A DNA stretch of 46,580 nucleotides, filler included, from Jimgerdemannia flammicorona (Eukaryota), in assembly GCA_003990765.1 (NCBI GenBank). It is 2 parts of 2 records of this genome, joined end to end, with 100 filler letters (N's around TTAATTAATTAA, not from the genome) between each part and the next. Parts side by side here need not be neighbours in the genome. Positions count along the whole stretch, not along the records: positions 1 to 23,240 come from RBNJ01001132.1; 1 more part is not named here. One strand, given 5' to 3'. The notes beneath the pieces are model-generated. The model was not told the DNA's origin and made no database searches. It worked only from the letters and a program-made list of their open reading frames with translations. Both the position numbers and the translations under genes were made by a program. This document shows, piece after piece, positions 1-46,580 of the stretch. Position 1 is the first letter of the stretch; each line of letters begins with the position of its first letter.

Positions 1-999
1 CAACTATTTAGAAATAAATAACTAAGCAGTCATATACCCAATTAGTCAGTTTGTTTGGAGTACTTGTTAAGTGCAAATTTCCCTTTACATATATATTTCC
101 TAAGTTCCTTAGTAATAAACTCTATATTACTCTAGTATTTTAACTAAACTCTAGAATCTAGCTAACTTTGACTAGAACTAAGAGCTGGTATATATATAAA
201 TCTAAAAAAAAAACCCTCTTCTAAATCTGAATTATAAGAGATTTAGTCTATGCATAATAAGAATCAGTTTCTTATAACTATGGTTATCAAAAGAGAGCAA
301 TACCTCAATTCTATTATAAAGAAATAGAACTTTTTCAAATTTTAATAAAAATCACTAAGTGAAAGAATAATTGAAAGTCTTCATAATATATATATGTAAA
401 GTTCCTAAGTAATACCTAATTACCCAAGTTATCTAAAGATACAAGAGAGATTGAAATATTAACTTTACTATATATATTTTATTTATAAGAAATATTGAAG
501 ATTTTTTATTATCTTTGTAATACTAGAATTTTATACATAAGTACTAAAATAATATATTTATAATTTAAAACCCAATTATTCTTCTCTATAGAGGTAATAA
601 AAAGATTATATTTTTTAGATATTTTTTATATAAGAATAGAGTCTATAACTATTCTCAAATTATTATAATCATTTCTAATTAGAATATTAATCTTATTAAC
701 AAGATACTATATGTTGATATAATTATAAATTTCTATATTATTGTTTTTATACAATAGAGTTAATTAAATATATTATTATATAGATGATATTTTCTAAGTA
801 TATTCTCTACATTATTTGTTGTCTTAATATTTATTATAATTTATACTTAAAAATTTGATATATAAAAATAATCTCTATAATTACTATATTATCTTTGTTA
901 CTACTATAATTTTAAATTTTTATTATATACTTCAGATACTACTTTAGACTATTTTTTAAAAAATATTTATAATATCAATTATTTATACTTTATTGCTAT

Positions 1000-2252
1000 T
1001 GTAACGTACTTGGCTCAATGGAGGCAAATTACAAAGTTGGGGGTTGATGTAGTTTGGCTTGAGCCCCCAGGTACTTTGTTAAAAGCAACAAAATGTTCTT
1101 GGTGTTTAGCAGTATAATAGTCAAGATCTGGATACTGTGTGAGCGGTTTCCTTTTTGGGACAGGTTCTTGGGTGTAGCGGCGATTTGTGTATGTGAACGG
1201 GTTTCCTTCTTGGGTCAACAGGGAATGCCACAATTTTTGTATAGCGAGGCAATCTCCAAAAGTATGTGATTTCTGGCATGACGATCTCTTGTATAGCGCG
1301 ACGATCTTGGTGCGACGATCTCTATGTAGCATGACTGGGTTCCTTATGCATGTCGGTCTGGCAATTTAGCAGTTTTTCCTTCTTGGGTGATGGCGATCTC
1401 TACATGACGATCTCCGTGTAGTGTGACGATTTCAAAAGTATACGATTTCTGGCAGATAACTCGATAACTCAGGCTCACTGGGAACAAACAACACGGATGT
1501 CATGAATTGGGCTCTTACTTGGGTGGCACGGATTCTTCCTGAATCGGTGGCTTCAACTGGGATTAACTCGGATGGCGAGAGTTCTTCCGAATCCGGCTCT
1601 TCTGGGAATACGGCGAATAACTTGTAAACAGCGGACGACGTGGATTCTTCCTGAATCGGCGGACTTCTTGGAAACAGTGGCTTATTCCTTAAGCGGCGGA
1701 TTACTCGAAAGGTGGCGAAGTTCTTCACTCGAACTTAGGCAGCAAATCTTCAGGCTTATCTGGCAAGCGAACCAACAATGGCAGCTATTTCTTAGCGGCG
1801 GACTTTTCTTCAGGCTTATCTGGCAAGCGAACCAAAAACGAACTCATTACTTGTATCAGAAAGTGGACCAGAGTGGGGAAATAAGCTCACAATCTCCTAG
1901 CAGTGGCTATAGAGTTCCTCTTGAAGTGTGGTAGGCAGACTTGTCTTTTGCTTCAATTTCGGACTGAGGTTTATTCACTCTTGTCTCTGGGGTAATTTAT
2001 ACATTGTGGTTGCTATCTGGTTGGGATCTGGCTAACTATAGATTTGCTATTTATGGTGTATTTTGGGTGGACAGCTACTGTCCAGCAGACAGCCACTGTC
2101 TGGGGGACAGCCACTATTCACATTATTCTCTTCTTTGGCTATCTGGTTATTTATACATTTTTTGCAGTAATGGTTGCTGGTTACTATGCTATGCTAATGT
2201 TCACATCACCTGGTCAGGTTTTGAGATTGCTACATTTTTGTGGTTTGTCACA
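1000..2252 (-). repeat. 3' LTR of A1
   Basis: Collinear with 11012-12276; TG...CA ends; purine-rich AGTGGAGGCTGA immediately upstream on minus (PPT-like, ~2253-2264). Confidence 0.95.
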
Positions 2253-2291
2253 TCAGCCTCCACTGAAGGATAGTCTGGCCCAGACTGTTCT

Positions 2292-2795
2292 TCAGTCATC
2301 ATCTCAATAAGCATAAGCTGCTTCTGCATCTATACCTGTTCCATCATCTTCATTGTCTGTATCAGGGTTGCTCTATTCTAGCTCTGGATCTTCTTGTTCT
2401 TTGGAAAACAGGATGTCTACTTGCTGAAGAATACTCTGAAAGGTGGTCTCATTCATCTGATGAATATCGTTAAGGTAGAAGTGAGACTGCACCAGGGCTC
2501 CAACATTTCATTTGTACAAGGTATAGATTCTTTTGACAGTTCTTGCTTCTCGGTGGATTATGCCAGCTAGTCCTCCAATATATGGCTGTTCTTGAAGTAG
2601 TTGTCCAATATTGTAGAAGGCCTATAGATGGTGGATCTGTAACAATCTTTGGGCAATGGCAAGGTTCTCCTGATACTTCTGGATCAATTGTATTGGGGTT
2701 CCTTCAAGTTGGTGGAACTGGGGTAAGGGAACTGGTAGAGCCTGGAAAGAGCTGAGGACCAATTTCTGGAGGTGCTGATCAATCCTTTGGCTCAT
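2292..2795 (-). pseudogene. Accessory ORF3 of family A (167 codons, unknown function, acidic tail)
   Basis: ATG overlaps the integrase TGA (ATGA). Reads MSQRIDQHLQKLVLSSFQALPVPLP...AFYNIGQLLQE...KRIYTLYK...DNEDDGTGIDAEAAYAY*DDD* with internal transition-type stops; in-frame homolog at 43883-44395. Confidence 0.8.
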
Positions 2796-3568
2796 AGTGT
2801 AGAGGGGAGATATAGTTTGAGATGATTGATGTATACTGGTGTTCTCAGGGTTCATCCATCCATGCTTCTTAAATAGATGCTGGTTCCTCTGATATTGTGT
2901 ACAAGATAAGGTCCTTCCCATTTGGGTTCCAGTTTGGCAGCAAAATTCATTTCAATCATGCTTCTCCAAACTAGTACTTGATCTCCAATCTTGATCTCCT
3001 GATCCTTCTGCTTCAGGTCATAATACTTCTTTTGTCTTTCTAGGGCTTTGATAATCTGACCTCAGGCTTGATTATGTAACTGTTCTGCCTTCTTGAGGAG
3101 GTCTCTGAGATTCTCATGGTCAGCAGTTCTAGTCTTCTTGGCAAATATCATTTCGAATGGTTTCTGTCTGGTAGAGGTAGCAGGTGTATTCTGAATTTCC
3201 CATAGGATCTCAGGTAAACAGAGGTCCCAATTGGTAGGATTGACTTGGGTTAGTCCTTTCTTGATGGTCTGGTTCATTCTTTCTGTCATGCCATTAGTCT
3301 GAGGGTGGTATGATGTGGTTCATTTGAGGTGGATCTTGTAAATTCTGGCATAACTTGTGATTATGTTATTGATGAATTCTGTGTCTCAGTCAGAGATAAG
3401 TTCTTCTGGGGGTCCATATCTGAGTGTGAGTCCATGGAGAAGGCCTACAATGGTTAAGGCATCTGTGATTTCCATTGGGAAAGCCTCAGGCCACTTGGTC
3501 AGATGTTCCACAAATACAAGGATATATTTGTTTCTTCTTGATATAACTGGTAGAGGTCCAATTACATC

Positions 3569-4755
3569 AATGCCCCTTTCTCTGCTACCTTACCAGTCAT
3601 AAGGTTTGGTAGGCAACATTCCAAGTCCCCTTTCCCCTATTATTACCCCCTCTACCTCGGGTTGGTTTGTTGTGCCTGCATGGGCATGGAGGGAGGAGGG
3701 CAATGGTGATGAGTTGCCCCTTTATCGGTATCAGATTGATGTCTTCTCCACTTTTTTGTAGTTTCTGGTGCCTTCGGCTGTATCTGGAGTGTAATCATTT
3801 TGGTGCAGCGCCTTCTCCTCTTTGCTGTCACCAACATGGTACTGTCTCAGTATATCACAGGTTATGTAGGGAGTCGGCTGACCTTGGGCATCAAGTGCTC
3901 AGTGTAGGTTACCTGCAGGTTCTCGGTGCCTGTGGTGGGGCCCTCTGGCTTTGGCGAGCTTCCTGGTGAGTATGGTTCTGGCATAGGTAACTGTTTTTTG
4001 GGTGTTGTTGGGATGGGAGGGGAGATGGCCATCACAGATAGGAGGATGGTTGATTACAGTAAACCAGTAGGGTGCCAGGCTGGGGGCGGTCATCAGGACT
4101 GGGGTGGACAATATTTCAGTGGGGCCTTTCGATTGGCTGGTGGGGAGTGGAGTGGTGCAGGGGCCGGCATCCTGGCTGTACCCAACTGGAACCAGGAGCT
4201 GATGCAGTAATGCAATCAAGGCCTGCAGGCTTGGAGAGTAGGGTCTTCCTCATTTGGCAGTACCCAACTGGAACTGGGAGCTGACACAGCAACGTGATTG
4301 AGGCCCGCAGGCTCAGGGAGTGAGAGTGGGGTCTTTTCAGGCCCTAGTCCATATGTAAGTCCTTTGAGGAAGGTGCTGTATATAAGTCCTTTACTCACTT
4401 GCTTTGAATCTACTTTGCTCTCTATTGGTTGGTTGGGGGGTTTTTTCATTGCCTTGGGCTTTTATTTGAGGTTTAGGGGGCTATTCTTTATTCAGTCCTG
4501 ACACTGCTAGATCCAATGTATAGGTGTGCTCTCACATGTAAATGATGATCCAGCCCTGGTGAGCAGACAAGTCTAGTCTATGTCATAGGGGTCAACATTG
4601 CTAGTGTTCGACAGACATAGCTGGAGCAGTGGGACTGCTGGACAATTTAGTAGTCTAGGTTAATGAGGGGATATTGTTCAGTGGGTGGTGGGGGAGGGTT
4701 TTAGCCTATATAGTCTAGGTTCCCTTCCAATAAAAATCCGTGGGACTATGAGTCC

Positions 4756-4794
<39 letters not shown>
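3569..4794 (+). mobile_element. 5'-truncated non-LTR (LINE-like) retro-insertion into the A1 integrase
   Basis: ~36-nt poly(A) at 4759-4794; AATAAA at 4729-4734; 17-bp TSD AGAGGTCCAATTACATC at 3552-3568 and 4794-4810; G-rich body with only a weak resemblance to a LINE ORF2 C-terminus. Confidence 0.85.
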
Positions 4795-4798
<4 letters not shown>

Positions 4799-6922
4799 TC
4801 CAATTACATCTATTCCCCATCTCTGAAGAATGTTGTCTGGTGGTGCAATTGGTTGCAGTGGTGCTTGATAGTTCTTTCTTCCTTGGTACTTCTGGCAGAT
4901 ATCACATTTCTTGAGTATGTCCTGGACTTGTGTTCTAAGGTTGGGCCAATGCTGGTGTGTTGTTTGCAGCTTCTCTTCTACATTTGCCTGTCCTTGGTGG
5001 GTTTCTGATGTTCTTTTCGGATGAGATCTTCTTGTGCCCTGATGGTCTGGGGAGCTTCTTTTAGGGTGTAGTTTCTTGAGACACCCTTCTTCTGATTCAT
5101 TGGGGCTGGTAGGAAAGGACATCAACATTGTTGTGAGCTTTCCCTGCTTTGTGGATGATGGTGATTTTGTAATCCTGAAGGATAAGGATCCAGTGGGCTA
5201 GGATTCCAGTGGGTTCCTTGCAGTTGAATAACCATTTGAGGGCTGTATAGTCCATGATCAGGATGAACCTTTTTCCAATAAGGTAATGCTTGAACAAGGT
5301 GACCACCCATATGACTGCAAGGCATTCCAGTTTGGTACTACTATAGTTCATCTGCTGCTGATTGGTAGCTCTGCTTACATAAGCTATTACATGGTATTGT
5401 TGATCAGGTCCTTTGTGGGCTAGAACTGCTCTGAGGCCATCTTTAGAAGTATCTGTATACAAGATGAATGACTTCTGTAGATTGAGGTACACAAGAATTG
5501 GTGCTGTAGTCATGCAGTTCTTGAGTTCTTTAAAGGCTTTTTCTTGTGACTCTGTCCATTGGAATGGCACTCCTTTCTTGAGAAGGATTCGGATTGGGGC
5601 AGCAATTTTGGCAAAGTTCTTGATAAACCTTCTGTAGTAGGATACTAGCATCAGGAATGATAATGTTTCCTTTGGGGTCTTGGGTACCGGCCAATTGTTG
5701 ATCTTCTTGGTTTTCTTTAGATCTGCATGGGTTTCTTATTTTGAAACTATGAATCCAAGAAATTCAAGTTTCTGTTTTCCAAAGTAGCATTTCTTTGCAT
5801 TTAGTCTCAAGTGGTTTTTGCAGGTGAGCCTGAAGAATTCCTCCAGATGGTACAGGTGTTCTTTGAAATTTGCTGAATAGATGTTGGAATTGTCCATGTA
5901 TACAATTAGGCAGTAGTGGATCAGGGGAGAATAGACTGAATTCATCATCCTCTGGAAGGTGGGGGGTGCATTACAAAGTCCAAAGGGCATTCAGAGGTAC
6001 TCAAACAGTTTTCCTAGAGCAAGGAAGGCTGTCTTTTGAATGTCCTTGAGGTCCATGGGGATTTCATGGAATCCAGTGAAGAGGTCCATACTGCTGAAGT
6101 ATCTGGCATCTTGTAACTGATCCAAAAGGTCATCAATTCTGGACAAAGGATAGGCATCCTTTTTGGTGACTAAATTGAGTTTCCTGTAATCCACACAGAG
6201 TCTCCATCCTCCTTTCTTTGGTACAATAAGTATAGGGCTGGCCCAGGGGCTAGTAGAGGGTTGGATGACTCCATTGTCTAAAAGTTCCTAGATGTGCTCC
6301 TTTTTGAATGTTTTTAAGTGATGGGATATTCTATAGGGTTTCTGCCAGATGGGTGTTGCATTTCCTGTATTTATGCTGTGGTGATATAATGGATTGTATG
6401 GTAGATTGCCATAATCGGTGGTGAAGATATCCTAATATTAGTTGAGAAGTTCTACTAGTTGTTGCTGTTGTTGAGATGTCAATTCTTCTCCAATATTGAT
6501 GGAAGGCTTCACTGTCTCCTGGGTCGCAGAGGGGCCTTTCCTTTCTTCTGGGACCTTTTGCCATTTCCCAATAGGTTTAGTTCATAAACTTCCCTATGAG
6601 TTCGGTTGAGAAAAGGCACCAGATGTCCTATGACGGTTCCTTTTGGCAAGATGATGGTTTCCCAACTTTGGTTGGTTGCTCGGGAGTGTACTGGATTCAT
6701 CTTGTCAGGAAATGTGTGTCCCTCTATATTCAGGTGTGGGATATCTTCCTTGGGTTCAAAGAAAACGTTTCTGGGGTCAGGTGGTGCAAAGATTTCGAAT
6801 GTGGTTTGTTCTCCAGGTTCCAGGATGAGGTTCTTGTACAGTCTGACTGGTTGGTGGTATACCTGCTGAGGAACATTCTTCTTGAGATGGTTGACTTGAA
6901 GGAGATGTACTTCCTTCTTATT

Positions 6923-7324
6923 TGAGCTTCCAAATCCTTTGGCTTGTCTTGTTCCTTCAGTCAGTTTGGACACTTCTTGTAATTGTGGGGTTCTGACCTT
7001 CATGAAGACTGCTTGGGCAATCTTCTGTCCTCTAATGATTCAGTGCCATTCTGCACTGCTATTGTGTAGGATAACCTTGATTTTGCCTATATATCCTGGG
7101 TCAATGTTTCCTCCTTCTATAGTTATTCCTTGTCTGGCAAGTCCAGACCTTGAGATCAGTTGGATGTAGGTTCCTTGAGGTGGCTGCATGGCTAGTCCAG
7201 TTCTGATCATAAACATTTTTCCAGGCTTGATGGATTCCTCCTCCAGACTATGAAGTTCATACCCTACATCCTCTAGGTGGGCTTTGGTTGGGGGTCTGGC
7301 CTTGGGATGCAGCAGGGCATACTG
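6923..7324 (-). pseudogene. Trimeric dUTPase domain in the A1 polyprotein
   Basis: All five motifs: DVGYEL, SRSGLA, GNIDPGYIG, KIAQ, RQAKGFGSS; one internal TGA. Confidence 0.93.
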
Positions 7325-10300
7325 GGCAATGTCCTTGCTGAGTTCTGGCTTCTCTAAGGCTGAGGCTCCACTAGCAGAGAGTCTCCAAGCTCTAAGGTTA
7401 AGGTGTGGCCATCTAGCTCCAGTAGAGGGGCCTCAGAGATAGTTGATTCCTCTTTTTCCTATAGGGTCTAGGGCTTTCATGAAGTTGGTGATATCTTCTG
7501 CCCATCCTTGGCAGGTTGCATGTCTGATGAGAGCTAGAATGTCTTCTCTCAAATCATAGATCTTGAGGATTCTTCTTCCTGGCTTCTTGGTCTGACTTTT
7601 TCGGATCTGGCTTCTGTTGTCTCCTCTCTTCAAAGTATGGATTGCAACATCATGACTGAGGTGAATCTTCTGATATCTGCAGTCTTGGCAGTCAGGGTGT
7701 CTCCTATGGTTGCAATATCCCATTGGTCGAAAATGATATTCCTGGCTATTTATCTCTTGTTGTCTAGAGAATTGGTATCCATCTTGATCATAAGTTGGAG
7801 GAAGAGTGGACAAGGGTATATTTCTATTCAGGTGAAGAAGCCTTGTTCTCTAAATTGACTCTGCAACTTGGTGGTAACTTCTTAGATGGTGGTTGACTGT
7901 GCAAGTATATTCGGGGTTCTGGTCTTTGGAGTCTCTGTCTTTCTTGCTGGTCTAGTAGATGGCACTGGTAATAGTAGTCTCGGGGAGAGTGGAAGACCAT
8001 TTGGTGTGGACATCTTCCTAGCCAAAAAGCCTTTTCTTGATGAGTTTCTTTTTTGGAGATAATGGTGATTGTGCTGGGTCCTTCTTCTATATTCCAAGGG
8101 TCATCATCTTCAGGTGGTGTCCAGTGAGGCTCATCCCAGGGAATTAGTTCGGGAACCTCCTCTTCTTCAGGTACTTCTTGTTCAGGAACTTCCTGGTCAG
8201 AAGCTTCCTCTTCCTCAGACAATTCTTGATCCCAAATTGCTTGTACTTCCACAGCTTTAGTTGCAGGTGTTTCTGGAACATGTCTGCATTTCTTCTTCTT
8301 CTTTCTGCACTCTGGGCAGGCTGTTCTGAGCGATTTTCTTGTTCCCATAATCTTGGAGGAATACATCTGGACACTTGTGTCTATTGAGGCAGGTAGGGCA
8401 TCTTTTGATTTCTCCTGCAATAGCTCCAATGGTGATAGGGATGGTGTTCTTAGCCCACACATTGTCTTCAGGTCTGTCATCCACCAGGTTAATTCGGGGA
8501 TTAAGTCTGGGATCATTTCTATTTTTGGATTCTTCCTCTTCTTCTGTAGTAGATTCTTCACTGCTGACATATTCTTCCTAAATAGTGACCTTCTTCTTCT
8601 TCTTTGATTGCTCATAGCTGATCACCTTAACTCTATACTTCTTGTCTCGATAGTCAAACTTGAGTACTTATTGGCTGATGTCAACAACTGCATTCATTTC
8701 CTTCATCCAGTTGGTGTCAAGGATCATATCATAGGTGACAGCTTTGGTGACAACAGCTTTGAAAATAGAAAACTGAATGTGTCCCAGGGAAATGGTGATA
8801 TTTTGTACTTCTCCAAGGGGTTGAGTTCAGGCTCCATCTGCTACTATGATGCTGAGGTTAGATGGTCCATCAATGGACCATTGGAGGGTGACCAGGAATC
8901 ATTTGGCAATGACACAGACAGCTGCTCCTGTGTCTATGAGGATTTTCGCCTTTTGTCCTCCAATATCTCCATATAGGTAGGTGCTGACATATCTTTCAGC
9001 TACTTGGACAGGGATGGAAACTGGTTCCTGCTGTAGGATTGGAACTTGGCCAGTGCTAGACCTAGTAGTTCTCAGTAGTTTGTTTTAGACTCCAGCTGGT
9101 GTCAGTTGCAGGAACTGTAGAAGAGGGACTTCTATTTAGCTTCTTGGATCCTCTGTCAGGCTTCATTGTAGATGTCTCCAGGCATGGTCTTTGGGGAGTA
9201 CTTTTTCTTGGGCTTTGGGACAATAAGTTTCTGTTCTTCTGGTTCCATTTCTTCATCTTCTGGTGGCAACTCATTTGTCTTGGGGACAAAAGGTGAGGGG
9301 GTTCAGGAGGGTATTTCTACCTGCTCCTCCTTGTACTCTTCATCTTCTTCTTGGATGATTCTTCTGCTGATATTTCTGGATGGTCTTCCTACAGGTCTCT
9401 TCCTTTTCTCTGCTGGATAGACTGTTTTCCAAGTAGTAATCTTGGTGGGGTACAAGTCTAGGTCACTGTAGTCTTCACTGTTGCTTGCTTCCTCAAAATC
9501 TTCAACTGGATGAGCTTTGGTCTTTTTGTACTGAGTGTCATTCCTTTGGTTTGATGATTCTGGGTCTCTTCAGTCACTCCTCTTATTGTCACATTCAGTG
9601 GCATAATGTTCAAATTGTCTACAGTGGAAGCATTGGACCTGGGCTCTGTCTCAGACAGAGTACCTTCTTTCTTCTTGCTGGTAATTCCTATTATCTCTTG
9701 ATAAATAACCTTGGCTCCTCTGTGGTAGGTATCCTCTGTTATCTCGGTAGCTCTGATTTTCACATATGGTGAGTTTTTCAATCTGTCCAATCAGTTGATC
9801 CAACTTGGAGCTAAGGTCTTGAATTTTGCTTCTGTCCTTCTTTCCTTCTTTGGTTGGCCTTCTTTCTTTGGATCTTTCTTGTCCTTAAAGGAGTCCTTGT
9901 AGGGCTTTGATCAGGATGTCTTCTTTATCTTCTTTCTTGTCATAATTACTCTAGGTAGTTCCTTGTCTGATATCTAAGAATCCTTGGACTACATCTACTT
10001 GCTCTTCAAACCTTCTGATGGACATGCTGGACAATGTTTGGGGGAATTCCATTCATGAAAGTCATTGGACCAATGATGTCCTGGTTGGTGACATTGAACC
10101 CAGTGGTATACATCCTCTTCTGGATTCTTATGAAGAAGGCTCTGGGCGATTCTCTAAGATTCATCTTCATCCCCATAATGGATTCTTGGGTCTTGTGGCA
10201 GGTTTCATTTCCTGCATACTTTTCAATGAGCCAGTGGACCATGGCCACATATTCTAGCTCATAAGACATTGCTGCTTGTATCTGTCTTACCAGTTCTAAA

Positions 10301-10990
10301 TTTGGGTTATTTGCTGTTCCGTAAAAAATTCCTCTGGCTGGTTCTCTGAGCTGAGCCTTGTAGATGGCAATTTTTCTTTCATCTGAGAGATTCCTCAGGG
10401 CTGTGATTCCTTCAATTCCATTAAGGAATTCTCTGGGGTCTTCTTCTGGATATCCTGCAAAGGTTGGCAAGGAGGTGGCCATTTCATCATCACTTTCTTC
10501 AGATTTTGGTTCCAGTTCGAATTCTGATTCTGATTCACTTTCTGAGCTGTCACTGGAGATGGAGATGCTTGGATATCCTGAGGATGGTGTTCTGGACCTT
10601 AGATGAGGTGGAATAAGCCTAGGTATTATTGTTGGGGCTACTTCCAACTCTGCAAGGAGTTGTGGTAAAGGCTCTATTGGTGAGATTGATGGGACTGGTA
10701 TTGGGTGTCTGGCTGTAAGGTCTCAGGTTCATGTGATAAGATCTTCTAGTTCTTGTGCAAGTTCTTCATATTGTCTGGTTGGTCTGGTTGGGGATTTCGA
10801 GCTATACTGCCTTCTGGTTGGGATCCTTCTGATGCTGGGTAGTTGGCAAGTCTTGATGTGATTACTTCTCTTCCTGTCCAAATGCTGGTGATAACTGGTT
10901 CTCCTGTAGTAGCAGAGATTGGTGTTGTGTCAAATGTATCCAGTTTGACTGTGGGTTCTTGTGACTAAAAAGTCATGGCAATTTTGAATT

Positions 10991-11009
10991 ATTCCCAGTT
11001 GAGCCCCCA
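10991..11009 (-). promoter_or_regulatory. Primer-binding site of A1, tRNA-Pro-like
   Basis: TGGGGGCTCAACTGGGAAT 2 nt after the 5' LTR; resembles the MLV tRNA-Pro PBS (TGGGGGCTCGTCCGGGAT). Confidence 0.75.
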
Positions 11010-11011
11010 AA

Positions 11012-12276
11012 TGTAACATACCTGGCTCAATGGAGGCAAATTACAAGGTTGGGGGTTGATGTAGTTTGGCTTGAGCCCCCAGTTACTTTGTTAAAAGCAA
11101 CAAAATGTTCTTGGTATTTAGCAGTATAATAGTTAAGATCTGGATACTGTGCGAGCAGTTTCCTTTTTGGGACAGGTTCTTGGGTGTAGCGGCGATTTGT
11201 GTATGTGAACAGGTTTCCTTCTTGGGTCAATAGAGAATGCCACAATTTTTGTGTAGCGAGGCAATCTCCAAAAGTATGCGATTTCTGGCGTGATGATCTC
11301 TTGTATAGCATAATGATCTTGGTGCGACGATCTCTGTGTAGCGCGACTGGGTTCCTTATGCGTGACGGTCTGGCAATTTAGCGGTTTTTCCTTCTTGGGT
11401 GACAGCGATCTCTGCATGACGATCTCCGTGTAGCATGACGATTTCAAAAGTATACAATTTCTGGTGGATAACTCGATAACTCAGGCTCACTGAGAACAAA
11501 CAACTCAGATGTTGCGAATTGGGCTCTTTTGGGAATAATACTTGGGTGGCGTGGATTCTTCCTGAATCGGCAGCTTCAACTGGGAATTAACTCAGATGGC
11601 GAGAGTTCTTCCAAATCGGGCTCTTCTGGGAATACGACGAATAACTTGGAAATGGCGGACGACATGGATTCTTCCTGAATCGGCAGACTTCTTGGAAATG
11701 GCAGCTTATTCCTTAAGCAGCGGATTACTCAAAAGGTGGTGAAGTTCTTCACTCGAACTTAGACAGCAAATCTTCAGGCTTATCTGGCAAGCGAACCAAC
11801 AATGGCAGCTATTTCTTAGTGGCAGACTTTTCTTCAGGCTTATCTGGCAAGCGAACGAAAAACAAACTCATTCTTTGTATCGGAAAGTGGACTGGAGTGG
11901 AGAAATAAGCTCACAATCTCCTAGCAGTGGCTGTAGAGTTCCTCTCGAAGTGTGGTAGGCAGACTTGTCTTTTGCTTCAATTTCAGACTAAGGTTTATTC
12001 ACTCTTGTCTCTAGGGTAATTTATACATTGTGGTTGCTATCTGGTTGCTATCTGGCTAACTATAGATTTGCTATTTATGGTGTGTTTTGGGTGGACAGCT
12101 ACTGTCCGGTGGACAGTCACTGTCTGGGGGACAGCCACTGTTCACATTATTCTCTTCTTTGGCTATCTGGTTATTTATACATTTTTCGCAGTAATGGTTG
12201 CTGGTTACTATGCTATGCTAATGTTCACATCACCTGGTCAGGTTTTGAGATTGCTATGTTTTCATGATTTGTCACA
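11012..12276 (-). repeat. 5' LTR of A1
   Basis: Collinear with 1000-2252; followed on minus by the PBS. Confidence 0.95.
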
Positions 12277-12606
12277 CTATTTCAATTAGACTTTTAATTA
12301 TATATTTTGATATTATTAATACTGTAATATATGGTATATATGAAATAGAAAGAGAAAATAGATATCTAATTATAATATCTGAATCTGATTTCCTAATTTA
12401 TTATAGTATAGAAATTATCTTTATATGAATATAACCTTTAAAATATTATTAGTAAAACTATTGTTACTTTTGCAAATATTAAAATTTCATAATTGTTGAG
12501 ATTTTACTGATGTTAAATCTTGAAGATTGTTAAGATTTCATAGATATTAAGGATCCACACTTGTGAAAATTGATACATAGGAAATAAAGTTATAACTTTG
12601 CTATCT

Positions 12607-12771
12607 TGTTGAAAAGAAGGATATTTTTATTGAATTTTCATAAGATATATATTACTGATGGATGATATAAAGTCAATGAAATTGCCAGTTTTATGTTGAA
12701 ATATCAAGTTGCTATCTCACTTCTGCTCAATGAAATATGTAAAAAAACAAAAGGGGGATATAAAATATATC

Positions 12772-12843
<72 letters not shown>

Positions 12844-15800
12844 GAATACAGACTAAAGTAAAAAAAAAAAAGTATTGTATAAAATAAATAAAAAGAGCTA
12901 AAACTGCATATAACCCAAATACTAAAATATAAAATTCTATATTTAAGGGATTTTCACAGATCAAAGAGTGTTTTGAAATATCTGAAATATTCACAGTAAT
13001 ACCTATAGAAATATAATATAACTTACTTATATATAAAGAATGCAATATAATGTTATCCACTCATAGATGAGAGATATAACCAATATATATATGGTAAGAG
13101 AGGTTTTTTGCAGCCTGAAAAGTATTCAGTGATCAATCAAGTGTTGATATAAGACCTATTCCTTCAATTACTCAAACTTCAGCTTTGGAAGGGCTTTAAT
13201 AAGTGAATCAGTGGTTATATATCCTGTGGGGATATATTCCAGATATGTATATAGTACTGTTTTTTATGCATTTGCAAATGAAATGATACCATATATTAAT
13301 ATGTTTCATTCTGCTATAGTATACTAGATTCTTGGTGAGCACTATTGTCAATTAGTTATCTTGCTTAATCAGTGTAGGGTTCTCCTGAGTAAAACTCTTC
13401 TTTAATAGTTTATAGAGCCAAATGGCTTTCTTTATTGTCAATGACAATATCTGGTACTCTGCCTGTATTGAGGATATTGCTATAGAACTCTACTTGCATA
13501 TTTGCTATGATATAATAGATCATTTATCAATGTGAAAGAGATATCTGATTGTAGACTAGTGGTTATCTAAGTCTCCAGCTCAGTTAGCATCATATGTATC
13601 AGATAGCTAGATACTGTCATTTTTGCTATTACTCCTACTTATTCTAATATTACTACCCAATATGAGTATATAGTATACTAATCCCTTTAAGTACTTGAAA
13701 ATTCTCTTAACAGCACTCTAATATGAGTTATTGTAGAAGGAGGAATACTGTACCACCTAATTCACAATATATAATATATTGGATCTCATTACTAGTATGA
13801 GATATATATATAAGAGAACTGACTACTTATCTATAGGGAATATTGTAGGTGATATTCTTGGTAGATATATTATTGTTATCTGTCTTAAGCATATTGTTGG
13901 GCTTCTTTAGTTTCATAAAAGTCTCTATTGGAGTGTCAATGGATTTGCAATCACTCATATTAAAGTATTTGAGGATCATTTGAGCATATGTTACTTGCAA
14001 GAGATATATGTTATATATATTTCTATTACATATAATGAATATCTCTAAAAGGAAGGATGTGTCACTCATGTTGATCATCTTGAATTCTTAGCATAGAGTC
14101 TCCTTTACTCTGTTAAGCCTATTCTTACTAGCTATGATGATGATATCATCAACTCATATATCAATGAATACTATGCCATCATTATAATAATAAATATATA
14201 TATAATTATCTACTTTATAATTCTTGAATCTGTTATCAAGAAGTTGTTTATTAATCCTTTTATTTCATAAGTGTGCTGCTTACTTAATGTTATATAGTCC
14301 TTTATATACATAGTTTGCATATGAGCTCACCATTCTGGTTACTGTATAGTTTATATCCTTGTGGTTGATAAACATATAGTTTGGTATCTATATCACTATT
14401 CAGGAAGACTGTCTTAATATCCCTCTGATAGTTCTAGATCATAGTATACCAATTGCAAGGAGTATTCTAAGTGAAGTAAGCTTGAATATTGATGAAAATA
14501 TTTCATCATAATCTATACCATAATCTTACAAATAACCCTTAACAACAAAACAAGCTTTATACTGCTCTACATTACTATTGGTATTATATTTTATCCAATA
14601 TACCCAGTTGGATCTGATTGCTTGATGATTGGGTAGAAGGGATATGAGATCCTATATACCATTCTTAATAAGTGAATCATATTTCTCATCTATTGCTTGT
14701 TTCCATTTCTTGCTATCAAGATTGGTTATAGCTTCATCATATATGCTTGGCTTACCAGAAGATATCACAATATATGTGCATTTGTATACTTTGATATAGC
14801 TTATATGGTTCTTATATTACTATTAAGAGTTTATTGATACATCTTAATAATTTCCCAATTCTGAACAAGTTTCTTAGCAAATGTTGGAGTACTTTGCACT
14901 TATTTACCCTTTGAGGAGATAGAGGATCTCTCATTATTGGAGGATTCACCATCATTATCTTTAATCTCTATTAGCATTTGAAAATAGTTCTGATTAATCA
15001 CTGGAGAGGTGGATGATGGTTGCACTGGTTGTTGCACTTGTGATGACTGAGATTTAGAGGTTTTGACTAGTACTTCCATGCAGATCTCTGAATTATTTTT
15101 TTTTTCTCTGAACAGTACATTATGCAATATAACTATATATTACTTATATAGATCCCACAGTCAATATACTTTGCTGAAATATCTAAGAAGCATGTGCTTG
15201 CTCTCCTTGGGTTCGAATTTATACTAGATAGTATTGCTTTTATTGAGGATATATGTCTCACAACCAAATATGTATAGATGTGATACATCTGACTTAGATC
15301 TACTCTATAATTCTTTAGAGATAAGATCATCATCCCTAAAATGCTTATTATTGCCTGAATCCTTACTTAGCAATCAAGAAATATATCAATTATATATCTA
15401 CATCATAGTGTTTATAGCTTTGGCCTAATAAGAATATAATAATCCAGTAGTATTGATCATCATACATGCAATTTCCACAGCTGTATAGTTAAATTGCTTG
15501 GTCATGCCATTCTGCTGAGGTGTATAGAGAGCCATTGTTTGATGATCTATGCCATACTTTATCAGGAACTGCTTGAACATATGATTGATATATTAATATC
15601 TATTATCTAATTGTATAGTATATATTCTATATCCTGTTTTGTTTTTGGTAATCACTTTGAATTTCTTAAATTTATTCAAAGCTTGCTCTTTACTAATAGA
15701 TAGTATATATATACTTTACATATATTATTGTCAATAAATGTCAGAAAATATCTCTTACTAGAATGTGATAGAGTATGTAATAGCCTACATATATCCATAT

Positions 15801-17875
15801 GTACAAGGTCTAGAATCCTGGATACACACTTTAATTATTCTTTGAATAGTTTTCAAGAAGTCTTGTTTTCCACATATGTTTTGCAAAAATTATTCTCAGA
15901 ATATATATACATCAATCTATTTACAGAGCTATTCCTGATCATTTATTCAAGATTTGTCTTACCTATATATCCTAAGTATTGATGCTATATATTGGATATA
16001 TCAGACATAATTGTTGCATATACTGAGGCTTTTGCACTATTTGGCATACCATTGATCATATAAAGATTACCACATTTTGAGGCTATTATTAACCTCTTAT
16101 TATTATATGAATTATATACTATTGTGTTCTTTGAATATATATATATATCTTTGTTGCCATGGGTCATCATTTTGCTTATAGAGAATAGGTTCTTTTCTAT
16201 CTCTGGAATATATAGTATGTCTGCAAGAGTAGTAGTGGCTCAATAATATTTCCATAGAGATATATACTGATATTTCCCTTATATTGAGTATAGATGACAT
16301 TATTATCTCTCAACTTGATGGGTACAGAGTGTTCAAACAGTTAATATATAGAGAACTATTTCCTGTATAGTGTCATATATTGCATAGCTCTAGAATTCAT
16401 TAACCAGATATTGTTATTGTTAGCTACATTGGTATATTCACTATATGTATAGCTAGGCATATAGTTGGCAGGTTTTCTATCAGTGCTGCTGGCAGTACTG
16501 ATGTCATCACTACTTTTTATTAGATGAAAAGTATTTAGCTTTCACTATTAACCAGAATTCATATATAATAGATTGGTGAATTTGGCAGTAGATCTTGTAC
16601 TAACAGAACTGGTGCTGTTATAATTGGCAGTAGATTTGGCAGGACTTTTGGATCCAAAATTGTCATTTTTATTAGGATTCATAGATGTGGAGGGACTGGC
16701 AGCTTGTACAAAAAATAGATTACTACTTTGATCAGTTTTAGTAGTATTTGCATTACTATATTTTCCTTGATAGTTTCTGCTATTTCTATATTGCCAATGC
16801 TGGTTTTTTCTGTACTTATTTTCACTGCTTTCCTTGTCATTCTCCTGGTAATAACATTGGTGCTTCCTATGTCCATACTTGCTATAATATTCACACTAGC
16901 TATCATACTTAGCTAATTAGCTGGACTGGTGGTTGTATTGTTAAGCTTGGATTTGGAATCATCAGTCTTATTGACTGTATTTTCGACCTCATTTGGCACT
17001 ACATCTACAGGATCTATAGAATATGTTTTTATTATCATTAGTACTATTTCCTTAGTATATTTCCTCATTCATGAGGCTCATTATTATATAGATATAATTC
17101 AAGAGTCTACCACTCTCATATAAGACTATCATAATGATATGATATATCTTGGAGAGGTTTCTTATAAGAGTCAGAACTTTGTCTTCATTACTTATATATT
17201 GTGCTGATATACTAAGTGAATTCACCTGATTCATCAGATTATCAATACAACTGATATATTCATAGATGGTCTTCTTTGGCTTCATTTATAGATTGAATAG
17301 CTGAGTTTTCAGATAGAATCTGTTTGATATAGATATTTGCATATGATGATTGCATAGTGTCTCCCACATCATAACATGCATTATGAGTTTTATTTATAAG
17401 TTTGACAATGGAAATATGATCTCATATAATACTTAGTGATCATTTGTGAAGTTATAGTCTTAAATCTGTGCTTATGGCCTTGTATACTTGGTCAAACTGC
17501 ATTCATTAAGAAAATTCATCATATGGAATGTCCAGATAGTATAATCTTTCCTGTCAAAGATCAGGATGGACCTCTTGACTATATTTACACTTATGATGAG
17601 GACTGCTCCTATTACTAGAGTACTTAAGGTTAGTATATCTATATTGCTGAATTGTTCATTGCTTGACATTTTTAGTGTATATATTGTATAGTATATATTT
17701 ATGAAATATATATACTATAGCTGCTTAAAACTAGCAAGGTTCATAATATTTATTAGAAAGAGAGGTGTTTTTATTAAGTTTGTATAGATTGTATATTTCA
17801 TATATTACTGATAGATGATATAAAACTGATAAAATCACTAATCATATATTAATATATTGAGTTACTATCCTAATA
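12607..17875 (-). mobile_element. Ty1/Copia LTR retrotransposon, heavily degenerate
   Basis: Short diverged LTRs 12607-12719 and 17751-17875; 5-bp TSD TATCT/TATTT matching CACCT in the intact C LTR; PBS remnant TATTATGAACC (cf. GGTTATGAGCC half-tRNA-iMet type). Confidence 0.88.
13150..17669 (-). pseudogene. Copia gag-PR-IN-RT-RH remnant
   Basis: Gag FDRKDYTIW and ISNEDKVLTLIRNL; knuckle CEYYSKYGHRKHQC; protease WLMNSRAMQYMT (from WxxDSGAT); integrase LDLVHMDIC, YTPQQNG; RT2 LKYFNMSDCKSIDTP; RNase H KHINIWYHF. Left boundary approximate. Confidence 0.88.
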
Positions 17876-18169
17876 TATTTTATAGCTAGTAAACTTATAT
17901 AAATATCCTAGTATCTAGAGTAAATAAACCTTAGGTCAAAAGAGTTTGGGTCTCACTCTGGTAGCCTGATGAGATCAGATAGATATTACTTATAACTTTA
18001 AGGAGTCAAGAAGAGTTATGAAAATCTGCTGCATTTCTCTAGTTCTATACTTACTATATTATAACTTGGTGTCTAATGGCTAATAATTTAAGATATGATA
18101 AATCCCTCACTTTTAAGCTGAACAACAAATAATTAATATGATCAGTTATCTATACTTATAAATCTGGTA

Positions 18170-19110
18170 GCCATTCTGTGATATACAATTTGCCACTATC
18201 CAACTTTTGAAGATATAATCCATTACCTACACTTGATGAGCCTGGTAGCTATTCTATAATATACAATTTGCCACCACCTAACTTTTGAAGATATGATATA
18301 TCACCCACACTCAATAAGTCTAGAAACTGTCTTGTAATATATAATTTGCTGCTATTTGACTTTTAGAAGAAGCTGCTACCTAACTTTTGAAAGAAGCTAC
18401 CACCTGACTTTTGAAGATATAAATTGTTGTCATCAAACTTTTCATAATATATAAACTGTTGCCAGCTGACTTTTGATAATATATAAACCATTGGCTAACT
18501 TTTGAAGATACAAATCATTACCCAGACTCAATGAGCCTAGAAGCTATCCCATGATATATAATTTGCCACCATCTGACTTTTGAAGATATAAACTATTATT
18601 GTCTGACTTTTAATAATATATGAATTATTATTATCTGACTTTTGAAGATACAAATTATTATCATCCAACTTTTGATAATATATGAACTATTATCATCTCA
18701 CTTTTGATGATATATATGAACCATTATCTGATATGAATTATTACTTATACTCAATAAGTCTAACATCTATCCTGTGATATATAATTTACTATTCTGTAAT
18801 ATATAATTTACCAGCATAAATATGTCATATGATTTACTATTCCATAATATATACTTTACTATCTTGTAACATATGATTTGCCATTCTGTGATATATAGTT
18901 TATTATTCTATGATATATAATTTGCTGCCACCTAACTTTTAAAAGAAGCTGTCATCTGACTTTTGAAGATATAAACTATTGTTGTCTGATTTTTAATAAT
19001 ATACAAACTGTGCTTAAGTTAATTATTTGAAGAATACTGTTAATTTTTGAAGATACCATTATCTAACTTTTGATAACATATGCACTACTATCTGAATTAA
19101 TTATTTGAAG
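18170..19110 (+). repeat. Degenerate tandem arrays inside element C
   Basis: Many copies of ~30-bp (C/T)ATCTGACTTTTGAAGATATAAAC and ~22-bp CTATTCTGTGATATATAATTT units. Confidence 0.75.
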
Positions 19111-20013
19111 ACCTTTTGAAATCTCAAAAAACATTCTGACAATTGCTTGGATATATCATAAATATATCTATATATGGGGAACAAATATATAAATATTGAG
19201 ATATAGAAATTTGAATAGGTATTTTTGTATCAAAAACAACCTATTTAGGGGAAAGATGTAATATATAATATAAAATAGAACAAGAAATAGACATTTGAAC
19301 ATGATATCTGAATCTGATTTCCTGATTTATTATAGTATAGAAATTACCTTTAGAGTAAATATTATATCTAAAACATAATTAGTAAAACTGTTATTACTTT
19401 TACAAATATTAAGATTTTATGATTGTTAAGATTTTACAGATATCAAAGATTTACACTTGTAAAAAGTGACTCACAGGAAATATAGTCATAACTTAGCCAC
19501 CTTATAGTTAGCAAACTTATATAAATATCTCTATATCTAGAATGAATAAATCTCAGGTCAAAAGAGTTTGAGCCTCTCTCTAGTAGTCTGATGAGATCAG
19601 ACAGATACTATTTGTGACTCTGAAAAGTCAAGAAGAGTTATGGAAATCTACTGCATTTTTCTAATTCCATACTCACTACATTATAATATATGTATATGCT
19701 ATATTATATAATAGAGTATATTAAAGATATTATAACTAAACAATAATTAGTAAATCTTATAATCTTTATTATATAGTTAGTATACTAAAATAAAGTAGAT
19801 AATATGAAAAAAGAAGTAATTAATAATATTAATATAATAATAAAGAGATATATATATTATATATATACTTATATATTAACTTAAATAAACTATTATCTCA
19901 ATAAGAGTTATTAATAATTAGTCTCTATTAATAATTATATTACTTTCAATAGCTCTGTCTTTAAGAATACTTCTATCTCTATTATTAATAATTTAATCTC
20001 TATTTATATATAT

Positions 20014-20472
20014 TGTAACATAGTGGATGCTTACTCTTGAAAGTACATCAGATTTCTGTATCTTGAATACTTGACCTTCTCTGACTCCTCGGAGTCCTTG
20101 GGATACAGGGGTGGGTGAGTTTGAAGTGTATCTGCCCACAGGCTTACTAGTTCCTTTGCTATCTCTTTTCTTTTGAACTATTTCGATCTGAGGTTTATTC
20201 ACTCGAAGCTACTGGGTTATTTATACAAGTTTTGCTAGCTATAAGGTGGCTAAGTAGTGAGTCATTTTCTGCAAGTATCGAATCTTTTAACATCTGCTAG
20301 GATTTCGCTGATTGCAAACATTCTAACATCTCCTAAATCTTTGCGAATGTTAAAGTTTCTACACTTCGCAGAATATGACTGCTATTTATATGGCTATACT
20401 ATATTGGGAATCGGATTCAGGTACCATGATCAAATGTCTAATTCCTATTTCGATTTCATACCATACATCACA
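20014..20472 (-). mobile_element. Solo LTR (Gypsy A-like)
   Basis: TGTAAC...ATCACA ends; ATAT on both flanks; minus-strand TGTATAAAT...GAGTGAATAAACCTCAG module as in the family A LTR. Confidence 0.75.
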
Positions 20473-21420
20473 ATATATCTAATAGTAATATTATAACTAA
20501 TAAAATAAGTATATTAACTATAAGTGATATATAATAGAAAAATATTAATAAATAAGATACATATTTTAATTATTAGTATATTGATATTATTACTTTTATC
20601 TCTTATGTAAAAAATATATTATATTATTATCTCTCTAAGCTTCACTATCAACTTCTAGTATTTTATCTTTACTATTATTATTTAGATATAGTAATAATTT
20701 GAAAAATTAAATCTAAAGAAATTAAAAATAAAGAAATTTATAATGAGATAATATATATTTATAAATAAATAAATATATATATATATATATCCTATAAGCA
20801 CTAAGTCCCTTTATTAACTAATCTATAATAAATATAAGATTCTTATACTATACTAGTAGGATTAATCTAATCTCTCTCTATCTTATTCCATTCTAATATG
20901 CTCTCCCCCCCTTATTCTCTTTCTCTTAAAAACTATTAGATTATTGATCACCTCAATTTATTCACTTCTTCTCTCATATATCTCTTCTACCAGATATTAA
21001 TAATAACCTTAAGAACCCCACCTCTTCCACTAACTATATAGAATATCTACTATTAATCTCTCCCATCTCACTATTCTTTTCTCCAAGACCATCTATCTTC
21101 TATTCTTAATTACATATAGTCAGTATCTAGCTATTTTCATTTATACTACTAATATATATTCAAAAGTGAGTCACTTATTATCAATATACTTGACTAACTA
21201 CTCTCTCAAGTTATTCCATCTACTCTCCTCTCTATCTTCTTGCCTCCTCAGACTCCTTTCGCTCAAACCATTCAGAGCAAGCTAAGCCACATAGACATCT
21301 TTTTGTGACAAGCAACATGTTTTCAAGTTTTCCTGTCATCTATTCTGATGTACAAGGTGCGGCAGGAGTCTAGCTACAGCATACAACAAGTCTCATCTGT
21401 TTTAGTGGAGTTTTCGTTAG

Positions 21421-22296
21421 ATGGCGACACTGGGTTCATCAAGCTCTGAGGGTTTAGAGAGAAGGAGGCCTGGCCTGGGTCTCCCCAAGAGTTTCACAGC
21501 GACAGTTGGAGCAGGTGTAGGGGCAAGAGGAGTAGGTGGTCAGGGGAGGCAGGCTGGCATTGAGAGTTGGCACACGGTGATGGGGGGCAGGAGGGCAGCT
21601 ACTAGGCCCATAGAGGTAGGGCAGGAGGGACATAGTATTGACAGGAGTGGAAGTCAGGTGACTGGCCAGGTGATGGGTCAGGTGACTGGTCAGGTGCCTG
21701 CTAGGGGCCAGGGATCTGGAAGTGGTGTGGCTGGGACTGGTATTCCTGGGGCTGGGCCGGTGGCTGGGGTGACTACTGGAGTGTCAGAGAACAAGAAGAA
21801 GGCAACAATGGCAGCTGGTTCTGGTGAACTGGTGGTGTGTCCCTTCTTCCACAAGTCAGTGTCGACGTGGGCCATATCAGCGAATTTTTTGGGGCTGGGG
21901 ATGTCTGCTAGGGAGGTCTTGCAGCTGGTGGGAGAGGAGATTGCAGGGGCAGAGTCACTGAAGTTCATCCCATTAGCTGAGGTAGTTGAGATAGGATTTG
22001 TTGAGGAGGAGGAGATGGTGAAGGCCTTGGAGAAAGAGCTGGTTGTCAAGAGCATCAAGGTTGGCATAGCGAGGTGCCTGAGGTGGGACCCGTGGGCAGT
22101 GCAACTGGTGATTGAAGGGTTGCCGACATTGGGGAGACAGGAGACCAAAGGAATGGTGGCAGAGGTGCTGGGGTCATTTGGCAAGATGGTTGACTTTGGG
22201 TTCATGTTCTGGGAGGGGACTAAGCTGAGGAATGGTAATTGCGAGGTGATGGTGAGGCTGGAAGGCAAGGAGGCCATGGGGCAAGTGAGGGACTAG
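21421..22296 (+). CDS. LINE (L1/Tx1-like) ORF1, 3'-truncated element
   Basis: 291-aa ORF with a disordered Gly-rich N-terminus, then RRM-like LVIEGLP...LGSFGKMV...GTKLRNGNCEVMVRL; the frame continues past TAG as PEVVHIRGQELYI before being cut by repeats at ~22335. Confidence 0.7.
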   Translation: MATLGSSSSEGLERRRPGLGLPKSFTATVGAGVGARGVGGQGRQAGIESWHTVMGGRRAATRPIEVGQEGHSIDRSGSQVTGQVMGQVTGQVPARGQGSGSGVAGTGIPGAGPVAGVTTGVSENKKKATMAAGSGELVVCPFFHKSVSTWAISANFLGLGMSAREVLQLVGEEIAGAESLKFIPLAEVVEIGFVEEEEMVKALEKELVVKSIKVGIARCLRWDPWAVQLVIEGLPTLGRQETKGMVAEVLGSFGKMVDFGFMFWEGTKLRNGNCEVMVRLEGKEAMGQVRD

Positions 22297-22364
22297 CCAG
22301 AAGTAGTTCATATCAGGGGGCAGGAGTTGTACATCGCAACCCGAGCCGACCCGTGTACATATTT

Positions 22365-22575
22365 TACCCGACTCGAAATTATACGTCACCCATCTTTAAC
22401 CTGACTCGGAATTATATGTCACCCATCTTTAACCTGACCCAGAATAATACGTCACCTGTCTTTAACCTGACCCGGAATAATATGTCACCTGTCTTTAACC
22501 TGACCCAGAATTATACATCACCCATCTTTAACCCAACCTGGAAATGTATGACACCCATCTTTAACCTGACCTGAG
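22365..22575 (+). repeat. 33-bp tandem repeat (~6 copies), probably subterminal repeats of a DNA transposon
   Basis: Unit ~CACCCATCTTTAACCTGACCCGGAATTATACGT, followed by shorter TGACCCGA units to ~22645. Confidence 0.8.
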
Positions 22576-22842
22576 AAATATATGTGACCCGACCCGAGAA
22601 ATATGCATGACCCGACTCAAGAAATATACATGACCCGACCCTGACTCATATTTAACCCAACACAGACCCATCTTTAATCCGCCTTCAAGCTACAAGGCAC
22701 CAAAAAAAATATATTGCACATCTAAGATATATATTTAGAATAAACAAACAGAAACATAATTTGGAATCAGAAATCAAAATGAAATCGGAAATAAATAGGA
22801 AGTAAATCAGGAAAATAAAGAACTTACCAGTGTGAACAGATC

Positions 22843-23240
22843 TTACTCTTCATCGCTATAAACCAACTGATCCTCCTCCTCTTCATCACTATAAACCAAC
22901 TGATCCTCCTCCTTCTCATATTCCAAACCATCTTCCTCCATATATTCTGAACCACTTTCCTCTATATCCTCCTCCTCCATATCCTCCTCTGGGCCAACCT
23001 CCTCTGCGCCAACCTCCATTTCGTCCTCTGCACCGACCTCCCCGTGTTCCTCCGCACCGACCTCCCCATGTTCCTCCATGCCGACCTCCCTGTGTTCCTC
23101 CGTGCCGACCTCCCTGTATTCCTCCGCACCGACCTCCCCCGCGCCGACCTCTCCATGTTCCTCCGCACCAATCTCCCCTGTGCCGACCTCTCCATGTTCC
23201 TCCATGCCGACCTCCCCCGTGCCAACCTCCCCCACACCGA
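22843..23240 (-). other. Acidic low-complexity reading frame with 24-bp (EEHGEVG[A/T/M]) repeats, truncated by the gap
   Basis: ORF-track protein ...EEHGEVG...EEEDQLVYSDEE; product unknown. Confidence 0.45.
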
Positions 23241-23340
23241 NNNNNNNNNNNNNNNNNNNNNNNNNNNNNNNNNNNNNNNNNNNNTTAATTAATTAANNNN
23301 NNNNNNNNNNNNNNNNNNNNNNNNNNNNNNNNNNNNNNNN
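23241..23340. other. Scaffold gap with artificial TTAATTAATTAA linker
   Basis: 100-nt N run with a central six-frame stop linker. Confidence 0.97.
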
Positions 23341-23936
23341 ATCTTTGCGAATAGTATCGGCACTTGGCAAATATAAATCATGCTTGAGGAGGCCAAAGAT
23401 GCTGTGCAATTGATCACTCTCGATGGTTGTGAATGGCTGGTCTGTGCACACAATCCAGCGAACGAGCTGATTTCGAAATTCTGCCGAAGAGTATAGCTAA
23501 AATTTTTGATTAAATGGCGTTGTTGGTACAGAAATGGTCAGGCAATCAGATAAACGTACCCACCACAGCTTGGATGTCGATTTTATTTGTCTCTGTATTC
23601 TTTTTGATTTTGTCAGAGTGCTTGTCTTTTATGTGTCGATTCATGTTCGAAGTCGTACCCCCAAGCATTTTGAACTTCTGGCTGGTACAGTTCATGGGGG
23701 CGGATGAAACAATATCATGTGTGTGTCAAACAATATCATGTGTGTGTCAGACAAAGTGTCAATAGGTGCGTCTTAATTTTTTACCTGCAATAATTACAAA
23801 CAACATCATCTTCTATCTTAGTACAATGTTGCCAGATTTCGGAGCGAGAATTGCATGGAAGGTGTGGAACTATCAGGGATGTTTGACTTGAAGCATCATC
23901 GGTACTGTGGACTGTTGAAGACTGATCTGTCGACAT
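23341..23936 (-). CDS. hAT transposase N-terminus (BED finger + dimerisation region), two GT-AG introns, runs into the gap
   Basis: ATG 23936; exon 1 ...RSEIWQHCTKIEDDVVCNYC; intron 23784-23682; exon 2 SQKFKMLGGTTSNMNRHIKDKH; exon 3 LVRWIVCTDQPFTTIE...LPSADTIRKD; no stops. Confidence 0.85.
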
Positions 23937-24021
23937 GTGTGTTTGCATGTTTGCGTGTACATGTGTATGTATGTGTGTGTGTGTGTTGTGTTGTGGATGC
24001 GTCCGGCATATGAGTCATGTG

Positions 24022-24352
24022 GAGGATTTGGATTGGAGGATTCAGTTGAAGGATTCAGATGAGGATTCGGATTGAAGGATTCAAATTGGAGGATTCAAAT
24101 TGGAGGATTCGAATTGGAGGATTCGGATTGAGTGATTCGGATTGAGTGATTCAGATTGAGTGATTCGGATTGAGTGATTCGGATTGAGTGGTTCGGATTG
24201 GAGTAGTACGGATGGGTGATTCAGATGGGTGATTCGGATGGGGCGATTCGGATGGGGTGATTCGGATTGAGTGATTCGGATTGAGTGATTCGGATTGGGG
24301 TGGTTCGGATGGGTGATTTGGATGGGGCGATTTGGATGGAGTGATTTGGATT
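24022..24352 (+). repeat. 14-bp tandem subterminal repeat of the hAT
   Basis: Over 20 copies of GGATTGAGTGATTC-like units. Confidence 0.9.
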
Positions 24353-24456
24353 AAATTCGAGTTGATCCGGATGGCTTCGGATTTGAGATTCGAATCAAAC
24401 CGTCATGTGATGAATCGAATCCGGATTTGATTCAAATTGACTCATTCGGAGCACTA

Positions 24457-24639
24457 ACTACACTAATGAAGCTTTGAACTTCTTGTACAGTACTATTGAA
24501 GGTAGATAGGCTCAGATTTTTGGTAGATCAGTTCTGTTCAGCTAAGGCAGTAATGGTTGCTACCATTATTGCTACCTGGGCTGTGAGGTCTAGAATCTGT
24601 TGGTTCACTATATTATTTACTGGAGGTAGTTGGACTACT
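24457..24639 (-). pseudogene. Family B gag fragment (copy B1)
   Basis: Matches B3 ~35485-35668 (NQQILDLTAQVAIM); bounded by the hAT terminus and the B2 LTR. Confidence 0.9.
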
Positions 24640-24721
24640 TGTAAGTACACAACCTCCAAGCCACTGAAATTATATGTCACTCTCTGAACAAATCTGGAAA
24701 TCACCTGCTTGATCACAAAGC

Positions 24722-24827
24722 TGAGTCAAACCGAAGTCACAGCGCACAAAGCTGAGTCAATATGAAGTCACAGAACACAAGATTTATACAAATGGAATCT
24801 TACCAATCAGGATCAAATGCATATATA
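24722..24827 (+). promoter_or_regulatory. Putative promoter of the LTR-embedded gene
   Basis: TGAGTCA at 24722 and 24753, CCAATCA ~24803, TATATA 24822; G-poor leader ending in CAAAC-ATG; conserved in all three B LTRs. Confidence 0.55.
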
Positions 24828-24896
24828 CCAAGCACTGAGATGTATCGAATCAGAGAATCAAAACAAACAACAACCACAACTTCTAAACATACAAAC

Positions 24897-25994
24897 ATGA
24901 CTACTGAGATCTATACCCATATCCACGCTGACATTTGGAATGCCATTATCAATAGAGCCACACCCCCTCTGCCCCTCATGAATATCTATAGTCTAGCACC
25001 CCTCTACTTCGTGGAAGCCCAATGGAATGCTCTGAACATGCTTAGTGAGGCCTACCGAATTGGACAAATCTCAAGCTACTACTAGATCAGCCACCTCCTG
25101 AAAGACATAATCGAGCACCACCATGATACAGACATTACCCAGATGTCCCAACACCAGAAGCTCATTGCCCGCAAATATCAAGAACTCTTCTATGAGTATA
25201 GTACCATTATTTTCTATCTCCAAGTTACCACCAGTGAAATGGTCGCTACCCTATCCTATGGCCAAATTGATGACATGATACAAGAACTCAACCACAAGTA
25301 TCTCGAGTATGTTAAAACTACAGACAGAATCTTCCCACACCCCAATGATTATATCCTGCAAATGCTCTAAGTTGGATATGCCATGAAGGACATCTATGAT
25401 ATAATCCACTTTGATGAAGATGAAGCAGAAGACAATGATCCCTCTGACACCGACATGATCTCTAGCCAAGGATCTCTGCCAACCCTGATCACACTGCCAA
25501 CCTTGCCAATGAACTTACAACAATTCATAACAGCCTACAAGACTTATTAGGACAATGACCACTAGCACGAATGCCAACCTACATTTACCCCCAATTACTT
25601 CAACTACAATGAAGAGACTGGAGAACACAACCTGTACCTCCAGACAACCCTTGAGATTGAACCAACCACTTTACCACCCAAGTACAAGCGACATAAATTA
25701 TAGCCACCAGCTTACTACAACCCTGTGACTCATAGTACCATAACCTATAGAAGGTATACAGATAGTGAAACCAATAAAAGTGAAGATAATACACCCCTCC
25801 TTTGCTCACTAATACCTTACCCAGCATACGAGACTGATGATGCTATCTTGTGGAATAGAGATAAAGTTCCAATGTATTATTACCTCAGCAAACAAGGAGA
25901 AGTAATCCATGAACCACTTTTCCTGGATGACTACTTTATCAGAGATGATGCAATTGATAGTGATGTCATTGAGGACTACCCAGATAGTGCCTAA
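24897..25994 (+). pseudogene. LTR(U3)-encoded 365-aa protein, B2 copy
   Basis: 1098 bp ATG-to-stop, MTTEIY...DYPDSA*; interrupted only by transition-type stops. Confidence 0.85.
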
Positions 25995-28686
25995 ACCATA
26001 AATAGCCTAGCAGTCATAGTATAGTTAGATTAGCCTTATATGATGTGACTGTAAACTGACTCAATCTCTTGACATATCAGATCACACTTGTACTACATGA
26101 CTGCATTCTAACTCAGCAAAGCACTTAGTACTACATCTATATCTAGCATAGTCCAGATAGCCCCTCACTAGTATAAATACCCCTTCTCCCAGACCTCAGA
26201 ATCTCAGACTCAAATGTACAAGAACATTCCTAAACACTTCTCTACAATATCCCTTTACACAACAACTCCTAGTATAGCAATATCATGAATAGCGAATAAA
26301 CCTATTTAATAACCCATAAACCACTCTTAAGTAAATCTGCTCCCTGTTAGGTTCCACTCCTAACCCCATCATGAAAATTCCTACTTGGGTATTATCTGCA
26401 GCGATACACCAATTCAACTAAGCTGGTCTTAGTTTCTTGAACTTCTTGAAATATGGAAAACCCTGAACATCCAGAACTAGTCCGAAAAAAGGACTTTAGT
26501 TGAGACGTCAACCTGATCTTGAAATCAATAAGCGTAGAGGATATACTCCATACAAAATTGATCTTGACTATAAGAAAACAGTCTTCCAGAATATCTAGAA
26601 CTTCCAGAAAACCCTTCCAGAACTACATAATGGTTACCTTAAATAGCAATCCTCTTACAACTTGATAGCAGTGGTTTACAATCCAATTCTGCTTCAAGAT
26701 GCTTCCTCACCCCGCTACAAACCCCTCTGCGAATTCCTACAAGTTGGTATAAAGCCCAACCTCTGAACTGGAATTTATCCAAACCATCTGACAATCTGGA
26801 GAGAATTGAACCTGATGTACAAGGACAATTTGACCTCCACACCTGCAACAAATAGGATAAACTTTATTCAAAGAAAGAAGTACTCCGGTTAAACCAGCAA
26901 ATAGGTGAAACCCTATTCACTGAACTCCTTGCACTACATCCAGCAAGTCAAGATGAAGAAGGTCTTATTGAAGCCTTCTTTACTCTTCTCAACAAGAGTT
27001 TTGTCAGCTCCACAAATCTGAGCGATCTAGAACAACCAGCAGCAGTCTTTCTAGCCTTAGTTCCTCATGAAGCCCAAGCCTCTGTAGCCAAGTGGCTCAA
27101 CTCTACTGACTTTCACTGTACCAGGACCAAGACCACATTATACTATCGATTCCAGAATAGCAAGGCCTACCATATTCTTAAAAAAGAAGCAAGAGAAACC
27201 CTTCATTAACTACCTGACCCCAAACCTGAAACAGACCCTGCTACAGCCCTACCTGAATCTGAAACCAATACTGAACCTGAACTTGACTTTGAATTAAGTC
27301 CATCTGAAATCAGATATACAACTGATTCTGTCTACTTTGACGCTGAGCAAACCCAATTATATGGGGACCAAACTGAAGAAGAGGAGGAGTATCTTAGTGA
27401 ATTCGATCCCAGATATACCACTGAAGGAGAAGTACCTCCATCAGGACAGAATACACCTATACAGCAACAAATAGTTATCTATCAAGCCCTCACTCCAGAC
27501 CCACAACTACTACTCCAGCAACTTACATAGACCCAAAGAACCCCATCACACTCTGCACCAGTACCTCAAATAGTACCAGTAATACCACTATCAGTAGTCC
27601 AATTACCTCCAGTAAACAATATAGCGAACCAACAGATTCTAGACCTCACAGCCCAGGTAGCTATAATGGCAGCAACCATTACTGCCTTAGCTGAACAGAC
27701 CTGACCTACCAAAAATCTGAGCCTACCTACCTTCAATGGTACTGCACAAGAAGTCCAAAGCTTTATTAGTATAGTTGACACTAACTTCAAAGCCAATCAA
27801 TAGACTAATGAGTGAGTTGCTGACCGTGTTCTGACAAACAATCAAGACCACACTCTGGAACAACTCTTTGCTACCACTACAGCCTATGTTCGCTGAGTTG
27901 TTACATTCTTCCAAGAACCTGCCAAAGAATAGTGGCAAATCCTTCCTGAAAAACCCCTCACATGGGATACCTGATCTGCAGTAGTTGCTCAGAATGTAGC
28001 AAACAATGCCTGTAAGAGAGTTACTATTTAGGGTAACTGTTACATAGTTCTGGAAAGGTTTTCTGGATATTCTAGATGTTCTGGAAGACTGTTTTCTTAT
28101 GGTCAAGATCAATTTCATATGGAGTATGTCCTCTATACTTATTGATTTCAAGATTGGGTTGATGTCTCAACCAAAGTCCTTTTTCAGACTAGTTCTGGAT
28201 GTTCAGGATTTTCCGTATTTCAGGAAGTTCAAGAAACTAAGACTAGCTTAGTTGAATTGGTGTATCACTGCAGACAATACCCAATTAGGAAATTTCGTGA
28301 TGGGGTTAGAAGTAGGACCTAACAGAGAGTGGATTTACTTAAGAGTAGTTTGTGGGTTATGGAATAGGTTTATTTGCTATTCATGATATTGCTATACTAG
28401 GAGTATTTGTATGAAGGGATATTGTGGGGAAGTATTCAGGAATGTTCTTGTGTGTTTGAGTCTGAGATTCTGAGGTCTGGGGGAGGGGGTATTTATACTA
28501 GTGAGGGGCTATCTGGACTATGCTAGATATAGATGTAGCACTAAGTACTTTGATGAGTCGGAATGCAGTCATGTAGTACAAGTGTGATCTGGTATGTCAA
28601 GAGATCGTTGGACTGCTGAGTCAGTTCACAGTCACGTCATACAATGCTAATCTAACTATACTATAACTGCTAGGCTATTTATGGGT

Positions 28687-29784
28687 TTAGGCACTGTCTG
28701 GGTAGTCTTTGATGACATCACTATCAATGACATCATCTCTGATAAAGTAGTCATCTAGGAAGAGTGGTTCACGGATTGCTTCTCCTTGTTCACTAAGGTA
28801 GTAATACATTGGGACTTCGTCTCCATCCCACAGGATAGCATTGTCTGTCTCATAGACTAGATAAGGTGTTGGTGGACAAAGGATGGGTGTATTGTCTTCA
28901 CTTTCGTCAGATTCACTGTCTGCATACCTTCTATAGGTTACAGCACTATGAGTTGCAGGATTGTAGTAAGCTGGCGGCTGTGGTTCATGTCGCTCATACT
29001 CAGGTGGTAGTGTAGTTGGTTCGATCTCAAGGGTTGTCTGGAGGTACAGGTTGTGTTCTCCAGTCTCTTCATTGTAGTTGAAGTAATTGGGAGTGAATGT
29101 AGGTTGGTATTTGTACCAGTGGTCATTGTCCCAATAAATTTCATATGTGGTTATGAACTGTTGTAGGTTCATTGGCAAGGTTGGTGGAGTAATTAGGGTT
29201 GGCAGAGATCCTTGGCTAGAGGTCATGTCAGCATCAGAGGGATTATTGTCTTCTGCTTCATCTTCATTGAAGTGGATTATATCGTAGATGTCCTTTATGG
29301 CGTATCTGACTTGAGGTATTTGCAGGATATGGTCATCAGGGTGCAGGAAGGTTCTGTCTGTGGTCTGGATGTATTCGAGGTACTTGTGGTTGAGTTCTTA
29401 TATCATATCATCGATTTGGCTATAGGACAGAGTAGCAACCATTTTACTGGTAGTGACTTGGAGACGAGGAATAAAGGTGTTGTACTCATAGAAGAGTTCT
29501 CAATGTTTGCGGGTGATGAGCTTCTGGTGTTGAGACATCTGGGTAATGTCTATATCATAGTGGTGTTCAACCATGTCTTCCAGGAGGCGGCCAATCTGGT
29601 AGTAGCTTGAGATTTGTCTGATTCAGTGGGTCTCGCTAAGCATGTTCAGGGCATTCCATCAGGCTTCTACAAAGTAGAGGGGTGCCAGGCTATGGATATT
29701 CATGAGGGGCAGAGGGGGTGTAGCTCGGTTGACAATGGTATTCCAAATATCAGTGTGGATGCAGTTGTAGATCTCAGTAGTCAT
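28687..29784 (-). pseudogene. LTR(U3)-encoded 365-aa protein, B3 3' LTR copy
   Basis: 1098 bp, same frame throughout; CGA->TGA stop at ~29657. Confidence 0.85.
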
Positions 29785-30519
29785 GTTTGTGTGTTTGGAA
29801 GTTATGGTTGTTGTTTGTTTTGGTTCTCTGATTCGACATGTCTCGGTGCTCAGTATATATGCATTTGGTCCTGATTGGTACATAAGATTCCATTTGTGTA
29901 AATCTTGTGTTCTGTGACTTCGTATTGACTCAGCTTTGTGCACTGTGACTTCGGTTTGACTCAGCTTCGTGATCAAGCAGGTGATTTCCAGATTTGTTCA
30001 GAGGTCGCATGTAATTTCGGTGGCTTGTTCAGAGTGTGACATGTAATTTCGGTGGCTTAGAGGTTGTGCGCTTACAACTCTCCCCTTCTTAGCTTTCGAC
30101 GTCCTCGTTGGGGCCTTCTAATTTGTTCTAGTGTTGTTATACCATTTGGGAGGTCAAAAGTCTGGTAAGGTTCATTTTCTCAGAAAGTGGCATACTTATA
30201 GTACAGTTGCCTAACACGTTGGATTCATATGTTAAAGGGTCGTGTATTCAATACCATATGCCGGAAGTGATTCTGATGTCATTCACTGCTGGAGAATTTT
30301 CTCTAAAGAATCTTCTTAAATATCTATGCCTTGTTTCCCACCAGTGGTACAGGGAGAATAGGCTTACTTTCAGTTTTGCTATTTTTTCAGGGGTTCGGTA
30401 TTCTTGTCTTGTTTTGCTGAGTTCTTGGTTTGGTTCACAATAATTATAATGTTCAGGAGGATAATATATAGTATGTATGAATAGGTGCAGAATATTTGGT
30501 TCTAGTTGTTCAAGGAATC

Positions 30520-30670
30520 ATATTCCTGAACTAGGTCAGTAGCATTCTGGAGATTGGTCTTGAGTTCCCAGATTGCATCGTGGATCAGGTAACTTTTCCA
30601 TTTGACAAGGTACTCCAGATAGTTCTTGTTGCCACATTTGTTGAGGATTTGTTCAACTTCATACTCTTCT
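30520..30670 (-). other. Chromodomain at the integrase C-terminus
   Basis: EYEVEQILNK...EYLVKWKSY...AIWELKTNLQNATDLVQEY. Confidence 0.92.
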
Positions 30671-33600
30671 TGGTTATTAATAATGATAGGTGCAGGTGGT
30701 TTGGTGGTCCGATTTGGAAATAGCTTGTCATCATTGTCATTATATCACTTGAGACGTTGAACATTAAAGACTGGGTGAATCTTAATAGTGTCTGGTAGCG
30801 CTAGTTTGTAGGAGGTTGGAGAGACTTGTGCAATGACTTCAAATGGTCCAATGAACTTGCTGTTCAGCTTAGTAGATGGTCTGTGCTTGAGGTTATCAAC
30901 TCAGTATCCTCTGATATCTAGTAGGACGTTTTCTTCAATATCAAAGGTTTCTTCTCGGCAGTGTTGGTTAACATACTGTGACTGTTGTTCTTGAGCTCGT
31001 GATAAATTCTTAATTGCGATCTGACCTAGATTGTGCATTCGGAGTAGGAATTCTTCAACAGCTTCGACTGTGGAGGGTTTATCGGTAGTTTGGATAAGTG
31101 TCAAAGGGGTGTTCAGGTTTTGTCCAGTATTGGCGAAGAATGGGGTCATTCCAAGAGAGGCTTACTTGCTATTGTTGTAGGCAAACTCAACTGCAGTGAG
31201 GTGTTCATGCCAGTCATCTTATCTGTAAGAAACATAGTTCCTTAGCATTTGTTCCAGAGTTCGGTTCATTCTTTCAGTTTGGCCATCAGTTTCTGAGTGA
31301 AAGGCTGTGGATAGTGCAAGTTTTGTTCCAAGGTATGCATAGAGGGCTTTCCAAAAGTGGCTGGTGAATTTCGGATCTCAGTCACTAATAATGATCTTAG
31401 GAAGACCATGATAGTGGAAGATGTTGTCAAACAAGAGTATGACTATGTCTGGTGCTGTTGCAGTAGTGGTAGTAGGCACAAAGTGGGCTTGTTTGCTGAG
31501 GTAGTCTACAAAGACAACAATTGCATCTTTCCCATTCTTGGTTCGGGGTAGTTGTACAATGAAGTCTATAGAGATTTGTTCCCAATTTGCAGATGGTACT
31601 GGAATAGGGTGGAGTAAGCCGGGTTTTGCTAATGTTGAGGACTTGTTTCATTGGCAGACATCACAGGAAGTAATGTAGGTTTTGAGCTGATCTGCCATGC
31701 GGGGCCAATAGAAGTTTTGGGAGATAACTTCATAGCATTTGTCAAATCCTAAATGTCCAGCTGTAGGGGCATCATGACATTCAAATAGGATAGTCCTTCA
31801 GAGGTCTTGGTTGTTTGGAACATACAATCTGTTCTTATAGTAGATAGCATTGTCCTTGAGTTGGTATTGATTATACCAGGTATGCTTGTCAGCATCATCA
31901 TTGTTCAGGATTTCTCGGAGTGCTTGAGCTTCTTTATCATCAACATATACTGCAATGATTTGTTCTATGATAGTGTTGGTAACCAAGGTCAGAGTTTGGA
32001 TAACCTCTTCGATTGATGGTCTGGAGATTGCATCAGCAACAATATTTTCCTTGCCAGAGCGGTACTGGATTTTACATATAGTCAAAGTTGGTAAGAACTT
32101 TCATCCATCTGGCTTGCTTTCGGGAAAGGATAGCCTGTGTCTTGATGTTGACTAATGACTTGTGGTCAGTCAATACCATGAAGTGTGCTCCTTCTAGGTA
32201 TGGTTGCCATTTGATCAGAGTGTCTATGATGGCTAGCATTTCCTTCTCGTGAGTTGTATAGTTGATTTCGGTATCATTGAACTTGCGGGAGTGATAGGCC
32301 ACAGGGTGTCCTTCTTGCATGAGTACTGCTCCAAGAGCTAGGTCAGAGGCATCAGTAGTGACTTTATATGGTAGGGCAGAGTTTGCTGCTTGAAGTACTG
32401 GAGTGGTTATCAAGGCATCCTTCAGTGCTTGAAAGGCGGTATCTTGTTCATATCCCCAATTTACAAGATTGTTGAAGTCTTTCTCTTATTTCATGGTCCA
32501 AGGTTGTTCTTGTTTCTTGCTGTGCTTGGTCATTTGGGTGAGGGCAGTAGCGATTTTAGCAAAGTTGGCAACGAATTGCCTGTAATAGTTTGCTAATCCT
32601 AGGAATGACTGGAGGTCTTTCAGCTTCTTGGGTCTGGACCAATCCTTGATTGCAGAGATTTTGCTGGGGTCCACTTTGATTCCATTTGGTGTGACAATGT
32701 GTCCAAGGAATTGAATTTCTTTCAGAAGGAATTCACACTTGCTGAGTTTTGCAAAGAGTCGGTTTTCTCGGAGTTTCAGTAGTACTAGTTCAAGGTGTTC
32801 AAGATATTCCTCCAGGGTTTTACTAAAGACTAGGATGTCGTCAATGTAGACAACAATGAATTTGTCTAGGTATGGATGCAGAATGGTATTCATCAGTATC
32901 TGGAAGGTTGCTGGAGCATTAGTTAAGCCAAAAGGCATAACCAGGAACTCGAAGTATCTATAGCGAGTTCAGAAAGCTGTCTTGTAGATTATCTTCTTCT
33001 TTCATGGCAATTTGCCAGTAACCATTTCACAGGTCAAAAGAGCTCATGAATTGTGGGTTGGTAAGTCTATCGAATATTTCATCGATCCTTGGTAGTGGGC
33101 AACAGTTCTTGATGGTCTGTTCATTGAGATTGCAGTAGTCAATGCACATTCATAGGTCTCCTCCTTTCTTGACAACGAAGAGGACTGGTGCACCATAGGG
33201 GGATATGCTGGGTCTGATGAATCCTTGTTCTAAGAGTTCGTTGATTTCCTTCTTGAGTGCATCAATTTCTCTCGGAGACATGTGGTAGGTTGACTTGAAG
33301 GCTGGTTTGGCATCTGGGATAGTCTTGATGGCATGATCTACTGCTCGTTTGGGGGGTAGGCCTTTCAGGAGCTTCCTTGGGAATATGTCTCGGAATTTCT
33401 GGAGTAGTGGTCTGACACGGCTGTCAACTTTGGAAAAATCTTCTTCAGAGTTCTCAGGTTCTCCTTTGGATGGTCGGATGGAGATGGCGAAGAGAGGGCA
33501 TTTCTTGGCCAATTTCTTGAGTTGTAGCTTGTTGATGTAGGTGATCTTTGGTCCAGGGTCACTAGAGTTGAGTAGGTCCTTTTCACCTTGTAGTTTGAAG

Positions 33601-34166
33601 TTGTGGCATCCTTTCTTGATGGTCAGAGAGTGGTTTACCCAATCAATCATGGAGTTCTCTTGTTTCAACCATGGAGTTCCAAGGATGATTTCATTGTCAG
33701 GAAGTGATACGATTTGGAGGGTAACATGTACTCGGTAGTCACTAATTCAGAAGGGTAGATTGCAGACTTCTTTGCTAATAACATGTGAGGTTCCATCAGC
33801 TGTAGCAACTGCTTGAGTTTGTTGTACTGGAGAGGTGAAGACCTTGAGTCTGTTGGTTGTTTCTTCATTGATGAAGTTGCCTGAAGTGCCACTGTCTATC
33901 ATAATCTTGACAGGTGCTCCGTTGACAAAAGCTTTAAGGGTGAGCAGTTTGTCCGATCCAATTGTGGTGATTTCAGTTGTAGGAGCCTTTCTTCTGTTGG
34001 TTCTTCTTTGAGCCAGTTCATTGATACAAGAGAAGCAATCATCAATCATTCGGGAAGAGTACATTCCAATACCATAAGGGCATCGGCCACTTAGTACATA
34101 TCCATCTTCTATCTTCTTGTAGAATTGTTCTTCTTTGCTCATAGTAGGTTGGGCTGGGGCCTTGTT

Positions 34167-34574
34167 TGATGAGCCAAATCCTTTGGATCCTCGGATGGTG
34201 GGCAGTAGTTCAGGGACTTCCTTGACTATCAGGGTTGACTCGATTTTTTCGAATAGGATCTGCGCGATGCAGAAACCAATAGGGATTTTGAAGGGTGTCC
34301 AACTGTGGTTTCGGATGAGGACAATGATTTTGCCTGTATAATCTTCATCAATGACTTCTCCTTCTACTGAGAGTCCTTTCAGTGCTAGGCTGCTGTGACA
34401 GCATATTCTTCCAACATGTCCTTCAGGGATTTGAATACTGATTCCTGTATAGACTTGTTTGACTTCTTGGTTAGAAACTGTAGCTTCTTCAGCTGCATAC
34501 AGGTCATATCCAGCTGCTTTTTGACTTCCTTTGGTTGGGGCCTTAGTAGTTTGTCTTAGCTTGACAAAGTCTAG
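34167..34574 (-). pseudogene. Trimeric dUTPase domain in the B3 polyprotein
   Basis: KGSQKAAGYDLY, HSSLA, EVIDEDYTG, IAQ, RGSKGFGSS. Confidence 0.95.
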
Positions 34575-37279
34575 TGTTCTGGTGGTCAGGTTGTTGAGGT
34601 GGTGCAGAGTTGTAACAGTTGCTCATATTGCTGTTCAGGGTTTTTGGTTGGGGCAGGCACTGGCTATGTGTCCTGTCTTTCGGCAATAGAAGCATGCTCT
34701 GCTTCTTTGAAGTTTGTTCCTTTCACCTTTAGTAAGTTTCTTGAAGGTACTTGGCTGGGTGGGTTCAGGATTTCTGGGTGTCCAAGAGGTGAATGTGGAG
34801 GGAGCTCGGGATGCTTCATGCTTGGGTTCTTCTTTCTTGGTCCAAGTCTTTTCCTTATTGTTGAATTGCCTTCGGGGCAGAATTGGTCCAGCTGTTAGGA
34901 TTCGCTTGACCATAGTCTTGATTCTTACCAGGCACCATTGTTGGTGATCACAACCAACTGGGCAGCCTTGTTCTCTGATTTTTCTAGTAAGCCATTCAGG
35001 CAGTGCATCGAATAAATGGTCTGCTCTTGTACCATTTCGTGCTTCATCATTGGCGATATATCCTAGGCCAACAGTGTTCAGGAGTGACTCGAGTTTTGTA
35101 CAGAAAGTTTCAAATTCTTCCTTGCCATGTATATCAAATTTGAGGTTGCAGAGTTTTACTCGAGATTCGGCAATCATGGTTTCACTGCGGTATTGAGCAA
35201 TCATGAGTTGTTTGAGTCCAGGGGCTGCAGGATGGGCTCCATATCCTGGGGCATTGTTTGCTGTATTCTGAGCAACTACTGCAGGTCAGGTATCCCATAT
35301 GAGGGGTTTTTCAGGAAGGGTTCACCACCATTCTTTGGCAGGTCCTCGGAAGAATGTAACAACTCGGCAGACATAGGCTGTAGTTGTAGCAAAGAGTTGT
35401 TCCAGGGTATGGTCTTGATTGTTTGTCAGAATGTGGTCAGCAACTCGCTCATTGGTCCATTGATTGGCTTCAAAGTTGGTGTCAACTATACTAATGAAGC
35501 TTTGGACTTCTTGTGCAGTACCATTGAAGGTAGGTAGGCTCAGATTTTTGGTAGGTCAGGTCTGTTCAGCTAAGGCAGTAATGGTTGCTGCCATTATAGC
35601 TACTTGGGCTGTGAGGTCCAGAATCTGTTGGTTCGCCATGTTGATTGCTGGAGGCGGTTGGACTGCTGGTAGTGGTGTTACTGGTACTACTTGAGGTACT
35701 GGTGCAGAGTGTGATGGGGTTCTTTGGGTCTGTTTAAGTTGCTGGAGTAGTAGTTGTAGATCTGGAGTGAGGGCTTGATAGATAGCTGTTTGTTGCTGTG
35801 TAGGTGTATTCTGTCCTGATGGATGTGTGTCTCCTTCAGTGGTGTATCCGGGATCGAATTCAGTGAGATACTCCTCCTCTTCTTCAGTTTGGTCCCCATG
35901 TAATTGGGTTTGCTCGGCGTCAAAATAGACAGAATCAGTTGTATATCTGATTTCAGATGGACTTAATTCAAGGTCAAGTTCAGGTTCGGTATTGGTTTCA
36001 GATTCAGGTAGGGCTGTAGCAGGGCCTGCTTCAGGTTCTGGGTCAGGTAGTTGATGAAGGGTTTCTCTTGCTTCTTCCTTAAGAATATGGCGGGCCTTAC
36101 TGTTCTGGAATCGGTAGTATAATGCGGTCTTGGTCCTGGTGCGGTGAAAGTCGGTAGAGTTGAGCCACTTGGCTACAGAAGCTTGGGCTTTGTGAGGAAC
36201 TAAGGCTAGAAAGACTGCTACTGGTTGTCCTAGGTCACTTGGATTTGTAGAGCTGACAAAACTCTTGTTGAGAAGAGTAAAGAAGGCTTCAATAAGACCT
36301 TCTTCATCTTGACTTGCTGAGTGTAGTGCAAGGAGTTCGGTGAATAGGGTTTCACCTATTTGCTGGTTTAACCGGAGTACTTCTTTCTTAGAATGAAGTT
36401 TGTCCCACTTGTTGCAGGTGTGGAGGTCAAATTGTCCTTGTATGTCAGGTTCAATTCTCTCCAGATTGTCAGATGGTTCAGGATAAATTCCAGTTCAGAG
36501 GTTGGGCTTTATACTAACTTGTAGGAATTTGCAGAAGGGTTTGTAGTGGGGTGAGGAAGCGTCTTGAAGCGGAATTGGATTGTAAATCACTGCTACCAAG
36601 TTGTAAGAGGGTTACTTTTTAGAGTGACCATTATGTAGTTCTGGAAGAGTTTTCTGGAAGTTCTGGATATTCTGGAAGACTGTTTTCTTATGGTCAGGAT
36701 CAATTTCATATGAAGTATGTCCTCTACACTTATTGATTTCAAGATTGGGTTGACGTCTCAACCAAAGTCCTTTTTTGGACTAGTTCTGGATGTTTAGGAT
36801 TTTCCATATTTCAGGAAGTTCAAGAAACTAAGACCAGCTTAGTTGAATTGGCGTATCGCTGCAGACAATACCCAATTAGGAAATTTCGTGACAGGGTTAG
36901 GAGTAAGACCTAACAGGGAGCGGATTTACTTAAGAGTGGTTTGTGGGTTATGGAATAGGTTTATTTGCTATTCATGATATTGCTATACTAGGAGTAGTTG
37001 TATGAAGGGATATTGTGGGGAAGTGCTCAGGAGTTGTGTTCAAATTGTTCAAGTCTGAGATTCTGAGGTCTGGGGGAGGGGGTATTTATACTAGTGAGGG
37101 GCTATCTAGACTAGGCTAGATATGGATGTAGCACTAAGTGCTTTGCTGAGTCAGAATGCAGTCACGTAGTATAAGTGTGATCTGACATGTCAAGAGATCG
37201 TCTGACTGCTGAGTCAGTTCACAGTCACATCATACAAGGCTAATCTAACTATACTATGACTACTAGGCTATTTATAGGT

Positions 37280-38381
37280 TTAGGCACTGTCTGGGTAGTC
37301 CTTGATGACATCACTATCGATTGCATCATCTCTGATGAAGTAGTCATCTAGGAATAATGGTTCGTGGATTACTTCTCCTTGTTGGCTGAGGTAGTAATAT
37401 ATTGGGACTTCATCTCCGTCCCACAGGATAGCATCGTCTGTTTCATATGCTGGATAAGGTGTTGGTGGGTGAAGAATGGGTGTACTGTCTTCGCTTTCAT
37501 CGGATTCACTGTCTGCATACCTTCTATAGGTTACAGCACTATAAGTTGCAGGGTTATAGTATGCTGGCGGCTGTGGTTCATGTCGCTCGTACTCAGGTGG
37601 TGGAGTGGTTGGTTCGATCTCGAGAGTTGTCTGAAGGTACAGGTTGTGTTCTCCAGTCTCTTCATTATAATTAAAGTAATCGGGGGTGAACGCAGGTTGG
37701 TATTCGTGCCAGTGGTCATTGTCCCAATAAGTCTCGTATACAGTTATGAACTGTTGTAAGTTCATCGGCAAGGTTGGCAGAGTGATCAGGGTTGGCAGAG
37801 ATCCTTGGCTAGAGGTCATGTCGGCGTCAGAGGGATCATTGTCTTCTGCTTTATCTTCGTCGAAGTGGATTATATCATAGACATCCTTCATGGCATATCT
37901 GACTTGAGGCATTTGTAGGATGGGGTCATCAGGGTGCGGGAAGGTTCTGTCTGTCTGTGGTTTCGACATACTTGAGGTACTTGTGGTTGAGTTCTTGTAT
38001 CATGTCATCGATTTGGCTGTAGGACAGGGTAGCAACCATTTTGCTGGTAGTAACTCGGAGACAGGAAATAAAGGTGTTGTACTTGTAGAAGAGTTCTCGA
38101 TGTTTGTGGGCGATGAGCTTCTGGTGTTGAGATATCTGAGTAATGTCTGTATCATGGTGGTGTTCGACCATGTCTTCCAGGAGGCGGCTGATCTGGTAGT
38201 AGCTTGAGATTTGTCCGATTCGGTGGGCCTTGCTAAGCATGTTCAGGGCATTCCATCGGGCTTCCATGAAGTAGAGGGGTGCCAGGCTATGGATATTCAT
38301 GAGGGGCAGAGGGGGTGTGGCTCGGTTGACAATGGTATTCCAAATGTCAGCATGGATGCGGTTGTAGATCTCAGTGGTCAT
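37280..38381 (-). pseudogene. LTR(U3)-encoded 365-aa protein, B3 5' LTR copy (intact except for one 4-bp duplication)
   Basis: ORFs 37929..38381 and 37280..37969 join after removing an extra CTGT at ~37947-37958; 1102-4=1098 bp. Confidence 0.9.
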
Positions 38382-38669
38382 GTTTGTGTGTTTGGAAGTT
38401 GTGGTTGTTGTTTGTTTTGGTTCTCTGATTTGACATGTCTCGGTGCTCAGTATATATGCATTTGGTCCTGATTGGTAAGGTTCCGTTTGTGTAGATCTTG
38501 TGTTCCGTGACTTCGTATTGACTCAGCTTTGTGCACTGTAACTTCGGTTTGACTCAGCTTCGTGATCAAGCAGGTGATTTCCAGATTTGTTCGGAGGTCG
38601 CGTGTGATTTCGGTGGCTTATTCAGAGGGTGACGTGTAATTTCGGTGGCTTGGAGGTTGTGCACTTACA

Positions 38670-41600
38670 CCTTCCTGAACCCCCTCACCTTTTGTCCCTA
38701 AGACAAATGAGTTGCTACTAGAAGATGAAGAAATGGAATAAGAAGAACAGAAACCTGCTGCCCCAAAGCCCAAGAAGAAGTACACTCCAAAGATCATGCC
38801 TAGAGATATCTACAATGAAGCCTGACAGAAGATTCAAGAGACCAAGATGGAGGTCCCTCTTCTGTAGTTCCTGTAACTAATACCAGCTGGAGTCTGAAAC
38901 AAATTATTGAGAACCATCAGATCTAGCACTGGCCAAGTCCCTATCCCACAGCAAGAACCAGCTTCCATTCTTGTTCAGGCCACAGAAAGACATATTAGTA
39001 CCTATTTACATAGAGATATTAGAGAACAAAAAGCAAAAATCCTCATAGATACAGGAGTAGCTATCTGTGTTATTGCCAAATGATTCCTGGACACCCTCTA
39101 ATAGCCCATTGATGAACCATCTAACCTCAGCATCATAGTAGCAGATAGAGCCCAAATTCAACTTCTTAGAGAAGTATAAAATATCACTATCTCTCTTGGA
39201 CACATTCAGTTCTCCATCTCCAAAGCTATTGTTACAGAAGCTGTCATCTATGATATAATTCTTGGCACTAACTGGATGAAGGAAATGAATGCAGTTGTTG
39301 ATATTGGTCAACAAGTACTCAAGTTTGACTACCAAGACAAGAAGTACAGAGTTAAGGTGACCAGCTATAAGCAATCAAAGAAGAAGAAGAAGGTCACTAT
39401 TCAGGAGAAATATATTAGCAGTGAAGAATCTACCACAGAAGAAGAGGAAAAATCTGAAGATGGAAATGATCCCAGACTCAACCCCTGAATTAATCTGGTA
39501 GATAACAGACCAGAAGTCAATGTGTGGGCCAAGAATACCATCCCTATCACCATTGGAGCCATTGCAGGAGAAATCAAAGGATGCCCTACCTGCCTCAAGA
39601 GACACAAGTATCCTGAGCATTCCTCCAAGATCATGGGAACAAGGAAATTGCCTGATACAGTCTGCCTAGAGTGCAGAAAAAAGAAGAAGAAATGTAGATA
39701 TATTTCAGAAATATCTACAACTGAAGCTGCAGAAGTACAAGTAATCTGAAGTCAAGAATCATCCAAGGAAGAAGAAACTTCTGACCAAGAAGTTCCTGAA
39801 CAAGAAGCACCTGAAGAAGAAGAGATCTCTAAACTCATTCCCTGGGATGATCCTCACTGGACACTACCTGAAGACAATGACCCTTGGAATACAGAAGAAA
39901 GACCCAGCACAATCACCATTATCCTCAAGAAAGAAACTCACCAAGAAAAGGCTTTTTAACTAGGAAAATGTCTATACCAAATGATCTTCCACTCTTCTCA
40001 AGACTACTGCTATCAGTGCCATTTATTAGACCAATAGGAGAGACAGAGACCCCAGAGACCAGAACCCCTGAACACAGTTGCACAGTCAACTATCTTCTAA
40101 GAAGTTACCACTAAGCTGTAAAGCTGATTCAGTAGACAAGGCCTCTTCACCCAGACAGAAGTATATCTCTTGTTTACTCTTCTATCTACTTATGACCAAG
40201 ATGGATACTGATTCCTAAAATAACAAGAGATCAATAACCAGGAATATCATTTCCAAGCAATGGGATATTGTAACCATAGAAGACACCCAGACTGCCAAGA
40301 CTGCAGGCATCAGAAGATCCATCTCAGTCATGATGTTGCAGTTCACACTTTGAAGAGAGGAGATAATCAAAGCCAGATCCAAAAAAGTAGACCAAAAAGC
40401 CAGGAAGAAGGACCCTCAAGATCTATAATTTAGGAGAAGACATCAGACATACAACCTACCAAGGATGGGCAGAAGATGCCACCAACTTTATAGAAGCCCT
40501 AGACTCTACAGGAAGAAGAGAAATCAACTATCTCTGAGATCCCTCTACTGGAGCCAGATGGCCACACCTCAACCTCAGAGCTTGGAGACTCTCTGCTAGT
40601 GGAGCTTCAGCCTTAGAAAAGCTCAAACTTAGCAAGGATATTACCCAGTATGCCCTGCTGCATCTCAAGGCCAAACCCCTGACCAAAGCCCACCCAGTAT
40701 GATCTTTATAGTCTGGAGGATGAATCTATCAAACCTGGAAAAACCTTTATGATCAGAACCAGATTAGCCATGCAGCCACCCCAAGGAGCTTACATCCAAC
40801 TGACCTCAAGGTCTGGACTTGCCAGATAAGGAATAACTGTGGAAGGAGGAACTATTAACCCAGGATATATAGGCGAAATCAAGGTCATTCTACACAACAG
40901 TAGTACATAATGGCACTGAATCATTAGAGGACAGAAGATTGCCCAAGCAGTCTTCATGAAGGTCAAGACCTCACAATTACAAGAAGTCTCTGAATTGACT
41001 GAAGGGACAAGACAAGCCAAAGAATTTGGAAGTTTAGACAAGAAGAAAGTATACCTCCTTCAAGTTAACCACCTCAAGAGGAATATTCTCCAGCAAGTGT
41101 ACTAGCAATCAGTCAGATTGCACAAGAATCTTATCCTAAAGTCTGGAGAAAAAACTACCTTCGAAATCTTTGCACCACCTGATCCCAGAAATCTTTTTTT
41201 TGAACCTAAAGAAGATATCCCCCACCTGGACATAGAGGGATACACATTCCCTGATAAGATGAACCCAGTATACTCCTGAGCAACCAACCAAAGTTGAGAA
41301 ACCATCATCTTGCCAAAAGGAACTATCATAGGACACCTAGTACCTTATCTCAACCAAACTTATAGGGATGTTTATAAACTAAACCTATCAGGAAATGGCA
41401 AAAGGTCCCAGAAGAAAGGAAAGGCCCCTCTGCGACCCAGGAGACAGTGAAGCCTTCTACCAATATTAGAGAAGAATTGACACCCCAACAATAGCAACAA
41501 CTAGTAGAACTTCTCAACAAATATCAAGATATCTTCACTATCAATTATGACAACCTGCCATACAACCCATCATATCACTATAGCATAAATATAGAAAATA

Positions 41601-44600
41601 TAACACCCATCTGGCAGAAATCCTATAGAATATCCCATCACTTAAAAACATTCGAAAAAGAACACATTTAAGAACTCTTAGACAATGGAGTCATTTGACT
41701 CTCCATCAGCTCCTGGGCCAGCCCTATACTTATTGTACCAAAGAAAAGAGGATGGAGACTCTGTGTAGATTATAGGAAACTCAATTCAGTTACTGAAAAG
41801 GACACCTATTCTTTGCCCAGAATTGACAACCTCTTGGATCAGTTATAAGATACCAGATACTTCAGCAGTATGGACCTTTTCACAGAATTCCATGAGATCC
41901 CAAAGACATTTAAAAGACAGCCTTCCTTGCTCTAGGAAAACTGTTTGAATATCTCTGAATGTCCTTTGGACTCTGCAATATACCCCCCCACCTTTTAGAG
42001 GATGATGAATTCAGTCTATGCTCTCTTGATCCACCACTATCTTATTGTATATATAGATGATTCCAACATCTACTCAGCAAATTTTGAAGAATACCTGCAA
42101 AAACCACTTGAGACTGAATGTAAAGAAATACTACTTTGGAAAACAGAAACTTGAATTTCTTGGATTCATAGTTTCAAAAGAAGGAACCCATATAGATCCA
42201 AAGAAAACTGAGAAGATCAACAATTGGCCAGTATCCAAGACCCCAAAGAAAATATTATTATTTCTGATGCTAGTATCCTACTACAGAAGATTTATCAAGA
42301 ATTTTGTCCAAATTGCTGCCCCAATCTAAATCCTTCTCAAGAAAGAAGTGTTATTCAAATAGACAGAATCACAAGAAAAAGCCTTCAAAGAACTCAAGAA
42401 CTACATGACTATAGCACCAATCCTCATGTACCCCAATCTATAGAAGTCATTCATCTTATATATAGATGCTTCTAAAGATGGCCTCAGAGCAGTTTTAGCC
42501 CAAGAAGGATCTGATCAACAATACCATGTGATAGCTTATGCAAGCAGAGCTATCAATCAGCAGCAGATGAACTATGGTAGCACTAAACTGGAATACCTTG
42601 CAGTCATATGGGCAGTCACCCTGTTCAAGCATTATCTTATCAGAAAAAGATTCACTCTGATTATAGACCATATAACCCTTAAATAGCTATTCAACTGTAA
42701 GGAACTCACTGGAATCCTAGCCTGCTGGATCCTTATCCTTCAGGATTACAAGATCACTATCATCCACAAAGTAGGGAAAGCTCACAACAATGTTGATGTA
42801 CTTTCCCACCAGCTCCAATAAACCAGAAGAAGGGTGTCCCAAGGAACTACACTCTAAAGGAAGCTCCTCAGACCATCAAGGTACAAGAAAATCTCATCTG
42901 AAAAGAATATCAGAAAGCTCACCAAGGACAGATAAATATAGAAGAGAAGTTGTAAATAATACACCAATACTGGCCTAACTTCAGAATACAAGTTCAGGAT
43001 ATACTCAAGAAATGTAACATCTACCAAAAGTACCAAGGAAGGAAGAACTATCAAGCACTATTGTAACCAATCACACTACTAGACAACATCTTTCAGAGAT
43101 GGAGAGTAGATGTAATTGGACTGCTACCAGTTACACCAAGAAGAAACAAATATATTCTTATATTTGTAGAATATCTAACCAAGTGGCCCAAGGCTTTCCC
43201 AATGGAAATTACAGATGCCTTAACCATTGTAGGCCTTCTCCATGGACTCATACTTAGATATGGACCTCCAGAAGAACTCATCTCTGACTGAGGCACAGAA
43301 TTCATCAATAACATAATTACAAGTTATATCTAAATTCATAAGATCCACCTCAAATGGACTACATCATACCACTCTCAGATTAATGACATAACAGAGAGAA
43401 TGAACCAGACCATTAAGAAAGGACTTGTCTGAGTCAATCCTATCAATTGAGACATCTGCTTACTTGAAATCCTATGGGAAATTTGGAATACCCCTGTTAC
43501 CTCCACTAAATAAAAGCCATTCAAAATGATGTTTGTTAAGAAAATCAGAACTACTGACCATAAGAATCTCAGAGATCTTCTCAAGAAGGCAGAACAGTTA
43601 TGTAATCAAGCCTGAGATCAGATTGTCAAAGCCCAAGAAAGATAAAAAAAAGTATTATAACCAGAAATAGAAGGATCAGAAGATCAAAATTGGAGATCAA
43701 GTACTAGTTTGGAGAAGCATAATTGAAACTAATTTTGCCACCAAATTGGAGCCCAAATGGGAAGAATCTTATCTTATATACAATATTAGAGGAACTAGCA
43801 TCTATTTAAGAAGTATAGATGGATGAACCCTGAGAACACCAGTATATATCAATTGCCTCAAACTATATCTTCCCTCTATACTATGAGCCAAAGGATTGAT
43901 CAGTACCTCCAGACATTAGTCCTCAGCTCCTTCTAGGCCCTACTAGTTCCTCTACCCCAATTCAGCAAAGCTAATGGAAACCCCCTTCAGAAGATCCAAG
44001 TTCACTAAGAAAATCTCACCCTGGCCAGGTATCTACTACAAGTCCACTAACTGTAGGCCTATTATACAATTGGTGAACAATTGTAGAACCTTCCAGCCCC
44101 AGAGCAGACCTATATCAGGAACACCACAGGTCTGACCAGAAGAGATACTACTGCTGCAGACAGACTATACACTATTTACAAATGAAATGTCACAGCTCTG
44201 ATACAGATGCAGTTCTCTCTGAATGATATTCAAGAAATGAATTCTATTACCTATTTGAGCATCATCAATTCCATTGAAATTCTATTCTCTAAAGAAGAAG
44301 AGCCCATAGAATAGAGTGACCCTAGTACAGACAATGAAGATGATGGAACAGGTATAGATACAAAAGTAGCTTATACTTATTGGGATGATAACTAAAGAAC
44401 AGTCTGAGGCAGACTATCCTTCAGTAGGGGCTGATGTAACAAATCAAACATATCACCTAAATCATAACTTAGCCAGATGATGTGAATAATTAGCATACTT
44501 AACCAGATGACATAGGCTCCCAGTATGACAACTAGTATATCATAGTTACTTATGCCACCATACTTATAATTAGCCAGACATATCAGATAGAATCTGTTTA

Positions 44601-45716
44601 CCTATATAGACTCTGTATACCTACTATAAGTAGCAAATCTATAGTTAGCTATATAGCAACTAGATAGCAACCAACTTGTATAAATTACCCTAAAGATAAG
44701 AGTGAATAAATCTCAGTCCAAATTGAAGTACAAACCAAAGAAGTCTCTAAAGATTGAGCATTGGTCTCCTTATTCCCACTCTGGTCTACTTTCTGATACA
44801 AAGCTTGAAGATTTTGCTGCCAAGTTTGAGTGAAGAACTTTGCCATCTTTGGAATTATTGGTATACTTGCCAGACTAAGCCTGAAGAACCCAAGTTTGCT
44901 GCCAAGTTCAAGGAAGAACTTCACCACTATTTCTAAGTTATTTGCTGCATTCTCAGAGAGCCTACCCTTCTTGCCATAAGCCAGTCTCTTGATGCAACTT
45001 TGCAATAATCTGTTCATACAAACAAAGCCAGTCTAGATATAACTTGCTAAGAATCTGAGTTATTTTGCAATTGAAGCTACCAATTTAGGAAGAATCTATA
45101 TCACCCAAGTAGTATTCCCAGAGAGCCACCAATTCAGGAAGAATCTGTATTATCCATCATTTTCAAGTTATCCATATTTCTAGAAGAGCCTGATTCACAC
45201 CATCTGAGTAATCTATTATTTCCAGTAAGCTCAAGTTATCAAGTTATCTATCACCAGCATTATTCCCAGTTAGAAAAACCTGTGCCAAATTGAGTTATCT
45301 GTCAGATTACCAGATTGCACTGTATAAGGAATCTACTTGTACTATACAGGATCATCACACAGAGATCATCACATTACATGGAGATCGTCATATAGAAATT
45401 ATATAAGAAGAACTGCCAAATTGCCAGACTATCATATATAAGGAAGATCATCACACTATATACAAAATTCTACCAATTTCCAGTTGACCCAAGAAGGAAA
45501 TCTATTTATACACAAATCACCACTACACCCAGAGAACTGTCCCAATAAGGAAATTACTTGCAAATATCTAGTTTTGACTATTATATCACTAAACACCAAG
45601 GACCTCAGAAATCTTAGAACATTTTGTTACTTTTTAACAAAGTAACTGAGAGCTCAAGCCAAACTACACCAACTCCCAACCTTGTAATTTGCCTCTATTG
45701 AGCCAGGTATGTTACA
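38670..45716 (+). mobile_element. Gypsy family A copy 2 (5'-truncated, more degenerate)
   Basis: Collinear with A1 from ~9315 onward: PR ILIDTG (~39030), dUTPase ~40646-41036, RT, RH, uninterrupted IN; PPT-like AGTAGGGGCTGA; 3' LTR 44435-45716. Confidence 0.95.
43883..44395 (+). pseudogene. Accessory ORF3 of A2 (170 codons)
   Basis: MSQRIDQYLQTLVLSSF*ALLVPLP...AYYTIGEQL...DRLYTIYK...SLNDIQEMN...YTYWDDN*; same ATGA overlap with the integrase stop. Confidence 0.8.
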
Positions 45717-45834
45717 GTATTAATAACTTAAATATACTTACATATATTAGATGTCTTTAGTTTAAGAAAGTAGTTATATATCTATATAATTAATCTAGTC
45801 TCTTTTGATAGATAGTACTCTAAATAAGCTAATT

Positions 45835-46267
45835 TAGATTTATTTAAAATAGCTTATAAGTGATATAATTTAAAGAGAATTCAATATATCAATATTATTA
45901 TTTTAATTTTCAAATTAGACAATTAAATATTTATATTAATAACTTGATAAAATATTATTCAATTTTAATAATTATAGTATTATTCAAAAGTTCTTAATAA
46001 GAACTTTCTAATAATATCAATAATATTGAAATTGGATAATATACATATTACTAAGTTATCAAGAAAAATATTCAACTTACATAACAATTTTGGAAATATT
46101 GATAACTTAGTAATATATTATCTAATTTCAATATTTTTAATATCATTAAAAAGAATCAAAATTAAATAATTTTTCAATATAAATATTAAATTATCTAATT
46201 TGAAAATTAAAATAATGATATTGATATATCAAATTATACTATCTATAAGCTACTTTGAATAGATCTA
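45835..46267. mobile_element. AT-rich foldback/MITE-like palindrome
   Basis: 45835-~45937 is the reverse complement of ~46176-46267; inner arms 46022-46062 and 46099-46135 also pair. Confidence 0.7.
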
Positions 46268-46580
46268 GATAGTACTCTTAATAAATTGAATCAAATTAAA
46301 TATTTAATTCAATTTGAGATTTAATTTGAACTTTATTTTTGAAATACATATAATAACTTAATAAAAATATGTCTAAATTTAATAATCTTTAGCTTATTAA
46401 ATTTGAATGTATTTTTATCAAGTTATTATATTTTAAAAAATAGTATTCAAATTGGACTCTTAATTCAATTTAAATTTAATTCAATTTAATTCAAACTTTA
46501 TTCAAATTGAAAAATTCTCAATTTGATTCAATTTGAATAACCTTCTTTTTTTTTTTTTTATATAGTCTCTTGGACTTTGC

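Follow-up and report, generated by a model that had tools for sequence, protein, structure and literature searches.

Coding sequences situated in or across U3 are familiar from vertebrate retroviruses, where they include MMTV sag, foamy virus tas/bel and HIV nef. Outside animals and plants, the extra ORFs of LTR retrotransposons are poorly known. They are already described in such elements, fungal Gypsy elements included: in the available excerpts of Novikova et al. 2010 (PMC2864245), some fungal Gypsy elements are depicted with an 'additional ORF with unknown function', and the dUTPase of fungal Gypsy elements is reported to have been acquired independently, more than once. In bdelloid rotifers, according to the excerpted text of Rodriguez, Kenefick and Arkhipova 2017 (PMC5408684), the same ORF3 type is found in different LTR-retrotransposon lineages. 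In the Gypsy element Cer1 of C. elegans, the protein CERV is produced from a spliced mRNA and was shown by experiment to act in the nuclear export of Cer1 genomic RNA (excerpts of Sun et al. 2023, PMC10309623).

Here we describe two extra ORFs, both real, conserved and orphan, carried by two families of retrotransposons (A and B) in Jimgerdemannia flammicorona. The window, i.e. the whole stretch of DNA that was analysed, is 46,580 nucleotides long and consists of two parts of the assembly GCA_003990765.1 joined by 100 filler letters, positions 1 to 23,240 coming from RBNJ01001132.1. Our main reading, to which we give a probability of roughly 45%, is that both ORFs represent an old, fast-evolving 3' accessory gene, possibly vertically inherited and perhaps adaptor-like in function. 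If their ancestry is common, they would define a new accessory-protein family of dUTPase-bearing Gypsy elements and show that an accessory gene can end up in the LTR once the polypurine tract has shifted.

The elements of the window resemble the dUTPase-bearing fungal Gypsy elements of PMC2864245 in possessing a dUTPase (here at the N-terminal end of Pol), in the presence of a chromodomain in some of them and in their extra ORFs; the excerpts of that paper give neither a sequence nor a position for the extra ORFs and mention no ORF in U3. The rotifer elements (PMC5408684) are likewise dUTPase-bearing and retrovirus-like with varied ORF3s, but in the excerpted text these are enzymes or env-like proteins that can be recognised as such and show strong homology, whereas the two proteins studied here are orphan, predicted helical, and of unproven common ancestry. 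CERV, like them, is encoded by a Gypsy-type element as a novel accessory protein that is not an enzyme; its function is established by experiment (PMC10309623, excerpts), whereas our two proteins are likened to it by description. With this qualification, element-encoded regulators such as CERV and the retroviral 3' regulatory genes may be the closest functional models. As in the case of the family B ORF, sag, tas/bel and nef lie downstream of the polypurine tract and are hence present in the LTR; they belong to vertebrate retroviruses, and the B protein matches no Pfam family at E <= 10. A limited phrase search of the literature returned, among the matches listed, no LTR retrotransposon with an ORF of about 365 aa wholly inside U3. 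We consider as new the orphan ORF3 protein family of family A and the long conserved ORF lying wholly within U3 of a Gypsy LTR; the element-structure tables of PMC2864245 may bear on this novelty.

Four retroelement copies, named A1, A2, B1 and B2, were delimited in the window by self-comparison and inspection of the repeat ends (Table 1). Forty window ORFs were scanned against Pfam, and pol domains were also scanned in L001, a metagenome contig of family A in which dUTPase, RT, RNase H and integrase are all intact and ORF3 comes next. The order PR-RT-RNase H-IN was found in A1, B1 and L001, and the carriers exhibit direct TG..CA LTRs with an adjoining primer-binding site and polypurine tract. 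Families A and B are two distinct Ty3/Gypsy (Metaviridae) LTR retrotransposons, the RT of A being 38-44% identical to that of B. In this respect, the analysis agrees with an earlier sequence-only reading of the window, which had proposed two distinct Gypsy families, each with an accessory ORF. The carrier details given by that reading were also recovered: family A has a 4-bp target duplication (ATAG, on both flanks of A1), a primer site reading TGGGGGCTC..., which we take to be the complement of the tRNA-Pro 3' end, and no chromodomain, whether in the ORFs of A1 or in the integrase of L001, which is intact and 361 aa long (Pfam); family B has a chromodomain and a primer site reading TGGTAGCAG..., presumably of the initiator-tRNA-Met type. 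Its statement that the carriers differ strongly stands as regards primer-binding sites and chromodomain, but a dUTPase that it had not described is located upstream of the protease in A1, B1 and L001 (PF00692), and the gene order is common to both families. Families A and B belong to the dUTPase-bearing Gypsy type described in fungi and share the order gag-dUTPase-PR-RT-RH-IN. Between L001 and B1, sequence identity reaches 40% over 89 residues for the dUTPase, 38% for PR-RT, 35% for RT-RH and 26% over 340 aa for IN; the gag proteins of A and B gave no match at E <= 0.01.

Table 1. Coordinates of the retroelement features, sorted by position in the window
Feature	Position	Strand	Details
A1 3' LTR	1000..2252	minus	TG..CA
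A1 ORF3	2292..2795	minus	167 codons, 4 premature stops; follows integrase
A1 dUTPase domain	6923..7291	minus	PF00692, E 7.3e-14 and 2.9e-05; upstream of protease and RT
A1 primer-binding site	about 10992-11009		reads TGGGGGCTC...; after 5' LTR
A1 5' LTR	11012..12276	minus	TG..CA; 92% identical to A1 3' LTR
B2	about 24657-28010	plus	LTR + gag fragment
B ORF, copy in B2 LTR fragment	24897..25994	plus	5 premature stops
B1 3' LTR	28011..30079	minus	2.07 kb, TG..CA
B ORF, copy in B1 3' LTR	28687..29784	minus	365 codons, 4 premature stops; LTR positions 296-1393
B1 polypurine tract	about 30080-30100	minus	precedes B1 3' LTR
B1 chromodomain	30505..30744	minus	PF00385, E 1.2e-12; C-terminal end of integrase
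B1 dUTPase domain	34167..34544	minus	PF00692, E 9.5e-32; upstream of protease, same ORF
B1 primer-binding site	about 36588-36598		reads TGGTAGCAG...; after 5' LTR
B1 5' LTR	36602..38672	minus	2.07 kb, TG..CA; B1 LTR pair 90% identical
B1 5' LTR signals	TATAAAT 37084-37090; AATAAA 36960-36965	minus	
B ORF, C-terminal part, B1 5' LTR	37280..37999	minus	other frame; frameshift just past ...TTDR
B ORF, N-terminal part, B1 5' LTR	37932..38381	minus	150 codons, no stop; protein P0002; stretch resembling A ORF3
A2 (family A copy with 5' truncation)	38669..45716	plus	abuts B1 5' LTR
A2 ORF3	43883..44395	plus	7 premature stops; follows integrase
L001 dUTPase region	L001 3-1382		basis Pfam

Several features of this layout were noted in passing. 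The B2 fragment stops exactly at the end of the B1 3' LTR (window 24456-28010, 28011), which points to nested or rearranged elements, and the 5'-truncated A2 begins precisely at the outer boundary of the B1 5' LTR (38669-38672). No matching target duplication flanks B1, and 185 bases of the B gag region recur at 24456-24643, upstream of the B2 LTR. Family A comprises about 3.5 kb between the 5' LTR and the dUTPase (window 7436-10722, minus), in which Pfam identified no family for the long ORF pieces (e.g. 10009-10722, 7827-8621) and in which no similarity to B gag could be detected; this region is an unusually large gag region, or else a further ORF.

In family A, the decayed ORF that the sequence-only reading had placed after the integrase at 2292-2795 (minus) was confirmed, and all the peptide strings it quoted were located in the sequence. 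Every one of the four premature stops of the A1 copy falls at a codon reading Q, R or W in intact relatives. The ORF ends 40 nt before the 3' LTR, and its start codon shares bases with the stop codon of integrase (ATGA) in both A1 and A2; L001 carries ATAA at this position, which removes the ORF3 ATG. A word-based search recovered 4 ORF3 relatives among 30 candidates, and HMMER with the A profile detected 5 proteins at E <= 0.001 among 1,835,955,588 representatives, all 5 belonging to family A. The ORF3 family is real but very restricted. Its intact relatives are 144-183 aa long and share 64-82% identity. Metagenome contigs searched with the A alignment yielded a single locus, L001. Over the 82 codons shared by L001 and A1, the differences are distributed as 18/9/35 by codon position, with 25 differing codons synonymous and 21 non-synonymous; this third-position excess is a signature of purifying selection in the ORF3 frame. 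ORF3 of family A is a genuine accessory gene. Its product consists of a basic, Q/L-rich domain predicted as helical (pI 9.6-10.3), followed by an acidic tail of 37-39 residues with 17-18 D/E, 4 aromatic residues and no K/R.

Family B exhibits an ORF of about 365 aa within its 2.07-kb LTR, present in three copies in the window and nearly open over 365 codons although these copies have diverged by 10-14%. A database relative of its N-terminal part (P0003, 128 aa) is 87% identical, and an intact relative of its C-terminal part (P0015, 247 aa) is 64% identical. The family B ORF is, as in family A, a genuine accessory gene. Its location in the LTR, more precisely in U3, had been correctly identified by the sequence-only reading; the ORF occupies LTR positions 296-1393. 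A TATAAAT motif (LTR 1583) and an AATAAA motif (LTR 1706-1708), both consensus matches only, are kept downstream of the ORF in 3/3 LTR copies, which positions the ORF in U3. The polypurine tract upstream of the ORF leads to the same conclusion and implies that the ORF is copied into both LTRs. No TATA-like motif was found upstream of the ORF within the LTR. The C-terminal 220 or so residues are conserved, acidic (pI 4.05-4.3) and aromatic-rich. In the three copies (37283-37999 minus, 28690-29370 minus and 25311-25991 plus), this region has an unusually high content of Tyr, Phe, Trp and Pro. The earlier remark that both proteins are followed by acidic tails consequently holds for A, but the B 'tail' is in reality this conserved acidic region of about 220 aa.

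Both proteins had been described as possibly undescribed, and neither the A ORF3 nor the B protein could be assigned to a described family by Pfam or by profile search. Seven proteins were compared with Pfam at E <= 10. No family was retrieved for P0002, P0003, P0009 and P0015, including those of the retroviral U3 proteins sag, nef and tas, for which Pfam presumably holds models, and the sole match among the seven, between P0004 and HHH_RecD2 (E 0.36), is at chance level. When compared with the sequences of the PDB, the A profile gave coiled-coil-type chance matches only (best E 0.012) and the B profile gave no match. The ESM Atlas provided no usable match for A (P0005) or B (P0002), and its model of P0005 has a pLDDT of 0.43. 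Pattern searches with the B alignments gave 247 matches in viral contigs for the N-terminal part and 592 in metagenome contigs for the C-terminal part, none of which was confirmed in either case. No transmembrane-like segment was detected in A ORF3 or in the B protein, the maximal 19-residue Kyte-Doolittle hydropathy being 1.36 and 0.86, respectively.

Three other identities of ORF3 were considered and discarded. An env-like protein of the errantivirus or Athila type was ruled out by the lack of a hydrophobic segment and of a Pfam family. A copy of gag was ruled out because the A profile, compared with the 513 window ORFs, matched no gag ORF. A fusion of IN and ORF3 by -1 frameshifting was ruled out because no slippery heptamer is conserved, L001 lacking the CCCAAAT of A1 and A2.

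We then come to the similarity between the two proteins, which the sequence-only reading had taken for a single domain of about 140 aa on the basis of blocks aligned by eye. BLASTP aligned A 22-70 with B 25-71 (23.5 bits, E 8e-4, 12/49 identical) and proposed two further segments, both non-collinear and non-significant. The second segment maps A 50-68 onto a different B site (88-106), which indicates a motif of low specificity. Using hhalign, A alignments of 5 or 9 sequences were compared with a B alignment of 4 sequences that are 78-87% identical. The resulting probabilities were 12% and 11%, with E-values of 0.0024 and 0.0028 over 47 columns (A 23-69 vs B 25-71). In BLASTP and hhalign alike, identity over the 47-49 matched residues is 23-24%. 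In 300 column shuffles of B, the hhalign score had a mean of 13.0 (sd 2.5) and a maximum of 23.5, so that none reached the real score of 25.4; the reversed-sequence controls scored 22.5 and 22.0. Pairwise Smith-Waterman alignment gave a mean score of 47.0; shuffles gave 27.8 +/- 2.8 (0/1000 reaching the real value) and reversed sequences 29.6. This signal is contained wholly within the first 75 or so residues (z = 7.3), the first 22 alone giving z = 1.1. Beyond, A 75-130 compared with B 77-128, corresponding to the third and fourth blocks of the eye alignment, gave z = -0.02, 476 of 1000 shuffles being at least as good. The region of the first two blocks (A 23-69 vs B 25-71) is therefore above chance and that of the last two is not, so that the similarity is confined to the N-terminal 50-70 or so residues and does not amount to a shared domain of about 140 aa.

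The profiles were also run against the 513 window ORFs of at least 40 aa. The two best non-A matches of the A profile were pieces of the B LTR ORF (E 0.058 and 0.11); for the B profile, no stop-broken piece of the A ORF was found among the best 16 matches. On unbroken sequences, the profile matches are reciprocal and in one register, they begin at equivalent distances from the start codon and their nominal P ranges from 1e-5 to 1.5e-2. The real scores were reached by 0, 11, 1, 2 and 3 of 5000 shuffles each, i.e. an empirical single-comparison P of about 2e-4 to 2e-3, which merits attention since each protein comes from the 3' accessory ORF of elements alike in build, but which is not significant after counting the choice among hundreds of ORFs. 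A search of 1.84 billion representatives with the A profile retrieved neither a B-type protein nor a bridging family. AlphaFold2 models had a pLDDT of 48.8 for A and 49.7 for B, both below 50 and too poor for a fold comparison. In these low-confidence models, the predicted helices of A (H2-17, H34-68, H81-129) and of B (H2-20, H28-55/62-74, H86-116, H122-146) follow a helix/loop order that is collinear within a few residues. All-helical proteins are often alike at this level of helix-loop order. Altogether, the borderline likeness of the first 50-70 residues suggests common ancestry, and we estimate at about even odds that these N-terminal residues of the A ORF3 and B proteins derive from one ancestral accessory gene; for the remainder of their length, no relationship is demonstrable. 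Judged from the sequences, the A-B link is at present a twilight-zone similarity, of interest mostly to mobile-element specialists.

The genomic context bears on the way such an ancestor would have been inherited. The accessory ORF is the 3'-most ORF of the genomic RNA in both families: in family A the order is IN, ORF3, 40 nt and 3' LTR, and in family B it is IN-chromodomain, about 400 nt, polypurine tract and U3 with the ORF. The earlier description of different slots is right in that one ORF follows IN and the other lies inside U3; but since both are last on the RNA, the difference reduces to the position of the polypurine tract. If the two ORFs are related, their N-terminal ancestral unit would run from a short helix through a P-L-P loop to a long helix that terminates in aromatic-x-I-x-x-L-L-acidic. 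It would have been transmitted vertically from a common dUTPase-Gypsy ancestor and would then have diverged fast, while the polypurine tract shifted and brought the accessory gene into the U3 of family B. Given relatedness, such vertical descent is likelier and more economical than module exchange.

The resemblance may also be fortuitous, A ORF3 and the B protein being unrelated lineage-specific accessory genes; we hold this to be a real possibility, if a somewhat doubtful one. Two helical, Q/L/I-rich proteins would each have happened on a PLP loop followed by a helix ending in aromatic-I-x-x-LL. Such a coincidence is consistent with the hhalign probability of 11-12%, with reversed controls at 22.0-22.5 approaching the real 25.4, with the lack of alignment past residue ~75 and with the alternative non-collinear BLASTP segment. 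The empirical P is only about 2e-4 to 2e-3 for a pair chosen by eye amid 513 ORFs, and an unrelated coiled-coil protein of the PDB is matched by the A profile with 18.6 bits. Chance accounts less well for the B pieces being the top two non-self matches of the A profile, for reciprocal profile matches in one register at an equivalent distance from the start codon, and for ORFs at the same RNA position in elements of the same gene order. A more radical view, that the ORFs are not genes but chance open frames in decaying repeats, could invoke the premature stop or frameshift present in 5/5 window copies and the lack of a Pfam family. This view is close to refuted, given the 18/9/35 third-position excess over 82 codons, the intact diverged relatives found for both families, and the A1 premature stops, each at a codon for which relatives have Q, R or W.

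The sequence-only reading had instead favoured a mobile accessory module captured by, or exchanged between, otherwise unrelated Gypsy lineages. The carriers do differ in primer-binding site, chromodomain and LTR length, and there are precedents for such traffic in ORF3 types common to unrelated retroelement lineages of bdelloid rotifers (PMC5408684, excerpts) and in the independent acquisition of dUTPase by fungal Gypsy elements (PMC2864245, excerpts). However, an exchange after the split of A and B would have left the module more similar than pol, and this is not seen: accessory identity, at 23-24% over 47-49 aa, does not exceed that of IN (26%) and is far below that of RT and dUTPase (35-40%). 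Exchange is thus unsupported. In addition, the dUTPase occupies the same place in both families, and no third carrier was found among 1.84 billion representatives or in viral and metagenome contigs. We consider capture or exchange quite improbable, an ancient exchange being conceivable, and retain descent from an old 3' accessory gene as the preferred reading. None of the results points to the counter-defence role that the sequence-only reading had considered.

Under this preferred reading, each protein would be a helical adaptor and would use its acidic, aromatic-rich tail to recruit host machinery for the expression of the element itself, the recruited task being LTR transactivation or the handling of unspliced RNA. 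Acidic tails interspersed with aromatic residues are characteristic of regions that mediate activation or recruitment, and the composition of A ORF3 and of the B protein hints faintly at such an adaptor role. In family A, translation may proceed by termination-reinitiation at ATGA, a possibility opened by the overlap of the ATG with the integrase stop in A1 and A2. In family B, the protein may be made from a subgenomic or spliced RNA, which is the likeliest source because the LTR has no TATA-like motif upstream of the ORF. A more specific proposal, which we regard as unlikely, is that the orphan helical module is an ancient accessory gene of the dUTPase-Gypsy clade, always the last ORF, relative to which the polypurine tract has moved, and that its tail makes it a transactivator or anti-silencing factor. 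One lineage would then hold the whole gene in U3, every LTR, solo LTRs included, carrying a copy, and the factor would act through its acidic-aromatic tail in a genome that hypermutates CpG in repeats.

The state of the repeats was also recorded. The A1 LTR pair (1000-2252/11012-12276) differs by 80 transitions vs 9 other differences and the B1 LTR pair (28011-30079/36602-38672) by 174 transitions vs 22 other differences, many of them at CpG in both cases. The CpG observed/expected ratio is 0.23-0.37 in the elements and 0.07 in a block of 19-32% GC at 12.3-21 kb (12300-21000). Transition bias and CpG depletion together point to CpG-directed hypermutation of repeats.

Finally, some minor observations concern other parts of the window. 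The integrase gene of A1 is interrupted by an insertion of about 1.2 kb at 3571-4794 (plus), which is absent from A2 and L001, has a 35-base poly(A) end and is flanked by the 16-base direct repeat gaggtccaattacatc. No Pfam match was obtained in its three minus-strand frames, and it resembles a LINE-mediated retrocopy or else a SINE-like element. The stretch of 45-48% GC that separates the AT-rich block from B2 contains a 291-aa open frame at 21421-22293 (plus) with no Pfam family. Adjoining this frame, at 22836-23296, about 450 bases are open in all six frames and contain diverged tandem repeats.

Follow-up and report, generated by a model that had tools for sequence, protein, structure and literature searches.

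LTRs, carrier element and the LTR-borne frame

The window, that is, the whole 46,580-nucleotide stretch of Jimgerdemannia flammicorona DNA that was analysed, contains three LTRs of one retrotransposon family (family B), delimited by three-way alignment and blastn (for copy C, against the window) and ending in TGTAAG...CTTACA. Copy A (2020 bp; 24640..26659, plus strand) belongs, as its 5′ LTR, to a truncated element on the plus strand, the internal part of which extends to 28010. Copies B (2066 bp; 28011..30076, minus strand) and C (2068 bp; 36602..38669, minus strand) are the 3′ and 5′ LTRs, respectively, of a minus-strand element and are 90.2% identical; none of the three (0/3) is a solo LTR. 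As no target-site duplication is present around the minus-strand element (its flanks are GAAGG and GGCAT), this element probably arose by recombination between two copies.

The internal region of this element (30091..36586, minus strand) contains, according to Pfam, gag (CCHC), dUTPase, protease, RT, RNase H, integrase, SH3 and chromodomain sequences. The matches follow one another in minus-strand order from RVP_2 (6.3e-10) through RVT_1 (6.7e-22) and RT_RNaseH (3.9e-31) to Integrase_H2C2 (1.3e-19), with a weak rve match (22.9 bits, cut-off 32.6) and with Chromo (1.9e-10; 40.9 bits, cut-off 25.1) after SH3_Tf2-1 (7.7e-16). The gag-dUTPase-PR-RT-RH-IN-chromodomain arrangement, obtained from a Pfam scan of three frames, is that of a Ty3/gypsy chromovirus, and the named relatives of its pol belong to Glomeromycotina, Mucoromycota and Mortierellomycota; both the domain order and these taxa agree with the assignment to fungal chromoviruses made in an earlier, sequence-only reading of the window. 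The use of three frames and the presence of several stops signify that the internal region is dead, as are the LTR-borne frames described below.

A polypurine tract, AAGAAGGGGAGAGT (30077..30090, minus strand), adjoins the first base of the 3′ LTR in the alignment, and a PBS-like motif, TGGTAGCAGTGA (36587..36598, minus strand; found by sequence inspection and assigned from the motif only), lies 3 nt past the 5′ LTR. The homology between the 5′ and 3′ LTRs begins right after the polypurine tract and stops 3 nt short of the PBS-like TGG. Metagenome contigs from two runs that leave copy C at 38669 continue with the letters of the polypurine tract, placing the LTR start at the same position in other copies. 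Because the polypurine tract directly precedes the 3′ LTR start, the open reading frame (ORF) considered here is downstream of the tract, that is, inside the LTR.

By translation, this ORF of 365 codons plus stop occupies 24897..25994 (plus strand) in copy A, 28687..29784 (minus strand) in copy B and, after removal of one 4-bp unit, 37280..38381 (minus strand) in copy C. In each case it lies wholly within the LTR (nt 289-1390 of the LTR in copy C) and is sense to the element, so that the coordinates and the frame previously proposed for all three ~2.05-kb LTRs are borne out. Copy A carries five private transition stops (codons 63, 158, 218, 223 and 269) and copy B four (codons 42, 54, 95 and 129); copy C has no stop in either of its two parts, and its frame is shifted by one extra ACAG unit within 37947-37958. 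All nine internal stops (9/9) are private, each lies one transition away from a CAA, CAG, CGA or TGG codon of at least one other copy, and the per-column majority of the three copies contains no stop. The damage is thus of the kind first described, copy-specific transition stops and a single 4-bp slippage. As all three copies are pseudogenes, these loci have no functional version of the gene, and no intact full-length copy was seen among the three window copies and two partial relatives (P0001 and P0002, see below).

The substitutions separating the copies are strongly context dependent, with C>T changes per site per copy of 0.22 at CpG, 0.11 at CpA, 0.06 at CpC and 0.03 at CpT, and G>A changes of 0.20 at CpG, 0.125 at TpG, 0.04 at GpG and 0.013 at ApG. 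Since the period of selection described below, the ORF copies in the window have decayed, like gag-pol, through transitions of the CpG/CpA deamination type and a single slippage in a microsatellite; as CpG and CpA/TpG contexts are both affected, classical RIP is not singled out. In metagenome contigs, the 4-bp unit at 37946 is absent, by depth, from 128/356 (X1), 36.5/74 (X2), 52.6/110 (X5) and 5.07/5.07 (X4), figures made uncertain by short contigs and by the several ways in which a gap can be placed within the ACAG repeat. The frameshifted form may be common among copies, which, if so, would speak for a product whose C-terminal two-thirds can be spared in cis. Of these contigs, which come from four runs of DNA or unspecified type, the 4-bp indel, the ends at the LTR start and the transition bias were taken as evidence, and depth along the element and habitat were set aside.

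Purifying selection on the LTR-borne frame

The openness of the frame was compared with that of shuffled and neighboring sequences. In shuffles of the ORF with the same base composition, in-frame stops average 16.3, and 0/20,000 shuffles were open. In copies A and B, the other two sense frames contain 15-45 stops, and the corresponding range for the two parts of copy C is 4-24; the 1.25-kb LTRs of family A (1000-2252 and 11012-12276), which provide an in-window control, have 12-22 stops in every frame. Codon usage, expressed as log-odds trained on the gag-pol of the element itself, gives +0.18 to +0.30 bits per codon for the ORF frame in all copies, whereas the two alternative frames score −0.40 to −0.70 and the LTR outside the ORF −0.10 to −0.61.

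Selection was evaluated by redrawing each change among sites with the same mutation class and neighboring base (3000 simulations), with changes polarized, crudely, by the majority of the three copies. The 215 copy-specific changes in the ORF comprise 112 synonymous, 94 nonsynonymous and 9 stop changes, compared with 71.9, 129.6 and 13.7 expected; the observed synonymous count was reached in 0/3000 simulations, and the corresponding omega is ~0.46, a moderate value in which selected and neutral time are mixed. The two control frames of the ORF have omega values of 1.41 and 1.72, and six non-coding LTR frames give 0.64-1.29, none of them (0/6) significant. The synonymous excess is present in each of the three copies separately. 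In copy C it persists past the frameshift in the original frame (21 synonymous, 12 nonsynonymous and 0 stop changes, compared with 10.9, 21.0 and 1.2 expected; P = 0.0003), which indicates that the ACAG insertion occurred late. Insertions and deletions among the copies number one in the 1098-bp ORF versus six in ~940 bp of flanking LTR, and between-copy divergence is higher in the ORF (10.8-15.8%) than in the flanking LTR (5.2-10.3%).

Two related proteins, both fragments, were found among ~15 billion, indicating a very narrow distribution of the ORF. P0001 (247 aa) is open and aligns to codons 115-365; it is identical to the C-terminal part of copy C at 149 of 217 aligned residues (69%), with two in-frame 2-residue indels and no stops. 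When neutral divergence to the identity of P0001 was simulated, the frame was still open in 2.7-3.3% of 2000 runs, and the mean BLOSUM62 score of the P0001 replacements (+0.18, against a neutral −0.47 to −0.56, sd 0.19) was reached in 0-2 of 2000. P0002, the second relative, spans codons 1-128 only. Besides these, an exhaustive profile search returned two matches with E values of 4e-4 and 7e-4; one of the pair, P0003, was rejected as a repetitive protein that looks unrelated, and the other is P0004. No host-gene or other-element homologue emerged from the exhaustive profile searches, no relative was found by a word-index search of proteins of 30-69 residues, and none was found among JGI metagenome, viral and prokaryote genome contigs. 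Four ORF translations matched no Pfam family at E ≤ 1, the best hit of a PDB sequence profile search had E = 0.29 (noise), and the ESM Atlas held no usable match for the ORF protein or for a piece of family-A pol; the Atlas 'recognition' value of the ORF protein, 1209, is within the range of shuffled sequences. The ORF was also considered as a paralogue of the acidic leader frame upstream of gag, an origin that was rejected (best E = 2.8).

At the level of sequence comparison, these results demonstrate that the ORF was under purifying selection while element lineages replicated, and that a diverged relative elsewhere keeps the frame open. A selected, real coding gene inside the LTR is, on this evidence, highly probable. 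The suggestion of the sequence-only reading that every family-B LTR carries an accessory coding gene is supported by omega, by the indel count and by the lack of other-element matches: dN/dS is ~0.46 over the three copies, frameshifts within the ORF are limited to the single indel, and Pfam, exhaustive profile and blastn searches gave no match that would make the frame a fragment of an unrelated element.

Two readings would deny the frame a function for the retrotransposon. A stretch that is stop-poor by composition alone, its coding signals being artefacts of context-dependent deamination, would fit the A/C-rich, T-poor sense strand and the strong context dependence of mutation (notably at CpG and CpA). 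This explanation is largely refuted, however, by the composition-preserving shuffles, by the absence of a long frame from the family-A LTRs, and by the selection test itself, which was matched for mutation class and neighboring base and was flat in the two off-frames and in the six non-coding frames. The frame could instead be a captured host gene, or a piece of another mobile element, carried passively and open through recent capture and not through selection; its orphan status without an element-type domain, its divergence between copies in excess of that of the flanking LTR, and the breakage of all local copies are in line with such an origin. Set against this, the synonymous excess stems from changes made after the copies diverged, and hence after any capture, the codon usage of the ORF equals that of the element's gag-pol, P0001 is still open at 69% identity with conservative replacements, and the exhaustive profile searches yielded no candidate source gene, which together make passive capture very improbable.

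Promoter-like modules and the predicted product

Two groups of motifs flank the ORF. Upstream of it, a candidate promoter module was recognized by motifs and sequence inspection (38451..38558, minus strand, in copy C); it comprises two GCTGAGTCAA repeats (38558-38549 and 38527-38518), whose TGAGTCA cores are of the AP-1/GCN4 type, and a TATATA (38456-38451) that precedes the ATG by ~70 nt and has a CA-rich leader after it. GCTGAGTCAA occurs six times in the window, always within the three LTRs, versus 0.06 occurrences expected. Downstream of the ORF is the presumed promoter of the genomic RNA (37083..37216, minus strand; assigned from motifs), with two TGACTCA sites (37210-37216 and 37147-37153) and TATAAATA at 37083-37090; TATAAATA is downstream of the ORF in each LTR, its positions in copies A and B being 26172 and 28490-28497. 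An AATAAA motif at 36960..36965 (minus strand), ~120 nt past the TATA box, is presumed to be the poly(A) signal delimiting R at its 3′ end. The earlier description of the ORF as a U3 gene therefore stands in part: it is inside the LTR and downstream of the polypurine tract, and its location in U3, upstream of the genomic-RNA start, is presumed from the TATAAATA and AATAAA motifs only.

From these motifs, the LTR would consist of two tandem transcription units. The 5′ module (two TGAGTCA repeats, TATATA and CA-rich leader) would drive an ORF mRNA of ~1.5 kb that terminates at the LTR's own AATAAA, making every LTR a self-contained cassette, and the second module (two TGACTCA and TATAAATA), past the ORF, would initiate the genomic RNA, which is what would make the ORF part of U3. 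That the ORF is driven by a promoter of its own, and not read from a spliced or leader message, is a tenable reading of the sequence but one that we hold tentatively, as falling somewhat short of probable.

The two other modes of expression both take the ORF to be real. It may be a 3′-terminal cistron, in the position of env or ORF3, that was brought into the LTR by the use of a polypurine tract located upstream of it. Its expression would then be from a subgenomic RNA spliced out of the full-length transcript, like that of the 3′ genes of retroviruses, and solo LTRs would not express it. The ORF does sit 3′ of pol and the polypurine tract in the genomic RNA, the ORF3s of bdelloid LTR elements are, in the passages of PMC5408684 on their expression, typically expressed as separate units from spliced messages, and the LTR start (T|GTAAGT) and candidate CAG acceptors ahead of the ATG offer weak further indications. 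No pyrimidine-rich acceptor was found before the ATG, however, and repeated TGAGTCA and TATATA motifs are conserved at a promoter-like distance from the ATG in 3/3 LTRs; we consider a spliced cistron unlikely. Were the genomic RNA to start at the 5′ module, as the TATATA and CA-rich leader immediately upstream of the ATG would allow, the ORF would be contained in a very long R region (~1.5 kb), would hence occur at either end of the RNA, and would be the first cistron of the full-length RNA, encoding a leader protein of the 'ORF0' type, comparable to the additional ORFs upstream of gag described for plant Retrosat2, RIRE3 and RIRE8 in the relevant part of PMC3485330. The canonical TATAAATA and two TGACTCA past the ORF, ~120 nt ahead of AATAAA, point instead to a conventional short R, and with an R of 1.5 kb most transcripts would, judging from retroviral biology, be ended before gag by the poly(A) signal of the 5′ LTR, so that a long R is quite improbable.

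The N-terminal third of the ORF product (~140 residues) is predicted to be helical, and the C-terminal 222 residues have a net charge of −38, a pI of 4.05, 26 Pro and 21 Tyr, with no hydrophobic stretch (maximum Kyte-Doolittle-19 score of 0.8). The acidic make-up is kept in P0001 (net charge −36 compared with −38; pI 4.05 in both). A helical N-terminal part, an acidic Pro/Tyr-rich C-terminal part, and the lack of a gag, pol or env Pfam family and of a hydrophobic segment had all been anticipated, and all hold. AlphaFold confidence is poor, with pLDDT values of 30.7 for the full ORF and 49.1 for the N-terminal 142 residues. PPxY motifs are found in copy C and were discarded as a feature, not being conserved in P0001.

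The product would then be a helical domain of ~140 residues joined to an acidic Pro/Tyr-rich tail of 220 residues that is, from composition only, probably disordered and may hold a few strongly conserved short motifs. Rather than a replication protein of the structural or enzymatic kind, it would most likely be a trans-acting adaptor or regulator serving the element; the options envisaged are an acidic LTR activator and an anti-silencing factor that binds chromatin or histones. With no detectable relative and no confident fold, the trans-activator and anti-silencing roles proposed in the sequence-only reading have no direct support, and a regulator or adaptor role, drawn from composition only, is itself doubtful. 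More improbable still is the LTR as an autonomous cassette, in which every LTR, solo LTRs included, would express an acidic trans regulator of the family LTRs or of host chromatin and silencing, in the style of complex retroviruses but independently evolved, with a dose that tracks LTR number. The joint statement that the LTRs of family B, a Ty3/gypsy chromovirus whose host is probably a Glomeromycotina/Mucoromycota-grade soil fungus, carry a real accessory protein gene, in a two-module LTR and encoding a trans-acting regulator or adaptor, is favored on balance, with most of its weight on the selected frame.

Comparison with known LTR genes and accessory frames

Genes inside LTRs are textbook knowledge for a few vertebrate retroviruses. 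The ORF resembles MMTV sag in being a protein-coding frame (~320-370 codons in sag) that the LTR holds in the sense orientation of the provirus, so that each element has it twice. Sag itself, from a vertebrate betaretrovirus, is a type II membrane glycoprotein, whereas the ORF product has neither a hydrophobic segment nor a Pfam match at E ≤ 1, and its element, in a fungal host, has no env. Like HIV/SIV nef and foamy-virus bel/bet, the ORF is an accessory, non-structural 3′ gene reaching into what is, for the ORF, a presumed U3; however, those genes only overlap U3 and their RNAs are spliced or arise from an internal promoter, whereas here the entire ORF and a promoter-like module are contained in the LTR. 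The acidic transactivator Tas is encoded next to bel/bet; proteins of the Tas and Tax types use acidic activation regions to act on the LTR in trans, and acidic transactivation of this type is the favored functional analogy for the ORF product, although Pfam and PDB profile searches detected no sequence similarity to nef, bel/bet or Tas-type proteins. 5S genes reside in Cassandra LTRs, and the family-B LTR resembles Cassandra TRIMs, with their 5S RNA, and the foamy viruses, with their miRNAs, in carrying what is, by its motifs, an independently transcribed gene; those are pol III RNA genes, however, and this is a protein gene of 365 codons.

Retroviral U3 genes and additional ORFs (aORFs) of retrotransposons are both already known. 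With the latter (ORF0 of Retrosat2, RIRE3 and RIRE8, the env-like frame of Athila and the bdelloid ORF3) the family-B frame shares its nature as an extra Ty3/gypsy ORF beside gag-pol. The portions of PMC3485330, PMC5408684 and PMC7264820 that treat aORFs describe them as lineage-restricted, of unknown or diverse function and often fast-evolving orphans. They sit internally, however, in the stretch from the LTR to gag or in that from pol to the 3′ LTR, whereas the ORF described here is in the repeat and so in both LTRs. A plant review of aORFs contains none of three phrases that would place one in the LTR (0 occurrences), and the openly available full-text LTR-retrotransposon literature that was searched places additional ORFs between the LTRs only, with no counter-example found.

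A selected gene inside the repeat is duplicated at each insertion, can outlast LTR-LTR recombination and adjoins the promoter of the element. If the proposed reading is true, a 'complex' regulatory architecture arose outside Retroviridae, and the product offers a candidate, open to testing, for the means by which a soil-fungus element of very high abundance copes with host silencing. Such genes would always escape annotation of transposable elements and genes in which LTRs are masked. The backbone of the carrier (gag-PR-RT-RH-IN-chromodomain with dUTPase) is shared with dUTPase-containing chromoviruses of the fungi Phanerochaete, Postia and Tuber; PMC2864245 describes dUTPase at variable positions in fungal gypsy elements, and its passages on these elements do not mention an ORF in the LTR. 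Compared with the Phanerochaete, Postia and Tuber elements, the carrier belongs to a different, probably early-diverging, fungal lineage.

The reading frame and its damage in the family-B LTRs

The limits of the three family-B LTRs were set by three-way alignment and blastn, giving copy A at 24640–26659 on the plus strand (2020 bp) and copies B and C at 30076–28011 and 38669–36602 on the minus strand (2066 bp and 2068 bp, respectively), each with a TGTAAG start and a CTTACA end. The polypurine tract AAGAAGGGGAGAGT stands immediately before the 3' LTR, and TGGTAGCAGTGA is found 3 nt past the 5' LTR end. Contigs of two public runs whose match breaks off at 38669 go on with the same polypurine letters, so this LTR start is common to other copies. 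Near it, copies B (29996–30026, minus strand) and C (38589–38621, minus strand) carry a 31-bp tandem duplication that copy A does not have; it is polymorphic among copies, since these 31 bp are also skipped by two contigs from a single metagenome run. Summed contig depth over the R-U5 part (36701–37274) is 2–3 times as high as elsewhere in the LTR in the public runs X1, X2 and X5, and is raised in the first of two bins only in a fourth run, X4; contig depth cannot rank parts, and that the R-U5 segment may be shared with other LTR subfamilies having different U3 parts is only a lead.

The 365-codon sense frame (the LTR ORF) that the sequence-only reading had placed in every family-B LTR was recovered from all three copies at the positions given there (24897–25994, 29784–28687 and 38381–37280), spanning LTR nt 289–1390 in copy C. 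It is interrupted by five internal stops in copy A and four in copy B; copy C has no internal stop and contains a third ACAG unit, within 37947–37958, that shifts the frame. All nine stops (9/9) are private to one copy and each lies one transition away from CAA, CAG, CGA or TGG, confirming the earlier account of the damage as copy-specific transition stops plus one 4-bp slippage. The LTR ORF copies in the window are pseudogenes; no intact full-length version was seen, and tblastn and blastn found no further copies in the window. The LTRs of family A, the second gypsy family in the window, have 12–22 stops in every frame and no long frame. At the copy C site the 4-bp unit is omitted in only part of the contig depth of four runs (128/356, 36.5/74, 52.6/110 and 5.07/5.07), so the frameshifted, ACAG-extra form may be frequent among copies. 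These values cannot be read firmly, as the contigs are short and a gap can be placed in more than one way within the repeat.

Coding character, selection and relatives

When the letters of the LTR ORF were shuffled, a mean of 16.3 in-frame stops resulted and the frame was open in none of 20,000 shuffles; the remaining two sense frames contain 15–45 stops in copies A and B. Codon log-odds derived from the family-B element's own gag-pol put the LTR ORF frame at +0.18 to +0.30 bits per codon across all copies, with negative scores in the off-frames and in the non-ORF parts of the LTR, and the base composition of the LTR ORF by codon position mirrors that of gag-pol.

The 215 copy-specific substitutions were sorted into synonymous, non-synonymous and stop changes, and an expectation was obtained by redrawing each change among sites matched for mutation class and neighbouring base, a context matching that was needed because the decay is strongly context dependent (C>T rates per site per copy of 0.22 at CpG and 0.11 at CpA). 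This test on the three window copies, a dN/dS check of the kind that the sequence-only reading had proposed for all genomic B LTRs, gave 112/94/9 observed changes against 71.9/129.6/13.7 expected (omega ~0.46), and 112 synonymous changes were reached in 0 of 3000 simulations. The synonymous excess is seen in each copy and in both halves of the LTR ORF. The same test gave omega values of 1.41 and 1.72 in its two wrong frames and of 0.64–1.29, none significant, in six arbitrary frames of non-coding LTR. In copy C past the frameshift, the original frame shows 21/12/0 changes against 10.9/21.0/1.2 expected; because the excess persists downstream in that frame, the frameshift is a late lesion. There is one indel in the 1098 bp of the LTR ORF versus six in the ~940 bp of remaining LTR. 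Between-copy divergence is 10.8–15.8% in the LTR ORF versus 5.2–10.3% in the flanking LTR, which we read as free synonymous sites beside constrained cis-elements, and which also means that the protein is not highly conserved.

An exhaustive profile search covering 1.84 billion representatives of ~15 billion proteins returned only two relatives, the protein fragments P0001 and P0002, each the sole member of its cluster and encoded on a contig of ~1 kb. P0002 (128 residues) corresponds to codons 1–128 and is ~84–87% identical. P0001 (247 residues) corresponds to codons 115–365, with 149 of 217 aligned residues identical to copy C and 64–68% identity to the window copies in the search-tool alignments; its frame is open, two in-frame 2-residue indels set it apart, and its C-terminus falls at the same point as that of the LTR ORF. 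In neutral simulations run to its protein identity, ~3% of runs remain open, an openness test biased by the gene caller that brought P0001 into the database on finding it open. That bias does not extend to the conservativeness test, in which the replacements have a mean BLOSUM62 score of +0.18 against −0.5 (sd 0.19) simulated, and the observed score is reached by 0–2 of 2000 simulations.

All tests combined make it very unlikely that the LTR ORF is open by chance or is a fragment carried along passively. Four independent lines of evidence support the central claim that a real accessory gene is built into each family-B LTR, and we consider it probable that the LTR ORF, within the LTR, is a coding gene under selection or was one in the past.

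The product, its expression and known counterparts

No match to the LTR ORF protein was found among Pfam families at E ≤ 1, in the PDB (best E 0.29) or among Atlas neighbours. AlphaFold modelled it with low confidence (pLDDT of 30.7 over the full length and 49.1 when given the N-terminal 142 residues alone), and in these models residues 1–~140, which are near-neutral, form five or six predicted helices. Residues 144–365 have a net charge of −38, a pI of 4.05, 12% Pro and 9.5% Tyr, and no Cys, basic cluster or hydrophobic segment; the helical N part and acidic, Pro/Tyr-rich C part described earlier are thus both borne out, the former as a prediction. The make-up of P0001 matches the acidic tail (net charge −36). 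Conservation between the two is patchy, with 1–10 differences per 15 residues (variance/mean of 1.42 versus 0.69 in simulations, P ~0.01) and near-identical blocks around YQPAFTPDYFNYNE-TGEHNLYLQTT, at AYYNPATYSAVT and at the C-terminal EPLF-D-YFIRDD-ID. Such a pattern would be typical of a disordered acidic tail with short binding motifs; that the product acts as a trans-acting regulator or adaptor is a speculative and rather doubtful proposal.

In every LTR, GCTGAGTCAA occurs twice ahead of the ATG at a spacing of 31 bp; all six occurrences in the window fall in these LTRs, versus 0.06 expected, and each contains a TGAGTCA core, the AP-1/GCN4-type bZIP site. The pair is followed by TATATA ~70 nt before the ATG, a CA-rich leader and A at −3. 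Past the LTR ORF stop come two TGACTCA sites, TATAAATA (LTR nt ~1580 in copy C) and, ~120 nt later, AATAAA (~1705); of the 18 TGASTCA sites in the window, 11 fall in the three LTRs, which together span 6.2 kb. The simplest reading of these motifs would be two tandem transcription units per LTR, in which an ORF mRNA would start in the 5' module and end at the LTR's own poly(A) site, and the genomic RNA would start downstream of the LTR ORF. As the proposed genomic RNA start falls after it, the LTR ORF would lie in U3. Alternatively, the LTR ORF could be expressed as a spliced 3' message, or R could be very long and the LTR ORF a leader cistron within it. On the motif arrangement, a cassette with its own promoter is a possible model, to which we give slightly less than an even chance. 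The gene dosage through solo LTRs that the sequence-only reading proposed would likewise be hypothetical.

Among known systems, vertebrate retroviruses include cases of protein genes carried by LTRs; the nef and bel genes overlap U3, and Cassandra elements bear RNA genes in their LTRs. The sag gene of MMTV, a vertebrate retrovirus, is an ORF of the 3' LTR (PMC2118998), and foamy viruses have LTR-borne RNA genes (PMC7104284). Additional ORFs of LTR retrotransposons (aORFs) are described between the LTRs, as for Retrosat2 ORF0, upstream of gag-pol (PMC3485330), and the bdelloid ORF3s (PMC5408684). The wordings 'in the LTR', 'within the LTR' and 'inside the LTR' are absent from a plant review (PMC7264820), a study of crapaud in Podospora reports variable LTR 5' halves with only gag and pol as ORFs (PMC10787394), and passages on fungal dUTPase-bearing chromoviruses make no mention of LTR ORFs (PMC2864245). 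A search of the full-text literature, drawn mostly from journals open without subscription, found no non-retroviral LTR-borne protein gene. The LTR ORF product differs from MMTV Sag in lacking its sequence and topology features, and the LTR ORF differs from the aORFs in lacking their internal location, whereas it shares placement inside the LTR with the retroviral U3 genes. It is best described as a retrotransposon aORF placed inside the LTR as retroviral U3 genes are.

The carrier element and its surroundings

The window contains two LTR retrotransposon families. By alignment and blastn, family B comprises an element at 28011–38669 (minus strand) and a truncated copy at 24640–28010 (plus strand). 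A Pfam scan of its three minus-strand frames, with stops written as X, matched zf-CCHC (weak), dUTPase (3.1e-30), aspartic protease, RT (6.7e-22), RNase H (3.9e-31), an integrase zinc domain (1.3e-19), a Tf2-type SH3 and a chromodomain (1.9e-10); family B is a Ty3/gypsy chromovirus carrying an additional dUTPase. The minus-strand element is dead, since its coding region spans three frames with several stops. For the integrase region, the best named relatives are in Paraglomus occultum (48% identity), Calcarisporiella thermophila and Entomortierella parvispora, and nearer matches are metagenome proteins (up to 54%). These affinities, taken with the soil and root origin of the metagenomes that contain matching sequence, point to an early-diverging soil fungus. 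The dUTPase domain (34167–34544, minus strand) follows the gag zinc knuckle and precedes the protease; such an accessory enzymatic domain has been reported before in some fungal gypsy elements (PMC2864245), and here its carrier is an element with its closest named relatives in early-diverging fungi. An ATG-less open frame of ~330 codons (35506–36494, minus strand), acidic and Pro/Thr-rich, runs from just past the primer binding site into the presumed gag Met (MANQQ...) and is either an N-terminal gag extension, with its start lost or non-AUG, or a leader ORF; it was rejected as a relative of the LTR ORF, having no similarity to it.

The minus-strand element shows no target-site duplication (GAAGG versus GGCAT at its two ends), and its 3' LTR borders directly on the truncated interior of the inverted plus-strand copy (28010/28011). 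At the other end (boundary at 38669/38670), ~180 bp separate its 5' LTR from a family-A fragment. The two junctions suggest inter-element recombination or rearrangement, not simple nested insertion. Owing to the missing duplication and the abutting plus-strand interior, the element is interpreted as the product of recombination between two insertions, and its two LTRs were therefore handled as independent copies.

Family A occupies 1000–12276 (minus sense) and, as a partial inverted copy, 38847–43998 (plus sense); its 1.25-kb LTRs (1000–2252 and 11012–12276) are 92% identical. A GC-richer island between AT-rich stretches (21421–23237) holds a 291-codon Gly/Val-rich frame, opposite which run acidic short-period repeats (EVGAEEHG-like). 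The blocks at 1–1000, 12000–21000 and 45000–46580 have a G+C content of 19–32%, versus 37–48% in the retrotransposons, and may be the host's ordinary AT-rich background rather than RIP-degraded repeats.

What the first reader, a model, noticed from the sequence alone, without database searches (positions are those of the whole stretch)
43883..44395. ORF3 diverges much faster than pol between A1 and A2 yet keeps its frame
Seen: A1 and A2 pol differ mostly by C->T/G->A changes. The ORF3 core instead differs by many transversions, conservative replacements (QKYQENLAIAQRLLQIH vs QVH*ENLTLARYLLQVH; YLNDIHQMN vs SLNDIQEMN) and in-frame indels only (504 vs 513 bp), while both termini stay near-identical. 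Both copies start at an ATGA overlapping the integrase stop. The ORF occupies the env slot but has no signal peptide or TM segment. Inference: a real protein under selection, present as swappable or rapidly evolving alleles as expected in a host-element arms race, and possibly expressed by termination-reinitiation.
Basis: partly seen in the sequence, partly recalled or inferred. Interest (0 to 1): 0.75.

Follow-up and report, generated by a model that had tools for sequence, protein, structure and literature searches.

The report
Retrotransposon protein paired with promoter palindromes
A fungal jumping-gene family carries a small extra gene in several old versions, each almost always travelling with its own set of palindromic repeats just upstream of the element's promoter, which suggests the element makes a protein that switches on only its own kind.

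Summary
The sequence contrast is real (transversions A1 vs A2: 64/329 in the ORF3 core, 9/773 in integrase), but both window copies are dead (7 and 4 internal stops). ORF3 is not evolving fast: synonymous sites between the two cores are saturated and dN/dS is about 0.06-0.23, so these are old alleles recombined onto a shared pol of a fungal Ty3/gypsy family. The genome holds seven ORF3 types. Each is followed in U3, just upstream of a conserved TATA box, by its own tandem array of 18-19-bp palindromic units. Core and array agreed in 179 of 180 callable copies, although the segments between them are shuffled among types; two further types each had a new array. The core folds confidently (pLDDT 86) into a helical domain with a helix-turn-helix-like part and has an acidic, aromatic tail. 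Best reading (0.55): a self-encoded, sequence-specific activator or anti-silencer with its cognate operator, working like foamy-virus Tas or VANC. Binding is not shown. The ATGA overlap is absent in two types. The scan noted the gene-array co-divergence before on other DNA of this genome (e1-7556962).

The parts
43883..44395 (+). A2 ORF3, type T2a, dead copy with 7 internal stops
43949..44293 (+). type-specific helical core (codons 23-137)
44096..44179 (+). helix-turn-helix-like pair (residues 72-81 and 86-99); residues 71-90 vary most between types
   Evidence: HTH reading is inference
44294..44395 (+). acidic tail with conserved Trp/Tyr (14-16 D/E, no K/R in 34 residues); shared by T1a and T2a
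43883..43886 (+). ATGA overlap of integrase stop and ORF3 start in A2
42818..42821 (+). RNase H / integrase junction of A2 (reads ATAA; ATGA in most copies)
44423..44434 (+). A2 polypurine tract
44435..45716 (+). A2 3' LTR
44603..44619 (+). single decayed T2a palindrome unit in A2 U3
44677..44718 (+). conserved TATA box, AATAAA and TCAGTC downstream of the array
2292..2795 (-). A1 ORF3, type T1a, dead copy with 4 internal stops
2069..2119 (-). T1a palindrome array, 3 units, period 18, in the A1 3' LTR
12093..12143 (-). same T1a array in the A1 5' LTR
1000..2252 (-). A1 3' LTR
11012..12276 (-). A1 5' LTR (92% identical to the 3' LTR)
5097..5100 (-). ATGA overlap at the RNase H / integrase junction of A1

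Best explanation
ORF3 and the U3 palindrome array form a specificity cassette of a fungal Ty3/gypsy family. SHOWN: at least seven old ORF3 types sit on a nearly common pol; each is under purifying selection and travels with its own tandem array of palindromic units placed about 50-200 nt upstream of the conserved TATA box; the DNA between gene and array has been exchanged among types without breaking the pairing. INFERRED: the protein is made as a separate product (probably by stop-restart from the genomic RNA), binds its own type of array through the helix-turn-helix-like core, probably as a dimer, and with its acidic aromatic tail recruits transcription or chromatin factors, giving a positive feedback loop that activates or protects from silencing only elements of the same type. 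Mismatched recombinants would fail to amplify, and new specificities would escape parasitism by dead or non-autonomous copies.
For: Core and array type agreed in 148 of 148 parsed copies, with unsupervised clustering ARI 1.00, against 0.64 (tail), 0.48 (U3 start), 0.59 (U3 middle), 0.26 (post-array); of 43 unparsed copies 31 agreed, 1 disagreed, 11 could not be called. In the 69 parsed copies chosen only by the shared PPT, 69 agreed, against a shuffled mean of 29.8 and a maximum of 46 in 10,000. Chosen by array instead: 9 of 9 T1a-array and 12 of 12 T2d-array loci with a core upstream had the matching core (9 of these 21 new). Intervening exchange: T1a and T2a share the tail (transversions 0.004 vs 0.18 in the core), T2a sits on two U3-middle haplotypes, one shared with T2c and one with T1/T2d, L077 has a T1a core, T2-type U3 start and T1a array. 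New core T2e came with a new array in 3 of 3 copies with LTR sequence; a new array led to a distinct T1-like core in 5 of 5 loci with ORF3 upstream. Arms change symmetrically between sister types while spacers vary within an array. Core model pLDDT 86, pTM 0.77; residues 71-90 vary most between types and residues 71-105 are the most basic part.
Against: No binding, expression or activity data. Fold search gave nothing at Z >= 5; the 10 rows of 50 that are HTH-type DNA-binding proteins (label recalled) score only Z 3.1-4.0. Gene and array are only about 270 nt apart. The non-palindromic 28 nt before the array is almost as type-specific (145 of 148), and type-level distances of the U3 start (Spearman 0.85) and of that segment (0.81) follow the core at least as well as the array does (0.72, 9 of 120 permutations). 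Low ARI for short segments partly reflects low information. The junction between T1a units contains the T2c motif (9 of 23 T1a copies), so sites overlap between distant types. One discordant copy (L055, T1a core with T1b array). The T1c cores are badly decayed and were typed by eye. Copies are related, so the 179 are not independent events; the independent evidence is seven types and about four exchange events.
Confidence: 0.55

Rival explanations
1. Modular subfamily evolution with host factors (Tnt1-like): the arrays are sites for host transcription factors or small-RNA escape variants, and ORF3 alleles merely travel with them as linked or co-adapted haplotypes, ORF3 doing something else.
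For: Short distance between gene and array; neighbouring non-palindromic U3 segments also follow core type; U3 modularity on a shared RNase H is published for Tnt1 (PMC1838419, abstract) and fast-evolving palindromic LTR regions for Sireviruses (PMC4728375, abstract).
Against: Segments between gene and array were exchanged several times while pairing held; seven related motifs differing by symmetric single-base steps would need several host factors of like geometry (inference); a protein that did not touch the array has no reason to change type with it.
Confidence: 0.25
2. ORF3 binds the array as RNA: the units form hairpins at the 3' end of the genomic RNA (U3) and ORF3 is a Rev/Rex/CERV-like export or packaging factor with type-specific recognition.
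For: The same co-segregation; U3 of the 3' LTR is transcribed; an LTR-retrotransposon export protein is known (CERV, PMC10309623, search listing only).
Against: Inner arm positions are often mismatched and spacers vary while arms are kept, more like DNA half-sites than stem-loops (inference); fixed position upstream of the TATA box; no arginine-rich stretch, and the tail is acidic and aromatic.
Confidence: 0.12
3. One reading: ORF3 evolves rapidly under positive selection against a host defence protein.
For: Many old alleles coexist, also in other samples; the bootstrap interval of the transversion ratio reaches 1 for 4 of 10 type pairs; the host mutates repeats heavily (A1 LTR pair: 80 transitions, 9 transversions).
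Against: Synonymous saturation and dN/dS 0.06-0.23; constraint like integrase for the window pair (0.25 vs 0.22); does not explain the matched arrays.
Confidence: 0.06

Closest known systems
VANC proteins of VANDAL DNA transposons (PMC5735166, passages read); TnpA of Spm (10.64898/2026.08.24.746577, passages read)
   Same: Element-encoded accessory protein whose type co-evolves with short motifs amplified as tandem repeats in the element's own non-coding DNA; several specificities in one methylating host.
   Different: Those are plant DNA transposons with binding and demethylation shown; here an LTR retrotransposon of a fungus, no sequence match to VANC, palindromic units in U3, binding not shown.
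Foamy-virus Tas/Bel1 (PMC517496, passages read)
   Same: Small non-env protein; sequence-specific DNA binding to the element's own promoters with a C-terminal acidic activation domain is the model proposed here.
   Different: Retrovirus with env and an internal promoter site; here no env, no copy of the motif inside A1 or A2 outside the LTRs, no homology found, several coexisting specificity types.
Additional ORFs between pol and the 3' LTR of LTR retrotransposons (PMC7264820, parts 1-2 of 3 read; Retand TRP28, PMC11963269, passages read)
   Same: Conserved extra ORF in the env slot; a regulatory role has been proposed for TRP28, and Retand has family-specific tandem repeats.
   Different: Sense, soluble, 170 aa, no Pfam match; allele-by-allele pairing with a U3 array is not described in the passages read.
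Tnt1 superfamily modular U3 evolution (PMC1838419, abstract read)
   Same: Distinct U3 types on a homogenised pol module.
   Different: No element-encoded protein paired with the U3 type in the abstract.
AUGA stop-restart of victoriviruses (PMC6631646, passages read)
   Same: AUGA overlap between cistrons in a fungal host, here at two junctions.
   Different: No structure in the 60 nt upstream; two ORF3 types have a 17-nt overlap instead.

Membership tests
Ty3/gypsy LTR retrotransposon | LTR pair with TG..CA ends, PPT, RT then RNase H then integrase | tested here: met
   RNase H and dUTPase by Pfam, integrase by its motifs in the translation
Additional ORF (sense, pol to 3' LTR) | conserved ORF in most copies, under purifying selection | tested here: met
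env / env-like | signal peptide and transmembrane segment | tested here: not met
   highest 19-residue hydropathy 0.91-1.36 in 5 copies; no signal-peptide predictor was run
VANC | sequence homology to VANC domains | tested here: not met
   no significant Pfam family; profile search found only 5 close relatives
VANC-like systems (works like) | protein type co-varies with tandem motifs in the element's own non-coding DNA | tested here: met
VANC-like systems (works like) | direct binding and loss of silencing at cognate copies | not testable with these tools
   needs EMSA, ChIP, methylome
Tas/Bel1-like transactivator (works like) | C-terminal acidic activation domain | tested here: inconclusive
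   composition fits; activity untested
Tas/Bel1-like transactivator (works like) | response element in an internal promoter | tested here: not met
   motif found only in the LTRs of A1 and A2
Helix-turn-helix DNA-binding domain | tri-helical HTH fold | tested here: inconclusive
   helices 72-81 and 86-99 joined by a Gly turn; weak matches, e.g. phage Mu activator C, Z 4.0, rmsd 2.5, 50 aligned
Termination-reinitiation (victorivirus type) | AUGA overlap | tested here: met
   79 of 103 parsed junctions, 13 more unparsed; absent in T2c and T2d
Termination-reinitiation (victorivirus type) | upstream pseudoknot | tested here: inconclusive
   60 nt upstream fold no better than shuffles in 6 of 6 copies, but the program does not model pseudoknots

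The most novel reading that the evidence does not exclude
An env-less LTR retrotransposon encodes its own sequence-specific transcription factor of a new family, and protein plus operator array behave as an exchangeable specificity cassette, like a phage immunity region, so that one recombining family is split into at least seven mutually insulated regulatory types within a single fungal genome.
Probability: 0.5. Interest if true: 0.88.

Novelty: new variant of a known kind. Interest (0 to 1): 0.72.

Why it matters
Extra ORFs of LTR retrotransposons have stayed without a function for decades (PMC7264820). This family offers a direct test: several natural protein-site pairs with predicted 13-17-bp targets, so cognate versus non-cognate binding is one experiment. 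If it holds, self-encoded sequence-specific activation, so far shown for complex retroviruses and plant DNA transposons in the papers read, extends to env-less LTR retrotransposons and to fungi, explains why U3 types diversify on a common pol, and yields a small set of orthogonal activator-operator pairs.

Tried and rejected
Homology: Pfam, ESM Atlas, PDB sequences, phage records gave nothing significant; the profile search of 1.84 billion representatives gave 5 close relatives only. Longer or fused forms were not searched. The full-length model was poor (pLDDT 49) and its fold search gave no Z >= 5; the core model gave none either, which excludes no family. Homodimer prediction returned no verdict (0.29 against a mark of 0.32, alignment not used). 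No RNA holder was listed for L093, so no reads were laid. The ORF in the repeats of element B matched the ORF3 profile at probability 4.8% only: inconclusive. A first motif classifier tied T2a with T2d because decay turns one motif into the other; replaced by alignment distances. The first multiple alignment was inflated by insertions; replaced by anchored and codon alignments. A TURBS-like UGGGA lies 121-125 nt upstream and encodes a conserved integrase Trp, so it was not counted (usual distance recalled). Literature searches listed no paper on an LTR-retrotransposon protein paired with its own LTR motif; the library lacks most subscription journals and no supplements were read.

Full report
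Setting. A1 (12276 to 1000, minus strand, LTRs 92% identical) and A2 (to 45716, plus strand) are copies of one Ty3/gypsy-type family with dUTPase, RT, RNase H and integrase. The host is a fungus: 44 matches to the fungal transcription-factor domain PF04082. Repeats decay by C-to-T change: the A1 LTR pair differs by 80 transitions (35 CpG, 35 CpA, 7 CpC, 3 CpT) and 9 transversions in 1251 columns. Transversions were therefore used as the clock.

Observation. Between A2 and A1, transversions are 9/773 in integrase, 1/66 in ORF3 codons 1-22, 64/329 in the core, 3/102 in the tail, 1/41 up to the LTR and 41/268 in U3. Both frames are broken, with 7 and 4 internal stops. With the 30 best genomic matches to each window copy, class-diagnostic columns number 0 in 42360-43599, 4 transitions in 43600-43899 and 61 in 43950-44299.

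ORF3 is real and old, not fast. 104 of 119 distinct loci give a full in-frame ORF3; stop-free copies were 12 of 52 (T2a, the A2 type), 5 of 7 (T2c), 2 of 10 (T2d), 0 of 27 (T1a, the A1 type) and 0 of 7 (T1b). Net dN/dS in the core is 0.06-0.23 for 8 of 10 type pairs; for T2a-T1a and T2a-T1b dS is saturated (A2 vs A1: 55.7 differences on 69.8 synonymous sites, 74.3 on 242.2 non-synonymous). With transversions only, T2a vs T1a differ at 0.352 of four-fold sites in the core and 0.071 in integrase, and the ratio of position 2 to four-fold sites is 0.25 (interval 0.04-0.71) against 0.22 in integrase; the interval reaches 1 for 4 of 10 pairs. The core tree on 32 copies separates the types with support 93-100 (T1a only as part of T1), the integrase tree on 34 mixes them. 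Two metagenome contigs, L140 and L141, differ at 19 of 858 integrase bases yet carry a T1-like and a T2-like core. Both main types occur as intact proteins in other samples. So the pattern is recombination of old alleles onto a shared pol.

The U3 array. Each type is followed 130-230 nt into the LTR by a tandem array of inverted half-sites, period 18 (19 in T2c), with lengths changing by whole units: T2a TGTACAG-nnn-CTGTACA, T2d TGTGCnG-gac-CTGCACA, T1a GGACAG-tgg-CTGTCC, T1b TGACAG-tgg-CTGTCA, T2c TGTCC-tgn-GGACA. Sister types differ by symmetric changes in both arms. A TATA box follows about 46 nt after the array in 131 of 141 copies with enough sequence, with AATAAA at +26 and TCAGTC at about +34; placing the start site there is inference. 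In the window, A1 has three T1a units in each LTR and A2 one decayed T2a unit; the motifs occur nowhere else in either element.

Pairing test. The set was 114 core-selected copies plus 84 of 90 copies chosen only by the shared PPT (6 had no core upstream; the 90 were taken from the first 100 listed of 258 matches), 191 after removing duplicates. In 148 parsed copies the array predicted core type in 148 and clustered with ARI 1.00; tail 130 (0.64), U3 start 122 (0.48), U3 middle 93 (0.59), 28 nt before the array 145 (0.96), post-array 110 (0.26). Of 43 unparsed, 31 agreed, 1 did not (L055, T1a core with T1b array; both share the inner 13 bp) and 11 had no callable array. For the 69 parsed PPT-selected copies, shuffling gave 29.8 on average and at most 46. 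Starting from the array, 30 T1a-array and 30 T2d-array loci gave 9 and 12 with a core upstream, all matching, 9 of them new. One uncalled copy, L162, proved a sixth type (T2e) with its own array, TGTTCC-aagy-GGAACA, in 3 of 3 copies with LTR sequence; an unfamiliar array in L192 led to 16 loci, 5 with ORF3 upstream, all a distinct but badly decayed T1-like core typed by eye. Linkage alone is weakened by exchange in between: T1a and T2a share the tail (0.004 vs 0.18), T2a has two U3-middle haplotypes, one near T2c (0.058 vs 0.19) and one near T1/T2d. Against this: the distance is only about 270 nt, copies are not independent, type-level distances of the U3 start and pre-array segment follow the core as well as the array does (Spearman 0.85, 0.81, 0.72), and the T1a inter-unit junction contains the T2c motif in 9 of 23 copies.

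The protein. No family or solved relative was found. The core (residues 24-136 of a stop-free natural copy, 22-row alignment) folds at pLDDT 86 into six helices. Helices 72-81 and 86-99 are joined by a Gly turn; residues 71-90 vary most between types and 71-105 is the most basic part. No structure reaches Z 5; ten of the top 50 rows are phage or bacterial DNA-binding regulators that I recall as HTH proteins, most aligned over this part, at Z 3.1-4.0: a lead only. The last 34 residues hold 14-16 acidic and no basic residues with conserved Trp and Tyr, the make-up of an acidic activation domain (recalled knowledge).

Translation. The integrase stop overlaps the ORF3 start (ATGA, or ATAA after decay) in 79 of 103 parsed junctions (13 more unparsed), but lies 14 nt downstream in all 6 T2c and 8 T2d copies parsed. 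The RNase H/integrase junction reads ATGA in 51 and ATAA in 10 of 74 copies (lead from scan notes). Stop-restart is plausible as an element-wide strategy, without the upstream structure of victoriviruses being evident.

Comparison. It would work like VANC/VANDAL (PMC5735166, passages), Spm TnpA (10.64898/2026.08.24.746577, passages) and foamy-virus Tas (PMC517496, passages), but is a member of none. Among LTR retrotransposons, extra ORFs are common and of unknown function (PMC7264820, parts 1-2 of 3); a regulatory role is proposed for Retand TRP28 (PMC11963269, passages); a 2026 atlas names accessory proteins but the passages read show no LTR-element protein binding its own LTR (PMC13547354). 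Tnt1 (PMC1838419, abstract) and Sireviruses (PMC4728375, abstract) give the host-factor rival. Searches listed no report of such pairing; supplements were not read. An earlier scan note (e1-7556962, seen, after my own tests) found the same co-divergence in two copies elsewhere in this genome; it is not independent support.

Verdict. Observation largely right, arms-race reading wrong in detail, and the stronger signal lies 200 nt downstream. Cognate DNA-binding activator or anti-silencer 0.55, linked host-factor modules 0.25, RNA partner 0.12, positive selection 0.06. Interest 0.72; new variant of a known kind.

Noticed in passing
window 5097-5100 (-) and 42818-42821 (+): Integrase is a separate cistron joined to RNase H by an ATGA overlap (51 ATGA and 10 ATAA of 74 copies).
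   Followed up: partly
window 3569-4797: A poly(A)-ended insertion with a target duplication of about 17 nt interrupts the A1 integrase.
   Followed up: no
window 24456-38675: A second gypsy family (B) with long repeats that carry long ORFs (35556-36494, 37280-37999, 37929-38522) without Pfam match; similarity to ORF3 was inconclusive.
   Followed up: partly
window 11001-11011 (-): A1 primer-binding site starts TGGGGGCTC, like a tRNA-Pro site (recalled); 4-nt target duplication ATAG flanks A1.
   Followed up: no
L141:1216-1569: This metagenome ORF3 looks mosaic: front part close to L140, rear part T2-like.
   Followed up: partly
L163, L216: Copies with internal deletions that remove the ORF3 core but keep a full T2a-type array: candidate non-autonomous riders.
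   Followed up: no
window 7824-8621 (-) and 39400-40100 (+): A long acidic, Cys-containing insert lies between protease and dUTPase in family A; only a weak Zn-cluster match, E 0.039.
   Followed up: no
U3 middle segment, e.g. L093: A CRE-like TGACGT motif (label recalled) recurs in the U3 middle across types and may be a shared host-factor site.
   Followed up: no
window 24020-24352 and 22358-23233: Tandem arrays of period 14 and 33/24/12 next to the scaffold gap.
   Followed up: no
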